Made by a program: the position numbers and the translations under genes
The notes under the pieces: generated by a model
Told to the model about the DNA's origin: nothing
Seen by the model: only the letters and a program-made list of their open reading frames with translations
Databases searched by the model: none
In this document: positions 1-50,077 of the stretch, one piece after another
Position numbering within the stretch: the stretch's first letter is position 1
Layout of the letters: the number at the start of each line of letters is the position of its first letter
Virus record (IMG/VR): IMGVR_UViG_3300025519_000005
Location: 1-50,077 of that record
Strand: one strand, 5' to 3'
DNA length: 50,077 bases
Origin: a virus
Lineage: Duplodnaviria; Caudoviricetes

Positions 1-66
1 CAGGATTGACCCGAGTACGGCTGCTTCGGCAGAAAGGTCAGTCAGGTTCGAAGTCGTATGGGTCAC
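1..66 (-). CDS. dnaB: Replicative DNA helicase DnaB, N-terminus (truncated by window)
   Basis: GTG at 66 gives MTHTTSNLTDLSAEAAVLGSIL, the typical DnaB N-terminal motif; overlaps the end of the initiator gene. Confidence 0.7.
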   Translation of the reverse strand, partial: MTHTTSNLTDLSAEAAVLGSIL

Positions 67-835
67 CCCCTGCTTCTATCCACTCCTGCGCGGCAGCGAG
101 ACGGTCGATCATGGATTCCTTGGGCGGATCTGGATTGCGCTTCGGGGCGCCCGTTCGCGCCTTCATTCGCAACACCAAGTCCGGGAACTTCTCGCGCAGT
201 TTCTTGGCCGAAATCACGTTCACGCGCCAGAATTCGTCTGCCGTCACCCAGTCGATCACGTCGCGAATGAGGCGCTTGTCCGTCACCTTGTCGTTCTCGA
301 CCAGCTTCCGAAAGTCATCGGCCCACTTCTGGAGGTCCGCTTTCGCGATGCTGGCGTGATTGAATCCGATGCCCGCCGCCATCTCCTTGATCTTGCCGTG
401 AAAGTATGCCGCCATGCGGTAATAAGTGTTGTCCGTGTCATACGCCTTCGCCGTTTTCTTCTCGCGCTTCTTCGGCGGCACTACTGACTTCTGTGGCTCC
501 CGCTTCTGGCGTTCACGGGGCGATTCGACCCATGATCCGGCATCCTTGTTAAATCGGAGCAGGCGCGGGCGGCCAGCACCACCCGCCACCACTTCCAGCA
601 CCTTCCGCTCAATCAGCGCGGACACTTCGCGGTCTACCTGGCTGCGTGCAGCACCAATCGCTTGAGCGAGAAAGGACAGCGAAAACTCCGCCTCTTTCCG
701 CTTGTAGCCATATGTGTAGCGCCAGACGATCAGCAGGATTCTCAGTTGAGTCCCATTGAACCGGTGCTTCGCCGCCTGTTCCAGAATCTCATTCGCTATT
801 CTTGTGTACCCATCCTCAAGCTGGGGCCCGGCCAT
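38..835 (-). CDS. Phage replication initiator (lambda O-like N-terminus)
   Basis: LEDGYTRIANEILE...QLRILLIVWRYTYGY N-terminus; C-terminal DEFWRVNVISAKKLREKF motif; followed by DnaB. Confidence 0.85.
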   Translation of the reverse strand: MAGPQLEDGYTRIANEILEQAAKHRFNGTQLRILLIVWRYTYGYKRKEAEFSLSFLAQAIGAARSQVDREVSALIERKVLEVVAGGAGRPRLLRFNKDAGSWVESPRERQKREPQKSVVPPKKREKKTAKAYDTDNTYYRMAAYFHGKIKEMAAGIGFNHASIAKADLQKWADDFRKLVENDKVTDKRLIRDVIDWVTADEFWRVNVISAKKLREKFPDLVLRMKARTGAPKRNPDPPKESMIDRLAAAQEWIEAGGDPYDFEPD

Positions 836-841
836 TCGGCA

Positions 842-1513
842 TCACCCGCTTTGTGCCGCTTTCTCCTGTTCGAGTCTGGTTTGAAACAGGTCGGTAAGAC
901 GTTCTATCAGAAACGTCAGGTTTCCGCTGCAATCTTGACAGATTGACCGGATTTCGTCCCGAATGTCCGGTTCCTCGACCGTGTATCCGTTGACGAGGGC
1001 GGAAAGTATGTCATCAAATTCCATATCCCTTATAATCGAAACTTCTCGCTGATATTCACCTGAATACACATCGTTTGTTAGGTGCCCTTTCAACAAAATA
1101 GCCAGGATATTTTTTCGACTGAATCTTTTTCCTAATTTTTCAATCGCCTCCGCCACTTCGCGGGGCAGCGGCACCTTCTTGGCTTCGCGGGCTTCATCAA
1201 GTTCGCTTGCAATTCGATTGACTTCTTCAGTCGCTCGATCGGCTGCTGCTACTGCCCGTTTCTTATCCGCTTCCGCTTGTTCAACCCGTCGCATCAACTC
1301 CGTCACTTCCTCGCGGCGTTGGAGTAGTTCTTGATGGACGGCGTTATATTCGGATTCGGAATAGAGTTTAATTGCGTGTTCTTTGTCGATGTCGTGCAGA
1401 CTCCCATCCTGATCGATAATTCTGTAAAACCCGGAATACTCGCAGTAAAGGACGCACAAACCATTAATTCCTAAAGCCTTCCGCAAGTTTTCGTCTATAA
1501 CGTTAACTAGCAC
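842..1513 (-). CDS. Phage protein with DUF1642-like C-terminus
   Basis: KVPLPREVAEAIE...ALVNGYTVEE motif. Confidence 0.6.
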   Translation of the reverse strand: MLVNVIDENLRKALGINGLCVLYCEYSGFYRIIDQDGSLHDIDKEHAIKLYSESEYNAVHQELLQRREEVTELMRRVEQAEADKKRAVAAADRATEEVNRIASELDEAREAKKVPLPREVAEAIEKLGKRFSRKNILAILLKGHLTNDVYSGEYQREVSIIRDMEFDDILSALVNGYTVEEPDIRDEIRSICQDCSGNLTFLIERLTDLFQTRLEQEKAAQSG

Positions 1514-2269
1514 TTAAATCACCTCCATGTGGTAATGCTTTCCGTTCACAAATCCCTTCCGCCTTAACGCCGCTTCCACGGTTGCCAGCGCCAGTTCCGG
1601 CATGTTGTTGCTTTTGCTAAGGTGGGTCAGGTAGATGCGTTCCCCGCGCCCCCGGACCAGCTTCGCAAGCGCCTCGGCGGCCTGCTGATTCGACAGGTGC
1701 CCGATGTCCGAGAGGATGCGGGCCTTTACCGAATCCGGATAGCTGCTGACCGCCACCAGATCAGGGTCATGATTGGCCTCGATGATGTAGATGTCGCTGT
1801 CTTTCATGGCCGCCAGCATATCGCGGTCGATGTGTCCGGTATCGAGGCAGATGGAGACCGTTTCATCGCCTATTACCGTATATCCGAGCGATTCAAAGGC
1901 GTCATGATGAGTGCCGAAAGGATGTACGCCGAATTCTCCCATGTCGAACAAAAGCGGTTCATAGATTCCCTGATACTTGTCGACGATGCACTTCAATCCA
2001 TCATCCACGCCGTGGATATCCTTCCATTCGCCCTCGCTCACATAGACCGGGATGCGGTATTTGTTCGCAAGCGGCAGCCCTTGAACGTGGTCCTTGTGCG
2101 CGTGTGTCAGGAAGATGCCAGAGATTTCATCCGGTCTGATACCTACTTCCAGCAGGCGCCGCTCGATTTTGGTTTTGGGTATGCCGGCATCAATCAAGAT
2201 GGTGGTGGAGCCGGACCGGACGGCGATGCAATTTCCGCCCGACCCGCTCGCCAAAATGTCCACCCTCAC
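1514..2269 (-). CDS. Metallo-beta-lactamase-fold hydrolase (YycJ-like exonuclease)
   Basis: LASGSGGN, THAHKDH, EANHD, GHLSN, HLS motifs; adjacent to RecT. Confidence 0.9.
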   Translation of the reverse strand: MRVDILASGSGGNCIAVRSGSTTILIDAGIPKTKIERRLLEVGIRPDEISGIFLTHAHKDHVQGLPLANKYRIPVYVSEGEWKDIHGVDDGLKCIVDKYQGIYEPLLFDMGEFGVHPFGTHHDAFESLGYTVIGDETVSICLDTGHIDRDMLAAMKDSDIYIIEANHDPDLVAVSSYPDSVKARILSDIGHLSNQQAAEALAKLVRGRGERIYLTHLSKSNNMPELALATVEAALRRKGFVNGKHYHMEVI

Positions 2270-3222
2270 GGTTCAAACCCCGCCAGCAGGTCGTCGTCAT
2301 CTGTCGCTTGCGCCGCCTTCTTGGCGATGTCCAGGTCCATGAGTTTCAGAAGCTTGGTCAGTTCAGCCACGGTCGGAGTTTCGCCTTTGACGACGCCTTT
2401 CTCTGCGATGTAGGCGGCTTTGGCGTCTTTACCGGTGATGCCAAGCTCCTTGAACTTGGCGTTCATCTGCTTGCGGAGCTCTTCATATTTGGCGTCGCCG
2501 TCTTCCGGTTGTGCCTGCTGCGGCGGTTCCTGTTGCTTCTGCTCGGCTGCTGCCGCGTTTGCTTCTTCGGTAATGTCCCGGCGTTGCGGTTCATAGGCGG
2601 GAATGTCTCCACCTACCGGCTGGAAGTCTTGGTCATTCAGGTCGATGCCGAATTGGCCTTTGTACGCCCGTTTGAGCATGTGCTTTTTGAACATGTCCGG
2701 GAAGAAACCGCTGTTCCACATGTGAGCGTTGAACCCTTTTTTCATGTGTTCGACTTCTTCCACGTCCATCAGCACCACGAACGGGCGGAAGCCTTCGCGA
2801 TAGGCGATTGCATAGCCGCCAATGATTCGCCCCCGCGGGAAACCGACTTCGTGTTCAACGATTTGCCATGTGTCGCGCTGTTTGCCATCCGGCCCAATAT
2901 CGATCACCTTTCGAGCCTTGAAGGTGTCGTTTTCGTGGACGAGTTGCACGTCATGGCCTTGGTAGCCTTCTACCTGACGACCTTTGTAAACATAGCCCTC
3001 GGCCTGAATTTGGATCGACAATTTGCCTTTGTATACAACCGGTGTCACATGCCCGTAGAAAGGATTGAGGCCCATGGCGTCCGAAGCACGGACGAAAAAG
3101 CGGAATTGTTCAGGAGTCAGGTCGGCACCGAACATTTGATGCATGATTTGCACATCTTCGGCGCTAAAGCTGCCGATCGCTTGGATAGCGGTTTGGTTTT
3201 TCGGTTGCAAAGCGTTGCTCAT
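2266..3222 (-). CDS. recT: RecT/Bet-family single-strand annealing protein
   Basis: GLNPF, IQIQAEGY, IGGYAIAYR, DMFKKH motifs; RBS AAAGGAGG before the ATG at 3222. Confidence 0.8.
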   Translation of the reverse strand: MSNALQPKNQTAIQAIGSFSAEDVQIMHQMFGADLTPEQFRFFVRASDAMGLNPFYGHVTPVVYKGKLSIQIQAEGYVYKGRQVEGYQGHDVQLVHENDTFKARKVIDIGPDGKQRDTWQIVEHEVGFPRGRIIGGYAIAYREGFRPFVVLMDVEEVEHMKKGFNAHMWNSGFFPDMFKKHMLKRAYKGQFGIDLNDQDFQPVGGDIPAYEPQRRDITEEANAAAAEQKQQEPPQQAQPEDGDAKYEELRKQMNAKFKELGITGKDAKAAYIAEKGVVKGETPTVAELTKLLKLMDLDIAKKAAQATDDDDLLAGFEP

Positions 3223-3224
3223 GC

Positions 3225-3422
3225 TCAAAATCCTCCTTTCGCAGTTTCAAGGCCGCGTTTGACTTGTTTCCGTGCGGTTTCCCAGGCCTTTTCGTAAATT
3301 GCATCCGGGTCCTCGCCCGGCTCTACAGTGATCACCGCGCCGGCATCGACTTTCAGCGATTCGTAGTTTCCGAGGTTCTTTGTGTACATGAAGCCGACGG
3401 AGATTTCTTTGACTTTGCTCAT
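3225..3422 (-). CDS. Conserved small phage protein
   Basis: TKNLGNYESLKVDAG motif common in phage recombination modules; coupled to neighbours. Confidence 0.7.
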   Translation of the reverse strand: MSKVKEISVGFMYTKNLGNYESLKVDAGAVITVEPGEDPDAIYEKAWETARKQVKRGLETAKGGF

Positions 3423-3637
3423 CGCTTCGGACCCTCCCCGTTGTAGTAGGTCTTGAACGGCTTACCGCCGCGCTTGGCGATCAGCTTGCGCTCCCGGCGA
3501 CTAAGGAACAGGCCGTAATCGGATTTGATCGCCGAAGAGACGGTTGAAATGCCGAGCGTGCCGGGGATGTACTTTGCTCCTTTCGGTTTAGTCCGCTTGA
3601 ACAGCCAGCGCCGGAAACGACGAATCATACCTTTCAT
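3419..3637 (-). CDS. Hypothetical basic phage protein
   Basis: RBS GAGGGG, ATG at 3637, ATGA overlap with the next gene. Confidence 0.55.
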   Translation of the reverse strand: MKGMIRRFRRWLFKRTKPKGAKYIPGTLGISTVSSAIKSDYGLFLSRRERKLIAKRGGKPFKTYYNGEGPKR

Positions 3638-3648
3638 AGGAATCCCCT

Positions 3649-3765
3649 CTACCAAAATTTTTTGAGGAAGTGCATGGCGACGACGACGAAAAAGACCCAT
3701 ATGGAAATTGTGGAGACGACGGCGATGACATACGTGATAATGGCGGCGATTCTGGCCCATTTCAC
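3649..3765 (-). CDS. Small single-TM membrane peptide (not in ORF track)
   Basis: GGAGG RBS, GTG start; MKWARIAAIITYVIAVVSTISIWVFFVVVAMHFLKKFW. Confidence 0.55.
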   Translation of the reverse strand: MKWARIAAIITYVIAVVSTISIWVFFVVVAMHFLKKFW

Positions 3766-3770
3766 TTCGA

Positions 3771-5300
3771 TCAAGCCTCCGTTTCTATTTTGAGGTCTTG
3801 CTCCGGCACCGCGCGCCCCGTGATCAGTTGGTCATACACAGCGACGCGCCCGGTATAGCTTTCAATGCCGTCAATGAACACCGGAGTGATGAGCTCGCTT
3901 TGCTTGAACAGAACTTCGGCCAGCTCCAGACCTGCCGCGATCTTCTCACCTGCGGACAATACCGCGTAATCTTTTCCGTCCATCTGGATGCTGAAATCCG
4001 GTTCCCATTCGTCTGTAGTTTTGATGTGCTTGAACAAGCGGATGCTCAAGGATGTAAACAGGCTTTGCACCTTTTCGGCTTGCAGTTCGGCCTCTTTGGC
4101 ACGATAGGCCTTGATTGTGTCGAGAATAAAAATTGACTCTTTCAGGCTGGCGAGCGTGGCCGCCTCGTCCGCGCGGGCCTTCTCTACTTCCTGCTCCAGT
4201 TGCTGGCGGCGTTCCTTCTCGCGCACGGCGTCGATGATGGCCTGTTTTGCTTCCTGCCAGCGGCGAATTTGGTCGAGCTTCTCGGAAACGTCGATGTATT
4301 CGAGTGCGGCCAGTTCGGCTTCAAGTTCTTTCCGCTTCGCCACGATTGCGTCGTACTCGGCCTTGAATTCGGATATCCGGCGCTCTTTGTCCGCCTGTGC
4401 TGCCTCAACCGCTTCACCATGCAACGGCTGTTTGCAAACCCGGCATGCGTCGGCGATGGGCTCGGATTGAAGCGTCTGGAACTGCTGCTTCATGCGGTCG
4501 CGCTGCTCCAAAAGGGATTTGATGCGGCTTTGCAGGGCGACGATCTTCCGGTTGTTTTCGTCCGCGCCGGCTGTGGACTTCTCGATTTCAGCGATTGCCG
4601 CATCGATCTTGGCGATGTCTGCTTGCGCCACCTCAATGTCCACGGCGGGCGTCGAATCCAGTAGCGTGAGTTGCTCCTGCAACGTCTTCGTGCGGCTCTG
4701 CGCGGCGATATGCGCCTTTTCGAGCTTCGACTTCTGCCCGCCGGTGCCGCCGTGAATCTTCTGCAAGTCGTCCAGGCTGTGCTTTTTGGTGAGTTCCGCC
4801 AGCTTGGCGGCCACTGGTTCCGGCAGATGTTTGAGCACTTCGGACTTCGCGGGCGGCGTCGTGTACCGCAAGATCATTTCCCGCTGCTTTGTCCAATGCA
4901 GACCGAAAAAGTATTGCGGGTTGTAAAGGGAGAGAAATTCGTCGCGATTAAACAGGCTGGCGACGGCGGCCTCGTACTCTTTGGCTTTGGTCGGCACGTC
5001 GTTGATATAGAAGGCGTTCGTGCCCATATCGATCTCGCGGGCGAATTTGATTTGAACGCCGTCAACGGACAGGAGCAGCGACGCGAACACGCGGTCAAAT
5101 TCGTAATTGACGGGCGACGGGTTGAACTTGCTACCGAACAAGTCCGTGCCCCAAAACACCCATGCCGGCGCGGTGCCGATGCTGGTTTTGCCTTGGCCGT
5201 TGCGGCCGGACAGGCGAGTGACGTTGCCGAATTTGACCGTCCGGCTACGGTGTGACGTGAAATTGATGAGTTCGAGTTCAAGAAAACGGATATGTCGCAT
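3771..5300 (-). CDS. SMC/Rad50-like ATPase with zinc hook
   Basis: Walker A GRNGQGKTS, coiled coil, CRVC hook, LSAGE signature, VFIDGIE Walker B. Confidence 0.9.
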   Translation of the reverse strand: MRHIRFLELELINFTSHRSRTVKFGNVTRLSGRNGQGKTSIGTAPAWVFWGTDLFGSKFNPSPVNYEFDRVFASLLLSVDGVQIKFAREIDMGTNAFYINDVPTKAKEYEAAVASLFNRDEFLSLYNPQYFFGLHWTKQREMILRYTTPPAKSEVLKHLPEPVAAKLAELTKKHSLDDLQKIHGGTGGQKSKLEKAHIAAQSRTKTLQEQLTLLDSTPAVDIEVAQADIAKIDAAIAEIEKSTAGADENNRKIVALQSRIKSLLEQRDRMKQQFQTLQSEPIADACRVCKQPLHGEAVEAAQADKERRISEFKAEYDAIVAKRKELEAELAALEYIDVSEKLDQIRRWQEAKQAIIDAVREKERRQQLEQEVEKARADEAATLASLKESIFILDTIKAYRAKEAELQAEKVQSLFTSLSIRLFKHIKTTDEWEPDFSIQMDGKDYAVLSAGEKIAAGLELAEVLFKQSELITPVFIDGIESYTGRVAVYDQLITGRAVPEQDLKIETEA

Positions 5301-5309
5301 GTGCCCCTC

Positions 5310-5660
5310 CTACAGCCCGAGGCTGATTTTCAGTTTTTCGTTGACTTCCCGCATGATCGACGGCGGCAGTGTCGCAACCGGCCGGATCAACAGGCTTTTG
5401 TCGATGGTCCGCAAGTGCTCCAGCATGATCGTCGAATCGCTCCGAAGTCCGCACAAGATGCGCTTGACGAAGACGTGCGTTGTTGTGAATCGCTTTTTGC
5501 CGCTCGTGATGGAGGACACAATAACGACCGGACTGTGTTCGTTGCCGGTGTCGTTTTGCACGACGAGAACCGGACGTTTTCCGCGCTGCTCACTGCCGCT
5601 CGGACTGCCGAGGTCTGCGATCCAGATTTGGCCACGGCGGGGAAAGATGGTGTTATTCAT
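5310..5660 (-). CDS. mazF: PemK/MazF-family endoribonuclease (EndoA-like), orphan
   Basis: RRGQIWIADL..GSEQRGKRPVLVVQND..SSITS..THV..DSTIMLEHLRTIDK; RBS GGAAGGTG. Confidence 0.9.
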   Translation of the reverse strand: MNNTIFPRRGQIWIADLGSPSGSEQRGKRPVLVVQNDTGNEHSPVVIVSSITSGKKRFTTTHVFVKRILCGLRSDSTIMLEHLRTIDKSLLIRPVATLPPSIMREVNEKLKISLGL

Positions 5661-5682
5661 TCTGGCGTTCACCTTCCATTCG

Positions 5683-5738
5683 TGGTACAATGACCACAAC
5701 CTAGTTTGGTTTGGCCGCTCTCGAAGGCGGCTTTTTTA
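5683..5738 (+). ncRNA. Putative short antisense transcript upstream of mazF
   Basis: Extended -10 TGGTACAAT (5683-5691), then hairpin GCCGC-TCTCGAAG-GCGGC plus TTTTTT on the + strand. Confidence 0.35.
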
Positions 5739-6014
5739 TAGGTCTGCGAGTTCTTGTTCGAGGCGGGCGATTTCGTCAGAGATCGCTTTTTCGAGAAATG
5801 CTTGAATCTCGTCGATGATTCGTTTGTGGTGAATTCGTTCGTTGTTATATCCCGGATGTAGCGTGAATTTATGGTTGTTTTGTTTGTCTGAAAATTCGAT
5901 TCGTCCGATTTTCGAGACATGTTCGAGTTTTTCTTTCAACTCATCAATTTTGTTTGCGATTTCTCTCCCCTGTTTCGCCCTCCGCTCCATGTATTCAAGC
6001 GTCTTTCTGTCCAT
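5736..6014 (-). CDS. Hypothetical coiled-coil phage protein
   Basis: RBS GGGGGTG, MDRKTLEYMERRAK...ARLEQELADL. Confidence 0.65.
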   Translation of the reverse strand: MDRKTLEYMERRAKQGREIANKIDELKEKLEHVSKIGRIEFSDKQNNHKFTLHPGYNNERIHHKRIIDEIQAFLEKAISDEIARLEQELADL

Positions 6015-6165
6015 GTTCCGTTTCACCCCCTTCCCAGGCTTCTACCGGAATCCGGTAATATTCGGCGTTGTATACGTCCGTGATTTCACCGCGCGAAACG
6101 TAGATTCTGCCGTTTTCGATGCGCGTTACCCGGCCGCTCTCGATTGGGATTTTTCCGACAATCAC
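5995..6165 (-). CDS. Small hypothetical protein (not in ORF track)
   Basis: RBS AAAGGAG, GTG start, MIVGKIPIESGRVTRIENGRIYVSRGE..., 56 aa. Confidence 0.5.
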   Translation of the reverse strand: MIVGKIPIESGRVTRIENGRIYVSRGEITDVYNAEYYRIPVEAWEGGETEHGQKDA

Positions 6166-6257
6166 CTGCTACGCTCCTTTCTGATGATGTTTTTCACGAT
6201 CACCGCATGTTGTAGCGGATTGTGCCACCAAAGACGGGCCAGTTCGGGGAGTGTCAT
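6162..6257 (-). CDS. 31-aa hypothetical peptide (not in ORF track)
   Basis: ATGA/GTGA overlaps at both ends; MTLPELARLWWHNPLQHAVIVKNIIRKERSR. Confidence 0.4.
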   Translation of the reverse strand: MTLPELARLWWHNPLQHAVIVKNIIRKERSR

Positions 6258-6514
6258 ATCATCTTCGCCTCCAATTCGTCGATTTGGCGGCATAAGTCTT
6301 GTTCCCATTCCATGTCGCCCGCCATGTAAGCAATAAATGCAAGGTTTTTCAACTCATCGAGCCTTTGTACGATGTTCGCATTGACTTCGAGGCAATGCGT
6401 CACCTCGATCTGCTCCGACGTGCTCAGCCATTGATAGCCGCCGAGCCTTCGGGCTTTCATGGTGAGTTCGGCCAATCGGCGGTGGACTGCGTGGATTGCT
6501 AGCATATGGATCAT
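6254..6514 (-). CDS. Conserved Paenibacillus-phage-type hypothetical protein
   Basis: IHAVHRRLAEL...HCLEVNA...LKNLAFIAY..DMEW; ATGA overlap with the antirepressor. Confidence 0.65.
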   Translation of the reverse strand: MIHMLAIHAVHRRLAELTMKARRLGGYQWLSTSEQIEVTHCLEVNANIVQRLDELKNLAFIAYMAGDMEWEQDLCRQIDELEAKMI

Positions 6515-7266
6515 CCTTTCGCAAGCAAGAGCCGGAACGTCTCGCGTCCCTTCGGCGTGATGAGTGTCTGAACGCCGGTCTTCTCTCCCCGTCCCCACTC
6601 TTTGATCTGGAATAGTTCAGGCACGTATTGGGCATAGGGCTTGAGCTGTTGCTTCTGGTCACGGTATACATATCCGCGGTCCAGCAACCAAGCGATGAAG
6701 TCGCGTTCCTTCACTTTCAGTTCTTTCGCCGTGTCTCGGAAGTTGGTCAGCAGATTCCGATCGACCAGCGCATCGAAATAGTCGGCCTTGGGGCGCATTG
6801 CTGCGATCTGTTCGTTCTGTTTCCGCACCAGCGCGAGCGTCGACCGGAACATGGAGCGCGTTTCTACGTCAGCGTGCGGCAGATATGTCTCGATGAACAG
6901 ATCGTCGTTTGCCACGTAGCCGCCGGTTCGGCGAATGGTAGGCAGGACTTCGCTGGTGACCCAGCGCTTGAACTCTTTGGCTTTGGCCTTGATTTCCGTG
7001 TTGTTGCCTTGCTTCGCCGCCCCAAACACCAGGCTGTAGAGGCCGGATTCATTGACGAACTTCTTCTGCTGCGTTCTGCCGAGCGAGTCGATGACCTCCC
7101 GGTCCGTTAGGTCATCCTCATCAACGTGATTCGGGATTGCGGTATAGGGATTGGAAAACCCCAGTGCCTTCGCTGCTTCCGTCGCTCCGAACCACTCCGT
7201 GCCGTTCACTACAACAACCGGCAACTCGCCGAACGTCTGATGATTGAAAATTTGCGGTTTATTCAT
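6511..7266 (-). CDS. Phage antirepressor (BRO-N plus KilAC/ANT)
   Basis: FVNESGLYSLVF, AKEFKRWVTSEVLPTIRRTGGY, PKADYFD, QTLITPKGR. Confidence 0.92.
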   Translation of the reverse strand: MNKPQIFNHQTFGELPVVVVNGTEWFGATEAAKALGFSNPYTAIPNHVDEDDLTDREVIDSLGRTQQKKFVNESGLYSLVFGAAKQGNNTEIKAKAKEFKRWVTSEVLPTIRRTGGYVANDDLFIETYLPHADVETRSMFRSTLALVRKQNEQIAAMRPKADYFDALVDRNLLTNFRDTAKELKVKERDFIAWLLDRGYVYRDQKQQLKPYAQYVPELFQIKEWGRGEKTGVQTLITPKGRETFRLLLAKG

Positions 7267-7269
7267 AGG

Positions 7270-7617
7270 TCACCATCCTTTCGTCAGATTTTTGATGATG
7301 CATCTCAAGCTTTGAATTTCCTCGCGAAGACGGGCGTTTTCTTCCTGTAACCTTCGTAATTCGTTTTCATGGCAAGAATTCGTTTTAACTGGCGCTTCTT
7401 CGCGAGCGACATAGCCTGCTGCCTTCATCAACTCGTCAATACTCAATTGCAGTGCTGATGATAAGGCGACTAACGTATCGGCATCGGGTTTTTGGTTTCC
7501 ATTCTCCAATCTGCAAATGGTCGCTGCGCTAATTCCGGTGGCTTTACTCAATCCGATTTGCCTCCGAAATCCTGCCTTTCTCCTTGCGTCACGGAGAAAA
7601 TCGCCGAAGTCGTTCAA
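7270..7617 (-). CDS. XRE-family HTH regulator with coiled-coil tail
   Basis: FGDFLRDAR..LSKATGISAATICRLENGNQKP; RBS GGAGGGAGG, TTG start. Confidence 0.85.
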   Translation of the reverse strand: MNDFGDFLRDARRKAGFRRQIGLSKATGISAATICRLENGNQKPDADTLVALSSALQLSIDELMKAAGYVAREEAPVKTNSCHENELRRLQEENARLREEIQSLRCIIKNLTKGW

Positions 7618-7844
7618 CTTCCTCCCTCCTTCTGTAAACTTTGTGCAACATCGTCAACAAAAAAAATTTCCCTCGGGTCACGGTTGAAGACATTGGCGAT
7701 CCGGATGCCGATTTCAATTGATGTGCTCGCCCCGTTTTCAATACCGGATATAGTCGCCCTTGAAACGCCGACCCGTTCCGCCAATTCATCTTGGGTCATA
7801 TCGAACTCTTGGCTTCTTCGCAAATATTTGACGATGTTTTTCAT
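7614..7844 (-). CDS. Cro-like XRE HTH regulator (module A)
   Basis: MTQDELAERVGVSRATISGIENG; divergent from the repressor. Confidence 0.9.
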   Translation of the reverse strand: MKNIVKYLRRSQEFDMTQDELAERVGVSRATISGIENGASTSIEIGIRIANVFNRDPREIFFVDDVAQSLQKEGGS

Positions 7845-7986
7845 TTTTTCCGATCACCTCGCTTTCCGTTGTACACAGTTTACAGCCGAGCGGAGTCAAA
7901 GTAAAGTCTGTGCAACAAACTTTTTTTATGTTACAATTTACTTCTTGTACGTTTTGTTTTACAATGTTCGTTGTGTATAGTTTACA
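7633..7986. promoter_or_regulatory. Four 17-bp operator-like repeats (GTTGYACAnAGTTTACA) plus candidate repressor promoter TTTACT-N17-TACAAT
   Basis: Copies at 7633-7649 (reverse), 7868-7884, 7900-7916 (reverse), 7970-7986; promoter at 7937-7965. Confidence 0.65.
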
Positions 7987-8009
7987 ATTTGAAGGAGTGT
8001 TTTAAAAAA

Positions 8010-8462
8010 ATGAGTAATGACCTTGGGAATTACTTGAGAAAATTGAGAGGAAAACGATCGCTTCGAGATGTAGCAGAGCGCACCGGATTAAGTCATACAT
8101 ATATAGCGGATGTGGAAAATGGATTTAGGAGAGGGTCGAATAAGCCAATCAAGCCCACTCCGGAGACGTTGAAAAAGCTTTCTGAAGCATATGGAGGCGG
8201 TGAGTATACGAATCTTATGGTGTTGGCTGGATATTGGCCGGAGGACGAACTTCTTGAGCCAAAAGATAAGATATTGCAAAATGATAAAAAAGAAAGCCCC
8301 TCCGCCTACACAGCGAAAGAGCTTTCAGAAATTCCGATCGAAGAACTTGCGAATCACACACTCACCTATAAGGGGCATGTCCTGTCGGAAGACGAGAAGC
8401 GGCAGTTTTTGACGATCCTGAAAGCTGCGGAGGCGATGATCGAGAAGAATCGAGGATCGTGA
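8010..8462 (+). CDS. CI-like XRE repressor (module A), no S24 autoprotease domain
   Basis: RBS GAAGGAG, ATG at 8010; SLRDVAERTGLSHTYIADVENG HTH; 150 aa. Confidence 0.9.
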   Translation: MSNDLGNYLRKLRGKRSLRDVAERTGLSHTYIADVENGFRRGSNKPIKPTPETLKKLSEAYGGGEYTNLMVLAGYWPEDELLEPKDKILQNDKKESPSAYTAKELSEIPIEELANHTLTYKGHVLSEDEKRQFLTILKAAEAMIEKNRGS

Positions 8463-8547
8463 TGCTTTCGAGGTATTCGGTCGCTTTTGTGGTATTGATG
8501 CCCTGCGAACGCAACATACTCAGATAAATCTCTAAGTCTATCGTCAC
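8362..8547 (-). CDS. Small ORF downstream of an SOS box, convergent with and overlapping the repressor 3' end
   Basis: RBS AGAAGGAAGGGG, GTG start; upstream extended -10 TGGTATATT (8595-8587) and LexA box. Confidence 0.5.
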   Translation of the reverse strand: MTIDLEIYLSMLRSQGINTTKATEYLESITILDSSRSSPPQLSGSSKTAASRLPTGHAPYR

Positions 8548-8625
8548 AATGTCCGCCCCTTCCTTCTGCCTAGCGTGGTACTTCCAAATATACCACGATT
8601 GCCTCTCGGATGGAAGATTTTTTTG

Positions 8626-8639
8626 CGAACGTTTGTTCT
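8626..8639. promoter_or_regulatory. LexA/DinR (Cheo) SOS box
   Basis: CGAACGTTTGTTCT, intact GAAC-N4-GTTC core, intergenic. Confidence 0.75.
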
Positions 8640-8753
8640 TGTTTTTGAATCTATAATTCCAGAAGTCGCCAGATCGGACGACGCAAACCCGCTACTGACG
8701 TTCGGACGGAATTATGACGGAACCGGGGGAGTTTGGTTTAAGAATTAAAATGC

Positions 8754-8795
8754 AAAAATCCCCGCCCAGCCACACAGCCAGGCGGGGTTTCTTTT
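8754..8795. terminator. Bidirectional intrinsic terminator after the endolysin
   Basis: AAAAAT-CCCCGCC-loop-GGCGGGG-TTTCTTTT. Confidence 0.7.
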
Positions 8796-9541
8796 CACTG
8801 TACCGGCATGCCGGCAGCTTTCCGAACCTCATTCGCCAGTCGGTTGAACTCGTCGCGCGCTTCCTTCAACTCGGTGGCAAACCAAGCGGCCGACAGAAAC
8901 CGGATGATCTTTTCCGCATCCTTCGGGTCCATCTTCTGTTTCACCCCCTTCGTGTTCCACCAGCCTTCTCCGCCATAGGACTCGTTCAAGTCCACCGGAT
9001 GGCCCGCAACGATCTGGTCATTTTTGTACTGCCATATATTCGCATGCGGGCTTTTTGCCCCCCGGCTCCAGGCGTACGTCTGCCAGAAATGTCGGCAGAC
9101 GCCCCGCCTCGCCATCTCGTCCACCACGGCGCAAGAGCCATATACGCCGATCTCGTACCCGGCCGGGCAGACCACAGCCGCCGCCGCGCGAAGGTATGCC
9201 TCAATGGCGTCGTAATGGACCGGATGGGCGTCGAAGTCAACGGCGAAATAGATCGCGCTTCCGGCTGGCTGACCGATGAGACGCGCCTCTTGCAACGCCT
9301 CTGCGCCGTCCACGCTGCCCGCCGCGGCGCCGCCGACTGGACGGCCCGCGCTGGTCTCGAACACACTGACGATCATCATGCCTGCCGCCGTGATCACTTC
9401 GGCCTCTGCCCGCGTCAGGCGTTTCCAAGCGTAGCGCTCCGGGACGAGATAACGGCACGCGAAACGATAGCCGGCAGCGGCCAGCGCGGCGGCGGTCTGG
9501 GCTGTCAGCGGGACTGAACAGTCAATTCCCTTCGTTGCCAC
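8795..9541 (-). CDS. Endolysin, DUF1906 (GH25-like) glycoside hydrolase
   Basis: KGIDC, YRFACRYL, WKRLTRAEA, AIYFAVDFD, IGVYGS, WQTYAWSRG. Confidence 0.88.
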   Translation of the reverse strand: MATKGIDCSVPLTAQTAAALAAAGYRFACRYLVPERYAWKRLTRAEAEVITAAGMMIVSVFETSAGRPVGGAAAGSVDGAEALQEARLIGQPAGSAIYFAVDFDAHPVHYDAIEAYLRAAAAVVCPAGYEIGVYGSCAVVDEMARRGVCRHFWQTYAWSRGAKSPHANIWQYKNDQIVAGHPVDLNESYGGEGWWNTKGVKQKMDPKDAEKIIRFLSAAWFATELKEARDEFNRLANEVRKAAGMPVQ

Positions 9542-9854
9542 TGGTATCGTCTCCTTTCTTCGCCCCCGGCGGATTCAGCGCTTTCTCGCTCATGTGTCCG
9601 GCCGTGGCCGCAACGAGAAAGCCGTTGGCGAGCGACAACGCATAGATTCTCCAGTCGCCCGGATTCGCCCCGCCACCGAGCTGCGCAACAACCAGCACGA
9701 CGAACCCGACGATAACAGCGTACAAGGCCGTCGGGAGTCCCGGCACGGCTCTGGCGACGAGTTCTTTCGTATAGAGGACCACCAGATACGTCAACAAAGA
9801 AGCGCCCCCCATGGCGGAGAGAGCTTCCCAGGTAAAGAGTTGGCCTTCTTGCAT
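9522..9854 (-). CDS. Putative holin
   Basis: Three hydrophobic segments; immediately upstream of the endolysin. Confidence 0.7.
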   Translation of the reverse strand: MQEGQLFTWEALSAMGGASLLTYLVVLYTKELVARAVPGLPTALYAVIVGFVVLVVAQLGGGANPGDWRIYALSLANGFLVAATAGHMSEKALNPPGAKKGDDTSGNEGN

Positions 9855-9860
9855 CCTGAA

Positions 9861-10058
9861 TCACTCCCTTGTAATTTTTTGCTTTATGTCCCTGATCTCG
9901 GAGATGATCACGTCGTACTTTTCGCTGAATTTGTCCAAGAGCGATTGCAACCGCGTTTCCCTCTCCCGGTTTGTCCGCATCACATAGATGAGCAGCCATA
10001 CAAAAAGAGCCGCGAATGGCCCTTGCGTGAGGAAATATTTGATGGCTTCTTCCTCCAC
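9861..10058 (-). CDS. bhlA: BhlA/UviB-family holin-like peptide
   Basis: TQGPFAALFVWLLIYVMRTNRERETRL. Confidence 0.88.
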   Translation of the reverse strand: MEEEAIKYFLTQGPFAALFVWLLIYVMRTNRERETRLQSLLDKFSEKYDVIISEIRDIKQKITRE

Positions 10059-10087
10059 GTAACCACCCCCAAATGTAAAGGCCCCGC

Positions 10088-10231
10088 TTATGCGGAGCCC
10101 TGAATCAAATCTTGGCGGTCATGCTCGATCATGTAAGCGTCAATGCCGTCCTGCAGATCTGGCCGGCGCGCGATGACGAATGCATAGTCATACGCCCCGT
10201 CAATGATCCGCTGTGCCATGTATGCGGCCAT
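10088..10231 (-). CDS. Small tail-associated protein, XkdX-like position (not in ORF track)
   Basis: RBS GGAGGTG; MAAYMAQRIIDGAYDYAFVIARRPDLQDGIDAYMIEHDRQDLIQGSA; hairpin GGCTCCGC-ATAA-GCGGGGCC over the stop. Confidence 0.7.
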   Translation of the reverse strand: MAAYMAQRIIDGAYDYAFVIARRPDLQDGIDAYMIEHDRQDLIQGSA

Positions 10232-10269
10232 CACGCACCACCTCCCAAGATCAGGTCATTACCCCTCCA

Positions 10270-10983
10270 TTAAGGCGTTATGGTGACCGGAGAGCCAATC
10301 ATGAACGATATATTTAAAATTTGTGCCGTGTATGATGCGTTTGAAGTCTTTGCCCAAAATTCACATGTGTCATTTGATTCGAAGAATAAATCCTCTACGA
10401 AAGGAACACCGGTAGGAGGCTGTGTAGTAGTTCTTTCGGTGCCATAAGGGATACCATTTTTATATATTCTTGCGAATACAGGTGTTCCATCAGAACCGGA
10501 GGCTAAAGTAAATCTAATACGATAAGTACCAGGGACATTAATCGTAAACGATAAAAGTTTAACATAAACGGTTGAAAGAGTAGTCGCACCATTATAGTAA
10601 GAAAACACTTGATTGTTACCGACTGGATTTACCCCAGACGAACCAACTAAACCAAACAGCGAGATACCGTTACGAATATACTTGGATAGAAAATTCGGGT
10701 CAGTGATTGTGACATAATCATCGACACCGTCCCGGTACCCTTGGGAAGCTAGAAGCTTGAGAGTTGTCCCTGATACTTTAGAGAACAACGCAGGCGTTTC
10801 CCCTGCACGGTTAGGCATTGTTCCTGTGATTTTCTTTCCCTTTGCATACGCGATCCTACCAGAAAGAATATCAGCTGCCGCTGCCGTCGCGTCGTCGGTG
10901 TTGATTCCCGCCCCGACATCCAGCCCCATGAGCGACAGCCCGCCAACAGTCCCGAAATTCCGATTCATCGCCGCGTTTCTCAT
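10270..10983 (-). CDS. Tail fibre / receptor-binding protein
   Basis: DATAAAADILSGRIAYAKGKKITGTMPNR fibre repeat, beta-rich C-terminal domain, position after the baseplate genes. Confidence 0.75.
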   Translation of the reverse strand: MRNAAMNRNFGTVGGLSLMGLDVGAGINTDDATAAAADILSGRIAYAKGKKITGTMPNRAGETPALFSKVSGTTLKLLASQGYRDGVDDYVTITDPNFLSKYIRNGISLFGLVGSSGVNPVGNNQVFSYYNGATTLSTVYVKLLSFTINVPGTYRIRFTLASGSDGTPVFARIYKNGIPYGTERTTTQPPTGVPFVEDLFFESNDTCEFWAKTSNASYTAQILNISFMIGSPVTITP

Positions 10984-11312
10984 AGTTCCTCCTCAATCCC
11001 GAGAACGGTGATCGTGACGTCCGTCCCGGCGTCCTGCTTGGCGCTGAACGTCTCTCCGGAAAGCAGCACGATGCCGGTGTCGGTCAGCAGTGTCGATGCG
11101 AACGGGTCAAGCTGGAGCTGCTGGACGAGCGTGTTCGCCGCGGCGGTGCCGTAGGCGTACAGCGTCACCTTGCGCGTGCTGGAACTGGTGTTGGCAATGA
11201 AGATTTTGAGCAGCTCCTTGCGCCTCCCGGATTCGCCTGTGACGACGGTAACCGGCGTGGTGTTGAGCGCGGTCTGGCCGAATTTTTTCGGCGTGCGGTC
11301 TCCTTGCGCCAT
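10980..11312 (-). CDS. Tail-fibre-associated protein
   Basis: Beta-rich 110 aa, coupled between the fibre ORFs. Confidence 0.6.
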   Translation of the reverse strand: MAQGDRTPKKFGQTALNTTPVTVVTGESGRRKELLKIFIANTSSSTRKVTLYAYGTAAANTLVQQLQLDPFASTLLTDTGIVLLSGETFSAKQDAGTDVTITVLGIEEEL

Positions 11313-11479
11313 TAGAGCATCCCTCCCATGGACAGCGTTCGTTTGAGGTTGATCTGCGCCTGCCGGACCTCGTCGCGCAGCTCCTCCACCGCTGCAGCGT
11401 TGTCATTGATCTCCTGGCCCATCTGGTTCATGTCGGAGGGCTGAACCACGTCACCCAATTGCCAGTCTGTTTTCGCCAT
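11312..11479 (-). CDS. Short tail-fibre N-terminal-like protein
   Basis: MAKTDWQLGDVVQPSDMNQMGQEIN, a motif usually found at fibre N-termini; RBS AAGGAGG. Confidence 0.6.
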   Translation of the reverse strand: MAKTDWQLGDVVQPSDMNQMGQEINDNAAAVEELRDEVRQAQINLKRTLSMGGML

Positions 11480-11480
11480 G

Positions 11481-11765
11481 TTACGAAGCCTCCTTGATGG
11501 TAATCGTCTGCACAAGCAAGGTGTCCGAGGTAACCGGAACGTACACGTCGTTGTAGCTGATCGTCGCCCCCGCGGCGTCCTTCAGCTCGATCGTCGTAAT
11601 GAGGGACACTTCCGCGGCCGGAACGATGTAGTTCAGCGCCAGCACGTTGTCGGTGACCTCTTTGACTTGGAACGTCGTGATCTCATACGCACCGTTGAGG
11701 ACGACCTTGGCGACCTTCGTATTCGTGAACTCGGCAACTTCGTGAAGAAATTCAGCCGTTATCAC
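11481..11765 (-). CDS. Baseplate/tail protein
   Basis: GTG start with GGAGGTG RBS; overlaps the XkdU-like stop. Confidence 0.65.
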   Translation of the reverse strand: MITAEFLHEVAEFTNTKVAKVVLNGAYEITTFQVKEVTDNVLALNYIVPAAEVSLITTIELKDAAGATISYNDVYVPVTSDTLLVQTITIKEAS

Positions 11766-12346
11766 TTCACAATCACCTCCGGACCGACGCTGGCAAAAGG
11801 AACGGCGCCGAGCTGCCACGAGCCTAGCCGCGTTTCCCAGGTCAACGTGCGCATCGATACGCGTTCTTCCAGCTCGACTGTGTCGCCCAGAGCCGTGTTC
11901 TGCTGGTAGATCAGATTGGCCGGCTTGATCGTCTCGACGGTGAACTGGACTTCCTTGAACACGTTCGCGTTTTCGATGTTGGCCGTCACGTACAAAATGA
12001 ACTGCTGCACGTCGACCGACACAATCGCCAAACCCGGGCCGACCAGGGAGTCCAGTTGCTGCTGCAGGTAGCGAACAGTGAACGGCGGTTTTGTCGAATA
12101 CCGGTTGATGAGCCGCTTGCGCCGGAAATCGAGCGACTCCGTCGCCGGGTCCGCCTGAATGCCGAGCATTTGCTCCCGGCGCTTTACGGCGTCAGCGCTG
12201 GCAGTCATGACAAATTGATCGTCGAAAAGCCGCTGAACTGCCGCTTCCAGGCTGTCCAGCTCAATGGTCTCGGTCCCGGCCAAGTCGGTAAAGTCTTTGA
12301 TCTCCCGGTAGTAGTCCGGCAGATAAGGCATGATGCGATCAGACAT
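11762..12346 (-). CDS. xkdU: Baseplate protein, DUF2313/XkdU-like
   Basis: YLPDYYREI..QFVMTA..RREQMLGI..ESLDFRR..IKPANL. Confidence 0.85.
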   Translation of the reverse strand: MSDRIMPYLPDYYREIKDFTDLAGTETIELDSLEAAVQRLFDDQFVMTASADAVKRREQMLGIQADPATESLDFRRKRLINRYSTKPPFTVRYLQQQLDSLVGPGLAIVSVDVQQFILYVTANIENANVFKEVQFTVETIKPANLIYQQNTALGDTVELEERVSMRTLTWETRLGSWQLGAVPFASVGPEVIVK

Positions 12347-13418
12347 CGATCGTCACCGTCCCCAGCGCCGGAATCTCTTCCGGCCCCAGCGCAACGTTCG
12401 CCGCGCTGCCGTTCAGCGTCGTCCCGGCCACGTCGATGACGCCGGGCACCGCCAAGATGGCGGCCTCGATCAGCGCCACCCGGACGACAAGCTGCGACTG
12501 ACCAGCCCAGTCTTTCCGGAGGCCAAGCAAGTACGCCCCGATCGCTTCTTCAATCGGCCCTTGCACCTGGCCGACCGTCACGCCGTCCGCCAGCGTCACG
12601 GTCGTGATCACGTCGATGGACACCGATTGCACGCCGGCGATCGTCACCTGATGGCCGATCGGCGCTGTTCCGAGTCCCTGCCCGCTGCTGGTCGGCGGAT
12701 CGATGATGTTCTGCACCTCGTCCACCAGCTGCGCAGACGGCGCGCTCCAGTCGGAAGCGATGATCGTGCACTTGACCGTGCCGCCGCCGTTCCAGACCGG
12801 AAACACCTTGACCCCGCCGACGCCGTCTATGGCGCCCACCTTCTGCTTGTAATCGGCCACGTTCCCGCCGAAAGCCGGCCGGCTGATCTCCTCGTAAAAC
12901 CGCTTCCGCAACGTTTCGTCGTCTTCCTCGTCTTCCCCCGGCACAAGCACCGCGCCGAGCTCCGCCCGGGAGAGTCCCGGGACGTAATTGATCGGCAGCA
13001 GCGCGCCGAAATATGAATTTCCGACAGTTCCGGCCGTCTCGCATTCCATGTTGTAGACGCCGGTGCTGATCTTGCTGACGGCGGCGTAGTTCACACCTTC
13101 GATCGAAAACCGGCTGCCGAGCGGGATGTCGAGCGGAGCGTCCCCAACGCCGTAAAACCGCCCTTCCCGCTGGGCTTTGGTGGCCGGCCGCCGGACGACC
13201 CCGAACTCGGCGGTCCGCCTGCTCAAGTATTCGCCGCTCGCGGTGTCGGCGAATGACAGGTTGTAGTTGATGTCGAGCTCTGCATACAACTGGGCGAGCT
13301 CGGCGGCCGCCGGCGCCAAGGCATCATAGATGACCGACCCCGGCCGCTTGTCGATGTCGTCCGGCACCCGGTCCAGCATGCGCTGCAAGATCGCCTCGTA
13401 GGTCTGCGCCTCATACAC
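12339..13418 (-). CDS. xkdT: Baseplate J / XkdT-like protein
   Basis: DKRPGSVIYDALAP, GEDEEDDETLR, FGGNVADY, PVWNGGGTVK, APIGH. Confidence 0.92.
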   Translation of the reverse strand: MYEAQTYEAILQRMLDRVPDDIDKRPGSVIYDALAPAAAELAQLYAELDINYNLSFADTASGEYLSRRTAEFGVVRRPATKAQREGRFYGVGDAPLDIPLGSRFSIEGVNYAAVSKISTGVYNMECETAGTVGNSYFGALLPINYVPGLSRAELGAVLVPGEDEEDDETLRKRFYEEISRPAFGGNVADYKQKVGAIDGVGGVKVFPVWNGGGTVKCTIIASDWSAPSAQLVDEVQNIIDPPTSSGQGLGTAPIGHQVTIAGVQSVSIDVITTVTLADGVTVGQVQGPIEEAIGAYLLGLRKDWAGQSQLVVRVALIEAAILAVPGVIDVAGTTLNGSAANVALGPEEIPALGTVTIDV

Positions 13419-13812
13419 GCGCCGTCACCTCCTGCTCAAAAGATCCAAACGACGACACGACCGTGAACCGAACCGTGGCGGAATCCCCGGCGATGTCGAT
13501 TTGAAAGTCCTTCACGCTGTCGATCCGATCGTCCTGTGTCAGCGCTTCGGTGATCCGCCGGCGTAGCTCCGATTGAACGAATGCCGGATCCCGGCCGATC
13601 AGGCCGTCCAGTTCAATGCCGTAATCCGCGTCGTAGATCAAATGCCGGAACCGCTCGGTCTGCGTTATCTTGGTCACCGCCTGCCGTACCGCATCGAGCC
13701 CATCGATCGTTCCCGCCACGCGGCCGCGGGTGAAGTCGAGCGACCACGTGCGAGATGGCTGCACGACCACATCGGTATTCTCCGGGCTGATGCTTCCGCC
13801 TGTCGGGATCAT
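13411..13812 (-). CDS. xkdS: DUF2634/XkdS-like (gp25-like) baseplate protein
   Basis: TERFRHLIYDADYGIEL..EALTQDDRI. Confidence 0.88.
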   Translation of the reverse strand: MIPTGGSISPENTDVVVQPSRTWSLDFTRGRVAGTIDGLDAVRQAVTKITQTERFRHLIYDADYGIELDGLIGRDPAFVQSELRRRITEALTQDDRIDSVKDFQIDIAGDSATVRFTVVSSFGSFEQEVTARV

Positions 13813-14144
13813 GTCTCCACCACCTTGTCCAAAATCAAATATCGCTGCCCGCCCTGAAGCCGGAGCAGCACGACCCGGTCGCCGGCCTGCAGCCCCGGAC
13901 GAACGACGACAGGCTCCGTCAGCGCATCCCCTGTCGTGCCGTCGCCGTAGGTATGATGGTGCTTCAAGTCAAGTTCGAGCCGCGTCAGCGATTCCGGCAC
14001 GACCAAAAAATCCGCATCGAGTGTAAACCGTTGGTCCACGTTTACCTCGAGCGGATCCGCACTTGTGACCGTCCCGAACACGACCGCGACCGGATTTGAC
14101 GCCTCTACGGCGGTCATCGCGGCTTTGCGAATCGCATCCAGCAT
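13809..14144 (-). CDS. xkdR: DUF2577/XkdR-like spike protein
   Basis: FGTVTSADPLEV..LQAGDRVVLLRLQGGQRYLILD. Confidence 0.85.
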   Translation of the reverse strand: MLDAIRKAAMTAVEASNPVAVVFGTVTSADPLEVNVDQRFTLDADFLVVPESLTRLELDLKHHHTYGDGTTGDALTEPVVVRPGLQAGDRVVLLRLQGGQRYLILDKVVET

Positions 14145-14145
14145 C

Positions 14146-15114
14146 TCATATCACCTTCAATGTAATGGACATCGTATGGTCAGCGCCGTCGAACCGGTGG
14201 GTCACCTCGTCGACCATCATGCGCTGATTGATACCCAAAGAGTCGACACGAATCGGCAAATACATCCCCGCGCGAACCCGGATATCTCCGACAGCACTCA
14301 GTTTCAGCGCGCGCTGCTCTCGGTTCTTAAGCGTGGCGAGCTGCGTGAGCCGCTCGTTGATTTGCGCGGCGTTCATGTTCTCGTCCACGCTCTCGTAATA
14401 CTGCAGTACGCCCCACCGGGCGATGTTGGCGCTGTCGCGGGCCTCGTAAACGTCGCGCTTGCCGGTCTTTTGATTGTCCCGATACAGCTTGATCTGGTTG
14501 TACGTGTCACTGTCGATGTCCGCGCTGTAATCGAACCCCGTCATCAGGCTTTCGTCGCCGATGTAGAAATCCGCTTGGAAGGCGCTGACACGGCGGAGCG
14601 ACAAGGCGCCGAAGTCATCGAAGAAGACGAAGAACTGGTTGGCGTTGTAGAGCGTCAGTGTGTTGGCCTTCTCGATGATATCGAGCAGTGTCTGGCCGTC
14701 CTCGATCATCAACGGGATTTTGTACCCGGTACTGTCGATGCGTCCGACTTTCAGCTGAAAATCCTTGGCAATCTGCTTGATAATGTCGCCGGTCTCTACG
14801 TTTTTGAACTTGTAGGTGTCCTTGTTCAACAGGTACCGGACCTGGTCATAGGCGGTTACGCTGATCTCGCGCTCTTGGTTGCTTCCGATCTTGAAAACGT
14901 AGCCGTAGAAGACATTGACGTCATCCTTCCGAACCCTCACAACGTCGCCGTTGTTCACCGTAAACATCGGATCCTGATAAATGCCGTTGTTCACCAGCGT
15001 AAATTCCAGCGACGCCGGCTTGCCGATGCGGGTCGTCGTCCAGGTCACGTTCTCAACGATTTGTGAGACGTCCCAGACGCGGCCGTTTTTGTTGTCGATC
15101 AGGACTTCAAGCAA
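14146..15114 (-). CDS. xkdQ: XkdQ-like baseplate hub
   Basis: FYGYVF, AYDQVRYL, FFDDFGAL, TYNQIKL, RWGVLQY. Confidence 0.87.
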   Translation of the reverse strand: MLEVLIDNKNGRVWDVSQIVENVTWTTTRIGKPASLEFTLVNNGIYQDPMFTVNNGDVVRVRKDDVNVFYGYVFKIGSNQEREISVTAYDQVRYLLNKDTYKFKNVETGDIIKQIAKDFQLKVGRIDSTGYKIPLMIEDGQTLLDIIEKANTLTLYNANQFFVFFDDFGALSLRRVSAFQADFYIGDESLMTGFDYSADIDSDTYNQIKLYRDNQKTGKRDVYEARDSANIARWGVLQYYESVDENMNAAQINERLTQLATLKNREQRALKLSAVGDIRVRAGMYLPIRVDSLGINQRMMVDEVTHRFDGADHTMSITLKVI

Positions 15115-15796
15115 TGGCGCCGCCCCCAGCCGCCGGAAGCTTCAATTTCATGCCGACCGGCAGTTTTTTCAGCTGCGCATCGCTCAGGCCGTTGAGTTTT
15201 TGAATCTCGCGCCACCGGGAACCGTCGCCGAGCGCCTTCTGCGCCACGGCCCAAAGCGTGTCCCCCGCGGCGAGCGTATACGTCTTGGGCGGCACGCGAT
15301 CGTCCGCGCGCTTCGGCGGCGCCTTGGAAATCCGGACAGCCCCTCCGGACGGCGAAGCCGCCGGCTGCACACGCTGCGCGGCGTAAAACCGATACTCTTT
15401 CAGCTTCAGCGAAAACTCGATGTCGCCGGGCGCTCCGGCTTTTTCCTTCCATTCGAACGATTCGATGCTGGCTGGGGTGTTGACTTCCATCGTGGCTGTC
15501 ACCGCTGTAAGCCGGATCGGGCGTTTCGTCTCCCACCAACGCATGATGTAGTCGATGTATTGGCGGGGCTCCAGCAACTCCGCCGCAGTGACATAAGGAT
15601 ACCGCTGCGCCGGGAAAATGCTCTCGATCGTGTACTCGGCGAGTTCGCGGTCCTTGATCACGTTGATTTTCCCCATCCCGACCACGTCATGCCCGGAACC
15701 GTCCCCGCCGACGGACGCGCCGATTTCGCCGGGGAGGACCGGCAGATCGAAGCCTTCCTCCTGGTTGTTCCAGCTCAGCCAGACGCCGTAACTCAT
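15107..15796 (-). CDS. xkdP: XkdP-like LysM tail tube initiator
   Basis: LPVLPGEI, LKLKEYR, C-terminal LysM YTLAAGDTLWAVA. Confidence 0.88.
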   Translation of the reverse strand: MSYGVWLSWNNQEEGFDLPVLPGEIGASVGGDGSGHDVVGMGKINVIKDRELAEYTIESIFPAQRYPYVTAAELLEPRQYIDYIMRWWETKRPIRLTAVTATMEVNTPASIESFEWKEKAGAPGDIEFSLKLKEYRFYAAQRVQPAASPSGGAVRISKAPPKRADDRVPPKTYTLAAGDTLWAVAQKALGDGSRWREIQKLNGLSDAQLKKLPVGMKLKLPAAGGGAIA

Positions 15797-17784
15797 CCTC
15801 CGTACACCCCCCGGGCGGACGACACGATTTCTTCATTCAACCGGTCCCGAATGTTGGCGATGATCTCGTCCACCGAACGGCCGTCTTGCCGGACGTGCGT
15901 GTCCCCGAAGGTGAGCTGCGGCTGCAGCGTCACGAAATTCTGGATGTTCTTCATCTCGGCCAGCTCGCGCAGCATCTGAAGGTCTTCGCTGGATATGTCG
16001 ACCTTGTCCCGGATTTTGCCGACCTCGTTGACTTTGTTGATGTTGGGTGCACCTGTTGGAGAAAAAAGTGATGTTCCGCTGAACACCTTCGATTGGCTCT
16101 GTTGCTTCGCTTCCTGTTCAGCTCGTTTAGTGGCCCGGGAATCTAGAAAATCAATTACCTTCTGTTCGCGCGCAGCCGCCTTTTGCTCCGCGTTCATCTG
16201 CATTTTGGCCACTCTCTCCGCCCCTGCCTGCTTAATGGCCTCAGCTTCGGCCGCGGCTTTTGCTGAAAATTCGACATGTCCAATCATCTCAAAGCTGGTG
16301 CCGAGGAATTGATTCGACTGTTTTAAAATCCAGTTAATCGAATTGATTATGCCATTTGCTAGATTATCAAAAGCTTTCAAGGACTGAACTTTCATCCATT
16401 CGAAGTTGTCAATAATTCCGTTTCCCACCTTTTGGAAGAAGATGGGGACCTGATCGAAAAAGTTCAATATTTCGTTCCAGGCTCGCATAAGTCCAGCCGC
16501 GAACTGGTCATTGGTTCGCCAGAGACGAACGAGATAAACAATTAGCCCGACGATTAGCGTCGCGATCAGAACAAACGGATTGGCATTCATCACAGCGTTT
16601 AATATCCCTTGTGCAATTGCGGCCCCTTTGATTGCAATTATTAAGGCGCCGATAGTTGCCGCAATTCCCATTATAATCGGCCCAATCGTCGACCAATTAC
16701 CTGAGAAGAAACTATATATCCTTTCAGCCCATTCAGCCAATTGAACTAGCCAGCTTACGGCTATCGCAACTGCATTTGCTAGCCCGGTAAAAAACCGTTG
16801 CCCTGCATCGCTCTGCATAAATGCCGTTAAATGCAGGACTTGTTCAGTAATTTTCTGCAGCGGGCCGTTTGCCTGGCCTAACGTGGAAAACCAATTCCGA
16901 AATGTATTTTTCAGTATGGTCATCGACTGCCCGAAGGTTATCGGCATCTGGTTAAACATTTTATCGATCTGCTGGCTTTGGTTTTCGAACGCTTTGACGA
17001 TTTTATCGGCCGTCAGCTTTCCGTCGGCCCCCATCTGTTTTAATTGCCCTCGGGCAACGCCTAGTCCATCTGCCAAAATTCTCATGAGGGCAGGCGCCGC
17101 CTCGCTCAAGGATCGCAATTCATCCCCTTGGAGCACACCGCTGCCGAGCGCTTGCGACATCTGAAGAATGGCATTCTCCGCTTCCCATGCCGACGTTCCG
17201 CTGAGCACCAGCGTCTTATTAAACTGCTCAGCGAACCTCAGCATTTGATCGTCGTTCTTAAAGACGCCCTGCGTACCGGCCCCGATCTTTGTGATCAGGT
17301 CGGCAGTAGCGGTGTAGCTCGCTCGCGTCTTATTGGCGACATCCAAGACTTGTTGCTGAAATTTTTCCTGGGACCTTAATCCATCGTTTACAAGAGAGAG
17401 TCGCGCGTTGGTTGCGGTCAACTCATCCGACATGCGCATTACACTCTGAATGGCGTCCCAGCCTTTTCGAACTAATTCTAGCCCTTGATTCAGCGCGATA
17501 ACGGCAAATCCTGCGGAGTGGATTGCGGATTCCGCATCTCTAACAGACCGATTAAATTTATCTTGTGTTTGCTTCGATTGGTTAATTTGTCTGTTAATTT
17601 CAATCTCAGCTTGAGCGATGCGCTGTTGAGCTGCTATTAATGTCCTGTCAACATTAACATTCTGATTTGTAGCGTTCTGCATCTGTCGCATCGTGGAGAT
17701 CATAATATTCATACTCTGCGTGATGTTTTTGATAGGCCCAGTCATAGAGTCAAATATTTTAAGTGTCGAGGATACCGTTGCCAT
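15793..17784 (-). CDS. Tape measure protein
   Basis: QMSQALGSGVLQGDELRSLSE tape-measure domain, ANPFVLIA TM region; ATG at 17784. Confidence 0.92.
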   Translation of the reverse strand: MATVSSTLKIFDSMTGPIKNITQSMNIMISTMRQMQNATNQNVNVDRTLIAAQQRIAQAEIEINRQINQSKQTQDKFNRSVRDAESAIHSAGFAVIALNQGLELVRKGWDAIQSVMRMSDELTATNARLSLVNDGLRSQEKFQQQVLDVANKTRASYTATADLITKIGAGTQGVFKNDDQMLRFAEQFNKTLVLSGTSAWEAENAILQMSQALGSGVLQGDELRSLSEAAPALMRILADGLGVARGQLKQMGADGKLTADKIVKAFENQSQQIDKMFNQMPITFGQSMTILKNTFRNWFSTLGQANGPLQKITEQVLHLTAFMQSDAGQRFFTGLANAVAIAVSWLVQLAEWAERIYSFFSGNWSTIGPIIMGIAATIGALIIAIKGAAIAQGILNAVMNANPFVLIATLIVGLIVYLVRLWRTNDQFAAGLMRAWNEILNFFDQVPIFFQKVGNGIIDNFEWMKVQSLKAFDNLANGIINSINWILKQSNQFLGTSFEMIGHVEFSAKAAAEAEAIKQAGAERVAKMQMNAEQKAAAREQKVIDFLDSRATKRAEQEAKQQSQSKVFSGTSLFSPTGAPNINKVNEVGKIRDKVDISSEDLQMLRELAEMKNIQNFVTLQPQLTFGDTHVRQDGRSVDEIIANIRDRLNEEIVSSARGVYGG

Positions 17785-17841
17785 TGCGCCACCTTCTTCG
17801 CTCAAATAAATAAGCATCCGCAAAGGGATGCAAAAAATTTA

Positions 17842-18291
17842 TTATATTTTAGCGAGAAGCTCTTTCTTCTTCTCGTTAAATTCATCCTCAGTTAAATGTC
17901 CGTTTTCCTTTAGTTTTGCCAATTTCTCTATTTCATCAGCGACAGATACATGTACCGGAGCAGTTAATGGCTTCGATTTTCTCCGCTCGATTTCATCCTT
18001 CAATTTTTCAAACGCTTCGTTTGATTTACTCGTAAATACAACGGCGTTTTCATCATTTACCGCTTCTTTAAGATTTCCTTGCTTTTCTACTGCTCCACCA
18101 AAACAGAACTTGATAAATCCATTTCCAGTAAAAAATGAAGCCCGTTTAAATTGTACTGATGTAATTGCGTTGATCGGAATCGTCTTATCACCGGAAAACC
18201 CTTTAGATACAACAGCTAAAAAACCTTTTCGTTTGATTATTACAGAGGAATCAGTTAGCTCGATCTGGCCATTTAGTCCTGTTACAAACAT
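17842..18291 (-). CDS. AT-rich moron, DUF4429-like plus C-terminal SHOCT
   Basis: GDKTIPINAITSVQFK..GFIKF; SVADEIEKLAKLKENGHLTEDEFNEKKKELL; own extended -10 (18326-18334) and downstream hairpin (17814-17831). Confidence 0.8.
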   Translation of the reverse strand: MFVTGLNGQIELTDSSVIIKRKGFLAVVSKGFSGDKTIPINAITSVQFKRASFFTGNGFIKFCFGGAVEKQGNLKEAVNDENAVVFTSKSNEAFEKLKDEIERRKSKPLTAPVHVSVADEIEKLAKLKENGHLTEDEFNEKKKELLAKI

Positions 18292-18352
18292 AAACGACTA
18301 CCTCCCGACGAATATATTTAGTCATATTTTACCATCAACTACGCCGGGAGGG

Positions 18353-18535
18353 CTATTTCCGTTTCAATTTGTCCGCTTCTTTCTTCTCTGCCTCAATGCG
18401 AATATCGATTGCTGCCATAATAAAAGCCTTCTCCTCCCGCGGCAAATTTACAAACTGCCCCGGGAGGATATGCAGCTTATGGAGGGCGTAGTAGGCGTAG
18501 TTGGCTTCGCCGTCGCCCTCCAGGATCAGTTTTTT
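18353..18535 (-). CDS. -1 frameshift extension of the tail assembly chaperone (gpGT-like)
   Basis: Slippery A AAA AAC at 18535-18529 before TGA; -1 frame KLILEGDGEANYAYYALHKLHILP... Confidence 0.75.
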   Translation of the reverse strand, partial: KKLILEGDGEANYAYYALHKLHILPGQFVNLPREEKAFIMAAIDIRIEAEKKEADKLKRK

Positions 18536-18936
18536 GCTTCTTCGACCAGGTCGTTCATGTCGACGTCGAAGCCGCTCAGCTTCTGGATTTGATTGGCCAG
18601 CTCGGCCATCTCGCCGGCGAGCAACACTTTGTTCAGATACTCCTCCGGCGTGGTGCATCCGAGCTTCTTGATGCTCTCGGCATCTTTGAAGTTCGGATCC
18701 AGTGTATGCTCGATCACAACCGCGGTGTTGAATCCGGCGGCATCGAATTCAACTTTCCGGCCTTTACCGACTCGCGTGAATCGCTTCCGCAGGTCGTCGA
18801 AGGTCTTATTCGTCATCGCCTTGATCTTGAATTTCAAAGGCTTGCCGTCCTTGTCACGGAAGCGGGCCGATACGACGACCTCATCGGTCAAGTTGTCGAC
18901 AGGGTTGGCGTTGAGGAAATCCTGCAAAGTGCTCAT
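18526..18936 (-). CDS. xkdN: Tail assembly chaperone, XkdN-like
   Basis: SARFRDKDGKPLKFKIKAM..PNFKDAE..LLAGE..EEAKN. Confidence 0.88.
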   Translation of the reverse strand: MSTLQDFLNANPVDNLTDEVVVSARFRDKDGKPLKFKIKAMTNKTFDDLRKRFTRVGKGRKVEFDAAGFNTAVVIEHTLDPNFKDAESIKKLGCTTPEEYLNKVLLAGEMAELANQIQKLSGFDVDMNDLVEEAKN

Positions 18937-18972
18937 TTATCATACCTCCAAGGTTATCAGGCGCCCAATAAA

Positions 18973-19437
18973 TCAGGCGCCCGTGATTTGATTGAATTGA
19001 TCCAGCAAATCGTAATCGCTGAACGTGAACGGCATTTCTTCGTCAAGCATGTCATCGCTCGTAATATCGAATTTCGCGGCGATAACGCTGTCCAGGTTGC
19101 AGCCGATGAGCCGGGCCGTTTGCTTGCCCGTCCCCGAAGTCGGGTCCTCGTTGATGATCTGCAGGTCGAACCAGAAGTCTTTCCCGGTTTTGACGAAATC
19201 GCGCATGAGCTGCCGGAACACCGACGTCACGTAATAGATCGTCAGCGTTCCGCTGCCTTTCCATCCGGCCGAGCGGGACGCAGTATTCGTCCGGCCCAGG
19301 ATCGGCACGTCGACCTTGTTTTTCTCGATCGTCGCCTCGATGGATTTCGCGTAGAAGAGCTCTTCGACCTGGCCGTTGATCGTCGCATAGGCTCTTGCCA
19401 TTTTGCCGCTGATTGCGTCACCTTCGCGGAAAAACAT
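18973..19437 (-). CDS. xkdM: Tail tube protein, XkdM-like
   Basis: DAISGK..GWKGSGTLTIYYVTS..NEDPTS..EEMPFTF. Confidence 0.92.
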   Translation of the reverse strand: MFFREGDAISGKMARAYATINGQVEELFYAKSIEATIEKNKVDVPILGRTNTASRSAGWKGSGTLTIYYVTSVFRQLMRDFVKTGKDFWFDLQIINEDPTSGTGKQTARLIGCNLDSVIAAKFDITSDDMLDEEMPFTFSDYDLLDQFNQITGA

Positions 19438-19450
19438 TCGCTTTCACCCC

Positions 19451-20767
19451 TTACCGGACCGTGACGGTCATATAAATTTTCTCGATCGAATCGACCGGCT
19501 GCAGCCAGACGTTGACGACGACGGTGTCCGTTTCGATGCCTGGCAGCACTTCGAGATCGGATTGCGCATCGAAGTTTTGGACGGCCCCCATGTTTTGATA
19601 CTGGCCGATGATGTTGATACATTCGGCCTTGAACAGGTTCCGTCCGTCCGCGTTGTTGCTGACTTTGCCGATGTAGGACGCGCTGAACACCCGCAGGAAA
19701 TCGTTGCCCAGGCCGTCCAGGACGCGAATCACACGATTTTTGGAAAACGGCTGCCCCTTGGTGGGTGTGAAGCTGTGCAACGTATTGATGTCCTTCTCGA
19801 CGACAGCCACCCCGTTCATGGGCGTGAAGAGGAATTCGCCGGCTTGCAGCGCCGCGATAATCTGGCTGTTGGTGTACTTCGGCGCGACGTCCACCGCGTC
19901 GTCGTAAGCGACATACGTCAGCGACTGGTTGGCGGCTGCCCCGGCCGTCGCTCCGGCCACCCAGGCCACCGCTTGCGCCGCGGTGAGCGTCGTCCCGTCC
20001 GAGAGCACGACGCCATTTTTGACGCTGATCACGCCCTCGTAGTCGGCCGTCGGGTAGTTTTCGACGACAACCTGGATGCGCTTACCCTCGTCATCCCGGA
20101 GCCGCTTTGCAAAGGAGACGAAGACGCCCTTGGTAGTTGCATCCGTCGCCGTCAAGCCGATCGTGTTGAAATCGTAGACCTCGATCGCGGACAGGTAGTC
20201 CAGATAGTCCTGCGCGGACGGCGTGCCGTCTGCCCCGCCCGTCAGGGGCGTTCCCGCGGTCGCTGTCGGCGCTCCGGTGCCGGACCAGGTGACCCAGTCG
20301 TTCGGTTTCAACTCCTCGATCGTGGAAACCGTTTGGGTATCGATCACGGCACCGTCGACGAGCGTCTCCACATCAAACTTAGACGTGTCGTCAATGTTGG
20401 TCTGGACCCGGATGCTGATGTCGTTGCCCCGGACGCCGCCATACTTCGCCGTCACGGTCAGATCGCCGATCGTTGCCGTTGCCGGCGTACCAGTATTCAG
20501 CCGGTACAGCAGCAGCGTCCGGGCCCGTTTCAGCGCCTCCCGCACGAGCAGCAGCTGCGGCGCCGTGATCGGATAGCCGAGCGTATCGAACGTGTCCGCG
20601 CCGGCTTCGACCGCGATCACTTGCTTGGCCGGGCCCCAAGAAAGCGCCAGCGGCAAGCTCACGATACCACGTTCCCCGAGCGTGCCGGTCGCATTGGCCT
20701 CCCCGACAAAGTTGATATAGACGCCGGGCCGGACCTTGTTCTGGCTAGTCCACGTTCCTCCAGGCAT
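19451..20767 (-). CDS. xkdK: Contractile tail sheath, XkdK-like
   Basis: MPGGTWTSQNKVRPGVYINF, AKYGGVRGN, FSKNRVIRVLD, DSIEKIY. Confidence 0.95.
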   Translation of the reverse strand: MPGGTWTSQNKVRPGVYINFVGEANATGTLGERGIVSLPLALSWGPAKQVIAVEAGADTFDTLGYPITAPQLLLVREALKRARTLLLYRLNTGTPATATIGDLTVTAKYGGVRGNDISIRVQTNIDDTSKFDVETLVDGAVIDTQTVSTIEELKPNDWVTWSGTGAPTATAGTPLTGGADGTPSAQDYLDYLSAIEVYDFNTIGLTATDATTKGVFVSFAKRLRDDEGKRIQVVVENYPTADYEGVISVKNGVVLSDGTTLTAAQAVAWVAGATAGAAANQSLTYVAYDDAVDVAPKYTNSQIIAALQAGEFLFTPMNGVAVVEKDINTLHSFTPTKGQPFSKNRVIRVLDGLGNDFLRVFSASYIGKVSNNADGRNLFKAECINIIGQYQNMGAVQNFDAQSDLEVLPGIETDTVVVNVWLQPVDSIEKIYMTVTVR

Positions 20768-20768
20768 T

Positions 20769-20942
20769 TTAAATCACCGTCCTTTTGGAATAGTCGCCGA
20801 TCAGTTTCTGGACCTGATCGAGCGTATAGCTTTCACCGTCCTGAAGCAGCACGCGGAGCGCGTCTTTCTGGACCGGCGAAAAATTGTAGGAGCGAAGGAT
20901 TTGCTCCTTGGAAAAGCTCGGGGCGGATTTTTTCTCGCTCAT
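20769..20942 (-). CDS. Small pre-sheath protein (not in ORF track)
   Basis: MSEKKSAPSFSKEQILRS..LLQDGESYTLDQVQKLI, conserved-type ORF before sheath genes. Confidence 0.65.
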   Translation of the reverse strand: MSEKKSAPSFSKEQILRSYNFSPVQKDALRVLLQDGESYTLDQVQKLIGDYSKRTVI

Positions 20943-21376
20943 AGCCTAATCTCCTCCTTGACTTGGAGTGTTTGCATGTCGGGAGCCGGGTCCGGCTGCT
21001 CCCAGACGTGGAAATTGTATTCGACGAAGAAGTGCAGAACCTCGTCGATGACTTGGAACCGTATGCCGGTCCCGCGCACCGGGCGGCCGGCGACAACGAT
21101 CTGCTGCAGGGCAGCAGTGAGTTGCTCGGCCATGTCATACATATTGGCGTTGGAGCGGTCCGGCGCGAAATAGTGGATGTCGAACGGATGGTACCGATAG
21201 AAACGCCGGCCGAGCTCCTGCGTGTGCTCCGGCTCCAGCAGGCGAACGAAAAAGCAGGGCGGTGTCAGGCCCTGCTTGATCTCTTCGCCCACGATCGGAA
21301 TGTCCGGGAACGCGGCGTCGAGCGCGGCATGCACTGCATATCGGACATCGTTGATGGTCACCTGCACTTGCATCAC
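20939..21376 (-). CDS. Tail terminator-like protein
   Basis: EEIKQGLTPPCFFV..FDIHYF..VIDEVLHFFV. Confidence 0.8.
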   Translation of the reverse strand: MMQVQVTINDVRYAVHAALDAAFPDIPIVGEEIKQGLTPPCFFVRLLEPEHTQELGRRFYRYHPFDIHYFAPDRSNANMYDMAEQLTAALQQIVVAGRPVRGTGIRFQVIDEVLHFFVEYNFHVWEQPDPAPDMQTLQVKEEIRL

Positions 21377-21774
21377 CCCAAATATTTTCTCAGGAAAGCC
21401 TCCTGTTTTCGTTTCAGAAAAGCCGGCAGTTCGCGCTGCAATTCCTGTTCCGAGATCGTCAACATGAAGCTGCCCTCGACCCAGCCTTTGTGGTCGCGCG
21501 TGCGATGGCCATATTCTCTGTATAGCGCATATTCTGTCGGGTTTATGACCTCGACTTGCCAGCCTCCAGGAATCCGATGCACTCGCCCCACGGCCCAGTT
21601 GCGGCGCAACTCACCGGTATCGACCGGCGTCCGAGGCACCACTTTCGCGAGCAGGCGCATCGCCAATTCCCGCACGCACTCTTCAATGAATGCAGGCAGC
21701 GCCTTCTCCAGCGCCTCAAGGTTCTTGGCGAATCGCTTCAGTTCATCGAAGTCAAAGTGCCCCCAGCGCGGCAT
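21373..21774 (-). CDS. HK97 gp10-like neck/tail completion protein
   Basis: RTPVDTGELRRNW..NPTEYALYREYGHRT..GWVEG. Confidence 0.85.
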   Translation of the reverse strand: MPRWGHFDFDELKRFAKNLEALEKALPAFIEECVRELAMRLLAKVVPRTPVDTGELRRNWAVGRVHRIPGGWQVEVINPTEYALYREYGHRTRDHKGWVEGSFMLTISEQELQRELPAFLKRKQEAFLRKYLG

Positions 21775-22133
21775 CACGCCCACTCCTTGCGCTGGAGGCT
21801 GACCTCCTGATGGGTCGAATACGGAAACGGCTCCCCAGCCGTGTACCGTCGTGTCACGTTGCCCCGGGTGACTTCAAGCAGATCCCCTTGCCGGATCTCC
21901 AATTCCGGCGCGATGAACAACTTTGTCTCGTAGGCGATGTTGTTCTGCGCCTCGGTCTGCTTGTTCGTCGCTAATGCGCGCTGCGAAATTCGGCAAGGTT
22001 GATCCACGTAAACCGGCTGCGGGACTAGTTTCGTTTCCTTCGTGATCGGGTCCTTGACCTGAACGTGCCGGTAGATTGTCGCCCGGTCCGTGTACATCCG
22101 TTCGATCGCCCGGCGGTGGCGCTCCAGTTTCAT
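21774..22133 (-). CDS. Head closure / head-tail joining protein
   Basis: DQPCRIS..KLFIAPELEI..THQEV; neck position. Confidence 0.75.
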   Translation of the reverse strand: MKLERHRRAIERMYTDRATIYRHVQVKDPITKETKLVPQPVYVDQPCRISQRALATNKQTEAQNNIAYETKLFIAPELEIRQGDLLEVTRGNVTRRYTAGEPFPYSTHQEVSLQRKEWA

Positions 22134-22135
22134 GG

Positions 22136-22504
22136 TTACCACCTCAGCCTGCGGTACCGGTTAAGATCGACCCGGTAATTCAGCACGACCTCGTCGATCA
22201 CCGACTTGGCCGTGTTGGTCAGTCCGGCGGGGCGGGCCGGTGTTGTTGACGTGTCGCCGACCGTGACAGACTCGCCCCCGCCAGACGTCTCCTCGATCCC
22301 GGGAAGCTTCGGCTGCTCGATCCGGAGCGCGTCAATGGTCATCGACGCCCAAACGGATTCCAGCTCAGCCGGTATTTCAGCGAGGTTCGTGGAATGCATG
22401 ATGCGCTGACCGATCTCCTGCACATAAGAGTTGACCAGCGCATCCCACTCGTCAGTAAGCCCTAGCCGGAGCTTGACCGTGGCCAAGACGTCAATCGCCG
22501 GCAT
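22136..22504 (-). CDS. Head-tail connector (gp6/gp15-like)
   Basis: VKLRLGL..EIPAELE..VTVGDTS..LNRYRRLRW. Confidence 0.78.
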   Translation of the reverse strand: MPAIDVLATVKLRLGLTDEWDALVNSYVQEIGQRIMHSTNLAEIPAELESVWASMTIDALRIEQPKLPGIEETSGGGESVTVGDTSTTPARPAGLTNTAKSVIDEVVLNYRVDLNRYRRLRW

Positions 22505-22652
22505 GATCTCCGCCGCCTTTTGGACGTTTGGGCTTCACCGGTTTCACGGTGCCGGTAGAACCGTCAGGCCCCTCCGTCTTGACCGGTTTGGTCTGTTCCT
22601 GTTCTTTTGCCGCCAATTCCCGGCGGCGTCGGTTGAATGCGGTCACGCTCAT
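22491..22652 (-). CDS. Small protein after the capsid gene (not in ORF track)
   Basis: RBS AGGGGTG; MSVTAFNRRRRELAAKEQ..., 53 aa. Confidence 0.55.
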   Translation of the reverse strand: MSVTAFNRRRRELAAKEQEQTKPVKTEGPDGSTGTVKPVKPKRPKGGGDHAGD

Positions 22653-22666
22653 CCGAATCACCCCTA

Positions 22667-23635
22667 TTACGCCAGTTTGTGCACGAATTTCACAATCCGG
22701 ATCGCCTTCGGTTCGTACACACGGCTCCAGTTGTCGGCCGTCGCCAGTTCCGTGTTAGTCGGCGACACGCCGGCCACGTCAGCAGAAGTGAATCGCACGC
22801 CGCGCGGATGCAGAATGAACGTGCGCCGGTTGATCAGGTAGTCTTCACCGGCAAGCGTATCGCGGTCCGTTTCCGTCGGGACGAATCCGACCGGATTGCC
22901 CTCACCATATGCGACAGCACCAGGGCCGAACAGGTACGTCGTGTACGTGCCGGTACCCGAATCGAACGGCACGCCGTCATCAGGGATGACCCGCTTACCG
23001 AGAAACATCGGCACTTCAGTCGAGCCGGAGGACGGTTTCACATATTCGATCAGATCCTGCTTGGCAAGTTCGGCCTCCGTCGCGCTGTGCATGACGATGG
23101 CTGTCAGTTGAGCCTTGGCGTCGCCCAGCCTTTGCGCTGCATCGACTGTCGTCTTGGCGCTGATGACAGCTGCGTCTCCGGTCTCGCTCGAGATGTCATG
23201 GACGTTGTTCGTCATGGACGATGCCGCGAACACGCCCGTCAGCGTTGCGATCAGTGCGGCCTGATACCGGCGCGCCCAGTACGCGGCCACCAGATCAGCG
23301 ATTGCCCGCATCGGATCGTCGCCGGCCAGGTTGGCGGCCAGATCGTTTGCGCCCCATGCGCGGCCGCGACGCAAGATGACGGCCTCATCTTGACTTGCTT
23401 GAATCTTTCCGGGTGTCAGCGCACCGGTGTCGGAAAGGACTTCATCCTCGCCCGTCAGGTCGCCCCAGAACGGCATGTTCACCGTTTTGGCTGCCTGGCT
23501 GGCCAGTCGGTCGAACTCCTGCGTCCGCTGCGCGATGCCGGACTGGAAGATCGCGGACAGTTCCATCGTCCGCTGAATGACGTAAGGATTGAATACTTCA
23601 GGTACAATGACATCTGCAATTTTCGTCACAGGCAT
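22667..23635 (-). CDS. Major capsid protein (SPP1 gp13-like)
   Basis: TKIADVIVPEVFNPY, NMPFWGDL, AGDDPM, MHSAT, HPRGV. Confidence 0.92.
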   Translation of the reverse strand: MPVTKIADVIVPEVFNPYVIQRTMELSAIFQSGIAQRTQEFDRLASQAAKTVNMPFWGDLTGEDEVLSDTGALTPGKIQASQDEAVILRRGRAWGANDLAANLAGDDPMRAIADLVAAYWARRYQAALIATLTGVFAASSMTNNVHDISSETGDAAVISAKTTVDAAQRLGDAKAQLTAIVMHSATEAELAKQDLIEYVKPSSGSTEVPMFLGKRVIPDDGVPFDSGTGTYTTYLFGPGAVAYGEGNPVGFVPTETDRDTLAGEDYLINRRTFILHPRGVRFTSADVAGVSPTNTELATADNWSRVYEPKAIRIVKFVHKLA

Positions 23636-23641
23636 TCAAAA

Positions 23642-24286
23642 TCAACCTCCAGCAGTGGATTGAAGTTGTTTCGCAAGCTCCGGATTCTCCCGAAGGATTC
23701 GAGCTTGCTCAGTCAAATTGAACGTTTCCTTCGCCCACGGGTTCTTGATTCCGCTGCCCGTGGAATCCCGGCCGTCAGCCGGCGTGGCGCCCTTGAAATG
23801 CGGCCCTTTGTCGTCTTTCTGTACAAACAAAAAACCCTTGCTTGCGCGCAGGGTTTTCAACTGATCGTCGAGGCCGGCTTTGATATTGCCGTTCTCGTCA
23901 ACCTCGATTTTGGACTTGTCCAGCAGCCCGGCCACCAGATCCGGATCGTGCGCCTGGCCGGCGACCGCCAACTTGATGGCCGTCGTCACCGACATATCGC
24001 GCAGCTTGGCTTCGTACTGCTCAGCCGCGGCTTTGTTGTCGGCCTGCAGCTGCTCGATCTGCTTACGAAGCTCCTCGTTCCCCTCGGCCGCTTTCTTCAA
24101 ATCGACCAGCTGCTTGTCGCGCTCTTTGAGCGCCTCTTCGGCCTGCTTCCGGGCTTCGTTGGCTTCGTCGAATTTGGATTTGGGAATCCAGTTTCCGTCA
24201 GAGACGATGGCGATCTTGTGCTTGTCACCAAGCTTCGCCGTGACCTGATTATACAGGTCCTCTCCCAGCAGTTCTTTCAGATCCAC
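23642..24286 (-). CDS. Scaffolding protein (GP20 family)
   Basis: WIPKSKFDEAN coiled coil, GLDDQL, KNPW..FNLTEQ; GTG start at 24286. Confidence 0.88.
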   Translation of the reverse strand: MDLKELLGEDLYNQVTAKLGDKHKIAIVSDGNWIPKSKFDEANEARKQAEEALKERDKQLVDLKKAAEGNEELRKQIEQLQADNKAAAEQYEAKLRDMSVTTAIKLAVAGQAHDPDLVAGLLDKSKIEVDENGNIKAGLDDQLKTLRASKGFLFVQKDDKGPHFKGATPADGRDSTGSGIKNPWAKETFNLTEQARILRENPELAKQLQSTAGG

Positions 24287-24397
24287 TCTCAACACTCTCC
24301 CGATTAGGTTTTTAAACTGGTAACCCGCCAGCAATCGGCTTCCGTTCAGTTTGACCCCGAACCCTTAAAGAGGGCAATAATCGGGGCCCCGAAAGTC

Positions 24398-24670
24398 TCA
24401 TCCGGAGCCCACAGGTTCGTATTCCGCTTCGAAATCCGCCTGCTTCATGACGCTGATCCGTCCCCCCGCGTCCTTAAAGAGGTAATCGGTCAGATACGCG
24501 ACTGCCACATCATAGGCACCGCGTATGACACGGAGACGCACACCCTCCGGTGTGTAATCGACCGAGATCGGCAGATCGACAAAGTCGATGATCTCGTCGA
24601 TGTGGTCCTTGTCAGTGCTCTCAAACTGGATCGCTTCGACGATAATGCTTTTCTGGTATTGCTCGACCAT
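24398..24670 (-). CDS. Conserved phage hypothetical protein
   Basis: IVEAIQF..DYLFKD..FEAEYE motif; RBS GGAGG. Confidence 0.7.
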   Translation of the reverse strand: MVEQYQKSIIVEAIQFESTDKDHIDEIIDFVDLPISVDYTPEGVRLRVIRGAYDVAVAYLTDYLFKDAGGRISVMKQADFEAEYEPVGSG

Positions 24671-24711
24671 CCCTCCACCTCCAAATTCCCAAGCGTTTGG
24701 GATTTTCGGGT

Positions 24712-24744
24712 AAACAAAAAGCACCCTCGCATTTGCGGGAGTGC
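24712..24744 (-). terminator. Intrinsic terminator after the immunity gene
   Basis: GCACTCCCGC-AAAT-GCGAGGGTGC-TTTTTGTTT on the minus strand. Confidence 0.65.
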
Positions 24745-24747
24745 ATT

Positions 24748-24960
24748 TTATTGCATCTTTTTTTGAATCGATTCCGCTTCCTCGGCTGAAATCACGTCAT
24801 AGTCACTGAAATCACCGATCAGGATGCCGTCGTATCGATCGGAATCTACCCAATCGCCGCCCCGGTATTCCTCAAAGATGCCTTGATTCAAACGGACGAG
24901 CGCGAAAGGAGCCGCTTTCGTTGTACCATATTTGGTTATTGCGTAATACTGCACCTTCAT
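24748..24960 (-). CDS. Putative immunity protein for the MuF toxin (IapK-like)
   Basis: 70 aa acidic protein right after the toxin; QYY..LVRL..G....W..S....I..GDFSDYDVIS.EEA pattern resembles described IapK (recalled, not searched). Confidence 0.75.
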   Translation of the reverse strand: MKVQYYAITKYGTTKAAPFALVRLNQGIFEEYRGGDWVDSDRYDGILIGDFSDYDVISAEEAESIQKKMQ

Positions 24961-24967
24961 CGCCCCC

Positions 24968-26692
24968 TCACTTAATTCTGTCGATGCCGGGCGGTCTTCT
25001 GATCCCGTCTGCAATCTTCAACATTTCCTGCCACAATTCCATTTTACGTTTTTTGGATGTGGAAGACAACCGGTACTCTTCGTATAGCTCGTGCAATTTA
25101 TCTTGCTTGAGATCAAAACTTTCCGGAGTATGGAATTGCAATTCGTACGGTGTGCCATTGGGCGCTATCAGTACGACGTTTATACCGTTGTATGGATTTT
25201 GTGGCTCATTCCAGGAATTTTTTACCTTTTTGACAGTGTGTCCTTCGTTGATAAGATTCAGTATTACAGCCGCATACAGACTGTAGTATCGATCCGGTTC
25301 CGCGACAGCCGTATAGCGTAGCACATCGTTAATCGACTTCGCTACATCCTGGGGCGTCAGCGCAGGGTTTATTTCCAAATCGCGCTCCAAGTCGGTCGTA
25401 ACCTTGCGGATGAATGAGTCGCGCGTTTTGATTCGATAGTCGAGTCCGGCCATCTCCCCGCCCGCATCCGTAACTGCCTTAGTGACCGTGGAAGTTATAT
25501 CGGGCTCGGATGCTGCGATAGACTTGTAGTGTTCATCCAATTCCTCGCGCGCCCCATCAGCCATCTCCCGCGCCGCCTTCTGCCGTTCCTCTGGTGTACT
25601 CGGCGGTTCCACTTGCCGTGTCGTTGGCGGTTCGACTGCCTTCGGCTTGGCCGGCTCCGTGGCCCCAGGCGCGTGTTTCTCCGCCCATTCCTTGTAGGTC
25701 ATATCTCCCGGGACCATATACGTTTTGCCGCCGTCATCCCGCGCTGCGCGCTCGCCGGCCGCAGCATCCTCAAAATACGGGATCGTCGTCGAGCGGCAAT
25801 AGACGTGCAACGGCGGGTAGTTGACTCCGGCCTTTGCCTCACTGATCGGTATGATTTTCCCGTCCATTCCCCTGCAAATCTCCGAAGTGCGTAAATCCAG
25901 CGTCGCAACAAACTTGTATTTCTCGACGCCCATTTCCCGGTACGCGTCCAATCGGGACTGACCGGAGAAAAATGCCGCCTCTGTCCGAATCAAACGGGCC
26001 GCTGCATGCTTGCTCACGTTCATCCGTTCCGCGAAATCGGCGATCACCCGCTCGGCAGGCTCCCCGCGGATCAGGTCCTGCGTCAAAATCGTCTGCAGCT
26101 CGTTGACCAGCTTGTCGCGATCCTTCCAAATGCGCGCTGAGAAATTCGATCCATCCGGCGCCCAAGGCTTGGATAGCACCTTGTCAATCTGGCGATCGTC
26201 GAGCATGGCGAACGACAAGCCAACGCCCGTTCCTTTCTGCAGTTCGTAGACGGATCGGTAATAGCTGTCCTTGTAAATATTCCCGAGCGTGTCCGTCGTG
26301 CCTTTCAGCCGCTTCGCCGCGAGCTGCTCAATTTCATTTCGAAGATGCATCTCGAGCTCTTGCAACCTCGTGATATGCACCTTCGCGCTGGCGTTTTCGA
26401 GCTCGCGCATCCAACGCTGGTCGACGGCGTTCTCGCGGCCGCGCTGAATGTATTCCTCAACGGTCCAACGAAACTCCTTCAGCTCGTTCCGGTCAAGCAA
26501 CTTCCGGGCTTCCGCGAGGCTGATGTCATTGTTTTTGGCCAGCCGCGCATACCAGGCTTCCGTCTGCTTTCTGATCTTAGCAAGGGCTTTCTCATACTCC
26601 TCGTTCTGCTTCCGGATATACTCTTCGCCCTTCGCCAGCATCGCCTCGTTCAGCTGGTCCATCCGGCGCGCCCAGTATTCTTCGGGTTTCAT
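24968..26692 (-). CDS. MuF/SPP1 gp7 minor head protein with C-terminal RelA/SpoT-like (Apk2-type) alarmone synthetase toxin domain
   Basis: MuF motifs RLIRTE, ATLDLRTSEIC, PPLHVYCRST; C-terminal RIKTRDSFIRK, DVLRY, YNGIN, ELQFHT. Confidence 0.88.
   Translation of the reverse strand: MKPEEYWARRMDQLNEAMLAKGEEYIRKQNEEYEKALAKIRKQTEAWYARLAKNNDISLAEARKLLDRNELKEFRWTVEEYIQRGRENAVDQRWMRELENASAKVHITRLQELEMHLRNEIEQLAAKRLKGTTDTLGNIYKDSYYRSVYELQKGTGVGLSFAMLDDRQIDKVLSKPWAPDGSNFSARIWKDRDKLVNELQTILTQDLIRGEPAERVIADFAERMNVSKHAAARLIRTEAAFFSGQSRLDAYREMGVEKYKFVATLDLRTSEICRGMDGKIIPISEAKAGVNYPPLHVYCRSTTIPYFEDAAAGERAARDDGGKTYMVPGDMTYKEWAEKHAPGATEPAKPKAVEPPTTRQVEPPSTPEERQKAAREMADGAREELDEHYKSIAASEPDITSTVTKAVTDAGGEMAGLDYRIKTRDSFIRKVTTDLERDLEINPALTPQDVAKSINDVLRYTAVAEPDRYYSLYAAVILNLINEGHTVKKVKNSWNEPQNPYNGINVVLIAPNGTPYELQFHTPESFDLKQDKLHELYEEYRLSSTSKKRKMELWQEMLKIADGIRRPPGIDRIK
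25041..25069 (-). promoter_or_regulatory. Internal sigmaA-like promoter for the immunity gene
   Basis: TTGTCT-N17-TAAAAT inside the toxin coding region, about 80 bp upstream of the immunity ATG. Confidence 0.5.
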
Positions 26693-28155
26693 TCGTCGTC
26701 ACCGTCGCCGACCTGTTGATCTGGCGGCAATCCGCCGTATGCGGCCGCCGCGGCATCCCGTTGCTTCTGTATCCGGTCCAGCTCCTCCTGCACATCCGTC
26801 ACCCACGGGTGCTGCGCGACGAGCGTTTCCTCCGAGAGGATGCCGACGCTGTTTCGGATGTTCGTGATAGTGTCGGTCTCGTTTATCAAGATGTCGCGGT
26901 TGAGCACGAATTCGACATCCTCGTCCGCGAAGTCCCCGGCGCCAGTGTTGGCCAGGTGAACGTTCACGAACCAGAGCAGCTGCTCGAGGCTCGCCTGGAA
27001 CTCGGTTTCCATGATGTTGGCATCCATGTCGAGATCCGCGTACAGGAATTTCAACGCGATACCCGACTTGTCCCCGCCGAACCGCTCGGACTGGGTGTCC
27101 ACCCCGCGGCCAAACTCGTAAATGTCCTTGCGCAGCCGATCCAGGTGCTTCTCGGTCGCTTCTGTATCGATGTCCAGGCTGAGCGTGTCAACGCCTCCTT
27201 GACCGCCCTCTTCACTGAACACCTTCACAGCCCGATATGTTGCCATGTTGCGCCGGAACTCTCCGAGATCCTGCCCGTCGTAATTTTTGAGCACGAATAT
27301 CGAATTGGGCAGATCCTCCAGGTTGTTCGCATGATCGCTGGTCTTGGCATCGTAATCGTCGACAAGCGATTTCACAACCTGAATAAGCGGTAGTTCCTCG
27401 TCGTTGTACTTGAAGCAGACGAACGGTACGCGCTCCCAGTTGAACCCCTGCTCCTGCCCGTCCTGAACAGCGATGAAATGGCTGCCAACCTCGCCCGCCT
27501 CGACATCCGGAATCAGGCCGCCCTCGCTGAGCACATACCGACGCACGCCGGACGTTTCCCAGAACTCGACCTTCGTAATGATCTTCCGGGTCATTCCTTC
27601 GTAGACCTCGACCTCATACACCCGAATGACAGCATCCAGCTCCGTATGATCGGCATCTCGCCACAGCGGGACGATCTCCTCGGCCGGAATCTTTTTGAAT
27701 GACAGCGCGCCGTTTTCGTCGTAATAGACATGCAGCCAAGCCTTGCCTTTGTTCACAGCTTCTTTCCCGAGATTTTTCAACAACCGCAAAAAAGACTTGT
27801 CGAAGACCGAGTTCAACAGGTCTAGATACTGCTGATTTTCAGTCTGAATACTCAATGGCTTCCCTAACAGATAGCCGACCTTCTGATCGACGAGCTTGCG
27901 GACAAACGCATGGACCAGCTTGTTATTTGCAAGATTGGTGACCTCGACCAGCTCGCCATTCTCACCGATCGCCGTGCGCTTGCGCTGCAGGATGTCGTGA
28001 TCGCCGGCATAATACCGCTGCCCGATCAGCATCCAGTTTCGCTCATCGGACGTAAGCCAGTCGCTGACCTCGAGTTTGACGATCTCCTCAAGGCTCATCG
28101 CTGACCGAGCGCCGGCTTCGACGATATCGATGATACGTTGCGTTTCGGTGGGCAT
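26689..28155 (-). CDS. SPP1-type portal protein
   Basis: NNKLVH..LVDQKVGYLLGKP, VPFVCFKYN, LVDDYD, SGIALKFLY. Confidence 0.93.
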   Translation of the reverse strand: MPTETQRIIDIVEAGARSAMSLEEIVKLEVSDWLTSDERNWMLIGQRYYAGDHDILQRKRTAIGENGELVEVTNLANNKLVHAFVRKLVDQKVGYLLGKPLSIQTENQQYLDLLNSVFDKSFLRLLKNLGKEAVNKGKAWLHVYYDENGALSFKKIPAEEIVPLWRDADHTELDAVIRVYEVEVYEGMTRKIITKVEFWETSGVRRYVLSEGGLIPDVEAGEVGSHFIAVQDGQEQGFNWERVPFVCFKYNDEELPLIQVVKSLVDDYDAKTSDHANNLEDLPNSIFVLKNYDGQDLGEFRRNMATYRAVKVFSEEGGQGGVDTLSLDIDTEATEKHLDRLRKDIYEFGRGVDTQSERFGGDKSGIALKFLYADLDMDANIMETEFQASLEQLLWFVNVHLANTGAGDFADEDVEFVLNRDILINETDTITNIRNSVGILSEETLVAQHPWVTDVQEELDRIQKQRDAAAAAYGGLPPDQQVGDGDDE

Positions 28156-28169
28156 TGGTTTCACCCCTT

Positions 28170-29474
28170 TCAGTTGAACGAAATAGCCGCCGGTCGCATA
28201 ACCACGGTGTTCACGAAATACCGATCGCCGTCCATCTGGTGGTCGTTCTGCTTGATTGGCTTTTCCTCCCCGCGCTCCGCCGCCTTCTCATCCCAGACGT
28301 AAGACGCGAATTCGCGGAACGTTTCCTTGCAGCAGTCGTTATACAGAATTCGTCCGGTATTCAGCGCCGTGGCCATGTTGCGGATGCCCTCCAGCACGTC
28401 ATTGCGTGCTTGCCGGACCGCAAACCGGCCTTTTTTCCGAATCAACGCTATGAACGACGCCGCCGACGGGTCGATAATGATCGCGCGCGGTTGAATGTCT
28501 CCGACGAACTCCTCCAGGTCATGGTAATATTCCTCATCGGTTTTCTGCCGTCCCTTCTGCCGGCCGTCGTAATGATACTCCCGGATCTTGTACCAGGCAC
28601 TTTCAAACTCATGCGGGTTCGCCTTTGACGGCGCCGGGACGTACCCCCACAGCCCAAATGTCATCGGGTTCTGCGTACCGTAGTCGACGCTGACGTAATA
28701 CTGCGAATACGGCCGATCGACGGTCGTCCGGACATGCTTATCCGGGTCGAACATGTCGTAGATGATACCCTCGGCAAGCACCCACAGCCCAAGGATGTAT
28801 CGGCGATAGAACACGCCGCTGTACATCCGCCGATATCGCTCTTTGACGCGCTCGGACAGGCTGAGATTATCGTCCATTGTGAAATGCAGATGCAGCGCAT
28901 GCTTTTTATCAAGTTGATCCAGCCATTCGAGTTTGAACCAATGGAACGGGCCCGCCGGGTTACAGTTAAACCACAATTTAGAGCCATCAACCGAGCACCG
29001 CGCCGTCGCCTGGTTCACAAACGATTGCGGCATGAGCGCGACCTCGTCAAAGAACATGCCCGCGAGCGTAATCCCTTGAATCAGGTCCTGGCTGCGCTCG
29101 TCTTTGCCGCCGAAAAGGAAAAAGTAATTGACCTTGCCGCCGCGCGAGATCACCAGAAGGTTGTCGGCGCGCCGATCATCGACATGATAGCCGCGGCTCA
29201 CAAGCATCTGCTTGAGTGGCCCGATGACGTTCCGGCGTAGCGCCCCGATTGTCTTTCCAGACATGCCGAACTGCTGGCCGTTGAACGACGACATCGCCCA
29301 GACGACATAGCTGAACGACATCGACGCCGTTTTCCCGGCGCGCACGGACCCGTCACAGATGATTGCGTCCTTGTCCCGGTGCGGGCTGCCCGGCATCCAC
29401 CAGGTGAGGACCTGCAGCTGCTTCCGGCTGAACGGATGCCAGCGGAACGATGCTATGCGGCTCATAACGGTCAT
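28170..29474 (-). CDS. terL: Terminase large subunit (PBSX family)
   Basis: DGSVRAGKT Walker A, FFDEVAL, NCNP, DYGTQNP, DPSAAS, NDHQMDGDRY. Confidence 0.95.
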   Translation of the reverse strand: MTVMSRIASFRWHPFSRKQLQVLTWWMPGSPHRDKDAIICDGSVRAGKTASMSFSYVVWAMSSFNGQQFGMSGKTIGALRRNVIGPLKQMLVSRGYHVDDRRADNLLVISRGGKVNYFFLFGGKDERSQDLIQGITLAGMFFDEVALMPQSFVNQATARCSVDGSKLWFNCNPAGPFHWFKLEWLDQLDKKHALHLHFTMDDNLSLSERVKERYRRMYSGVFYRRYILGLWVLAEGIIYDMFDPDKHVRTTVDRPYSQYYVSVDYGTQNPMTFGLWGYVPAPSKANPHEFESAWYKIREYHYDGRQKGRQKTDEEYYHDLEEFVGDIQPRAIIIDPSAASFIALIRKKGRFAVRQARNDVLEGIRNMATALNTGRILYNDCCKETFREFASYVWDEKAAERGEEKPIKQNDHQMDGDRYFVNTVVMRPAAISFN

Positions 29475-29663
29475 CGATACACCAACCGCCCGGACATCTG
29501 TACAAAATCCGTGATTTTGCGAACATGTCCCGCCAGCCGAGCCCGGAAACCAGCCGTTTTCGACCAAAATCCGCGAATTCGATGACGTGGAACATAGCGA
29601 AAAACGGCCAAAAAACGAAAAGTACGATCTCGCGATTTCTTGCGAAATCTCCGTTTTTCGCGA

Positions 29664-30260
29664 TCATTCATTTTCGGGATCGTCCTCATCCTTGTCATCA
29701 TCCCATGCCTCCGCCACCTTGGCTTCGAGAGCTTCCAGAAAACCGTCGTCCGTCGGTTCATCGGTTTTCCCGTTTGCCGTGATCCTGTGCTTGAGCTCGA
29801 GCAACTTCGCCTTTTTCTCCTGCACCCGGGTCAGCGCTTCCTCGATCGCCTGGATCTGGCCGATTGTCCCCTCGGCTTCCCGCAGATTCGTCTTTTTCCC
29901 TTTCTCCACGCCGACTGAATGACGCACGACCGTGAAATCCCCTACTGCGCGCAGGCGTTCGATCCGCTGCAGCATGCGGCGTTCCCGGATTGTGATGAGG
30001 CGCAGCTCCTCGTCGATCTGTTTCAGAACGTCCGTGTCAACGGCACGAAAAAGGACGCATTCCTCGGGATCGAGGGCGTCCATCCAGATGGTTTCGTATT
30101 CGCCGGTCTTGACGGCATTTTTATTTCGCTTCGGCGGCCCCGTCGATTTACCGCCGTGCATCCGGCATCGGCCGTTCGCCATCGCGCGATTCCGACACGG
30201 CAGCCCGCTACGAGTCTTGGCGCCGCAGTAGTTTGCATGAGGTTGTTTTTCCGCTGCCAC
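29664..30260 (-). CDS. terS: Terminase small subunit (HGGxSTG domain)
   Basis: CGAKTRSG..C..NGRCRMHGGKSTGP, NKNAVKTG, IEEALTRVQ. Confidence 0.88.
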   Translation of the reverse strand: MAAEKQPHANYCGAKTRSGLPCRNRAMANGRCRMHGGKSTGPPKRNKNAVKTGEYETIWMDALDPEECVLFRAVDTDVLKQIDEELRLITIRERRMLQRIERLRAVGDFTVVRHSVGVEKGKKTNLREAEGTIGQIQAIEEALTRVQEKKAKLLELKHRITANGKTDEPTDDGFLEALEAKVAEAWDDDKDEDDPENE

Positions 30261-30459
30261 TACACGACCACCACCTCACCAATTGACCGTTGTGTTAATT
30301 TCTGGTATCATCTCATTGACCGCTCGGGAAGCACCCGGCGGTGTTTTAGTTTCGGGAGCCGCCCCGCACCGCTCCGGTCGCGGCAGGAGGAGGGACTGGC
30401 GCATACCCCAGCAAGGCGGCTGGCAATATCGACAACTCCCGCATCTGCCACCACGGGAG

Positions 30460-30600
30460 TTATTCGCGGACGCATGCCTGGCGAGAGCAATACTGCTTCG
30501 TCCCGCACCATCTGCCCCATACGCAGCCAACGCACTTGGCTGGCTGATTCGGGACGGACTGCGCTCGTTTTAGTTTGGCATATTCTTGTAGCGGCGTCAT
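30460..30600 (-). CDS. Small Cys-rich protein (not in ORF track)
   Basis: RBS GAGGAG; MTPLQEYAKLK..QPAKCVGCVWGRWCGTKQYCSRQACVRE. Confidence 0.6.
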   Translation of the reverse strand: MTPLQEYAKLKRAQSVPNQPAKCVGCVWGRWCGTKQYCSRQACVRE

Positions 30601-30620
30601 AGGTCGTCAGCTCCTCGGAT

Positions 30621-30682
30621 AAACAAAAAGAGCCCAGGCCAATTGGCCGGACTCAATCAAAAAGCGCCCGTGAAGGACGCTT
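30621..30682 (-). terminator. Two tandem terminator-like hairpins
   Basis: AAGCGTCC-TTCAC-GGGCGCTTTTT and GAGTCCGGCC-AATT-GGCCTGGGCTC-TTTTTGTTT on the minus strand. Confidence 0.55.
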
Positions 30683-30890
30683 AGTCAATCAAATCTTTCC
30701 TCGAAAACCTTGCAGGCAGACCATCCTGGGTAAATGGTTCGTGGCCCTTTATTTCCCCGTTCCTCCACAATTCAAGCAGAACCCGTGTTACTTCTTCTTC
30801 GTTCCCTGCTTCACCTATTGCTTCAGCAATCTGGCTAAAGCTCACATCCAGATTCTGCGTCTCCAAATACGCCAAGATTTTTTCCCGCAA
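30681..30890 (-). CDS. Small winged-helix-like protein
   Basis: RBS AAGGAG, TTG start; REKILAYL..VSFSQIAEAIG..VTRVLLELWRNGEI. Confidence 0.6.
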   Translation of the reverse strand: MREKILAYLETQNLDVSFSQIAEAIGEAGNEEEVTRVLLELWRNGEIKGHEPFTQDGLPARFSRKDLID

Positions 30891-30937
30891 GGAATCCACT
30901 CCTTGAAAAAGGGCGCACTAAGGGTACTGTATGAATG

Positions 30938-30976
30938 ACGACATTTGTACGACAAAAATACGACACAAATACGACA
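30938..30976. promoter_or_regulatory. Four phased direct repeats ACGACA (11-bp period), candidate late-activator sites
   Basis: ACGACA at 30938, 30949, 30960 and 30971, directly after the Xpf-like stop. Confidence 0.65.
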
Positions 30977-30981
30977 AACAA

Positions 30982-31431
30982 TCAAGAAATAAATCGCTCA
31001 ACCTTCGCTTTTGCCCTGGATAGGAACGTTTGTACGCTCCTCCTAGACACTTTCAATCTATCAGCAATCTCAGAAATTGTCAACCCATGCGCCATATGCA
31101 AGAGCCAGCACGTCAGCTCGCGCTCGGTCATCACGGCTACGCAGTCGATCAGGCGCCTGCGCTCTTCGTCTGTCAGCGGTTCGGCGCTCGCCAGCAGCTC
31201 CCGCCGGCGGTAGATGTCCCGCCGCTCTGCACCCCGGCGGCTGCCGGGTCTACGTCCGCGTCGCATCCAGTCCAGCGAATACCGCATATCTCTCAGCATG
31301 CCGGAGACAGTTCGGGACTCGTCAGCCTCGTCCGGGTTGGCACGATCGAGGGACCGGCGGTAGTTGTCCAGGTTGCGGATACCGGCGGTGTACTGATTGA
31401 TCAAGTCAGCGATCAGGTTGTGCTCGATCAT
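30982..31431 (-). CDS. xpf: Xpf-like positive-control sigma-like factor (late activator)
   Basis: MRYSLDWMRRGRRPGSRRGAERRDIY and region-4 HTH TERE..GLTISEIADRLKVSRRSVQTFLSRA, as in PBSX Xpf. Confidence 0.85.
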   Translation of the reverse strand: MIEHNLIADLINQYTAGIRNLDNYRRSLDRANPDEADESRTVSGMLRDMRYSLDWMRRGRRPGSRRGAERRDIYRRRELLASAEPLTDEERRRLIDCVAVMTERELTCWLLHMAHGLTISEIADRLKVSRRSVQTFLSRAKAKVERFIS

Positions 31432-31582
31432 GCTTGACACCTCCCCGGTATTGATCTGCATGACGCAGCACGTACTCCCGCTCATCGACGCGGATCACGG
31501 TCGGGACGCCGCGCCGGACTTTCAGGATGGTCACCAGCTGCCGGTAAGATTCCCCGGGGCGCGCCTGCTTAGGACCGATCAT
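31406..31582 (-). CDS. Small hypothetical protein (not in ORF track)
   Basis: RBS AAGGAGG; LVTILKVRRGVPTVIRVDEREYVL. Confidence 0.55.
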   Translation of the reverse strand: MIGPKQARPGESYRQLVTILKVRRGVPTVIRVDEREYVLRHADQYRGGVKHDRAQPDR

Positions 31583-31860
31583 CGGCTGTTCGCCTCCTTC
31601 TGCTGGAGCTCTTGCCGAATCGCTTCCCAGCCTTCAGGGTCATACCGCCGGAGCTCGCCAAACGTGATCTCATCGCCATATTCCATGTGTCTATCCCAAT
31701 ACTCTTGACACGTCGGGCACCAATACATCGTCTCAATCTCGCCATCAACAGACGTGACAGCGTTCATCCGCGTCCCCGGCGGATATTTGAGCCCGCATCC
31801 GCAGCAGACATGCGGCTTGCGGGTTGTCACAACTTTCGCCGAAAGAATGATGCTCACCAC
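31579..31860 (-). CDS. Zinc-finger phage protein
   Basis: TRKPHVCCGC..YWCPTC; RBS GGGAGGTG. Confidence 0.65.
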   Translation of the reverse strand: MVSIILSAKVVTTRKPHVCCGCGLKYPPGTRMNAVTSVDGEIETMYWCPTCQEYWDRHMEYGDEITFGELRRYDPEGWEAIRQELQQKEANSR

Positions 31861-32033
31861 TCGCACCTCCCACTCGGGCAGTCTTTGCCGTAGGCGGTGG
31901 ATTCGTCGGGTATGTTGAGCAGTCGCTTCAAATCTTCTTTTCTGCAACGTTCGCATACCTTGATTTTCTTTGCGTAGTGGTTGGTTGGCATTTCCGTCAG
32001 TTCTCCGCCGCAACGTTCACAACGATTGTTCAT
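31854..32033 (-). CDS. Small zinc-ribbon protein
   Basis: CERCGG..CERC..CPSGRCEW. Confidence 0.6.
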   Translation of the reverse strand: MNNRCERCGGELTEMPTNHYAKKIKVCERCRKEDLKRLLNIPDESTAYGKDCPSGRCEW

Positions 32034-32508
32034 CCCTTTCCCCTCCCGTAAGCTGAGGCAACAACGCCGGCATCCGACCGGTCCGGTAGCTGTCCTCGAT
32101 CTGCGGCAGCATGTACTCCCCGACCGTGCGGCCGTCAGGCAGCACGATGTGCGCCATAAACTCGTCCTCAAAAATCGTGATGCCGGCTTCGACCGCCTCC
32201 AGCTTCGCCTTGATGACCAGGGCCAGGGCCCGCCACCGCTGGCGCACCGCCTGCTCATAAGCAGCCTCCTGTTGCTCCGGCGACCGCAGATTGCCGCGGG
32301 CCGGCGTGTGCGTGAATTCGCGGTCGTTTCGGTCGGGAAGCGGCAGGATGAACTTCACTTGCTTCCCGTTCATCTGGAACCCGACGAGGGCGCGGCCCTC
32401 CTGCCACCCATACATGAATCCGGTGGCACCGTATCGCGAAAGCGTCCGCTCGATCTCCGCCCGCGATTGGGCGGATGAGACTTGTGTGTTTTCAGCATAT
32501 CTGGGCAT
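32017..32508 (-). CDS. Conserved phage hypothetical protein
   Basis: YAENTQVS..SRAEIE..QRWRALALVIKAKLEAVEAGI..FMAHIVLPDG. Confidence 0.75.
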   Translation of the reverse strand: MPRYAENTQVSSAQSRAEIERTLSRYGATGFMYGWQEGRALVGFQMNGKQVKFILPLPDRNDREFTHTPARGNLRSPEQQEAAYEQAVRQRWRALALVIKAKLEAVEAGITIFEDEFMAHIVLPDGRTVGEYMLPQIEDSYRTGRMPALLPQLTGGERDEQSL

Positions 32509-32773
32509 CTTCCTTGGCTCCTTTCTCTACCGGCTCCAACCACTTCACCGGCGGCGCGTAATAATCGCAACCGTTCCCCGACGCCCGCGGGACCGCGACC
32601 AGCGCGCGTCTGTTCGTGCTGATTCTGTCACCTTTGAATCGCGTTTTCGGCAGTCCGGTCGGCAGGTATTTTCGTGCGTCCTCGCCGGGCTCGATGATGG
32701 CGATGACATTCCCTGTTTTGGTTTTCACTACGCCCTGGGACACGCTCGTCCAGGTAACGGTTCGTCCGATCAT
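32492..32773 (-). CDS. Hypothetical phage protein
   Basis: GRTVTWTS..KTKTGNVIA..YYAP; ATGA overlap. Confidence 0.6.
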   Translation of the reverse strand: MIGRTVTWTSVSQGVVKTKTGNVIAIIEPGEDARKYLPTGLPKTRFKGDRISTNRRALVAVPRASGNGCDYYAPPVKWLEPVEKGAKEDAQIC

Positions 32774-32976
32774 CCTTGCCCCAACTCCTCCCTCACGATC
32801 TCCGCCAACATCGCCCTCCGCTCCGCCGGCGGAGAGTTTTGCAACAGTTTCCGGATCGCATTCAGCGTCTCTTGATACGTCGCCCGCCGCGGCGCCGACT
32901 CTGCCGTGATAGCCACGCCGGTCTCGGAGCTCACGCGGCGGCTGTACCTGTATAGGCAATGTGTCTTCCTGGGCAT
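32770..32976 (-). CDS. Hypothetical phage protein
   Basis: RBS GAGGGGGAG, ATG at 32976. Confidence 0.5.
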   Translation of the reverse strand: MPRKTHCLYRYSRRVSSETGVAITAESAPRRATYQETLNAIRKLLQNSPPAERRAMLAEIVREELGQG

Positions 32977-32993
32977 CGTACTGGCTCCCCCTC

Positions 32994-34391
32994 TCACGCA
33001 ATCTTCTCGATCCGCGCCTTCAGCGCGTCGATCAGCGCCTGCTGCGTCCGGGCCTTCGATTCCAGGCGCTTCGCCACTTCCTCGTCCATCGAATCCCGGA
33101 CCATCAGGAAATGCTCGATCACCTTCTCCTGTTGCCCCTGCCGGTGCAGCCGCTTCTGTGCCTGCTCGTACAGCTCCAACGACCACGGCAGCGTAAACCA
33201 GCAGATATGATTTCCGCCCCGCTGCAAGTTGAGCCCATAGGCCGTGCTGGCGGGATGCGCCAGACCAATATGGATCTTTCTCGCGTTCCAGTCAGCATAA
33301 TCCTGCGGCCCTTTCAGCTCCCTTACTTGCAGCCCCCGCGCTTTTCGCAACGCCCGCAAAATCCTATCCCTGTCATGCTGGAAGCCGTAAAACGTCAGCA
33401 GCGGCTTTCCCTGCAGCGATTCCACCAACTCTAAAAAGGCTTCAATCTTCGCGTCATGCACTTCATGTACATTCCGCTGCTCATCGTAGACAGCGCCCGC
33501 GCAGAACTGCAGCAGCTTGTTTGTGACAGCCGCGGCCTGCGCCGCCGTGATGACCTCGCCGTCCAGCTCCAGCACCTGCCGCCGTTCAAAGTCCCGGTAT
33601 GCCTGCCGCGCTTTTGCGTTCAGCTCGATCGGGATCCGGTTTTGCACCAGCTCCGGCAGCTCCAGATAATCCTCCGCCTTCATGCTGATGCAGACGTCCT
33701 CGATCGCCTGCTTGATCGCTTCCTCGGTTCCAATCTTCGAAGCATACTTGTGAAAATCGCCCATTGGCACCCGATCAAAATATCTCGTCCGGAACTGCTC
33801 AAACCGCGGGTATAGCCGTTGCCCCTGATCCAGCAGATACACCTGTGCCCAGACGTCCAGTGTACTGTTCGGCGCCGGCGTGCCGGTGAGGCCCAGCACA
33901 CGCTGAATCTTCGGCCGGACCCGTTTCATGGCCTTGAACCGATTGGAGCTCGGATTCTTGAAACTGCTCAGCTCATCCAGCACCACCATATCGAACGGCC
34001 AGTTCTGGCGATAATGGTCTACGAGCCATTGCACATTGTCCCGGCCGATCACGTAGATGTCCGCCGGCGTCGCCAGCGCCCGCAGCCGCTGCCGTTCCGA
34101 TCCCAGCACCGTCTGCACACGCAGCAACCGCAGATGCTCCCACCGCTCTGCCTCGTCCGTCCAGGTCGCCTCGGCCACCTTCTTCGGCGCGATGACCAGT
34201 GTCTTGCGGACCGCGAACCGGTTGTACATGAGATCGTTCACGCCGGTCAGCGTGATCACTGTCTTGCCGAGACCCATGTCGAGGAACAATCCGAGATACG
34301 GATCCGTAACGACGCGGTGGATGCAGTATCGCTGATAAGGCCATGGTTTGAAAATCTCCCGCGGCGCCGTGTCCGCTCGAAGCAGCGTCAT
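32994..34391 (-). CDS. SNF2-like helicase
   Basis: LDMGLGKT, DELSSFK, GLTGTP, GLNLQ, RLHRQGQ. Confidence 0.92.
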   Translation of the reverse strand: MTLLRADTAPREIFKPWPYQRYCIHRVVTDPYLGLFLDMGLGKTVITLTGVNDLMYNRFAVRKTLVIAPKKVAEATWTDEAERWEHLRLLRVQTVLGSERQRLRALATPADIYVIGRDNVQWLVDHYRQNWPFDMVVLDELSSFKNPSSNRFKAMKRVRPKIQRVLGLTGTPAPNSTLDVWAQVYLLDQGQRLYPRFEQFRTRYFDRVPMGDFHKYASKIGTEEAIKQAIEDVCISMKAEDYLELPELVQNRIPIELNAKARQAYRDFERRQVLELDGEVITAAQAAAVTNKLLQFCAGAVYDEQRNVHEVHDAKIEAFLELVESLQGKPLLTFYGFQHDRDRILRALRKARGLQVRELKGPQDYADWNARKIHIGLAHPASTAYGLNLQRGGNHICWFTLPWSLELYEQAQKRLHRQGQQEKVIEHFLMVRDSMDEEVAKRLESKARTQQALIDALKARIEKIA

Positions 34392-34705
34392 TGAAACATC
34401 CCTTCCTGGATGGCGTACTCCAAAAATCCTTCCTCGTGATATTGCAGCAGGCTATCAACCTTCTCCCTGCTGTCAACCACGGCCACAAGCTGCCCGAGGT
34501 CCCGCAGGCGCTTATGCTGGTGAAGCTGCAGGGCGGTCGGCTTCTTGCCCGGCGCCTTCAGCTCGACGAACACCACCCGGCCGCCAGGCAGGAACACAAT
34601 CCGATCAGGGACGCCGTTGTTGCCGGGGCTGGTCCACTTCGGGGCCCAGCCGCCAACCTCCCGCACCCGATCCCGAAGATAGGTTTCGATATTGCGCTCT
34701 CTCAT
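34388..34705 (-). CDS. VRR-NUC nuclease
   Basis: ERNIE..GVPDRIV..FVELKAPG..LQ. Confidence 0.92.
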   Translation of the reverse strand: MRERNIETYLRDRVREVGGWAPKWTSPGNNGVPDRIVFLPGGRVVFVELKAPGKKPTALQLHQHKRLRDLGQLVAVVDSREKVDSLLQYHEEGFLEYAIQEGMFQ

Positions 34706-34739
34706 GGTTCAAACCTCTCTTTCACGTCAACCACGAAAC

Positions 34740-34968
34740 TTATATATAACGCGGGAATCGCGATTAGAGGGATTAGGCATTATTTGTCCGCTCTAATTTC
34801 TCTAATCTCTCTAATTACACTTTCTACAGATTACATAGTTTACAAAGTATACATATTAAAAAGCCTAATATATCAAGGGATTTAGAGCATTTAGGCGTAA
34901 ACCCCGTAAACATCGCCTAATTTTTGGCAATGGTTTACAAAATGGCCTTTCAGTTTACGGGGTTTACG
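34740..34968. other. Putative replication origin of prophage B
   Basis: AT-rich non-coding gap; perfect 16-bp inverted repeat CGTAAACCCCGTAAAC (34896-34911) / GTTTACGGGGTTTACG (34953-34968); further GTTTAC copies; CTCTAAT x3 at 9-bp spacing. Confidence 0.7.
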
Positions 34969-37417
34969 TGTTCTCAGCCCTTTTAAACCCTTTTTGGGTT
35001 CCGTAGCTGGCCCCAGCTCGAATTGTGCTCGCCCTCTCCCACCCTTTCATCTTTGAGAGAACGGCATTGATCCTCGCCGCATCCTGCCGCGGGATGGCCT
35101 TGCGCTCGCCCAGGCATTCCCGCCAGATTTCGGCTGCACATACTCGGTCTCGGCGCACCAGCCGCCCATTGTATTGCATGCCGCCGCCCCAGAAAATCAT
35201 GCGCCGCTCAAGGTCCCATTTCAGCCAGTCCTCCGGCACTGGCCGTTCCAGAAACTCCTCAATTATGCCCTCCAATGGATCACGGACCATGTGCTCCTGC
35301 CGGCGCCGCTCCGCTTCAGCTTCCATTTCTGCCGACAGATAAAGCGTCTCGCCTTCGCGCCACCGAAAGACGGCCTCCGCCCATATCTGGTCCACTTCCG
35401 CGTCGGTTAAGTGCTCGAACACGTTTTTGGTTGCTCTCTCCGGCCTAGCGTCAACCGGCCAAAACCGGCGGTTGCCTGTTGGGTCATGCAAATATTCGTG
35501 GTCGTTGGTCGTACCGAAGAACACCGCGCGCCGGATTTGGTTCTTCACATTCCGGCCATAAGCTTCCCGGTATTGGTCATCTTCTTTGCTGAGGAACTGC
35601 TTAATTCGGTTGATGTCGACCCGGTTGAACGCCTGCAGCTCTGCGATCTCGACGATCCATTTGCCCTGGATGAGCTCCTCGGCCTCTTTGCCCTCGAAGG
35701 ACTTTATGCTGTCGGTGAACCACTCTTTGCCCAGGCGTCGGAAGAGCGTAGACTTGCCAATCCCCTGTTTCTGGCTGAACAAGACCGTCATGTAGTCAAA
35801 CTTGACTTTGCCGACCATAGCCCGGGCGACAGCCGCCACCAGTGCCTTGCGCGCCACCGTGCGCACGAATTCGCAGTCTTCTGCGCCGAAGTAGTCGATG
35901 TAGATGGTGTCCAGCCGCGGCACACCATCCCAGGTGAGGCTGTCGAGATAAGCTGCGACCGGGTTAATCGCGTTCGCTTCGGCGATCTCTGACAGCGCCA
36001 TGCGCAGAGGACGTTCCGAGCTGAAGCCGAGCACGCGGTCGACGTACAGGCCGAGCCCGTTGTCGTCCGAGTCGTCCCAGACGAACGTGCCGTGCGTATG
36101 CGCGCGCCGGGCCCACGGCAGCGGGCCGCGGCCCATCAGGCGCTCCGCGAACGTGTCGCGGTAGATGCGGCCGGCTACTGCCGGGTCATGGCGAAGCAAC
36201 GTCAGAATGTTGTATGGCGTCTTCGCCGGCCGGCCCGTCGTCGGGGAGAGCTCCAGCAGCTTGATCCAGTCCGTGCTCTGCTCCGCCGGCTGTCCGTCGG
36301 CGCCTTGCAGGCTGCCGGCCGACTGTACCGTGCTCTGGAACGCCTCGACAGCGCGCTCGTATCGCTCCTGCTGCATGGCGGCCGCCACGCCGGCATCCTG
36401 CAGCGCGAATGTCACCATGGCGGTGTACGACGGCAGCCGGTTCGTCGGCGTGCCGGGCGCCGCATCGTCGTCCTGGTCGCCGAATTTGTGCAGACGCACG
36501 AGGTCAAAGGCATTGACCAGGCGGCCGGAGACCGGGTCCGTCGCGTGGTGGCTGTAAAGGAATTTTCCGTCGTCGTACACCACGGCGCCGCCGGTCGTGC
36601 TGCCGCCGGTGTACGTCCAGCGCGTCGGATCGTCTGTCGGCTCATAGATGCCGGGCAGAAACGTCTCCATGGCCGCATAGATGTCATAGATCCGGCAGAA
36701 CGCCCCAACGACGCCAGGTTTGGTCAGCGGATCGCCTTGTTTCGCGGCCAGGCGGATGTGCTGGCTGTCCGCGCCAGGCACCTGCGGCCATGTGGTCCAG
36801 TCCCTCCAGTCCGCGTACAGCGCCAGCATGCCGTCCGCCGACAGGAACGGCTTGTCGCCGTAGTAGTAGATGTACTGACTGTCCGCGCAGCAGCTCGGCC
36901 AGTACATGAGCCGGACGGTCTGGAAAGTCGTCGGGTCACACAACTCTATGCCGATCATTTCGACCAACTTGCGCGCGATCGGTTCGTATTCGTCCGGCGT
37001 CATCGTACGATCCGTCGGCACGATCAGGCGTAGCCGCGGGCGGTCGGGCGAGTGCTTGCGCGTGGAATAGACGACGCACGCGCAACCGAGGCCATCGATC
37101 CGGCGCAGCACGTCGTCGGTGCCGAATGGCGGGATGGTGTCGAGGTCGAGCGTGATGAGGTCACGCCCGACCATGGCAGACACCTTACGCCGGCCGCCGG
37201 AGAGCTCGCCGCCGACAAAGCCGCCGACGTCCTTGAGATCGTCCTGGCGCGACTTCGGCAGTGCGAGATACTCGGCGAGCGTCTCCGTGCCGCGGACCGC
37301 CGTGCGCAGCCGCTCGATAAGCTCGGACCAGTAGATGACTTGGTTCTGCCAATTCGTGCTGTGCCGGTTACCGGCCGTGGATATGGTCAGTTGCCTGTCA
37401 AATTGAAGCACCGGCAT
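34964..37417 (-). CDS. Primase-helicase with VirE/VapE domain
   Basis: KDVGGFVGG, LDLD, STRKH N-terminal primase; WDGVPRL, KQGIGKST, EIAEL, GTTN, TGNRRFWP. Confidence 0.92.
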   Translation of the reverse strand: MPVLQFDRQLTISTAGNRHSTNWQNQVIYWSELIERLRTAVRGTETLAEYLALPKSRQDDLKDVGGFVGGELSGGRRKVSAMVGRDLITLDLDTIPPFGTDDVLRRIDGLGCACVVYSTRKHSPDRPRLRLIVPTDRTMTPDEYEPIARKLVEMIGIELCDPTTFQTVRLMYWPSCCADSQYIYYYGDKPFLSADGMLALYADWRDWTTWPQVPGADSQHIRLAAKQGDPLTKPGVVGAFCRIYDIYAAMETFLPGIYEPTDDPTRWTYTGGSTTGGAVVYDDGKFLYSHHATDPVSGRLVNAFDLVRLHKFGDQDDDAAPGTPTNRLPSYTAMVTFALQDAGVAAAMQQERYERAVEAFQSTVQSAGSLQGADGQPAEQSTDWIKLLELSPTTGRPAKTPYNILTLLRHDPAVAGRIYRDTFAERLMGRGPLPWARRAHTHGTFVWDDSDDNGLGLYVDRVLGFSSERPLRMALSEIAEANAINPVAAYLDSLTWDGVPRLDTIYIDYFGAEDCEFVRTVARKALVAAVARAMVGKVKFDYMTVLFSQKQGIGKSTLFRRLGKEWFTDSIKSFEGKEAEELIQGKWIVEIAELQAFNRVDINRIKQFLSKEDDQYREAYGRNVKNQIRRAVFFGTTNDHEYLHDPTGNRRFWPVDARPERATKNVFEHLTDAEVDQIWAEAVFRWREGETLYLSAEMEAEAERRRQEHMVRDPLEGIIEEFLERPVPEDWLKWDLERRMIFWGGGMQYNGRLVRRDRVCAAEIWRECLGERKAIPRQDAARINAVLSKMKGWERASTIRAGASYGTQKGFKRAENT

Positions 37418-37433
37418 GGTGCGCTCAGTCCTT

Positions 37434-37625
37434 TCAGCTGGTCACCTTCCGCATTTCGTCGATAGCCTGCGCCAATTGTTGAACAACCCGCCGCGTAGGA
37501 CTCGTAAACTGGGATGAGCGCCCACTGATCACCATGCGACGTTGCAAGTTATCAAGTTGGTCATGAAGGCGCACGAGCTTTGCAAAAGCGTTATTTAGCT
37601 GCGTTTGTTCCGATTTGCTGAGCAT
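37434..37625 (-). CDS. Hypothetical protein
   Basis: RBS AAAGGAGG, ATG at 37625. Confidence 0.5.
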   Translation of the reverse strand: MLSKSEQTQLNNAFAKLVRLHDQLDNLQRRMVISGRSSQFTSPTRRVVQQLAQAIDEMRKVTS

Positions 37626-38418
37626 TTGGATTCCTCCTTTTTCCCGGTTTATTACTTTTCTTGCGCGCGGCAATTTTTTGAAGCAGGTCGGCCATGATGA
37701 TGCCCGTTTTGGTCAGTTCGGTGTTATTTCGAATCAGGCCATGCTTGTTCATGACAGCCAGCTGCTGCCGAGAGACCAAGATAAGATTTTCAGGGTCGAA
37801 ATTTCGGCGGTTTCCGTCTCCGAAAATCACCGCATATCCTTTCGGAACCGGTCGACCGTGGTGCTGCTCCCAAACGAGCAGATGCTTCCCTCTCCACTTG
37901 TTCGGATCAGCGATTTTGACATCTATATAACCGTCTGCGTTCACCCGCTCGGATCCGACAGGCATGTAATTGTGCGGAAGATGGCCTTTTCTGAATCGAG
38001 TCGCTTCACCGCCAGCCCAGGTTCTGGGTTTGCCTTTGTTCGGAGGGGCCATTCCTTCCGAACCTCTCAGTCCGCTGGAATATCCGTGATTCTTCTTCCA
38101 GGCTTTGATTTGCTTCACCGTCACGGAGAGCCCAAATTTCTCGTTCACAAGATCAACCAGCTCTCGGTTGTGCCGTCCTCCGACATTTTGAATGAGGAAT
38201 TCCTTTTGCTCTTTCGTGAACAGGCCCTCATCGCTCGTAATCCGCCTCCTGGGCACACCGCTCTCGATGTTGTAGTTTTTCTTGAGGCTTCGAATCTGGC
38301 AGGCGGTGGCATTGGCCCCAAATCTGGCGTTGAACAGCTCGGCAATCTCCTCGTTGTACCGACCAGGAGCGATTTCACGGATAAAAGCGATTTGTTCCGG
38401 TGTGTATCTGCGCCTCAT
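37591..38418 (-). CDS. HNH endonuclease with duplicated N-terminal DNA-binding repeats
   Basis: YTPEQ/FTKEQ repeats; PVGSERV..DGY; KHLLVWEQHHG..FGDGNRRN..NL. Confidence 0.85.
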   Translation of the reverse strand: MRRRYTPEQIAFIREIAPGRYNEEIAELFNARFGANATACQIRSLKKNYNIESGVPRRRITSDEGLFTKEQKEFLIQNVGGRHNRELVDLVNEKFGLSVTVKQIKAWKKNHGYSSGLRGSEGMAPPNKGKPRTWAGGEATRFRKGHLPHNYMPVGSERVNADGYIDVKIADPNKWRGKHLLVWEQHHGRPVPKGYAVIFGDGNRRNFDPENLILVSRQQLAVMNKHGLIRNNTELTKTGIIMADLLQKIAARKKSNKPGKRRNPNAQQIGTNAAK

Positions 38419-38651
38419 TTTTCGCCCTCGAGCATCTTCGGCAACTTGGTGTCCGCACTCATCTTGTCATCGACGAATCTTTGCGCTTCCAGTACGAGCG
38501 TTCCCGTATCAATGATTTTGGTCGCGATACCCATAATGGCCCGTGCCCGGTTGATCTCCTCGTTCAACGCTTCGCCCTTCAAATCCTCATCAGATAAGCG
38601 CTCCAGCTGCGCAAAAAGATGGTTGTTCAGGTCTCCGAGCGTGTTTTTCAT
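38415..38651 (-). CDS. Conserved small partner of the HNH gene
   Basis: MKNTLGDLNNHLFAQLERL..EINRARA. Confidence 0.75.
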   Translation of the reverse strand: MKNTLGDLNNHLFAQLERLSDEDLKGEALNEEINRARAIMGIATKIIDTGTLVLEAQRFVDDKMSADTKLPKMLEGEK

Positions 38652-38665
38652 CTTCGGATCACCTC

Positions 38666-40633
38666 TCAATCCTTCATATAGAATTCAGCCACGAACCCAG
38701 CCGCATCGAGCGGCAGGCCCGGCGCCCAGTCGATCGGTTCGCGCATGATGTCGAGCATCTCGTCCAGCCGGTCGCCATCTACCTCCGCCACAACCTCGTC
38801 GTGGACGTGCATGACGATTTCAAAGCCAGCCGCATGCAGCTTCATCATCGCGTTCGCCAAACAATCCCGACTGATCGCCTGGACGACGTTTTCCGTGAGC
38901 TTCCCGCCGTAAGTGGAGAGCACCGTCCACTTGCCGCCCTCGGTGCCGTAATAGTGGATAGCCGGCCGACCGAACTGGTTTTCGACGATGTGCGGCTGCG
39001 GATAGTAGAGCTTCCGGCCCGAATGAAGCCGGATCGTCATAAAATCCTGTCCGGTCCGGCTGTCCATCTCCCGAGCGAGCACCAGCCCGCGCAGACCGAC
39101 CGCTTCGCCGGTCTGGACGGCGTGCAGCGCCGCCCCCTCGATCGATCGCCAAAACTCCACGATGGCGCGGTTTGCGTTGCGCCAGCGCTCGACGATCTCC
39201 GGCAGTTCGTCCTCACTCAGCCCCATGTCCAACGCGCCCATACTGATCAGCGCGCCGACGCCGCCCTGGTAGCCAAGCGCCAGCTCTGCGACCTTACCCT
39301 TTTGCCGCAGCTCGCTGCCTTTGCCGATCTGTTCGATCGGCACACCGAACATCTGCGACGCTGATGCCTCATAGATCTTGCCGTGCGTCTTGAAAACGTC
39401 GATACGCCACTGCTCCCCAGCCAGCCAGGCCAGGACGCGCGCCTCGATCGCGCTGAAGTCCGCGACGTGGAGCGTTGCTCCCTGGCGGGCGATCAGCGCC
39501 GTGCGGATGAGCTGCGAGAGCGTATCCGACAGGCTGCCGTACAACAACTTAAGCGCGTCGGCGTTGCCGCTTGTAGCCAAAGAACGCGCCAACTCGATAG
39601 CAGGGATGTCGTTACGAGGCAGGTTTTGCACTTGCACGAGCCTGCCTGCCCATCGGCCGGTTCGGTTCGCGCCATAGAATTGGAACAGCCCGCGGATCCG
39701 ATCGTCGTCACAGATCGTCTCGCGCATGGCGGCATACTTCTTGGTGCTGGACTTGCTGAGCTCTTGCCTTATTTCCAGGACTCGCCGGGCCTTCCCGGGC
39801 TCGAGCTTTTCGACCATTTTGGCGACGGTGCCCTTCCGCAGATCGGCTACCTCTTCGCCGGTCTCCTCTTCCAACCAGCTGGTGAGCTGCTGTACCGATT
39901 TCGGATTCTCGATTCTGGTCAGCTGCACGGCTTCGGCGATGAGTGCGGCCGTCTCGGTGTCAAGCATCCGGATCGCTGACTCAACAAGCTGCCGGTCACA
40001 TTGCACCCCGCGCTCGTTGATCCGCATGTCGAGCCTCCAGAGCGCCCACTCCTGTTCTGGCACCGGGAAGGCGTCGAGCTTTTCGGCAATTGCCATTTCA
40101 GCAGCCACGTCGCCGGCGCAGTATTGCTTGAACGTCCGCCACTTCTCCGGCTCATGATGCGGCAGCGTGCGGGTCCGGCCGCCGTTGGACTTGGTCGGAT
40201 TACAGGGAACGCAGAACGTCCGGATCAGCGCGCCGCCGACGGACATCTTTTTCTTGTCTTGAGCAATCCCGACCGCCTCGCCGGCTGCTGCCAGGCTGCC
40301 CGGATAGCCGCAGTAGTAGGCGTGGATCATGCTGCAGCGCCATTGGGGCAGCCAGGTGAGAGGATCGATTAGACCGAAATGCTTGCTCAGACAGTACCAC
40401 TCAAACGCCGCATTCCATGCCCGCTTTTCGACAGTAGGGTCTCGCAACGCATCGACGATCTGCTGCGGAATATGCTCACCCTGCGCGAGATCGACCACCT
40501 GTACAGGCTGACCATCGAGACTGTAAGCGAACAGAAGCACGCTGAAATCGGGGGCCTGCACATATCTGTACAGGCCCGATTTCTTGATGTCGACGCTCGA
40601 GTACGTCTCGATGTCCACTGATAGCCGGCTCAT
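38666..40633 (-). CDS. polA: Phage family A DNA polymerase
   Basis: DIETYS exonuclease, RTGRWAG, ADFSAIEARV, RQKGKVAELALGY, HVHDEV. Confidence 0.95.
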   Translation of the reverse strand: MSRLSVDIETYSSVDIKKSGLYRYVQAPDFSVLLFAYSLDGQPVQVVDLAQGEHIPQQIVDALRDPTVEKRAWNAAFEWYCLSKHFGLIDPLTWLPQWRCSMIHAYYCGYPGSLAAAGEAVGIAQDKKKMSVGGALIRTFCVPCNPTKSNGGRTRTLPHHEPEKWRTFKQYCAGDVAAEMAIAEKLDAFPVPEQEWALWRLDMRINERGVQCDRQLVESAIRMLDTETAALIAEAVQLTRIENPKSVQQLTSWLEEETGEEVADLRKGTVAKMVEKLEPGKARRVLEIRQELSKSSTKKYAAMRETICDDDRIRGLFQFYGANRTGRWAGRLVQVQNLPRNDIPAIELARSLATSGNADALKLLYGSLSDTLSQLIRTALIARQGATLHVADFSAIEARVLAWLAGEQWRIDVFKTHGKIYEASASQMFGVPIEQIGKGSELRQKGKVAELALGYQGGVGALISMGALDMGLSEDELPEIVERWRNANRAIVEFWRSIEGAALHAVQTGEAVGLRGLVLAREMDSRTGQDFMTIRLHSGRKLYYPQPHIVENQFGRPAIHYYGTEGGKWTVLSTYGGKLTENVVQAISRDCLANAMMKLHAAGFEIVMHVHDEVVAEVDGDRLDEMLDIMREPIDWAPGLPLDAAGFVAEFYMKD

Positions 40634-41367
40634 ATGCCGTAGATGCCGCCGCCGAGCGGCTGACCGGTGATGGGATCAATTTGCTGCGGCACTTGCGGCG
40701 CCGGTTGTTGGCCGTATGCCGGCGGCTGCGGTGCGGCAGACTGCCCGTAACCGGGAGCCGGCTGACCGTACCCTTGCGGCTGGGCCGCGGGCGGCATATT
40801 CACCCCCGGCTGGCCGTATGCCGGCGGAGCTGCCGGCGCCGGAGCGGCACCGAACGCATCTGCCGCCGAGACGCGGCCGCCCAGCGGCTCGCCGTCGCGC
40901 AGGATCTGCACCGGACCGAGGCCGGCAGCGATGCCGCGATTCCCAGATTGGGAGTACGGGAAAAAGTTGATGTGCACCCGGCCATAGACGCCGCTATAGA
41001 CCTTGGACTGGTCGATGATCGGATTGAGCTGCGCGTCCACGATTTCCGGCCGCTGTTTGCTCGACGCCGTGAAAACCCAGTGCCCGCGGCACTCCGGCCC
41101 GAACGGCTCGCCGCTCGGGCGCACGTCGTCGCCGTCGTGGATCGTGTGCTTCAGCGGCGGCCGAGCACCGTTCCACTTCTGCGCGACGCCTTGCTCATAG
41201 GCCGCCTGGATCGCCGCTTGAATCCTGTTGTACGTCGCCACGTCGCTCTTCGGCAGCAGGATCGTCACGCTGTACTTCGGCTCCCCGCCCTGTTGCGGTG
41301 CACGCGGTTGGAACAGATTGACGTAGCTCAGACGCACTTCACCCGTTACAACACTCGTTTGACTCAT
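40630..41367 (-). CDS. DUF2815 ssDNA-binding protein
   Basis: VRLSYV..PKYSV..DGD..VYSGVYGR..GNRGIAAGL..DGEPLGG; P/Q-rich tail. Confidence 0.9.
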   Translation of the reverse strand: MSQTSVVTGEVRLSYVNLFQPRAPQQGGEPKYSVTILLPKSDVATYNRIQAAIQAAYEQGVAQKWNGARPPLKHTIHDGDDVRPSGEPFGPECRGHWVFTASSKQRPEIVDAQLNPIIDQSKVYSGVYGRVHINFFPYSQSGNRGIAAGLGPVQILRDGEPLGGRVSAADAFGAAPAPAAPPAYGQPGVNMPPAAQPQGYGQPAPGYGQSAAPQPPAYGQQPAPQVPQQIDPITGQPLGGGIYGI

Positions 41368-41394
41368 TGACTGATCGACTCCTTATCATGCGAT

Positions 41395-42570
41395 TTATTG
41401 GGCATCGGCAAATACTGCCGCTGCTTTCGAGTATGCCGGCCGCTTGTCGCTTTCCGGCGCCAGCGTCGGCTTGCCGGGCTCTTTCACCACGTAGCCGGGC
41501 TCCTCGAGCAGCTTCCGATACTGCTCTTTTCCCAGCGCTTTTTCGATCTGCGCTACCGTGAGCGGCCGGCGCTCATACATGATCGCCTCGTCAATGCCAG
41601 CGGCTCGGAGCGCGCCGAATGCCTCGTCGATGTCCTTGTACTGCCTCGAGCCGCGGCCCTCGACTGCCTTCCAGCCCGGCACTTCGCCGCCGTCGAGGAT
41701 GTGCGAAAGCGCCAGCTCCTTCAGATCGTTGTACCAGCTGACGATGCCCTCGGCCTTCCGGAGCACTTCGCCAACTTCTTCCCAGCCGATGATCGGCGGC
41801 TTGTGCGGAGCGAGCTCAGCGGCGCCGAAGAACTGTTCGATCCGCGCCTGGCATGTCTCGCGCGCCCGGCAGAATGTGCAGTGCTCGCCCGGCACATACT
41901 CGCCCTCGCCGGCATAGGCCCGCTGCGCAATCGGCGCGATCTCGGCCGCCCAGCGCTCCAGCTCCTCGACGGTGATCTCATCCTCCTGCGGTTCGTCATA
42001 CACCTTCGGCTGGATGATCGCCATTCGGACGCGCTGGACCGGGAAGATGCCGGCGACAAGCTTCAGCGCGCCCAGGGCGTAAAGCCGCATCTGCTCGTTG
42101 CCCCGGATCGGCACAGGCTTGCCCTGGCCGGTCTTGAGGTCAGCGATCACCATGAGGTCGTCGCCCACGGCCACAAAGTCCGCCGTCCCGAAACCGCCCG
42201 GCGCTACATGCGAATAGTCGACGCGGGCTTCGATCATGACGTAGGGGCTGGAGCTGAACTGCATGCCAACCGCCTTGCAGTAGTCCACGAACGTGTCGGC
42301 GATCTTCTCCAGCTCTGGGCTGTAGTGCTCGCTCTCGCGGAATTTCTTCATAAGATTGGCGAACTTCCGCGGCCCGATCGGATCGGTGTAGTACTTCCGG
42401 AGCTTGAGCTCGGCCATCTCGTGACCGAGCGTGCCGGCGGCGGAATAACTCGTCCGCCGGTCCGGCAGCGTCTCCTCCAGCCGAGCGCTCGGCGTGCAGC
42501 GCAGCCAGCGATGGGCTCCGCTGGCGGAGAGGAGCGCATGCTCGCGCTCCGCGTGTGCAATTGCCGTCAT
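41395..42570 (-). CDS. DUF2800 PD-(D/E)xK (Cas4-like) nuclease
   Basis: HALLSASGAHRWLRC, GFGTAD, DLKTG, QMRLYALG, HCTFCRARETC. Confidence 0.9.
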   Translation of the reverse strand: MTAIAHAEREHALLSASGAHRWLRCTPSARLEETLPDRRTSYSAAGTLGHEMAELKLRKYYTDPIGPRKFANLMKKFRESEHYSPELEKIADTFVDYCKAVGMQFSSSPYVMIEARVDYSHVAPGGFGTADFVAVGDDLMVIADLKTGQGKPVPIRGNEQMRLYALGALKLVAGIFPVQRVRMAIIQPKVYDEPQEDEITVEELERWAAEIAPIAQRAYAGEGEYVPGEHCTFCRARETCQARIEQFFGAAELAPHKPPIIGWEEVGEVLRKAEGIVSWYNDLKELALSHILDGGEVPGWKAVEGRGSRQYKDIDEAFGALRAAGIDEAIMYERRPLTVAQIEKALGKEQYRKLLEEPGYVVKEPGKPTLAPESDKRPAYSKAAAVFADAQ

Positions 42571-43052
42571 ATCTTCGCACCCCGCTGGCGCAGCGCTGCC
42601 GCGTACTCGGCATAGCGCTCCTTCGGCAGTTGGTTCAACGCTTGGATGCCGAACGGAGCCCATATCCCATAGAGGTTGTGCCCGGCCTCCTGCAACTGCA
42701 TGGTTGCCGTGGCGATTTGGTTAAAATCGTACTGCGGTGCCGACGTCGGCGCGGCAGGAGCGACAGGCGGCTGCGGTGCTTGCGGTGCCGCCGGGGCAGC
42801 CGGAGTCGTCGGAGCCGCGGCAACCGGCGCAACCGGCACGTTGACTGTCCCGCTCGTTGCCGTGGTTGCCATCGGCGGCACCGGATTGCCCCCGCTGTTC
42901 GGGCTCGGCTGCGCCGGTTGCTCAAGCGTCGAGACTTTCGTGCCGACCGGGATATCCGCCGCCTTCACGCTGGCGATCGTCTCAGCCAGATCATGTACAA
43001 GCTGGCGGACTTCGTCCGCGTTATTGCCTTCGATCGTGATGGAAATGGGCAT
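42567..43052 (-). CDS. Hypothetical P/A-rich phage protein
   Basis: Usual position upstream of DUF2800; C-terminal FGIQALNQLPKERY. Confidence 0.7.
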   Translation of the reverse strand: MPISITIEGNNADEVRQLVHDLAETIASVKAADIPVGTKVSTLEQPAQPSPNSGGNPVPPMATTATSGTVNVPVAPVAAAPTTPAAPAAPQAPQPPVAPAAPTSAPQYDFNQIATATMQLQEAGHNLYGIWAPFGIQALNQLPKERYAEYAAALRQRGAKI

Positions 43053-43266
43053 GGATGATTCCTCCTATTTGATATTTGCTCTCAAGGACGGCCCCGGCCG
43101 CCTCATGATGCCGCCGCCGCGCCTCATACACCTTCGAGGCGATCAACCGGTTAAGCCGGGCGCGCGTCTCGTCCCGACAGCGGTGCGCTTGCTCAAGCAG
43201 CGCGCTGCCGATGATGGCGGCCTCCTGACCGTCGAGCTCGAGGGTGATTTTGGGCTTGAGCTCCAT
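43021..43266 (-). CDS. Hypothetical protein
   Basis: RBS GAAGGGGAAG, ATG at 43266. Confidence 0.5.
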   Translation of the reverse strand: MELKPKITLELDGQEAAIIGSALLEQAHRCRDETRARLNRLIASKVYEARRRHHEAAGAVLESKYQIGGIIHAHFHHDRRQ

Positions 43267-43315
43267 GTCTTCCCCTTCCCGCCCCACCTGTGGTATGATG
43301 GGGCTGATAACTGAT

Positions 43316-43786
43316 TCATTGGTCCACCGTTGCCGCGGTGGATTTTTCTTTGCCTCTGAACCACCTGAAAATCTCCGCCGTCGAAATCTCCCACCTGTCG
43401 CCCCATCCGGCTACATACCGCTCCTTGAACTTCTGATAGAGCGCCGGATCCGGATGGTCGTTTTTGGTTATGTCAGCGATGATGCTTCTTGCGAGATCCG
43501 CCGGCCCGCTGCCTTCGTAACCCCACGCGAACCCGGTCGGGCTGTGGTGGGCACGGTGTCTGAGCGGCTCCTGCACTCCGTACAGTACACGCACGACCAC
43601 AGGACCGTCCGGCGTCCGCGCGCCGGCATAGCCGTTGCGGATGGTTACGCCCTCCAGCGGGCGGAACGATGCACCGGATTCGGCGATCGCCCGCTCGGCA
43701 GCCATTCTCGCCGCGCAAATCGGACCGTATTCAGCGGTCTGGTCCTTCAGCCGGCGGCCGCAACGTGCGCATGTGTTGACGCTCAT
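43316..43786 (-). CDS. Zinc finger (DUF6011-like) plus DUF6166-like protein
   Basis: CARCGRRL..YGPICA; HSPTGFAWGYEGSGPADLA..YQKFK. Confidence 0.75.
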   Translation of the reverse strand: MSVNTCARCGRRLKDQTAEYGPICAARMAAERAIAESGASFRPLEGVTIRNGYAGARTPDGPVVVRVLYGVQEPLRHRAHHSPTGFAWGYEGSGPADLARSIIADITKNDHPDPALYQKFKERYVAGWGDRWEISTAEIFRWFRGKEKSTAATVDQ

Positions 43787-43811
43787 TTTGCTTGTTCACC
43801 TCCTTTTGCGG

Positions 43812-44186
43812 TCATTCTTCCACCCATTCCGCGAGCCCGCGGGACACGAGCTCGTCACAGAGCGCTCGGAGCTGAATTTCGATTTCCGGATCCTTGAATC
43901 CGATCCGGTAGAAAGCCGCCTCCATGTCCCAGGCTTCCGGACCTCTCATCAGGAATTGCGAGAGAATCAGGAACTGGTCACCGTTTTCGGTAGAAGCGAC
44001 TTCGAGTCTCGTGCGGAACCGGAACGCCTCGGGAATTTCCATAATGATGCCGTCTTTGACGAAGAGACCAGTTCCAATCACGAATCGATTGTCGTTGATC
44101 TTCAGGCCTTCGAGGTCGCTCAGCTTGGGGGACCTGACGAACCTCAACGCCTTGCGCACGCGAGCTTCTTGCGTCGTAATGCTCAT
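43812..44186 (-). CDS. Hypothetical protein
   Basis: RBS AAAGGAGGTG; co-oriented in the early operon. Confidence 0.6.
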   Translation of the reverse strand: MSITTQEARVRKALRFVRSPKLSDLEGLKINDNRFVIGTGLFVKDGIIMEIPEAFRFRTRLEVASTENGDQFLILSQFLMRGPEAWDMEAAFYRIGFKDPEIEIQLRALCDELVSRGLAEWVEE

Positions 44187-44350
44187 TGTGCGTTGTCACC
44201 TCCTTTCAGAATCTTCAGCACATCCTCCAGCGCTTGTAGGTAGCCGGCGTGGTATCTTCCGCCCTCGCTACCCATCCGCTCAAGAAACGCCCAAACAGAT
44301 ACGCGTTGCGCTTGCTCACGAATCCAGTTAATGAGATTTTCCTGCGTCAT
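44183..44350 (-). CDS. Small hypothetical protein (not in ORF track)
   Basis: MTQENLINWIREQ..YHAGYLQALEDVL; ATGA overlaps. Confidence 0.5.
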   Translation of the reverse strand: MTQENLINWIREQAQRVSVWAFLERMGSEGGRYHAGYLQALEDVLKILKGGDNAQ

Positions 44351-44481
44351 TTCTTTCTCGCCAGCCCAGCCGCCGTCCGCTCAAGCTGCTTCCGGTACAC
44401 CCGCCGGGCTGCCGGCGACTGAGCGCAGCACATGAGCTGCATCAGGTTGCCGCAGGTCCGGAGTCGCTGCTTTCTCGTCAC
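44347..44481 (-). CDS. Small hypothetical protein (not in ORF track)
   Basis: RBS GAGGAGGTG, GTG start; MTRKQRLRTCGNLMQLM. Confidence 0.5.
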   Translation of the reverse strand: MTRKQRLRTCGNLMQLMCCAQSPAARRVYRKQLERTAAGLARKK

Positions 44482-44498
44482 GGTCGAATCACCTCCTC

Positions 44499-44693
44499 TC
44501 ACGCCACGCACTCCGCCCACAGACCCGACTCGACCATCTCGAGCCAGCGTTCGAACGTGATGCCGTGTCGCTTGTAGATGTCCAGCACCACAAACAGCCT
44601 ACCGAGCCTGTCCACCTGGTCCTCGGGATGGGCGTAGCCGTCATCTTCGCGGCAGGGACGAGGTTGTTGTTTGATCATGGTCGTTTGGCTCAC
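44499..44693 (-). CDS. Hypothetical protein
   Basis: RBS GGAGGTG; RHGITFERWLEMV. Confidence 0.55.
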   Translation of the reverse strand: MSQTTMIKQQPRPCREDDGYAHPEDQVDRLGRLFVVLDIYKRHGITFERWLEMVESGLWAECVA

Positions 44694-44697
44694 GGTT

Positions 44698-44991
44698 TCA
44701 CCTCCCTCCAATGCGGTCCGCTTCTCCCCACCCGCCCGGCGGCTCCCGGTTCGCCTTCCGCACCACCCGGGACAGCTGCGCGCCCGCCAGCTTTTTCTCT
44801 TCCGGCAGCGGCGAATAGATGTACCAGCACGGCACCCAGATCCCGCCGTCCCGTACTGCGCCGTCGCGCTGAATACGGACCATCTTCCGCGCCTCGCTGA
44901 CGCCGAGCACCGTGACGTTTTCGCCCTGGTAGCTGACGCGGTCGCCGCGGCGGATTTCCAACGGCGGGTGTCCGACGCGGTGGATGATCAT
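44698..44991 (-). CDS. Hypothetical protein
   Basis: RBS GGAGG, ATGA overlap. Confidence 0.55.
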   Translation of the reverse strand: MIIHRVGHPPLEIRRGDRVSYQGENVTVLGVSEARKMVRIQRDGAVRDGGIWVPCWYIYSPLPEEKKLAGAQLSRVVRKANREPPGGWGEADRIGGR

Positions 44992-45182
44992 TTTCCATCC
45001 TCCAGCGCAATCGCCGGCCGCCACCGGTACCCATCAGCCTCCAGCCGGCGGTGCATGGCCGCCTTGTAAGCCATGAGCCGGTCGAACCGGTACCGGTTCC
45101 GCAGATGCCGCGGGCGCCGGTCCGTCGCGTAGGCGGCGGCTTTGCGCGTGTAGAACTGAATGCGGCGGATATGATCGATCAT
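44988..45182 (-). CDS. Hypothetical basic protein
   Basis: RBS GAGGAGGTG. Confidence 0.5.
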   Translation of the reverse strand: MIDHIRRIQFYTRKAAAYATDRRPRHLRNRYRFDRLMAYKAAMHRRLEADGYRWRPAIALEDGK

Positions 45183-45189
45183 GGCATCG

Positions 45190-45579
45190 TCACCTCCTCG
45201 CAAATTTCGCCCTGCGCGGCAGCCACCGGGCGATTTCAACCGGCGCATGCCCCCGCCAGCCGCATCTCGGGCAATGTGCCTCGTACATCCCGGCCGCCGG
45301 ACCTTCGAGGCATTTTATCCAGGCTCGGTGGAACGTGGTCAGGTAAGCCTGACCGGAGCAGTGCGGGCACCTGTCGGAGTCGAGGATATCGTCGCGCCGC
45401 GGGTTGAGCAGTGCGTTTTTCATGTACGCGCGGACGACGGTTGTATAAGGCAACAACCACGCCTCGACGTGCTTTTGGATTTTCGCCTCGGAAGCGCCTT
45501 GCCGGCGGAGTCGCTCGATGGTCGTTCGCATGACGTCGAGCGTTTTTTCCTGTGCGGGTGTGAGCGCTGCCGTTTTCAT
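45190..45579 (-). CDS. Zinc-ribbon hypothetical protein
   Basis: CPHC..CPRCGW; RBS AAAGGAGG. Confidence 0.6.
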   Translation of the reverse strand: MKTAALTPAQEKTLDVMRTTIERLRRQGASEAKIQKHVEAWLLPYTTVVRAYMKNALLNPRRDDILDSDRCPHCSGQAYLTTFHRAWIKCLEGPAAGMYEAHCPRCGWRGHAPVEIARWLPRRAKFARR

Positions 45580-45890
45580 CCCGTCCGGGCCTCCTTTCTG
45601 TAGTTGGCCTCTTCTTGCTCCCGAATCCACTGATCGAGTCGCCGGGCGCTGAACAGATATCGCGGATTTTTCGAACCCTCGGCTCCGTACACCCGATGCG
45701 GAATCCGTTTTTCCCTACACAGCCTGCGCAGCGTGTAGTCGCTCATGTGCAGGTATTCGCAAGCCTCGGAAAACGTAAGCGTGCGGTCTGGGACAAAACC
45801 GATTTCAGCCCGCAGCTCTTCGCGAAGTTCGGCTTTGAGCTGCTCTTTCAGATCGGCGATGATCGCGGCGAACGCTTTTTCGGGGGTCAT
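45576..45890 (-). CDS. Excisionase-like HTH_17 DNA-binding protein
   Basis: LTFSEACEYLHMSDYTLRRLCREKRIPH..YLFS..LDQWI. Confidence 0.8.
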   Translation of the reverse strand: MTPEKAFAAIIADLKEQLKAELREELRAEIGFVPDRTLTFSEACEYLHMSDYTLRRLCREKRIPHRVYGAEGSKNPRYLFSARRLDQWIREQEEANYRKEARTG

Positions 45891-45984
45891 GCGGCGGCCT
45901 CCTTTCTGACAGGATTTGTGCCCCTCTCCGTCGAATATTGGAAGTTGTCCAGACTTGCCAAATTCGATGAAGGGAGGTGATTCC

Positions 45985-46191
45985 ATGTTTAAAATTTGTA
46001 AGAACAGTGATTGCGGTTTTAGCACTGATCATCCACGGGAAAAATACTGCGGCCACTGTGGTGAAGAATTGCTTGAAAACTGCCCTCATTGTGGTGCGGA
46101 TTTCCATCACGCTGGTATTTCATATTGCCCTCAATGCGGCAAGATGTTGGTCGAGTCCGTTTATGAATCAAGAGGGCTTCTTGAATTTTAA
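45985..46191 (+). CDS. Double zinc-ribbon protein (counter-oriented moron)
   Basis: RBS GGGAGGTG; four Cys pairs (CKNSDC, CGHC, CPHC, CPQC). Confidence 0.75.
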   Translation: MFKICKNSDCGFSTDHPREKYCGHCGEELLENCPHCGADFHHAGISYCPQCGKMLVESVYESRGLLEF

Positions 46192-46299
46192 CTTCTTTCC
46201 GCAATAACCGCAGAACCGATCGGTATCAAACCATACTTTCCCGCAACATTTCTTTTCAACCGTCGTTGCCGCGGCGGTTTCTTTGTTTTTATCGTTCAT
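46168..46299 (-). CDS. Small zinc-ribbon peptide
   Basis: RBS AAAGGAGG; KCCGK..FCGYCGKKL. Confidence 0.55.
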   Translation of the reverse strand: MNDKNKETAAATTVEKKCCGKVWFDTDRFCGYCGKKLKFKKPS

Positions 46300-46420
46300 C
46301 CGGTGTGAGCCTCCTTTGTTGTTTAATGGTGCAACCGCCATGAGCAAGATGGCGGAACAAGCAATTAATGTCTCAAGTCTGGCCGCAAAACTTGCCGATG
46401 GGCCAATCATCGGCAGAGCT

Positions 46421-46687
46421 TTAAATCGAGGTAAACGGAGCGACACTCACGCCAACGTTATAAATTTCCCGGATTGCCGTTGCCGCCTCATTGGCGGTTT
46501 CTTTTTGTGATTGGGACTTGAATGAATATCCGTTAGTTTCTAAAAAGCCTTCCAATGCGGCCAAAAAGTCAGCGTAAGCATCGCACGATCCTTTCGGGTT
46601 GGCGAAGACCAGTTGAAGCGTCATGGTCCCTTCGTGCAACCCTTGTTTGATTTCATAGCCTTGGATGCCGATTTTTACTGGGTCCAC
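46421..46687 (-). CDS. Hypothetical protein
   Basis: RBS GAAAGGAAGGTG, GTG start. Confidence 0.5.
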   Translation of the reverse strand: MDPVKIGIQGYEIKQGLHEGTMTLQLVFANPKGSCDAYADFLAALEGFLETNGYSFKSQSQKETANEAATAIREIYNVGVSVAPFTSI

Positions 46688-46742
46688 GTTGTTCACCTTC
46701 CTTTCGTACCGACCGCCGATGGTCAGGCGGTGTTTTTTGATT

Positions 46743-47360
46743 TCACTGCACATACTTCTGATAGATCGCATCGCTCACCTTAACTGGCAAGCCGAACCGA
46801 TTCACCACGCCCATCAGCTCCACCGTATCCTCCAGGATCGGCTCCCGATAGACGAGCATCTCCGGCGTCATCTCGTGCTTCTTGAGCATCTTCTTGTAGC
46901 CGTACCGGGTCGACACTGCTTTGTTTGCGATTGTATTTGCTTTGATGAAGTCGATCCGCGCCGGTTGCCTGAGTGACTGGCTCAGCCTCGCCATCGCTGC
47001 CCGCTGATGCTCTTTGTCGAGCATCCGGAAGATTTGGAAGCCTTCGAGACCGGTTTGCTGTCGGAGGGTTTTAAGCAAATCGAATACCCAGCGTTTGAAT
47101 GCTTTGGCTTCAGGCTTGCGGCTCTCGAACACTGTTTCGTAGATGCCGTATTCGTTGACGATCAGCATTTTCCGCAGACCGTTTCCAGATCCCACCATGT
47201 GGGTTGAAACCACATCGTCAGGCAGCCTGCGCCTTACTTCTCGAGCGGAGAGCCCCAGCGCTTCGGTGATGTCTGCCAGCACCGCCCACCAGTCGCCCGG
47301 CGTCCGCTCAACGAAACGGATCGGATGGCCGTTCCAGTTTTCGGTGCGGATATTAGGCAA
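46743..47360 (-). CDS. BRO-N-domain antirepressor-like protein
   Basis: WNGHPIRFVE..WWAV..VNEYGIYETVFESRKPEAKAFKRWV. Confidence 0.88.
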   Translation of the reverse strand: MPNIRTENWNGHPIRFVERTPGDWWAVLADITEALGLSAREVRRRLPDDVVSTHMVGSGNGLRKMLIVNEYGIYETVFESRKPEAKAFKRWVFDLLKTLRQQTGLEGFQIFRMLDKEHQRAAMARLSQSLRQPARIDFIKANTIANKAVSTRYGYKKMLKKHEMTPEMLVYREPILEDTVELMGVVNRFGLPVKVSDAIYQKYVQ

Positions 47361-47430
47361 GAAGCGAAACCTCCTTTCGCAGCTCTGTTACGGTATTTTA
47401 AATACCCCAAACAATCAAAAATAATAGGTA

Positions 47431-47459
47431 TTGACAATACCAATAACGGGAAATATAAT
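47431..47459 (+). promoter_or_regulatory. Perfect consensus sigmaA promoter pointing through cro toward the repressor
   Basis: TTGACA-N17-TATAAT. Confidence 0.8.
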
Positions 47460-47480
47460 TATCAACGGGTATTAAAAATA

Positions 47481-47699
47481 CTACTTTAGAGCGGCTAAAA
47501 CAATGTCAGGAAACAGTTCCTCTGGCGATTTTGATAGTTCTGCGCTTATTTTAAAGAGGAGTTGCGGACTGGGATTGACCCTGCCGTATTCAAGGCTTTT
47601 CACGTGTTCCACAGAAACGCCTAATTTCTCAGCGAGTTGCGTGCGAGTCAATCCAGCCTCTGTGCGGGCATTTTGAAGGCTTTGGCGTTTACCGCTCAT
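47481..47699 (-). CDS. Cro-like HTH regulator (module B)
   Basis: LTRTQLAEKLGVSVEHVKSLEYGRVNPS; RBS AGGAGGTG. Confidence 0.88.
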   Translation of the reverse strand: MSGKRQSLQNARTEAGLTRTQLAEKLGVSVEHVKSLEYGRVNPSPQLLFKISAELSKSPEELFPDIVLAALK

Positions 47700-47724
47700 T
47701 AGGCATCTCACCTCCTGTGAGATC

Positions 47725-47753
47725 ATTATAAACGGTATTATGAATACCGTCAA
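47725..47753 (-). promoter_or_regulatory. Lytic (cro) sigmaA promoter
   Basis: TTGACG-N17-TATAAT with an operator in the spacer. Confidence 0.8.
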
Positions 47754-47800
47754 GTATTTTAAATACCCTCGCCTAAAATTTGTTTAGAGGAGTGCCATGT

Positions 47801-48205
47801 ATGTCACTTGGCAGTAGAATTAAGGATTTAAGGCTAAAGAAAGGGTACACGCAGCAATATATTGCCGAAAAATTGAAAATGGGCAGATCAAATTTTGGGC
47901 ATATTGAAAACGACCGGGTCACACCTACGGCTGAAGATTTACAAATTATTGCGGATATACTGGAAACCTCGACCGATTATTTACTTGGACGCCACAACAC
48001 GCCAAACGATAACGGGATACCTTCCTGGGCCACATCCAAAGACAAGCGCGACTTCAAGAAAATGCTCGAGGAGGACGCGCCGGTCATGTTCGACGGCGTG
48101 CCATTGGACGAGGAGGACAAGGAGAAGATAAAGCGGGTCATTGAGGCCATGTTCTGGGATGCCAAGCGCCAGAACAAGAGAAAGCCAATAAAGGACCAAG
48201 AATAA
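47801..48205 (+). CDS. immR: ImmR-like phage repressor
   Basis: LGSRIKDLR..TQQYIAEKL..STDYLLGR; MFDGVPLDEEDK C-terminal domain; followed by ImmA. Confidence 0.9.
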   Translation: MSLGSRIKDLRLKKGYTQQYIAEKLKMGRSNFGHIENDRVTPTAEDLQIIADILETSTDYLLGRHNTPNDNGIPSWATSKDKRDFKKMLEEDAPVMFDGVPLDEEDKEKIKRVIEAMFWDAKRQNKRKPIKDQE

Positions 48206-48210
48206 GCAGG

Positions 48211-48633
48211 ATGGTGGTTAAAGTGGATCAGTTGATTCGCTCACTCATCCGAAAATACAAAACAAATTGCCCCTATCAGCTTGCCGAGCGGCTGAATATT
48301 TCGGTTTGGTTTTGTGACTTGGGCACTCAAACCCGCGGGGTTTATTACCGTAAGCTTCGCAGGCGTTTTATAGCCATACACAAAGAATTGGACGACAATT
48401 GGAAACGATTCGTTTGCGCTCACGAATTGGCACACGACCGGCTGCACCCCGGTTTTAGCCGATTTTGGTTGGACGAGCACTCGTTTTTCAACGCCGGCAA
48501 GTTCGAGCGCCAGGCAAATAAATTTGCCGTTAGATTGCTCACCGCTGAGGACAGACTGAGGCTCGGGGAGTCAATCAGCGAATTTCTTCAGCGAAATAAT
48601 GTGCCACCTGAAATGAGCAAATTCTACATGTAA
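48211..48633 (+). CDS. immA: ImmA/IrrE-family metalloprotease
   Basis: RFVCAHELAH, ERQANKFA. Confidence 0.9.
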   Translation: MVVKVDQLIRSLIRKYKTNCPYQLAERLNISVWFCDLGTQTRGVYYRKLRRRFIAIHKELDDNWKRFVCAHELAHDRLHPGFSRFWLDEHSFFNAGKFERQANKFAVRLLTAEDRLRLGESISEFLQRNNVPPEMSKFYM

Positions 48634-48678
48634 ACTCGCGCTTCCCCGCCGCGAGGCGGTTGATCATATATGTCTAAC

Positions 48679-48692
48679 CGAACATACATTCG
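48679..48692. promoter_or_regulatory. Possible LexA box upstream of the integrase
   Basis: CGAACATACATTCG, one mismatch in the core, next to the integrase RBS. Confidence 0.5.
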
Positions 48693-48711
48693 CGTGAAAG
48701 GAGAATCTAAA

Positions 48712-49914
48712 GTGCCAAGTATCGAGAAACGCGGCAAGAACACATGGAGACTGACGGTCGAATTGGGCTATGACGCCGAAGGAAATCGGGTCCGTGAGAG
48801 AAAACTGATCAAGGTCGAAGATCCGGAACTACTGAAAACGACCAGAAAACTGCGCGAATACCTGGAAAATGAATGGTACAAGTTTAAAGCGGAGGTTGAG
48901 GCCGGGGAGTACATCAAACCGGAAAAAATGACGCTGAAAACATTCGTTGAATCCGAATGGGACGGGAAATATGCGGCATTTGAACTGTCGCCCCGCACAC
49001 GCAAGAACTATCTGGACTATTATCGAGGATATATTGAGTCGGAATTCGGGCACCTCGCATTGAGTGACATCAAGCCAATCCACATCGTCAACTTCATCGC
49101 CAAACTTCGGCAGCCGGGTACCCGCCGAGATGGCCGCGGGAAGCATTTAAGTGGGCGGACAATCCAGTACATTTATTCTGTGCTCCGCAACATGCTCACA
49201 TACGCCAAAACATGCGGGTTGATTAAGTCCAATCCGATGCAGGAGATCCCAAAGCCGAAAGCGGATAAATCCAAAGCGCAGTTTTACGAGAGCGAAGAAG
49301 TAAAGCAGATCATTGATGCGCTCTACTCAGAGCCGGTCCATTGGCGAATGATGATTTTGACGGCCATCCTGGGCGGATTAAGGCGCGGCGAACTCGTTGC
49401 GCTGCAATGGGGCGACGTGGACTTTAAAACGAATCAAATTCACGTCGAGAGGAGCATTTCCCTTGAGTACAAAGATACGGTTTACGAAAAAGGTACCAAA
49501 AACGACGAGGACCGATACGTGGACATGCCGGAATGGTTCATGAAGGACTTAAAAAAATTCAGACTGCAATGGTTAAAACAAAAAGCCGAGGCCCCTGTAT
49601 GGAAAGGTGGAAATAAGGAGTACCTGTTCCATGCGGGCCGCGGTGAGCCGTTTTATTACTGCTATCCGTCGGAATGGTGGAAAAGCTTCACTGAGCGGCA
49701 CAACATCCGCTATATCAGCTTGCATAAGCTGCGCCACACTTCCGTAACAGTGCTGATCGAAAAAGGAGCATCGCTCAAATCAATCCAAGAACGAGTCGGG
49801 CATAAGCAGGCTCAAACGACGAACGACATCTACGGCCACGTCACGAAGAAATTGAGCCGCGAAGTCGCGAATCTGCTCAACGATTTCGATCCGCGCAAAC
49901 CCGCGGCAAAATGA
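48712..49914 (+). CDS. int: Tyrosine integrase (ICEBs1/phage type)
   Basis: RBS AAGGAG, GTG; GLRRGELVAL, HKLRHT, VGH, IYGH catalytic residues. Confidence 0.95.
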   Translation: MPSIEKRGKNTWRLTVELGYDAEGNRVRERKLIKVEDPELLKTTRKLREYLENEWYKFKAEVEAGEYIKPEKMTLKTFVESEWDGKYAAFELSPRTRKNYLDYYRGYIESEFGHLALSDIKPIHIVNFIAKLRQPGTRRDGRGKHLSGRTIQYIYSVLRNMLTYAKTCGLIKSNPMQEIPKPKADKSKAQFYESEEVKQIIDALYSEPVHWRMMILTAILGGLRRGELVALQWGDVDFKTNQIHVERSISLEYKDTVYEKGTKNDEDRYVDMPEWFMKDLKKFRLQWLKQKAEAPVWKGGNKEYLFHAGRGEPFYYCYPSEWWKSFTERHNIRYISLHKLRHTSVTVLIEKGASLKSIQERVGHKQAQTTNDIYGHVTKKLSREVANLLNDFDPRKPAAK

Positions 49915-49915
49915 G

Positions 49916-49937
49916 TTCGTCCCCAATTCGTCCCCAA
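49916..49937 (+). repeat. Tandem 11-bp repeat TTCGTCCCCAA x2, likely integrase arm-type sites
   Basis: Directly after the integrase stop, about 90 bp from the tRNA 3' end. Confidence 0.65.
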
Positions 49938-49980
49938 GACACAAAAACAGAGCGTTTGTTCCCGTTTCAAAATTTCCGCA

Positions 49981-50012
49981 AAAATAGAAAAAACCCTTGA
50001 TACACAAGGGTT
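49981..50012 (-). terminator. Terminator downstream of the tRNA
   Basis: AACCCTTG-N5-CAAGGGTT followed by a T-tract on the minus strand. Confidence 0.7.
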
Positions 50013-50022
50013 CACGGTTATC

Positions 50023-50077
50023 TGGTGCGCGTAGAGGGACTTGAACCCCCACGGTTTCCCGCCAGATCCTAAGTCTG
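50023..50077 (-). tRNA. tRNA-Leu(TAG), 3' part (truncated by window); probable integration site
   Basis: Reverse complement CAGACTTAGGATCTGGCGGGAAACCGTGGGGGTTCAAGTCCCTCTACGCGCACCA: TAG anticodon loop, long variable arm, GTTCAAG T-loop, CCA end. Confidence 0.92.

Follow-up and report, generated by a model that had tools for sequence, protein, structure and literature searches.

A probable Apk2-family MuF toxin and its putative immunity gene among the head genes of a temperate phage with a contractile tail

The window analysed here, a 50,077-nt stretch of tailed-phage DNA (IMG/VR record IMGVR_UViG_3300025519_000005), very probably encodes an Apk2-family MuF polymorphic toxin together with its cognate IapK/Tis1-like immunity protein. 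The two genes lie among those for head morphogenesis in a GC-rich temperate phage with a contractile tail, whose host is probably a Paenibacillaceae species. We conclude from sequence and structural modelling that the larger protein joins a MuF/SPP1-gp7 head protein to an alarmone-synthetase domain of the Apk2 family. MuF-fused alarmone-synthetase toxins have already been described, with 89 sequences in one study and 39 SPP1/MuF-linked sequences in another, and three MuF-borne enzymes have been assayed. Apk2/IapK(/Aph1) modules are reported from temperate phages of Streptococcus pneumoniae, Bacteroides caccae, Mannheimia haemolytica and Pasteurella multocida (PMC10083569, PMC12226406); the S. 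pneumoniae Apk2/IapK pair was first described in a J Mol Biol 2023 paper (cited in PMC12226406). The features of the locus are as follows.

24968..26692, minus strand: MuF::toxin ORF, minor head protein with a predicted alarmone-synthetase toxin domain, 574 aa (ORF list, PHROG, colinearity with IPP46)
25679..26692, minus strand: MuF/SPP1-gp7-like N-terminal region, residues 1-338 (PF04233, TIGR01641, DNA homology)
25577..25678, minus strand: Pro/Glu/Thr/Ala-rich linker, residues 339-372, and 5′ boundary of the variable cassette (composition, ends of blastn homology)
24971..25534, minus strand: predicted RelA/SpoT-type (Apk2-family) pyrophosphokinase toxin domain, residues 387-574 (phmmer, tblastn, AF2, Foldseek, alignments)
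24748..24960, minus strand: IapK/Tis1-like putative immunity ORF, 70 aa, acidic (phrog_3514, HMM, BLASTP, complex model)
25041..25069, minus strand: promoter-like site, TTGTCT, 17 nt, TAAAAT, inside the toxin ORF and 81 nt 5′ of the immunity ATG (consensus scan; a candidate)
24712..24744, minus strand: intrinsic-terminator-like hairpin, GCACTCCCGC / GCGAGGGTGC plus T-run, and 3′ boundary of the cassette (folding, conservation)
24752..25022, no strand assigned: interval under one short RNA contig per library in four libraries (RNA contigs)

Architecture and fold of the MuF fusion protein

The 574-aa ORF is uninterrupted in the ORF list and is flanked by the portal and scaffold genes, its ATG overlapping the portal stop by 4 nt. 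It matches the PHROG family 'minor head protein' (phrog_2841, E 3e-125), and the protein is colinear over its full length with the MuF protein of S. pneumoniae phage IPP46 (34% identity, E 3e-101). Pfam Phage_Mu_F (PF04233) maps to residues 198-304 (nt 25781-26101, E 1.3e-19), and NCBIfam TIGR01641 (phageSPP1_gp7) also matches the protein (E 3.4e-28). The linker that follows comprises 34 aa, with 8 Pro, 5 Glu, 4 Thr, 4 Ala and 4 Lys, so that the MuF domain and P/T-rich linker described in an earlier, sequence-only reading of this DNA are both present. The SPP1 gp7 minor capsid protein belongs to the same N-terminal domain family and is likewise encoded next to the portal gene, but has no toxin domain. 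The gene order TerL, portal, MuF::toxin, small ORF is common to IPP46, Javan180, vB_MhS_1152AP2 and the phage studied here.

The four RelA/SpoT synthetase motifs that the sequence-only reading had picked out were all located in the protein: RIKTRDSFIRK at residues 420-430, DVLRY at 456-460, YNGIN at 501-505 and ELQFHT at 517-522. As delimited by alignment, the syn motifs lie at residues 416-430, 456-461, 501-505, 517-522 and 534-541. The motifs and the catalytic Asp and Glu are intact in two alignments (A1 and A2, of 33 and 6 sequences), in which the invariant columns include G416, R420, K422, S426, R429, K430, D456, R459, Y460, T461, Y501, G503, N505, E517, Q519, H521, H534, E538 and R541. 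The C-terminal 188 aa match SaEAS, the exported alarmone synthetase of Streptomyces albidoflavus (PDB 8VX3; PMC12691689), far beyond chance (phmmer E 2.5e-17, 66 bits). SaEAS shares the active-site residues of the toxin domain: the active site described in PMC12691689 includes D121, R124, N169, E182 and Q184, which pair in the phmmer alignment with D456, R459, N505, E517 and Q519. K154, also among the active-site residues named there for SaEAS/Apk1, pairs with K489 in the pairwise alignment only, and K489 is absent from the listed invariant columns.

The AF2 model of the toxin domain has a pLDDT of 96.6, and its best solved match in Foldseek is SaEAS (TMq 0.83-0.86, E 1.6e-13, 31% identity in the structural alignment). 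The synthetase studied here differs from SaEAS in being MuF-fused and paired with an immunity gene. Tas1 (6ox6) follows at TMq 0.62, and RelP/RelQ at TMq 0.55-0.59. In a structure comparison of the kind that the earlier reading had proposed, the fold agrees with both 8vx3 and 6ox6. Tas1 (Apk1) belongs to the Apk1/Tas1-Tis1 type VI effector-immunity pair of Pseudomonas aeruginosa, in which the toxin is neutralised by a small protein covering the active site; its carrier is PAAR/T6SS rather than MuF, and its sequence similarity to the toxin domain is marginal (16 bits, E 0.084). Pfam, including RelA_SpoT, gave no match on the toxin domain even at E <= 10, and the S. pneumoniae phage homologue likewise drew no Pfam match in its C-terminal part.

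A tblastn search of phage records with the toxin domain returned 128 records, 45 of which cover at least 80% of the domain. The MuF proteins of S. pneumoniae, S. equi and S. dysgalactiae phages are 39-41% identical to it (E 1e-33 to 9e-41), the S. pneumoniae phage matches spanning 97% of the domain, and that of Mannheimia phage vB_MhS_1152AP2 is 38.8% identical; these reference-phage records were equated with the assayed Apk2 proteins by species and gene order, not by accession. By phmmer, the domain scores 115-145 bits against the Streptococcus and Mannheimia phage proteins. Together with the full-length colinearity with the IPP46 protein, the domain identity bears out the earlier proposal of an Apk2-like toxin on a MuF protein. 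The published Apk2 modules have the same MuF N-terminus, linker and RSH-type synthetase of ~180 aa, encoded between portal and scaffold and with intact syn motifs. They differ in syn4, which is QFHT here and QYHT in the three reference proteins aligned with it, from phages of S. pneumoniae, S. equi and M. haemolytica, and in their phages, the present one being GC-rich and probably of Paenibacillaceae. In a FastTree phylogeny of 228 distinct domain sequences, the window's domain falls in its own 11-tip, all-MuF clade (support 1.0), which the reference phages join only at a 144-tip clade, 50 of whose tips have no match to this MuF. Given this separation, the activity of the characterised enzymes is not transferable by close kinship.

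The immunity gene and the missing Aph1 hydrolase

The 70-aa ORF begins with an ATG 7 nt past the MuF stop, which its GAGGGGG ribosome-binding site overlaps. It has 12 acidic and 8 basic residues and a pI of 4.55, in agreement with the small acidic ORF reported previously. Its sole PHROG match is phrog_3514 (E 4.2e-7), the family that the small ORFs 3′ of Apk2 in IPP46, vB_MhS_1152AP2 and Javan180 also match (E 3e-37 to 5e-28). In the published modules, an ORF of 68-72 aa from this family lies immediately 3′ of the toxin gene, as here, and a FEBS paper names the small gene after Apk2 iapK. A profile HMM with only reference-phage sequences as seeds recovered the 70-aa ORF at E 1.5e-7 among 2059 ORFs. 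BLASTP showed it to be 29-33% identical to the Streptococcus phage small ORFs and gave no match to that of the Mannheimia phage; Pfam gave no match to the 70-aa ORF at E <= 10. An IapK-like ORF lies directly 3′ of the toxin gene in 81 of 84 surveyed loci, which are redundant and do not represent independent lineages. The shared phrog_3514 family upholds the assignment of an IapK-like immunity gene.

A model of the toxin domain in complex with the 70-aa protein scored 0.82 (three runs, 0.81-0.83), as compared with 0.01 for the best of three controls. Of 80 solved complexes, 58 attained the same mark, as did 2 of 110 mismatched pairs. A similar complex, Tas1-Tis1 (6ox6), has been solved, and the result may therefore partly reflect prior exposure of the method to that structure. 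The runs share at least 95% of contacts, the partner has a pLDDT of at least 88, and the modelled interface takes in D456, Y501/G503/N505 and E517/Q519 of the toxin domain. The model thus supports binding of the 70-aa protein over the active/acceptor site, consistent with the published mechanism of acceptor-site occlusion (PMC12226406). The fold of the immunity protein itself gave no clear relative: a Foldseek search of the PDB with the modelled immunity protein yielded no matches at E <= 0.001, with Tis1 (6ox6 chain B) at E 1.3 and TMq 0.52, and in VIA, Tis1 was the top row (Z 3.9, rmsd 4.0, 61 residues aligned) but was tied with unrelated rows, a similarity not above background.

The S. pneumoniae locus is a three-gene Apk2-IapK-Aph1 cluster, in which the gene for Aph1, an HD-type (p)ppApp hydrolase, comes after the immunity gene. 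In the phage studied here, Aph1 is absent: a search for phrog_990 gave no matches in the entire 50-kb record, and a Pfam scan of its 74 ORFs found no HD domain. Aph1 is likewise absent from 45 of the 84 surveyed loci, and aph is described as 'variably present' in the family (PMC10083569); its absence therefore does not exclude membership of the Apk2 family, and the Aph1-less arrangement is a common variant. The usual position of Aph1 is occupied by an ORF at 24398-24724, whose likelier start is the ATG at position 24670, preceded by a GGAGGTGGAGGG site. We considered this ORF as a substitute for Aph1 and rejected it: BLASTP against IPP46 Aph1 gave only E 1.3, and ORF 24398-24670 matches phrog_419/1810/10664/4159, as does the IPP46 ORF that follows aph1. 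Pfam gave no match to the 108-aa ORF at E <= 10. The sequence-only reading mentioned neither the missing Aph1 nor a possible separate transcription unit for the immunity gene.

An exchangeable cassette and its 3′ end

The nearest genomic homologues of the MuF protein match only residues 1 to ~345-375, at all 19 loci compared. In L001, which is 86% identical over residues 1-345, the synthetase is replaced by ADPrib_exo_Tox, which L002 also bears; L003 and L004 carry in its place an HExxH domain with no Pfam match. DNA homology to these four loci (L001-L004) stops by blastn at 25622-25683, and homology to a P. cisolokensis prophage extends as far as window position 25622. Since related Paenibacillaceae prophages bear other toxins on the same MuF scaffold, we conclude that the toxin-immunity pair is an exchangeable cassette, with the linker at one end and the terminator hairpin at the other. 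This arrangement is that of MuF polymorphic toxins in general (Jamet et al. 2017, PMC5576092; Bxa, PMC11699363), in which a conserved MuF carrier bears a swappable C-terminal toxin followed by a small immunity ORF. The present locus differs from these in its payload, an alarmone synthetase, and in having a conserved terminator hairpin as the 3′ boundary of the cassette; the available excerpts of PMC5576092 make no mention of terminators or transcription.

The hairpin stem (24721-24744) folds at -17.5 kcal/mol (z = -4.1) and is invariant in L001, L003 and L004, which bear other toxin cassettes. A consensus terminator scan missed the hairpin, which was revealed by folding. The left coordinate of the sequence-only reading, 24712, coincides with the T-run end of this terminator. 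The promoter-like site upstream of the immunity gene agrees with the consensus at 9 of 12 positions, in a region with five such sites as compared with 3.2 expected. All 12 loci of the window's clade have it at the same place, and it lies within conserved coding sequence. The RNA contigs from the four libraries are 262-271 nt long, 99+% alike and each wholly within 24752..25022; they are of low depth, possibly stem from one sampling campaign, and may reflect DNA carry-over. The rest of 23600-28200 has no cover in the four RNA runs, which is uninformative on the expression of the flanking genes. These data give a weak hint that the immunity gene is its own transcription unit, bracketed by the promoter-like site and the terminator hairpin.

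A more far-reaching view, which we hold tentatively and as less likely than not, is that the immunity gene is an autonomous, moron-like unit, with a promoter embedded in the final 100 nt of the toxin gene and termination at the hairpin. Such a unit would supply the antidote in lysogens without the toxin or other late proteins and would immunise them against toxin from outside, and the hairpin would serve as a fixed 3′ recombination boundary for cassette exchange.

Product, target and route of action

Assignment to the Apk2 family would predict an adenosine-specific product. The synthetase could instead behave like the exported enzymes, namely SaEAS, which is dual in specificity, or VpEAS/AaEAS, which make ppGpp only. 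SaEAS is the best solved-structure match of the toxin domain, the clade of the window's domain lies apart from the characterised Apk2 domains, and the phage lacks the (p)ppApp-specific Aph1, although this last absence is common in the family. The motifs bear on the same point. The Apk signature given in PMC12226406 comprises syn2 RYT, syn3 GxN and syn4 YH; the toxin domain has RYT and GIN, with FH rather than YH in syn4. SaEAS also carries RYT, GLN and QFHT, so that RYT and GxN, described as Apk-specific in PMC12226406, occur in a dual-specificity enzyme and the signature does not discriminate between products. Consistent with this, exchange of the RYT/GxN motifs left specificity unchanged in the published work (PMC12226406). 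The sequence-only reading had held that (p)ppApp and (p)ppGpp could not be told apart from the sequence, and this caution was right, because SaEAS, an enzyme that synthesises both, has the same motifs. However, the MuF-borne enzymes assayed to date are all reported to yield (p)ppApp only, and the toxin domain scores about twice as many bits against its phage relatives as against SaEAS. We therefore regard an SaEAS- or VpEAS/AaEAS-like product as unlikely. A toxSAS that pyrophosphorylates tRNA (of the CapRel, FaRel2 or PhRel2 type), blocking translation rather than draining nucleotides, shares the superfamily fold, and CapRel chains appear at Foldseek rank 18. The CapRel TMq is just 0.41 (rmsd 17.7), though, as compared with 0.83-0.86 for SaEAS, the relatives of known activity by sequence are nucleotide pyrophosphokinases, and the immunity protein resembles IapK, a type associated with Apk toxins; a tRNA target is thus highly improbable.

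The sequence-only reading further proposed that the toxin is packaged in the virion and delivered on infection. This may be so, but the excerpts of PMC5576092 and PMC10083569 treat virion delivery as hypothetical for all MuF toxins, none being reported there in virions or as injected. Alternatively, the toxin might act late in infection within the cell that makes it, or might serve as an interbacterial or ecological factor once lysis has freed it, with the immunity protein protecting the producer only until lysis. Another MuF toxin, Bxa, does work outside its producer after release (PMC11699363). Against this, SPP1 gp7 is bound to the portal as a minor component of the capsid (cited in PMC10083569), and the MuF::toxin gene adjoins the portal gene. 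In addition, an immunity gene transcribed alone, if the weak hint described above is real, would shield lysogens from outside toxin, which delivery would fit better than a purely internal role. We consider action without virion delivery to be rather unlikely, while giving it real weight.

In the mechanism that we favour, the N-terminal MuF/SPP1-gp7 part would be the conserved carrier, connected by the Pro-rich linker to a 188-aa RelA/SpoT-type pyrophosphokinase. This enzyme would most likely transfer pyrophosphate from ATP to the 3′-OH of ATP/ADP, and the resulting (p)ppApp synthesis would drain the adenylate pool and halt growth. The 70-aa acidic protein would cover the acceptor-nucleotide site and block the enzyme; with no Aph1 hydrolase as a second antidote, the phage would depend on this binding-type antidote alone. 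The toxin-immunity pair would be exchanged as a cassette between the linker and the conserved terminator hairpin.

The locus extends the MuF alarmone-synthetase family to a GC-rich, contractile-tailed temperate phage, probably of Paenibacillaceae. Its toxin domain stands between SaEAS, with its dual specificity, and the Apk2 enzymes that have been assayed, and so bears on the question of adenosine versus guanosine specificity. The autonomous immunity unit, if true, would be the first sequence- and transcript-level argument for delivery of a MuF toxin between cells, the toxin being injected, for example, by sibling virions and acting as a kin-discriminating weapon. Transcription of the immunity gene alone in lysogens, if confirmed, would argue that the toxin arrives from outside, and would thereby bear on the role of MuF toxins.

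Head module and the MuF-fused synthetase domain

The window is an entire IMG/VR virus record (50,077 bases; CheckV completeness 100%), and ORF calls combined with domain and PHROG matches indicate a single temperate phage from ~8.7 to 49.9 kb, almost every gene of which lies on the minus strand. In addition to the features listed here, this phage carries CI/Cro-like regulators, replication genes, a sigma-like regulator, a contractile tail with baseplate, and a lysin.

48670-49914, plus strand: integrase
28170-29567: TerL
26689-28164: SPP1-type portal
24968-26692, minus strand: MuF::toxin ORF (574 aa), followed by two small ORFs
24748-24960, minus strand: immunity ORF (70 aa), 7 nt after the MuF stop and behind a GAGGGGG site
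24398-24670 (or from a GTG at 24724): ORF of 90/108 aa in the aph1 position
23642-24334: scaffold
22667-23635: major capsid

An ORF with DUF4429 and SHOCT domains (17842-18291), between the tail-assembly-chaperone and tape-measure genes, is an unusual tail-module insertion. By Pfam, the minus strand of positions 1-8500 bears another block of phage genes of early type, among them replication protein O, a metallo-beta-lactamase-fold protein, RecT, an AAA protein, a PemK/MazF toxin (5310-5699; E 3.9e-29), a Bro-N/KilAC antirepressor and HTH regulators. Hence, the left end of the record may belong to an adjacent prophage, or it may be an additional early region of an unusual kind.

The 574-aa protein matches NCBIfam TIGR01641 (phageSPP1_gp7; E 3.4e-28), with a MuF domain at residues 198-304 (PF04233, E 1.3e-19) and a linker at residues 339-372 (8 Pro, 5 Glu, 4 Thr, 4 Ala and 4 Lys among 34). 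The C-terminal 188 residues gave no Pfam match even at E ≤ 10; they matched PDB chain 8vx3 (deposited as ‘SaSAS’; E 2.5e-17), Tas1 (6ox6; E 0.084) and the C-terminal end of the NCBIfam XopAD/skwp model (E 1.1e-33). In the available text of PMC12691689, 8VX3 is SaEAS, and domains of this family are carried by MuF, XopAD, LXG/WXG, DUF4157 and PAAR proteins. An AF2 model of the toxin domain, built from a 33-row alignment, had a mean pLDDT of 96.6. Foldseek against the PDB placed SaEAS at the top (TMq 0.83-0.86, E 1.6e-13), followed by Tas1 (TMq 0.62), the small alarmone synthetases RelP/RelQ (TMq 0.55-0.59), long Rel/RelA enzymes and then CapRel, with a TMq of only 0.41.

We compared the toxin domain with 50,697 phage records by tblastn. 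It matched 128 (sorted by the leading word of the organism name: Ralstonia 84, Streptococcus 35, Pasteurella 3, Mannheimia 2, Haemophilus 2, Aggregatibacter 2), 45 of them with at least 80% query cover, and the top matches were the C-termini of ‘head morphogenesis’ proteins. Identity was 39-41% over 97% of the query for phages of S. pneumoniae, S. equi, S. dysgalactiae and S. pyogenes (E 1e-33 to 9e-41), 38.8% for Mannheimia phage vB_MhS_1152AP2 and 35-36% for Pasteurella phages. Apk2 toxins have been characterised in the same species as the best matches (PMC12226406, available text), the pairing being by species rather than by accession. The full 574-aa protein is colinear with that of S. pneumoniae phage IPP46 (34% identity, E 3e-101). 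Ralstonia phages are absent from the 40 best rows of this search; their matches may be connected with the match to the XopAD/skwp C-terminus.

Every invariant column of the 33- and 6-sequence alignments is retained in the window's protein (syn1: G416, R420, K422, S426, R429, K430; syn2: D456, R459, Y460, T461; syn3: Y501, G503, N505; syn4: E517, Q519, H521, T522; syn5: H534, Y537, E538, R541). In the alignment with 8vx3, D456, R459, K489, N505, E517 and Q519 pair with SaEAS/Apk1 active-site residues named in the available text of PMC12691689, the pairing of K489, which is outside the invariant lists, coming from this pairwise alignment alone. The Ala of the crystallised SaEAS mutant D121A falls exactly opposite D456. 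The signatures described for Apk are RYT, GxN and YH, and exchanging these motifs left specificity unchanged (PMC12226406, available text). At the same positions the window's domain has RYT, GIN and FH, and SaEAS has RYT, GLN and FH, such that RYT, a GxN-type motif and FH are all common to both. Given these shared signatures and the published motif swaps, the product cannot be read from the sequence, as the sequence-only reading had stated.

The immunity ORF and the aph1 position

The 70-aa ORF is acidic (pI 4.55), and phrog_3514 is its sole PHROG match (E 4.2e-7). In IPP46, vB_MhS_1152AP2 and Streptococcus phage Javan180, a small ORF (68-72 aa) and an HD hydrolase (130-137 aa) come after the MuF::toxin gene in that order, matching the apk2-iapK-aph1 arrangement in the available text of PMC12226406; these small ORFs also match phrog_3514 (E 2.8e-37, 4.7e-28 and 4.9e-29). 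Pairwise BLASTP aligned the 70-aa ORF with those of IPP46 (29% identity, E 1e-6) and Javan180 (33%, E 2e-8), and gave no alignment with that of the Mannheimia phage. An HMM trained on just these three reference ORFs recovered it among 2,059 ORFs (E 1.5e-7). A word-indexed protein search found only four close relatives besides itself (62-76% identity in alignment A3).

A model of the toxin-immunity complex scored 0.82 (runs 0.82, 0.83 and 0.81; best of three controls 0.01). In calibration, that mark was reached for 58 of 80 complexes of solved structure and for 2 of 110 mismatched pairs, counts that hold only roughly because custom alignments were used. The runs concur in at least 95% of contacts, with partner pLDDT of at least 88. 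The passing score may partly reflect the predictor's familiarity with the similar Tas1-Tis1 complex, which is already solved. The predicted interface includes D456, Y501, G503, N505, E517, Q519, H534, Y537 and R541, thus covering the active site and the acceptor site. The immunity protein is therefore predicted to sit over both sites, as published for IapK. Modelled alone, it had a pLDDT of 92; Foldseek gave no match at E ≤ 0.001, and VIA ranked Tis1 (6ox6_B) first (Z 3.9, rmsd 4.0, 61 aligned residues), tied with unrelated entries.

Across the record, we found no match to phrog_990, the family of Aph1 in the three reference phages, and a Pfam scan found no HD domain among its 74 ORFs. The 90/108-aa ORF in the aph1 position, between terminator and scaffold gene, has weak matches to phrog_419/1810/10664/4159, the same PHROG set as the 87-aa ‘prophage Lp2 protein 33’ ORF after aph1 in IPP46; blastn detected no DNA-level conservation of it in four related prophages with other cassettes (L001-L004). 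We surveyed 84 loci (80 of 379 IMG/VR relatives, three phage records and the window), the counts being of loci and not lineages, since many are near-identical. An IapK-like ORF lies directly 3′ of the toxin gene in 81. An Aph1-like gene is present in 39 and absent from 45; neither the window nor any of its close relatives (L023-L034) has one. According to the available text of PMC10083569, tis1-like genes occur without exception and aph genes variably. By phmmer, the window's MuF region is not matched by eleven full-length toxin-bearing ORFs (460-618 aa) from IMG/VR loci (given as L035, L042-L048, L052, L053, L057 and L058); L053, L057 and L058 also have no detectable IapK-like ORF. Such loci may have another carrier, another immunity gene, or both.

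The MuF domain, synthetase fold, colinearity with IPP46 and phrog_3514 ORF bear out the initial observation of a MuF protein with a synthetase domain and its assignment to Apk2/IapK.

Exchange of the toxin-immunity cassette

In species-representative genomes, all 19 loci found match only residues 1 to about 336-375, the nearest being that of Paenibacillus cisolokensis (86% identity, residues 1-345). By blastn, DNA homology with the P. cisolokensis prophage (L001) spans the portal and MuF up to position 25622, in the linker, is absent over the toxin domain and immunity gene, and picks up again at the scaffold gene from 24377. In between, homology returns for 35-43 nt at 24747-24702 (86-88% identity in L001 and the Cohnella prophages L003 and L004). 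This island is the terminator hairpin, whose stem is invariant in the four sequences and whose loop is variable. The payloads differ: ADPrib_exo_Tox in L001 (E 3.2e-24) and L002 (E 2.4e-6); the payload of L003 and L004 is an HExxH domain that Pfam does not match, and each has a different ORF of 57-58 aa downstream. We conclude that the toxin and immunity gene are a swappable cassette.

The Cohnella small ORFs (L003 5818-5994, L004 5819-5992) have no Pfam match, end right at the conserved hairpin, and are candidate immunity genes of another cassette type. In the P. cisolokensis draft contig, the MuF::ADP-ribosyltransferase gene (L001 4001-5693) is split over three reading frames; either it is a pseudogene or the contig was misassembled.

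Searched exhaustively without a profile, 1.84 billion cluster representatives yielded 3,494 proteins with the domain at E ≤ 1e-3 (2,412 at E ≤ 1e-10, 72 at E ≤ 1e-30). A word-indexed search limited to proteins of 315-1005 aa gave 33 matches: 24 with PF04233, six with no Pfam domain, two with PF21725 (T7SS signal) and one with 2H-phosphoesterase domains. Pfam on 18 chosen representatives found T7SS_signal (2), WXG100_2 (1), MuF alone (1), MuF with ADPrib_exo_Tox (2), VG15 (1), 2H domains (1), an intein (1), a weak ParB_N (1) and nothing (8). Two MuF proteins, P0037 (913 aa) and P0038 (1151 aa), apparently carry two payloads in series, with one or two alarmone-synthetase stretches and then an ADP-ribosyltransferase domain. 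In a midpoint-rooted FastTree (LG+gamma) of 228 distinct domain sequences from 263 proteins, leaving out 34 exact duplicates and one protein that lacked a long domain match, the window is one of 11 tips in a clade with support 1.0, and every tip there matches its MuF region. The three reference phages connect to this clade only within a larger one of 144 tips, 50 of which have no match to the window's MuF.

A possible separate immunity transcript

The following elements flank the immunity ORF.

25069-25041, minus strand: promoter-like site TTGTCT-17-TAAAAT inside the toxin ORF, from a consensus scan
24721-24744: terminator-like stem, with a T-run to 24712

The hairpin folds at -17.5 kcal/mol (z = -4.1). 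We scored terminators as hairpins folding at -7 kcal/mol or lower with five or more T in the 8 nt after them, no more than 90 nt from the stop. Such sites lie 3′ of the IapK gene in 32 of 43 Aph1-less loci, as opposed to none of 38 where Aph1 is next; they follow the Aph1 gene in 8 of 38 loci. For other ORFs on the same strand with a length of 150 aa or more, the count is 11 of 319.

The promoter-like site alone is weak evidence, since the scan of the region gave 5 sites with 3.2 expected. It occurs at the same position in all 12 loci of the window's clade (one reads TTGCCT), whose toxin ORFs contain no second such site; L034 does not have it. Five sequences with many differences at nearby third-codon positions share both hexamers exactly, although the encoded residues are also conserved.

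We compared four RNA-library runs with positions 23600-28200. Each gave exactly one contig of 262-271 nt (99+% identity), lying wholly on 24752/24761 to 25020/25022, that is, the immunity ORF and ~60 nt upstream. The contigs begin 19-21 nt past the -10 hexamer and stop 4-17 nt short of the hairpin; their depth is 2-3, the libraries possibly contain DNA, and the four runs are possibly from one sampling campaign. These data are a weak hint that the immunity gene may have a transcript of its own. We found no treatment of the transcription of MuF-toxin immunity genes in the papers searched (including PMC5576092 and PMC11699363), nor, in PMC5576092, any mention of terminators.

We conclude that the locus belongs to the Apk2/IapK kind as an ordinary new member, in the Aph1-less form already noted in the literature. 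What it adds is modest, namely the boundaries of the cassette and a possible autonomous transcript of the immunity gene.
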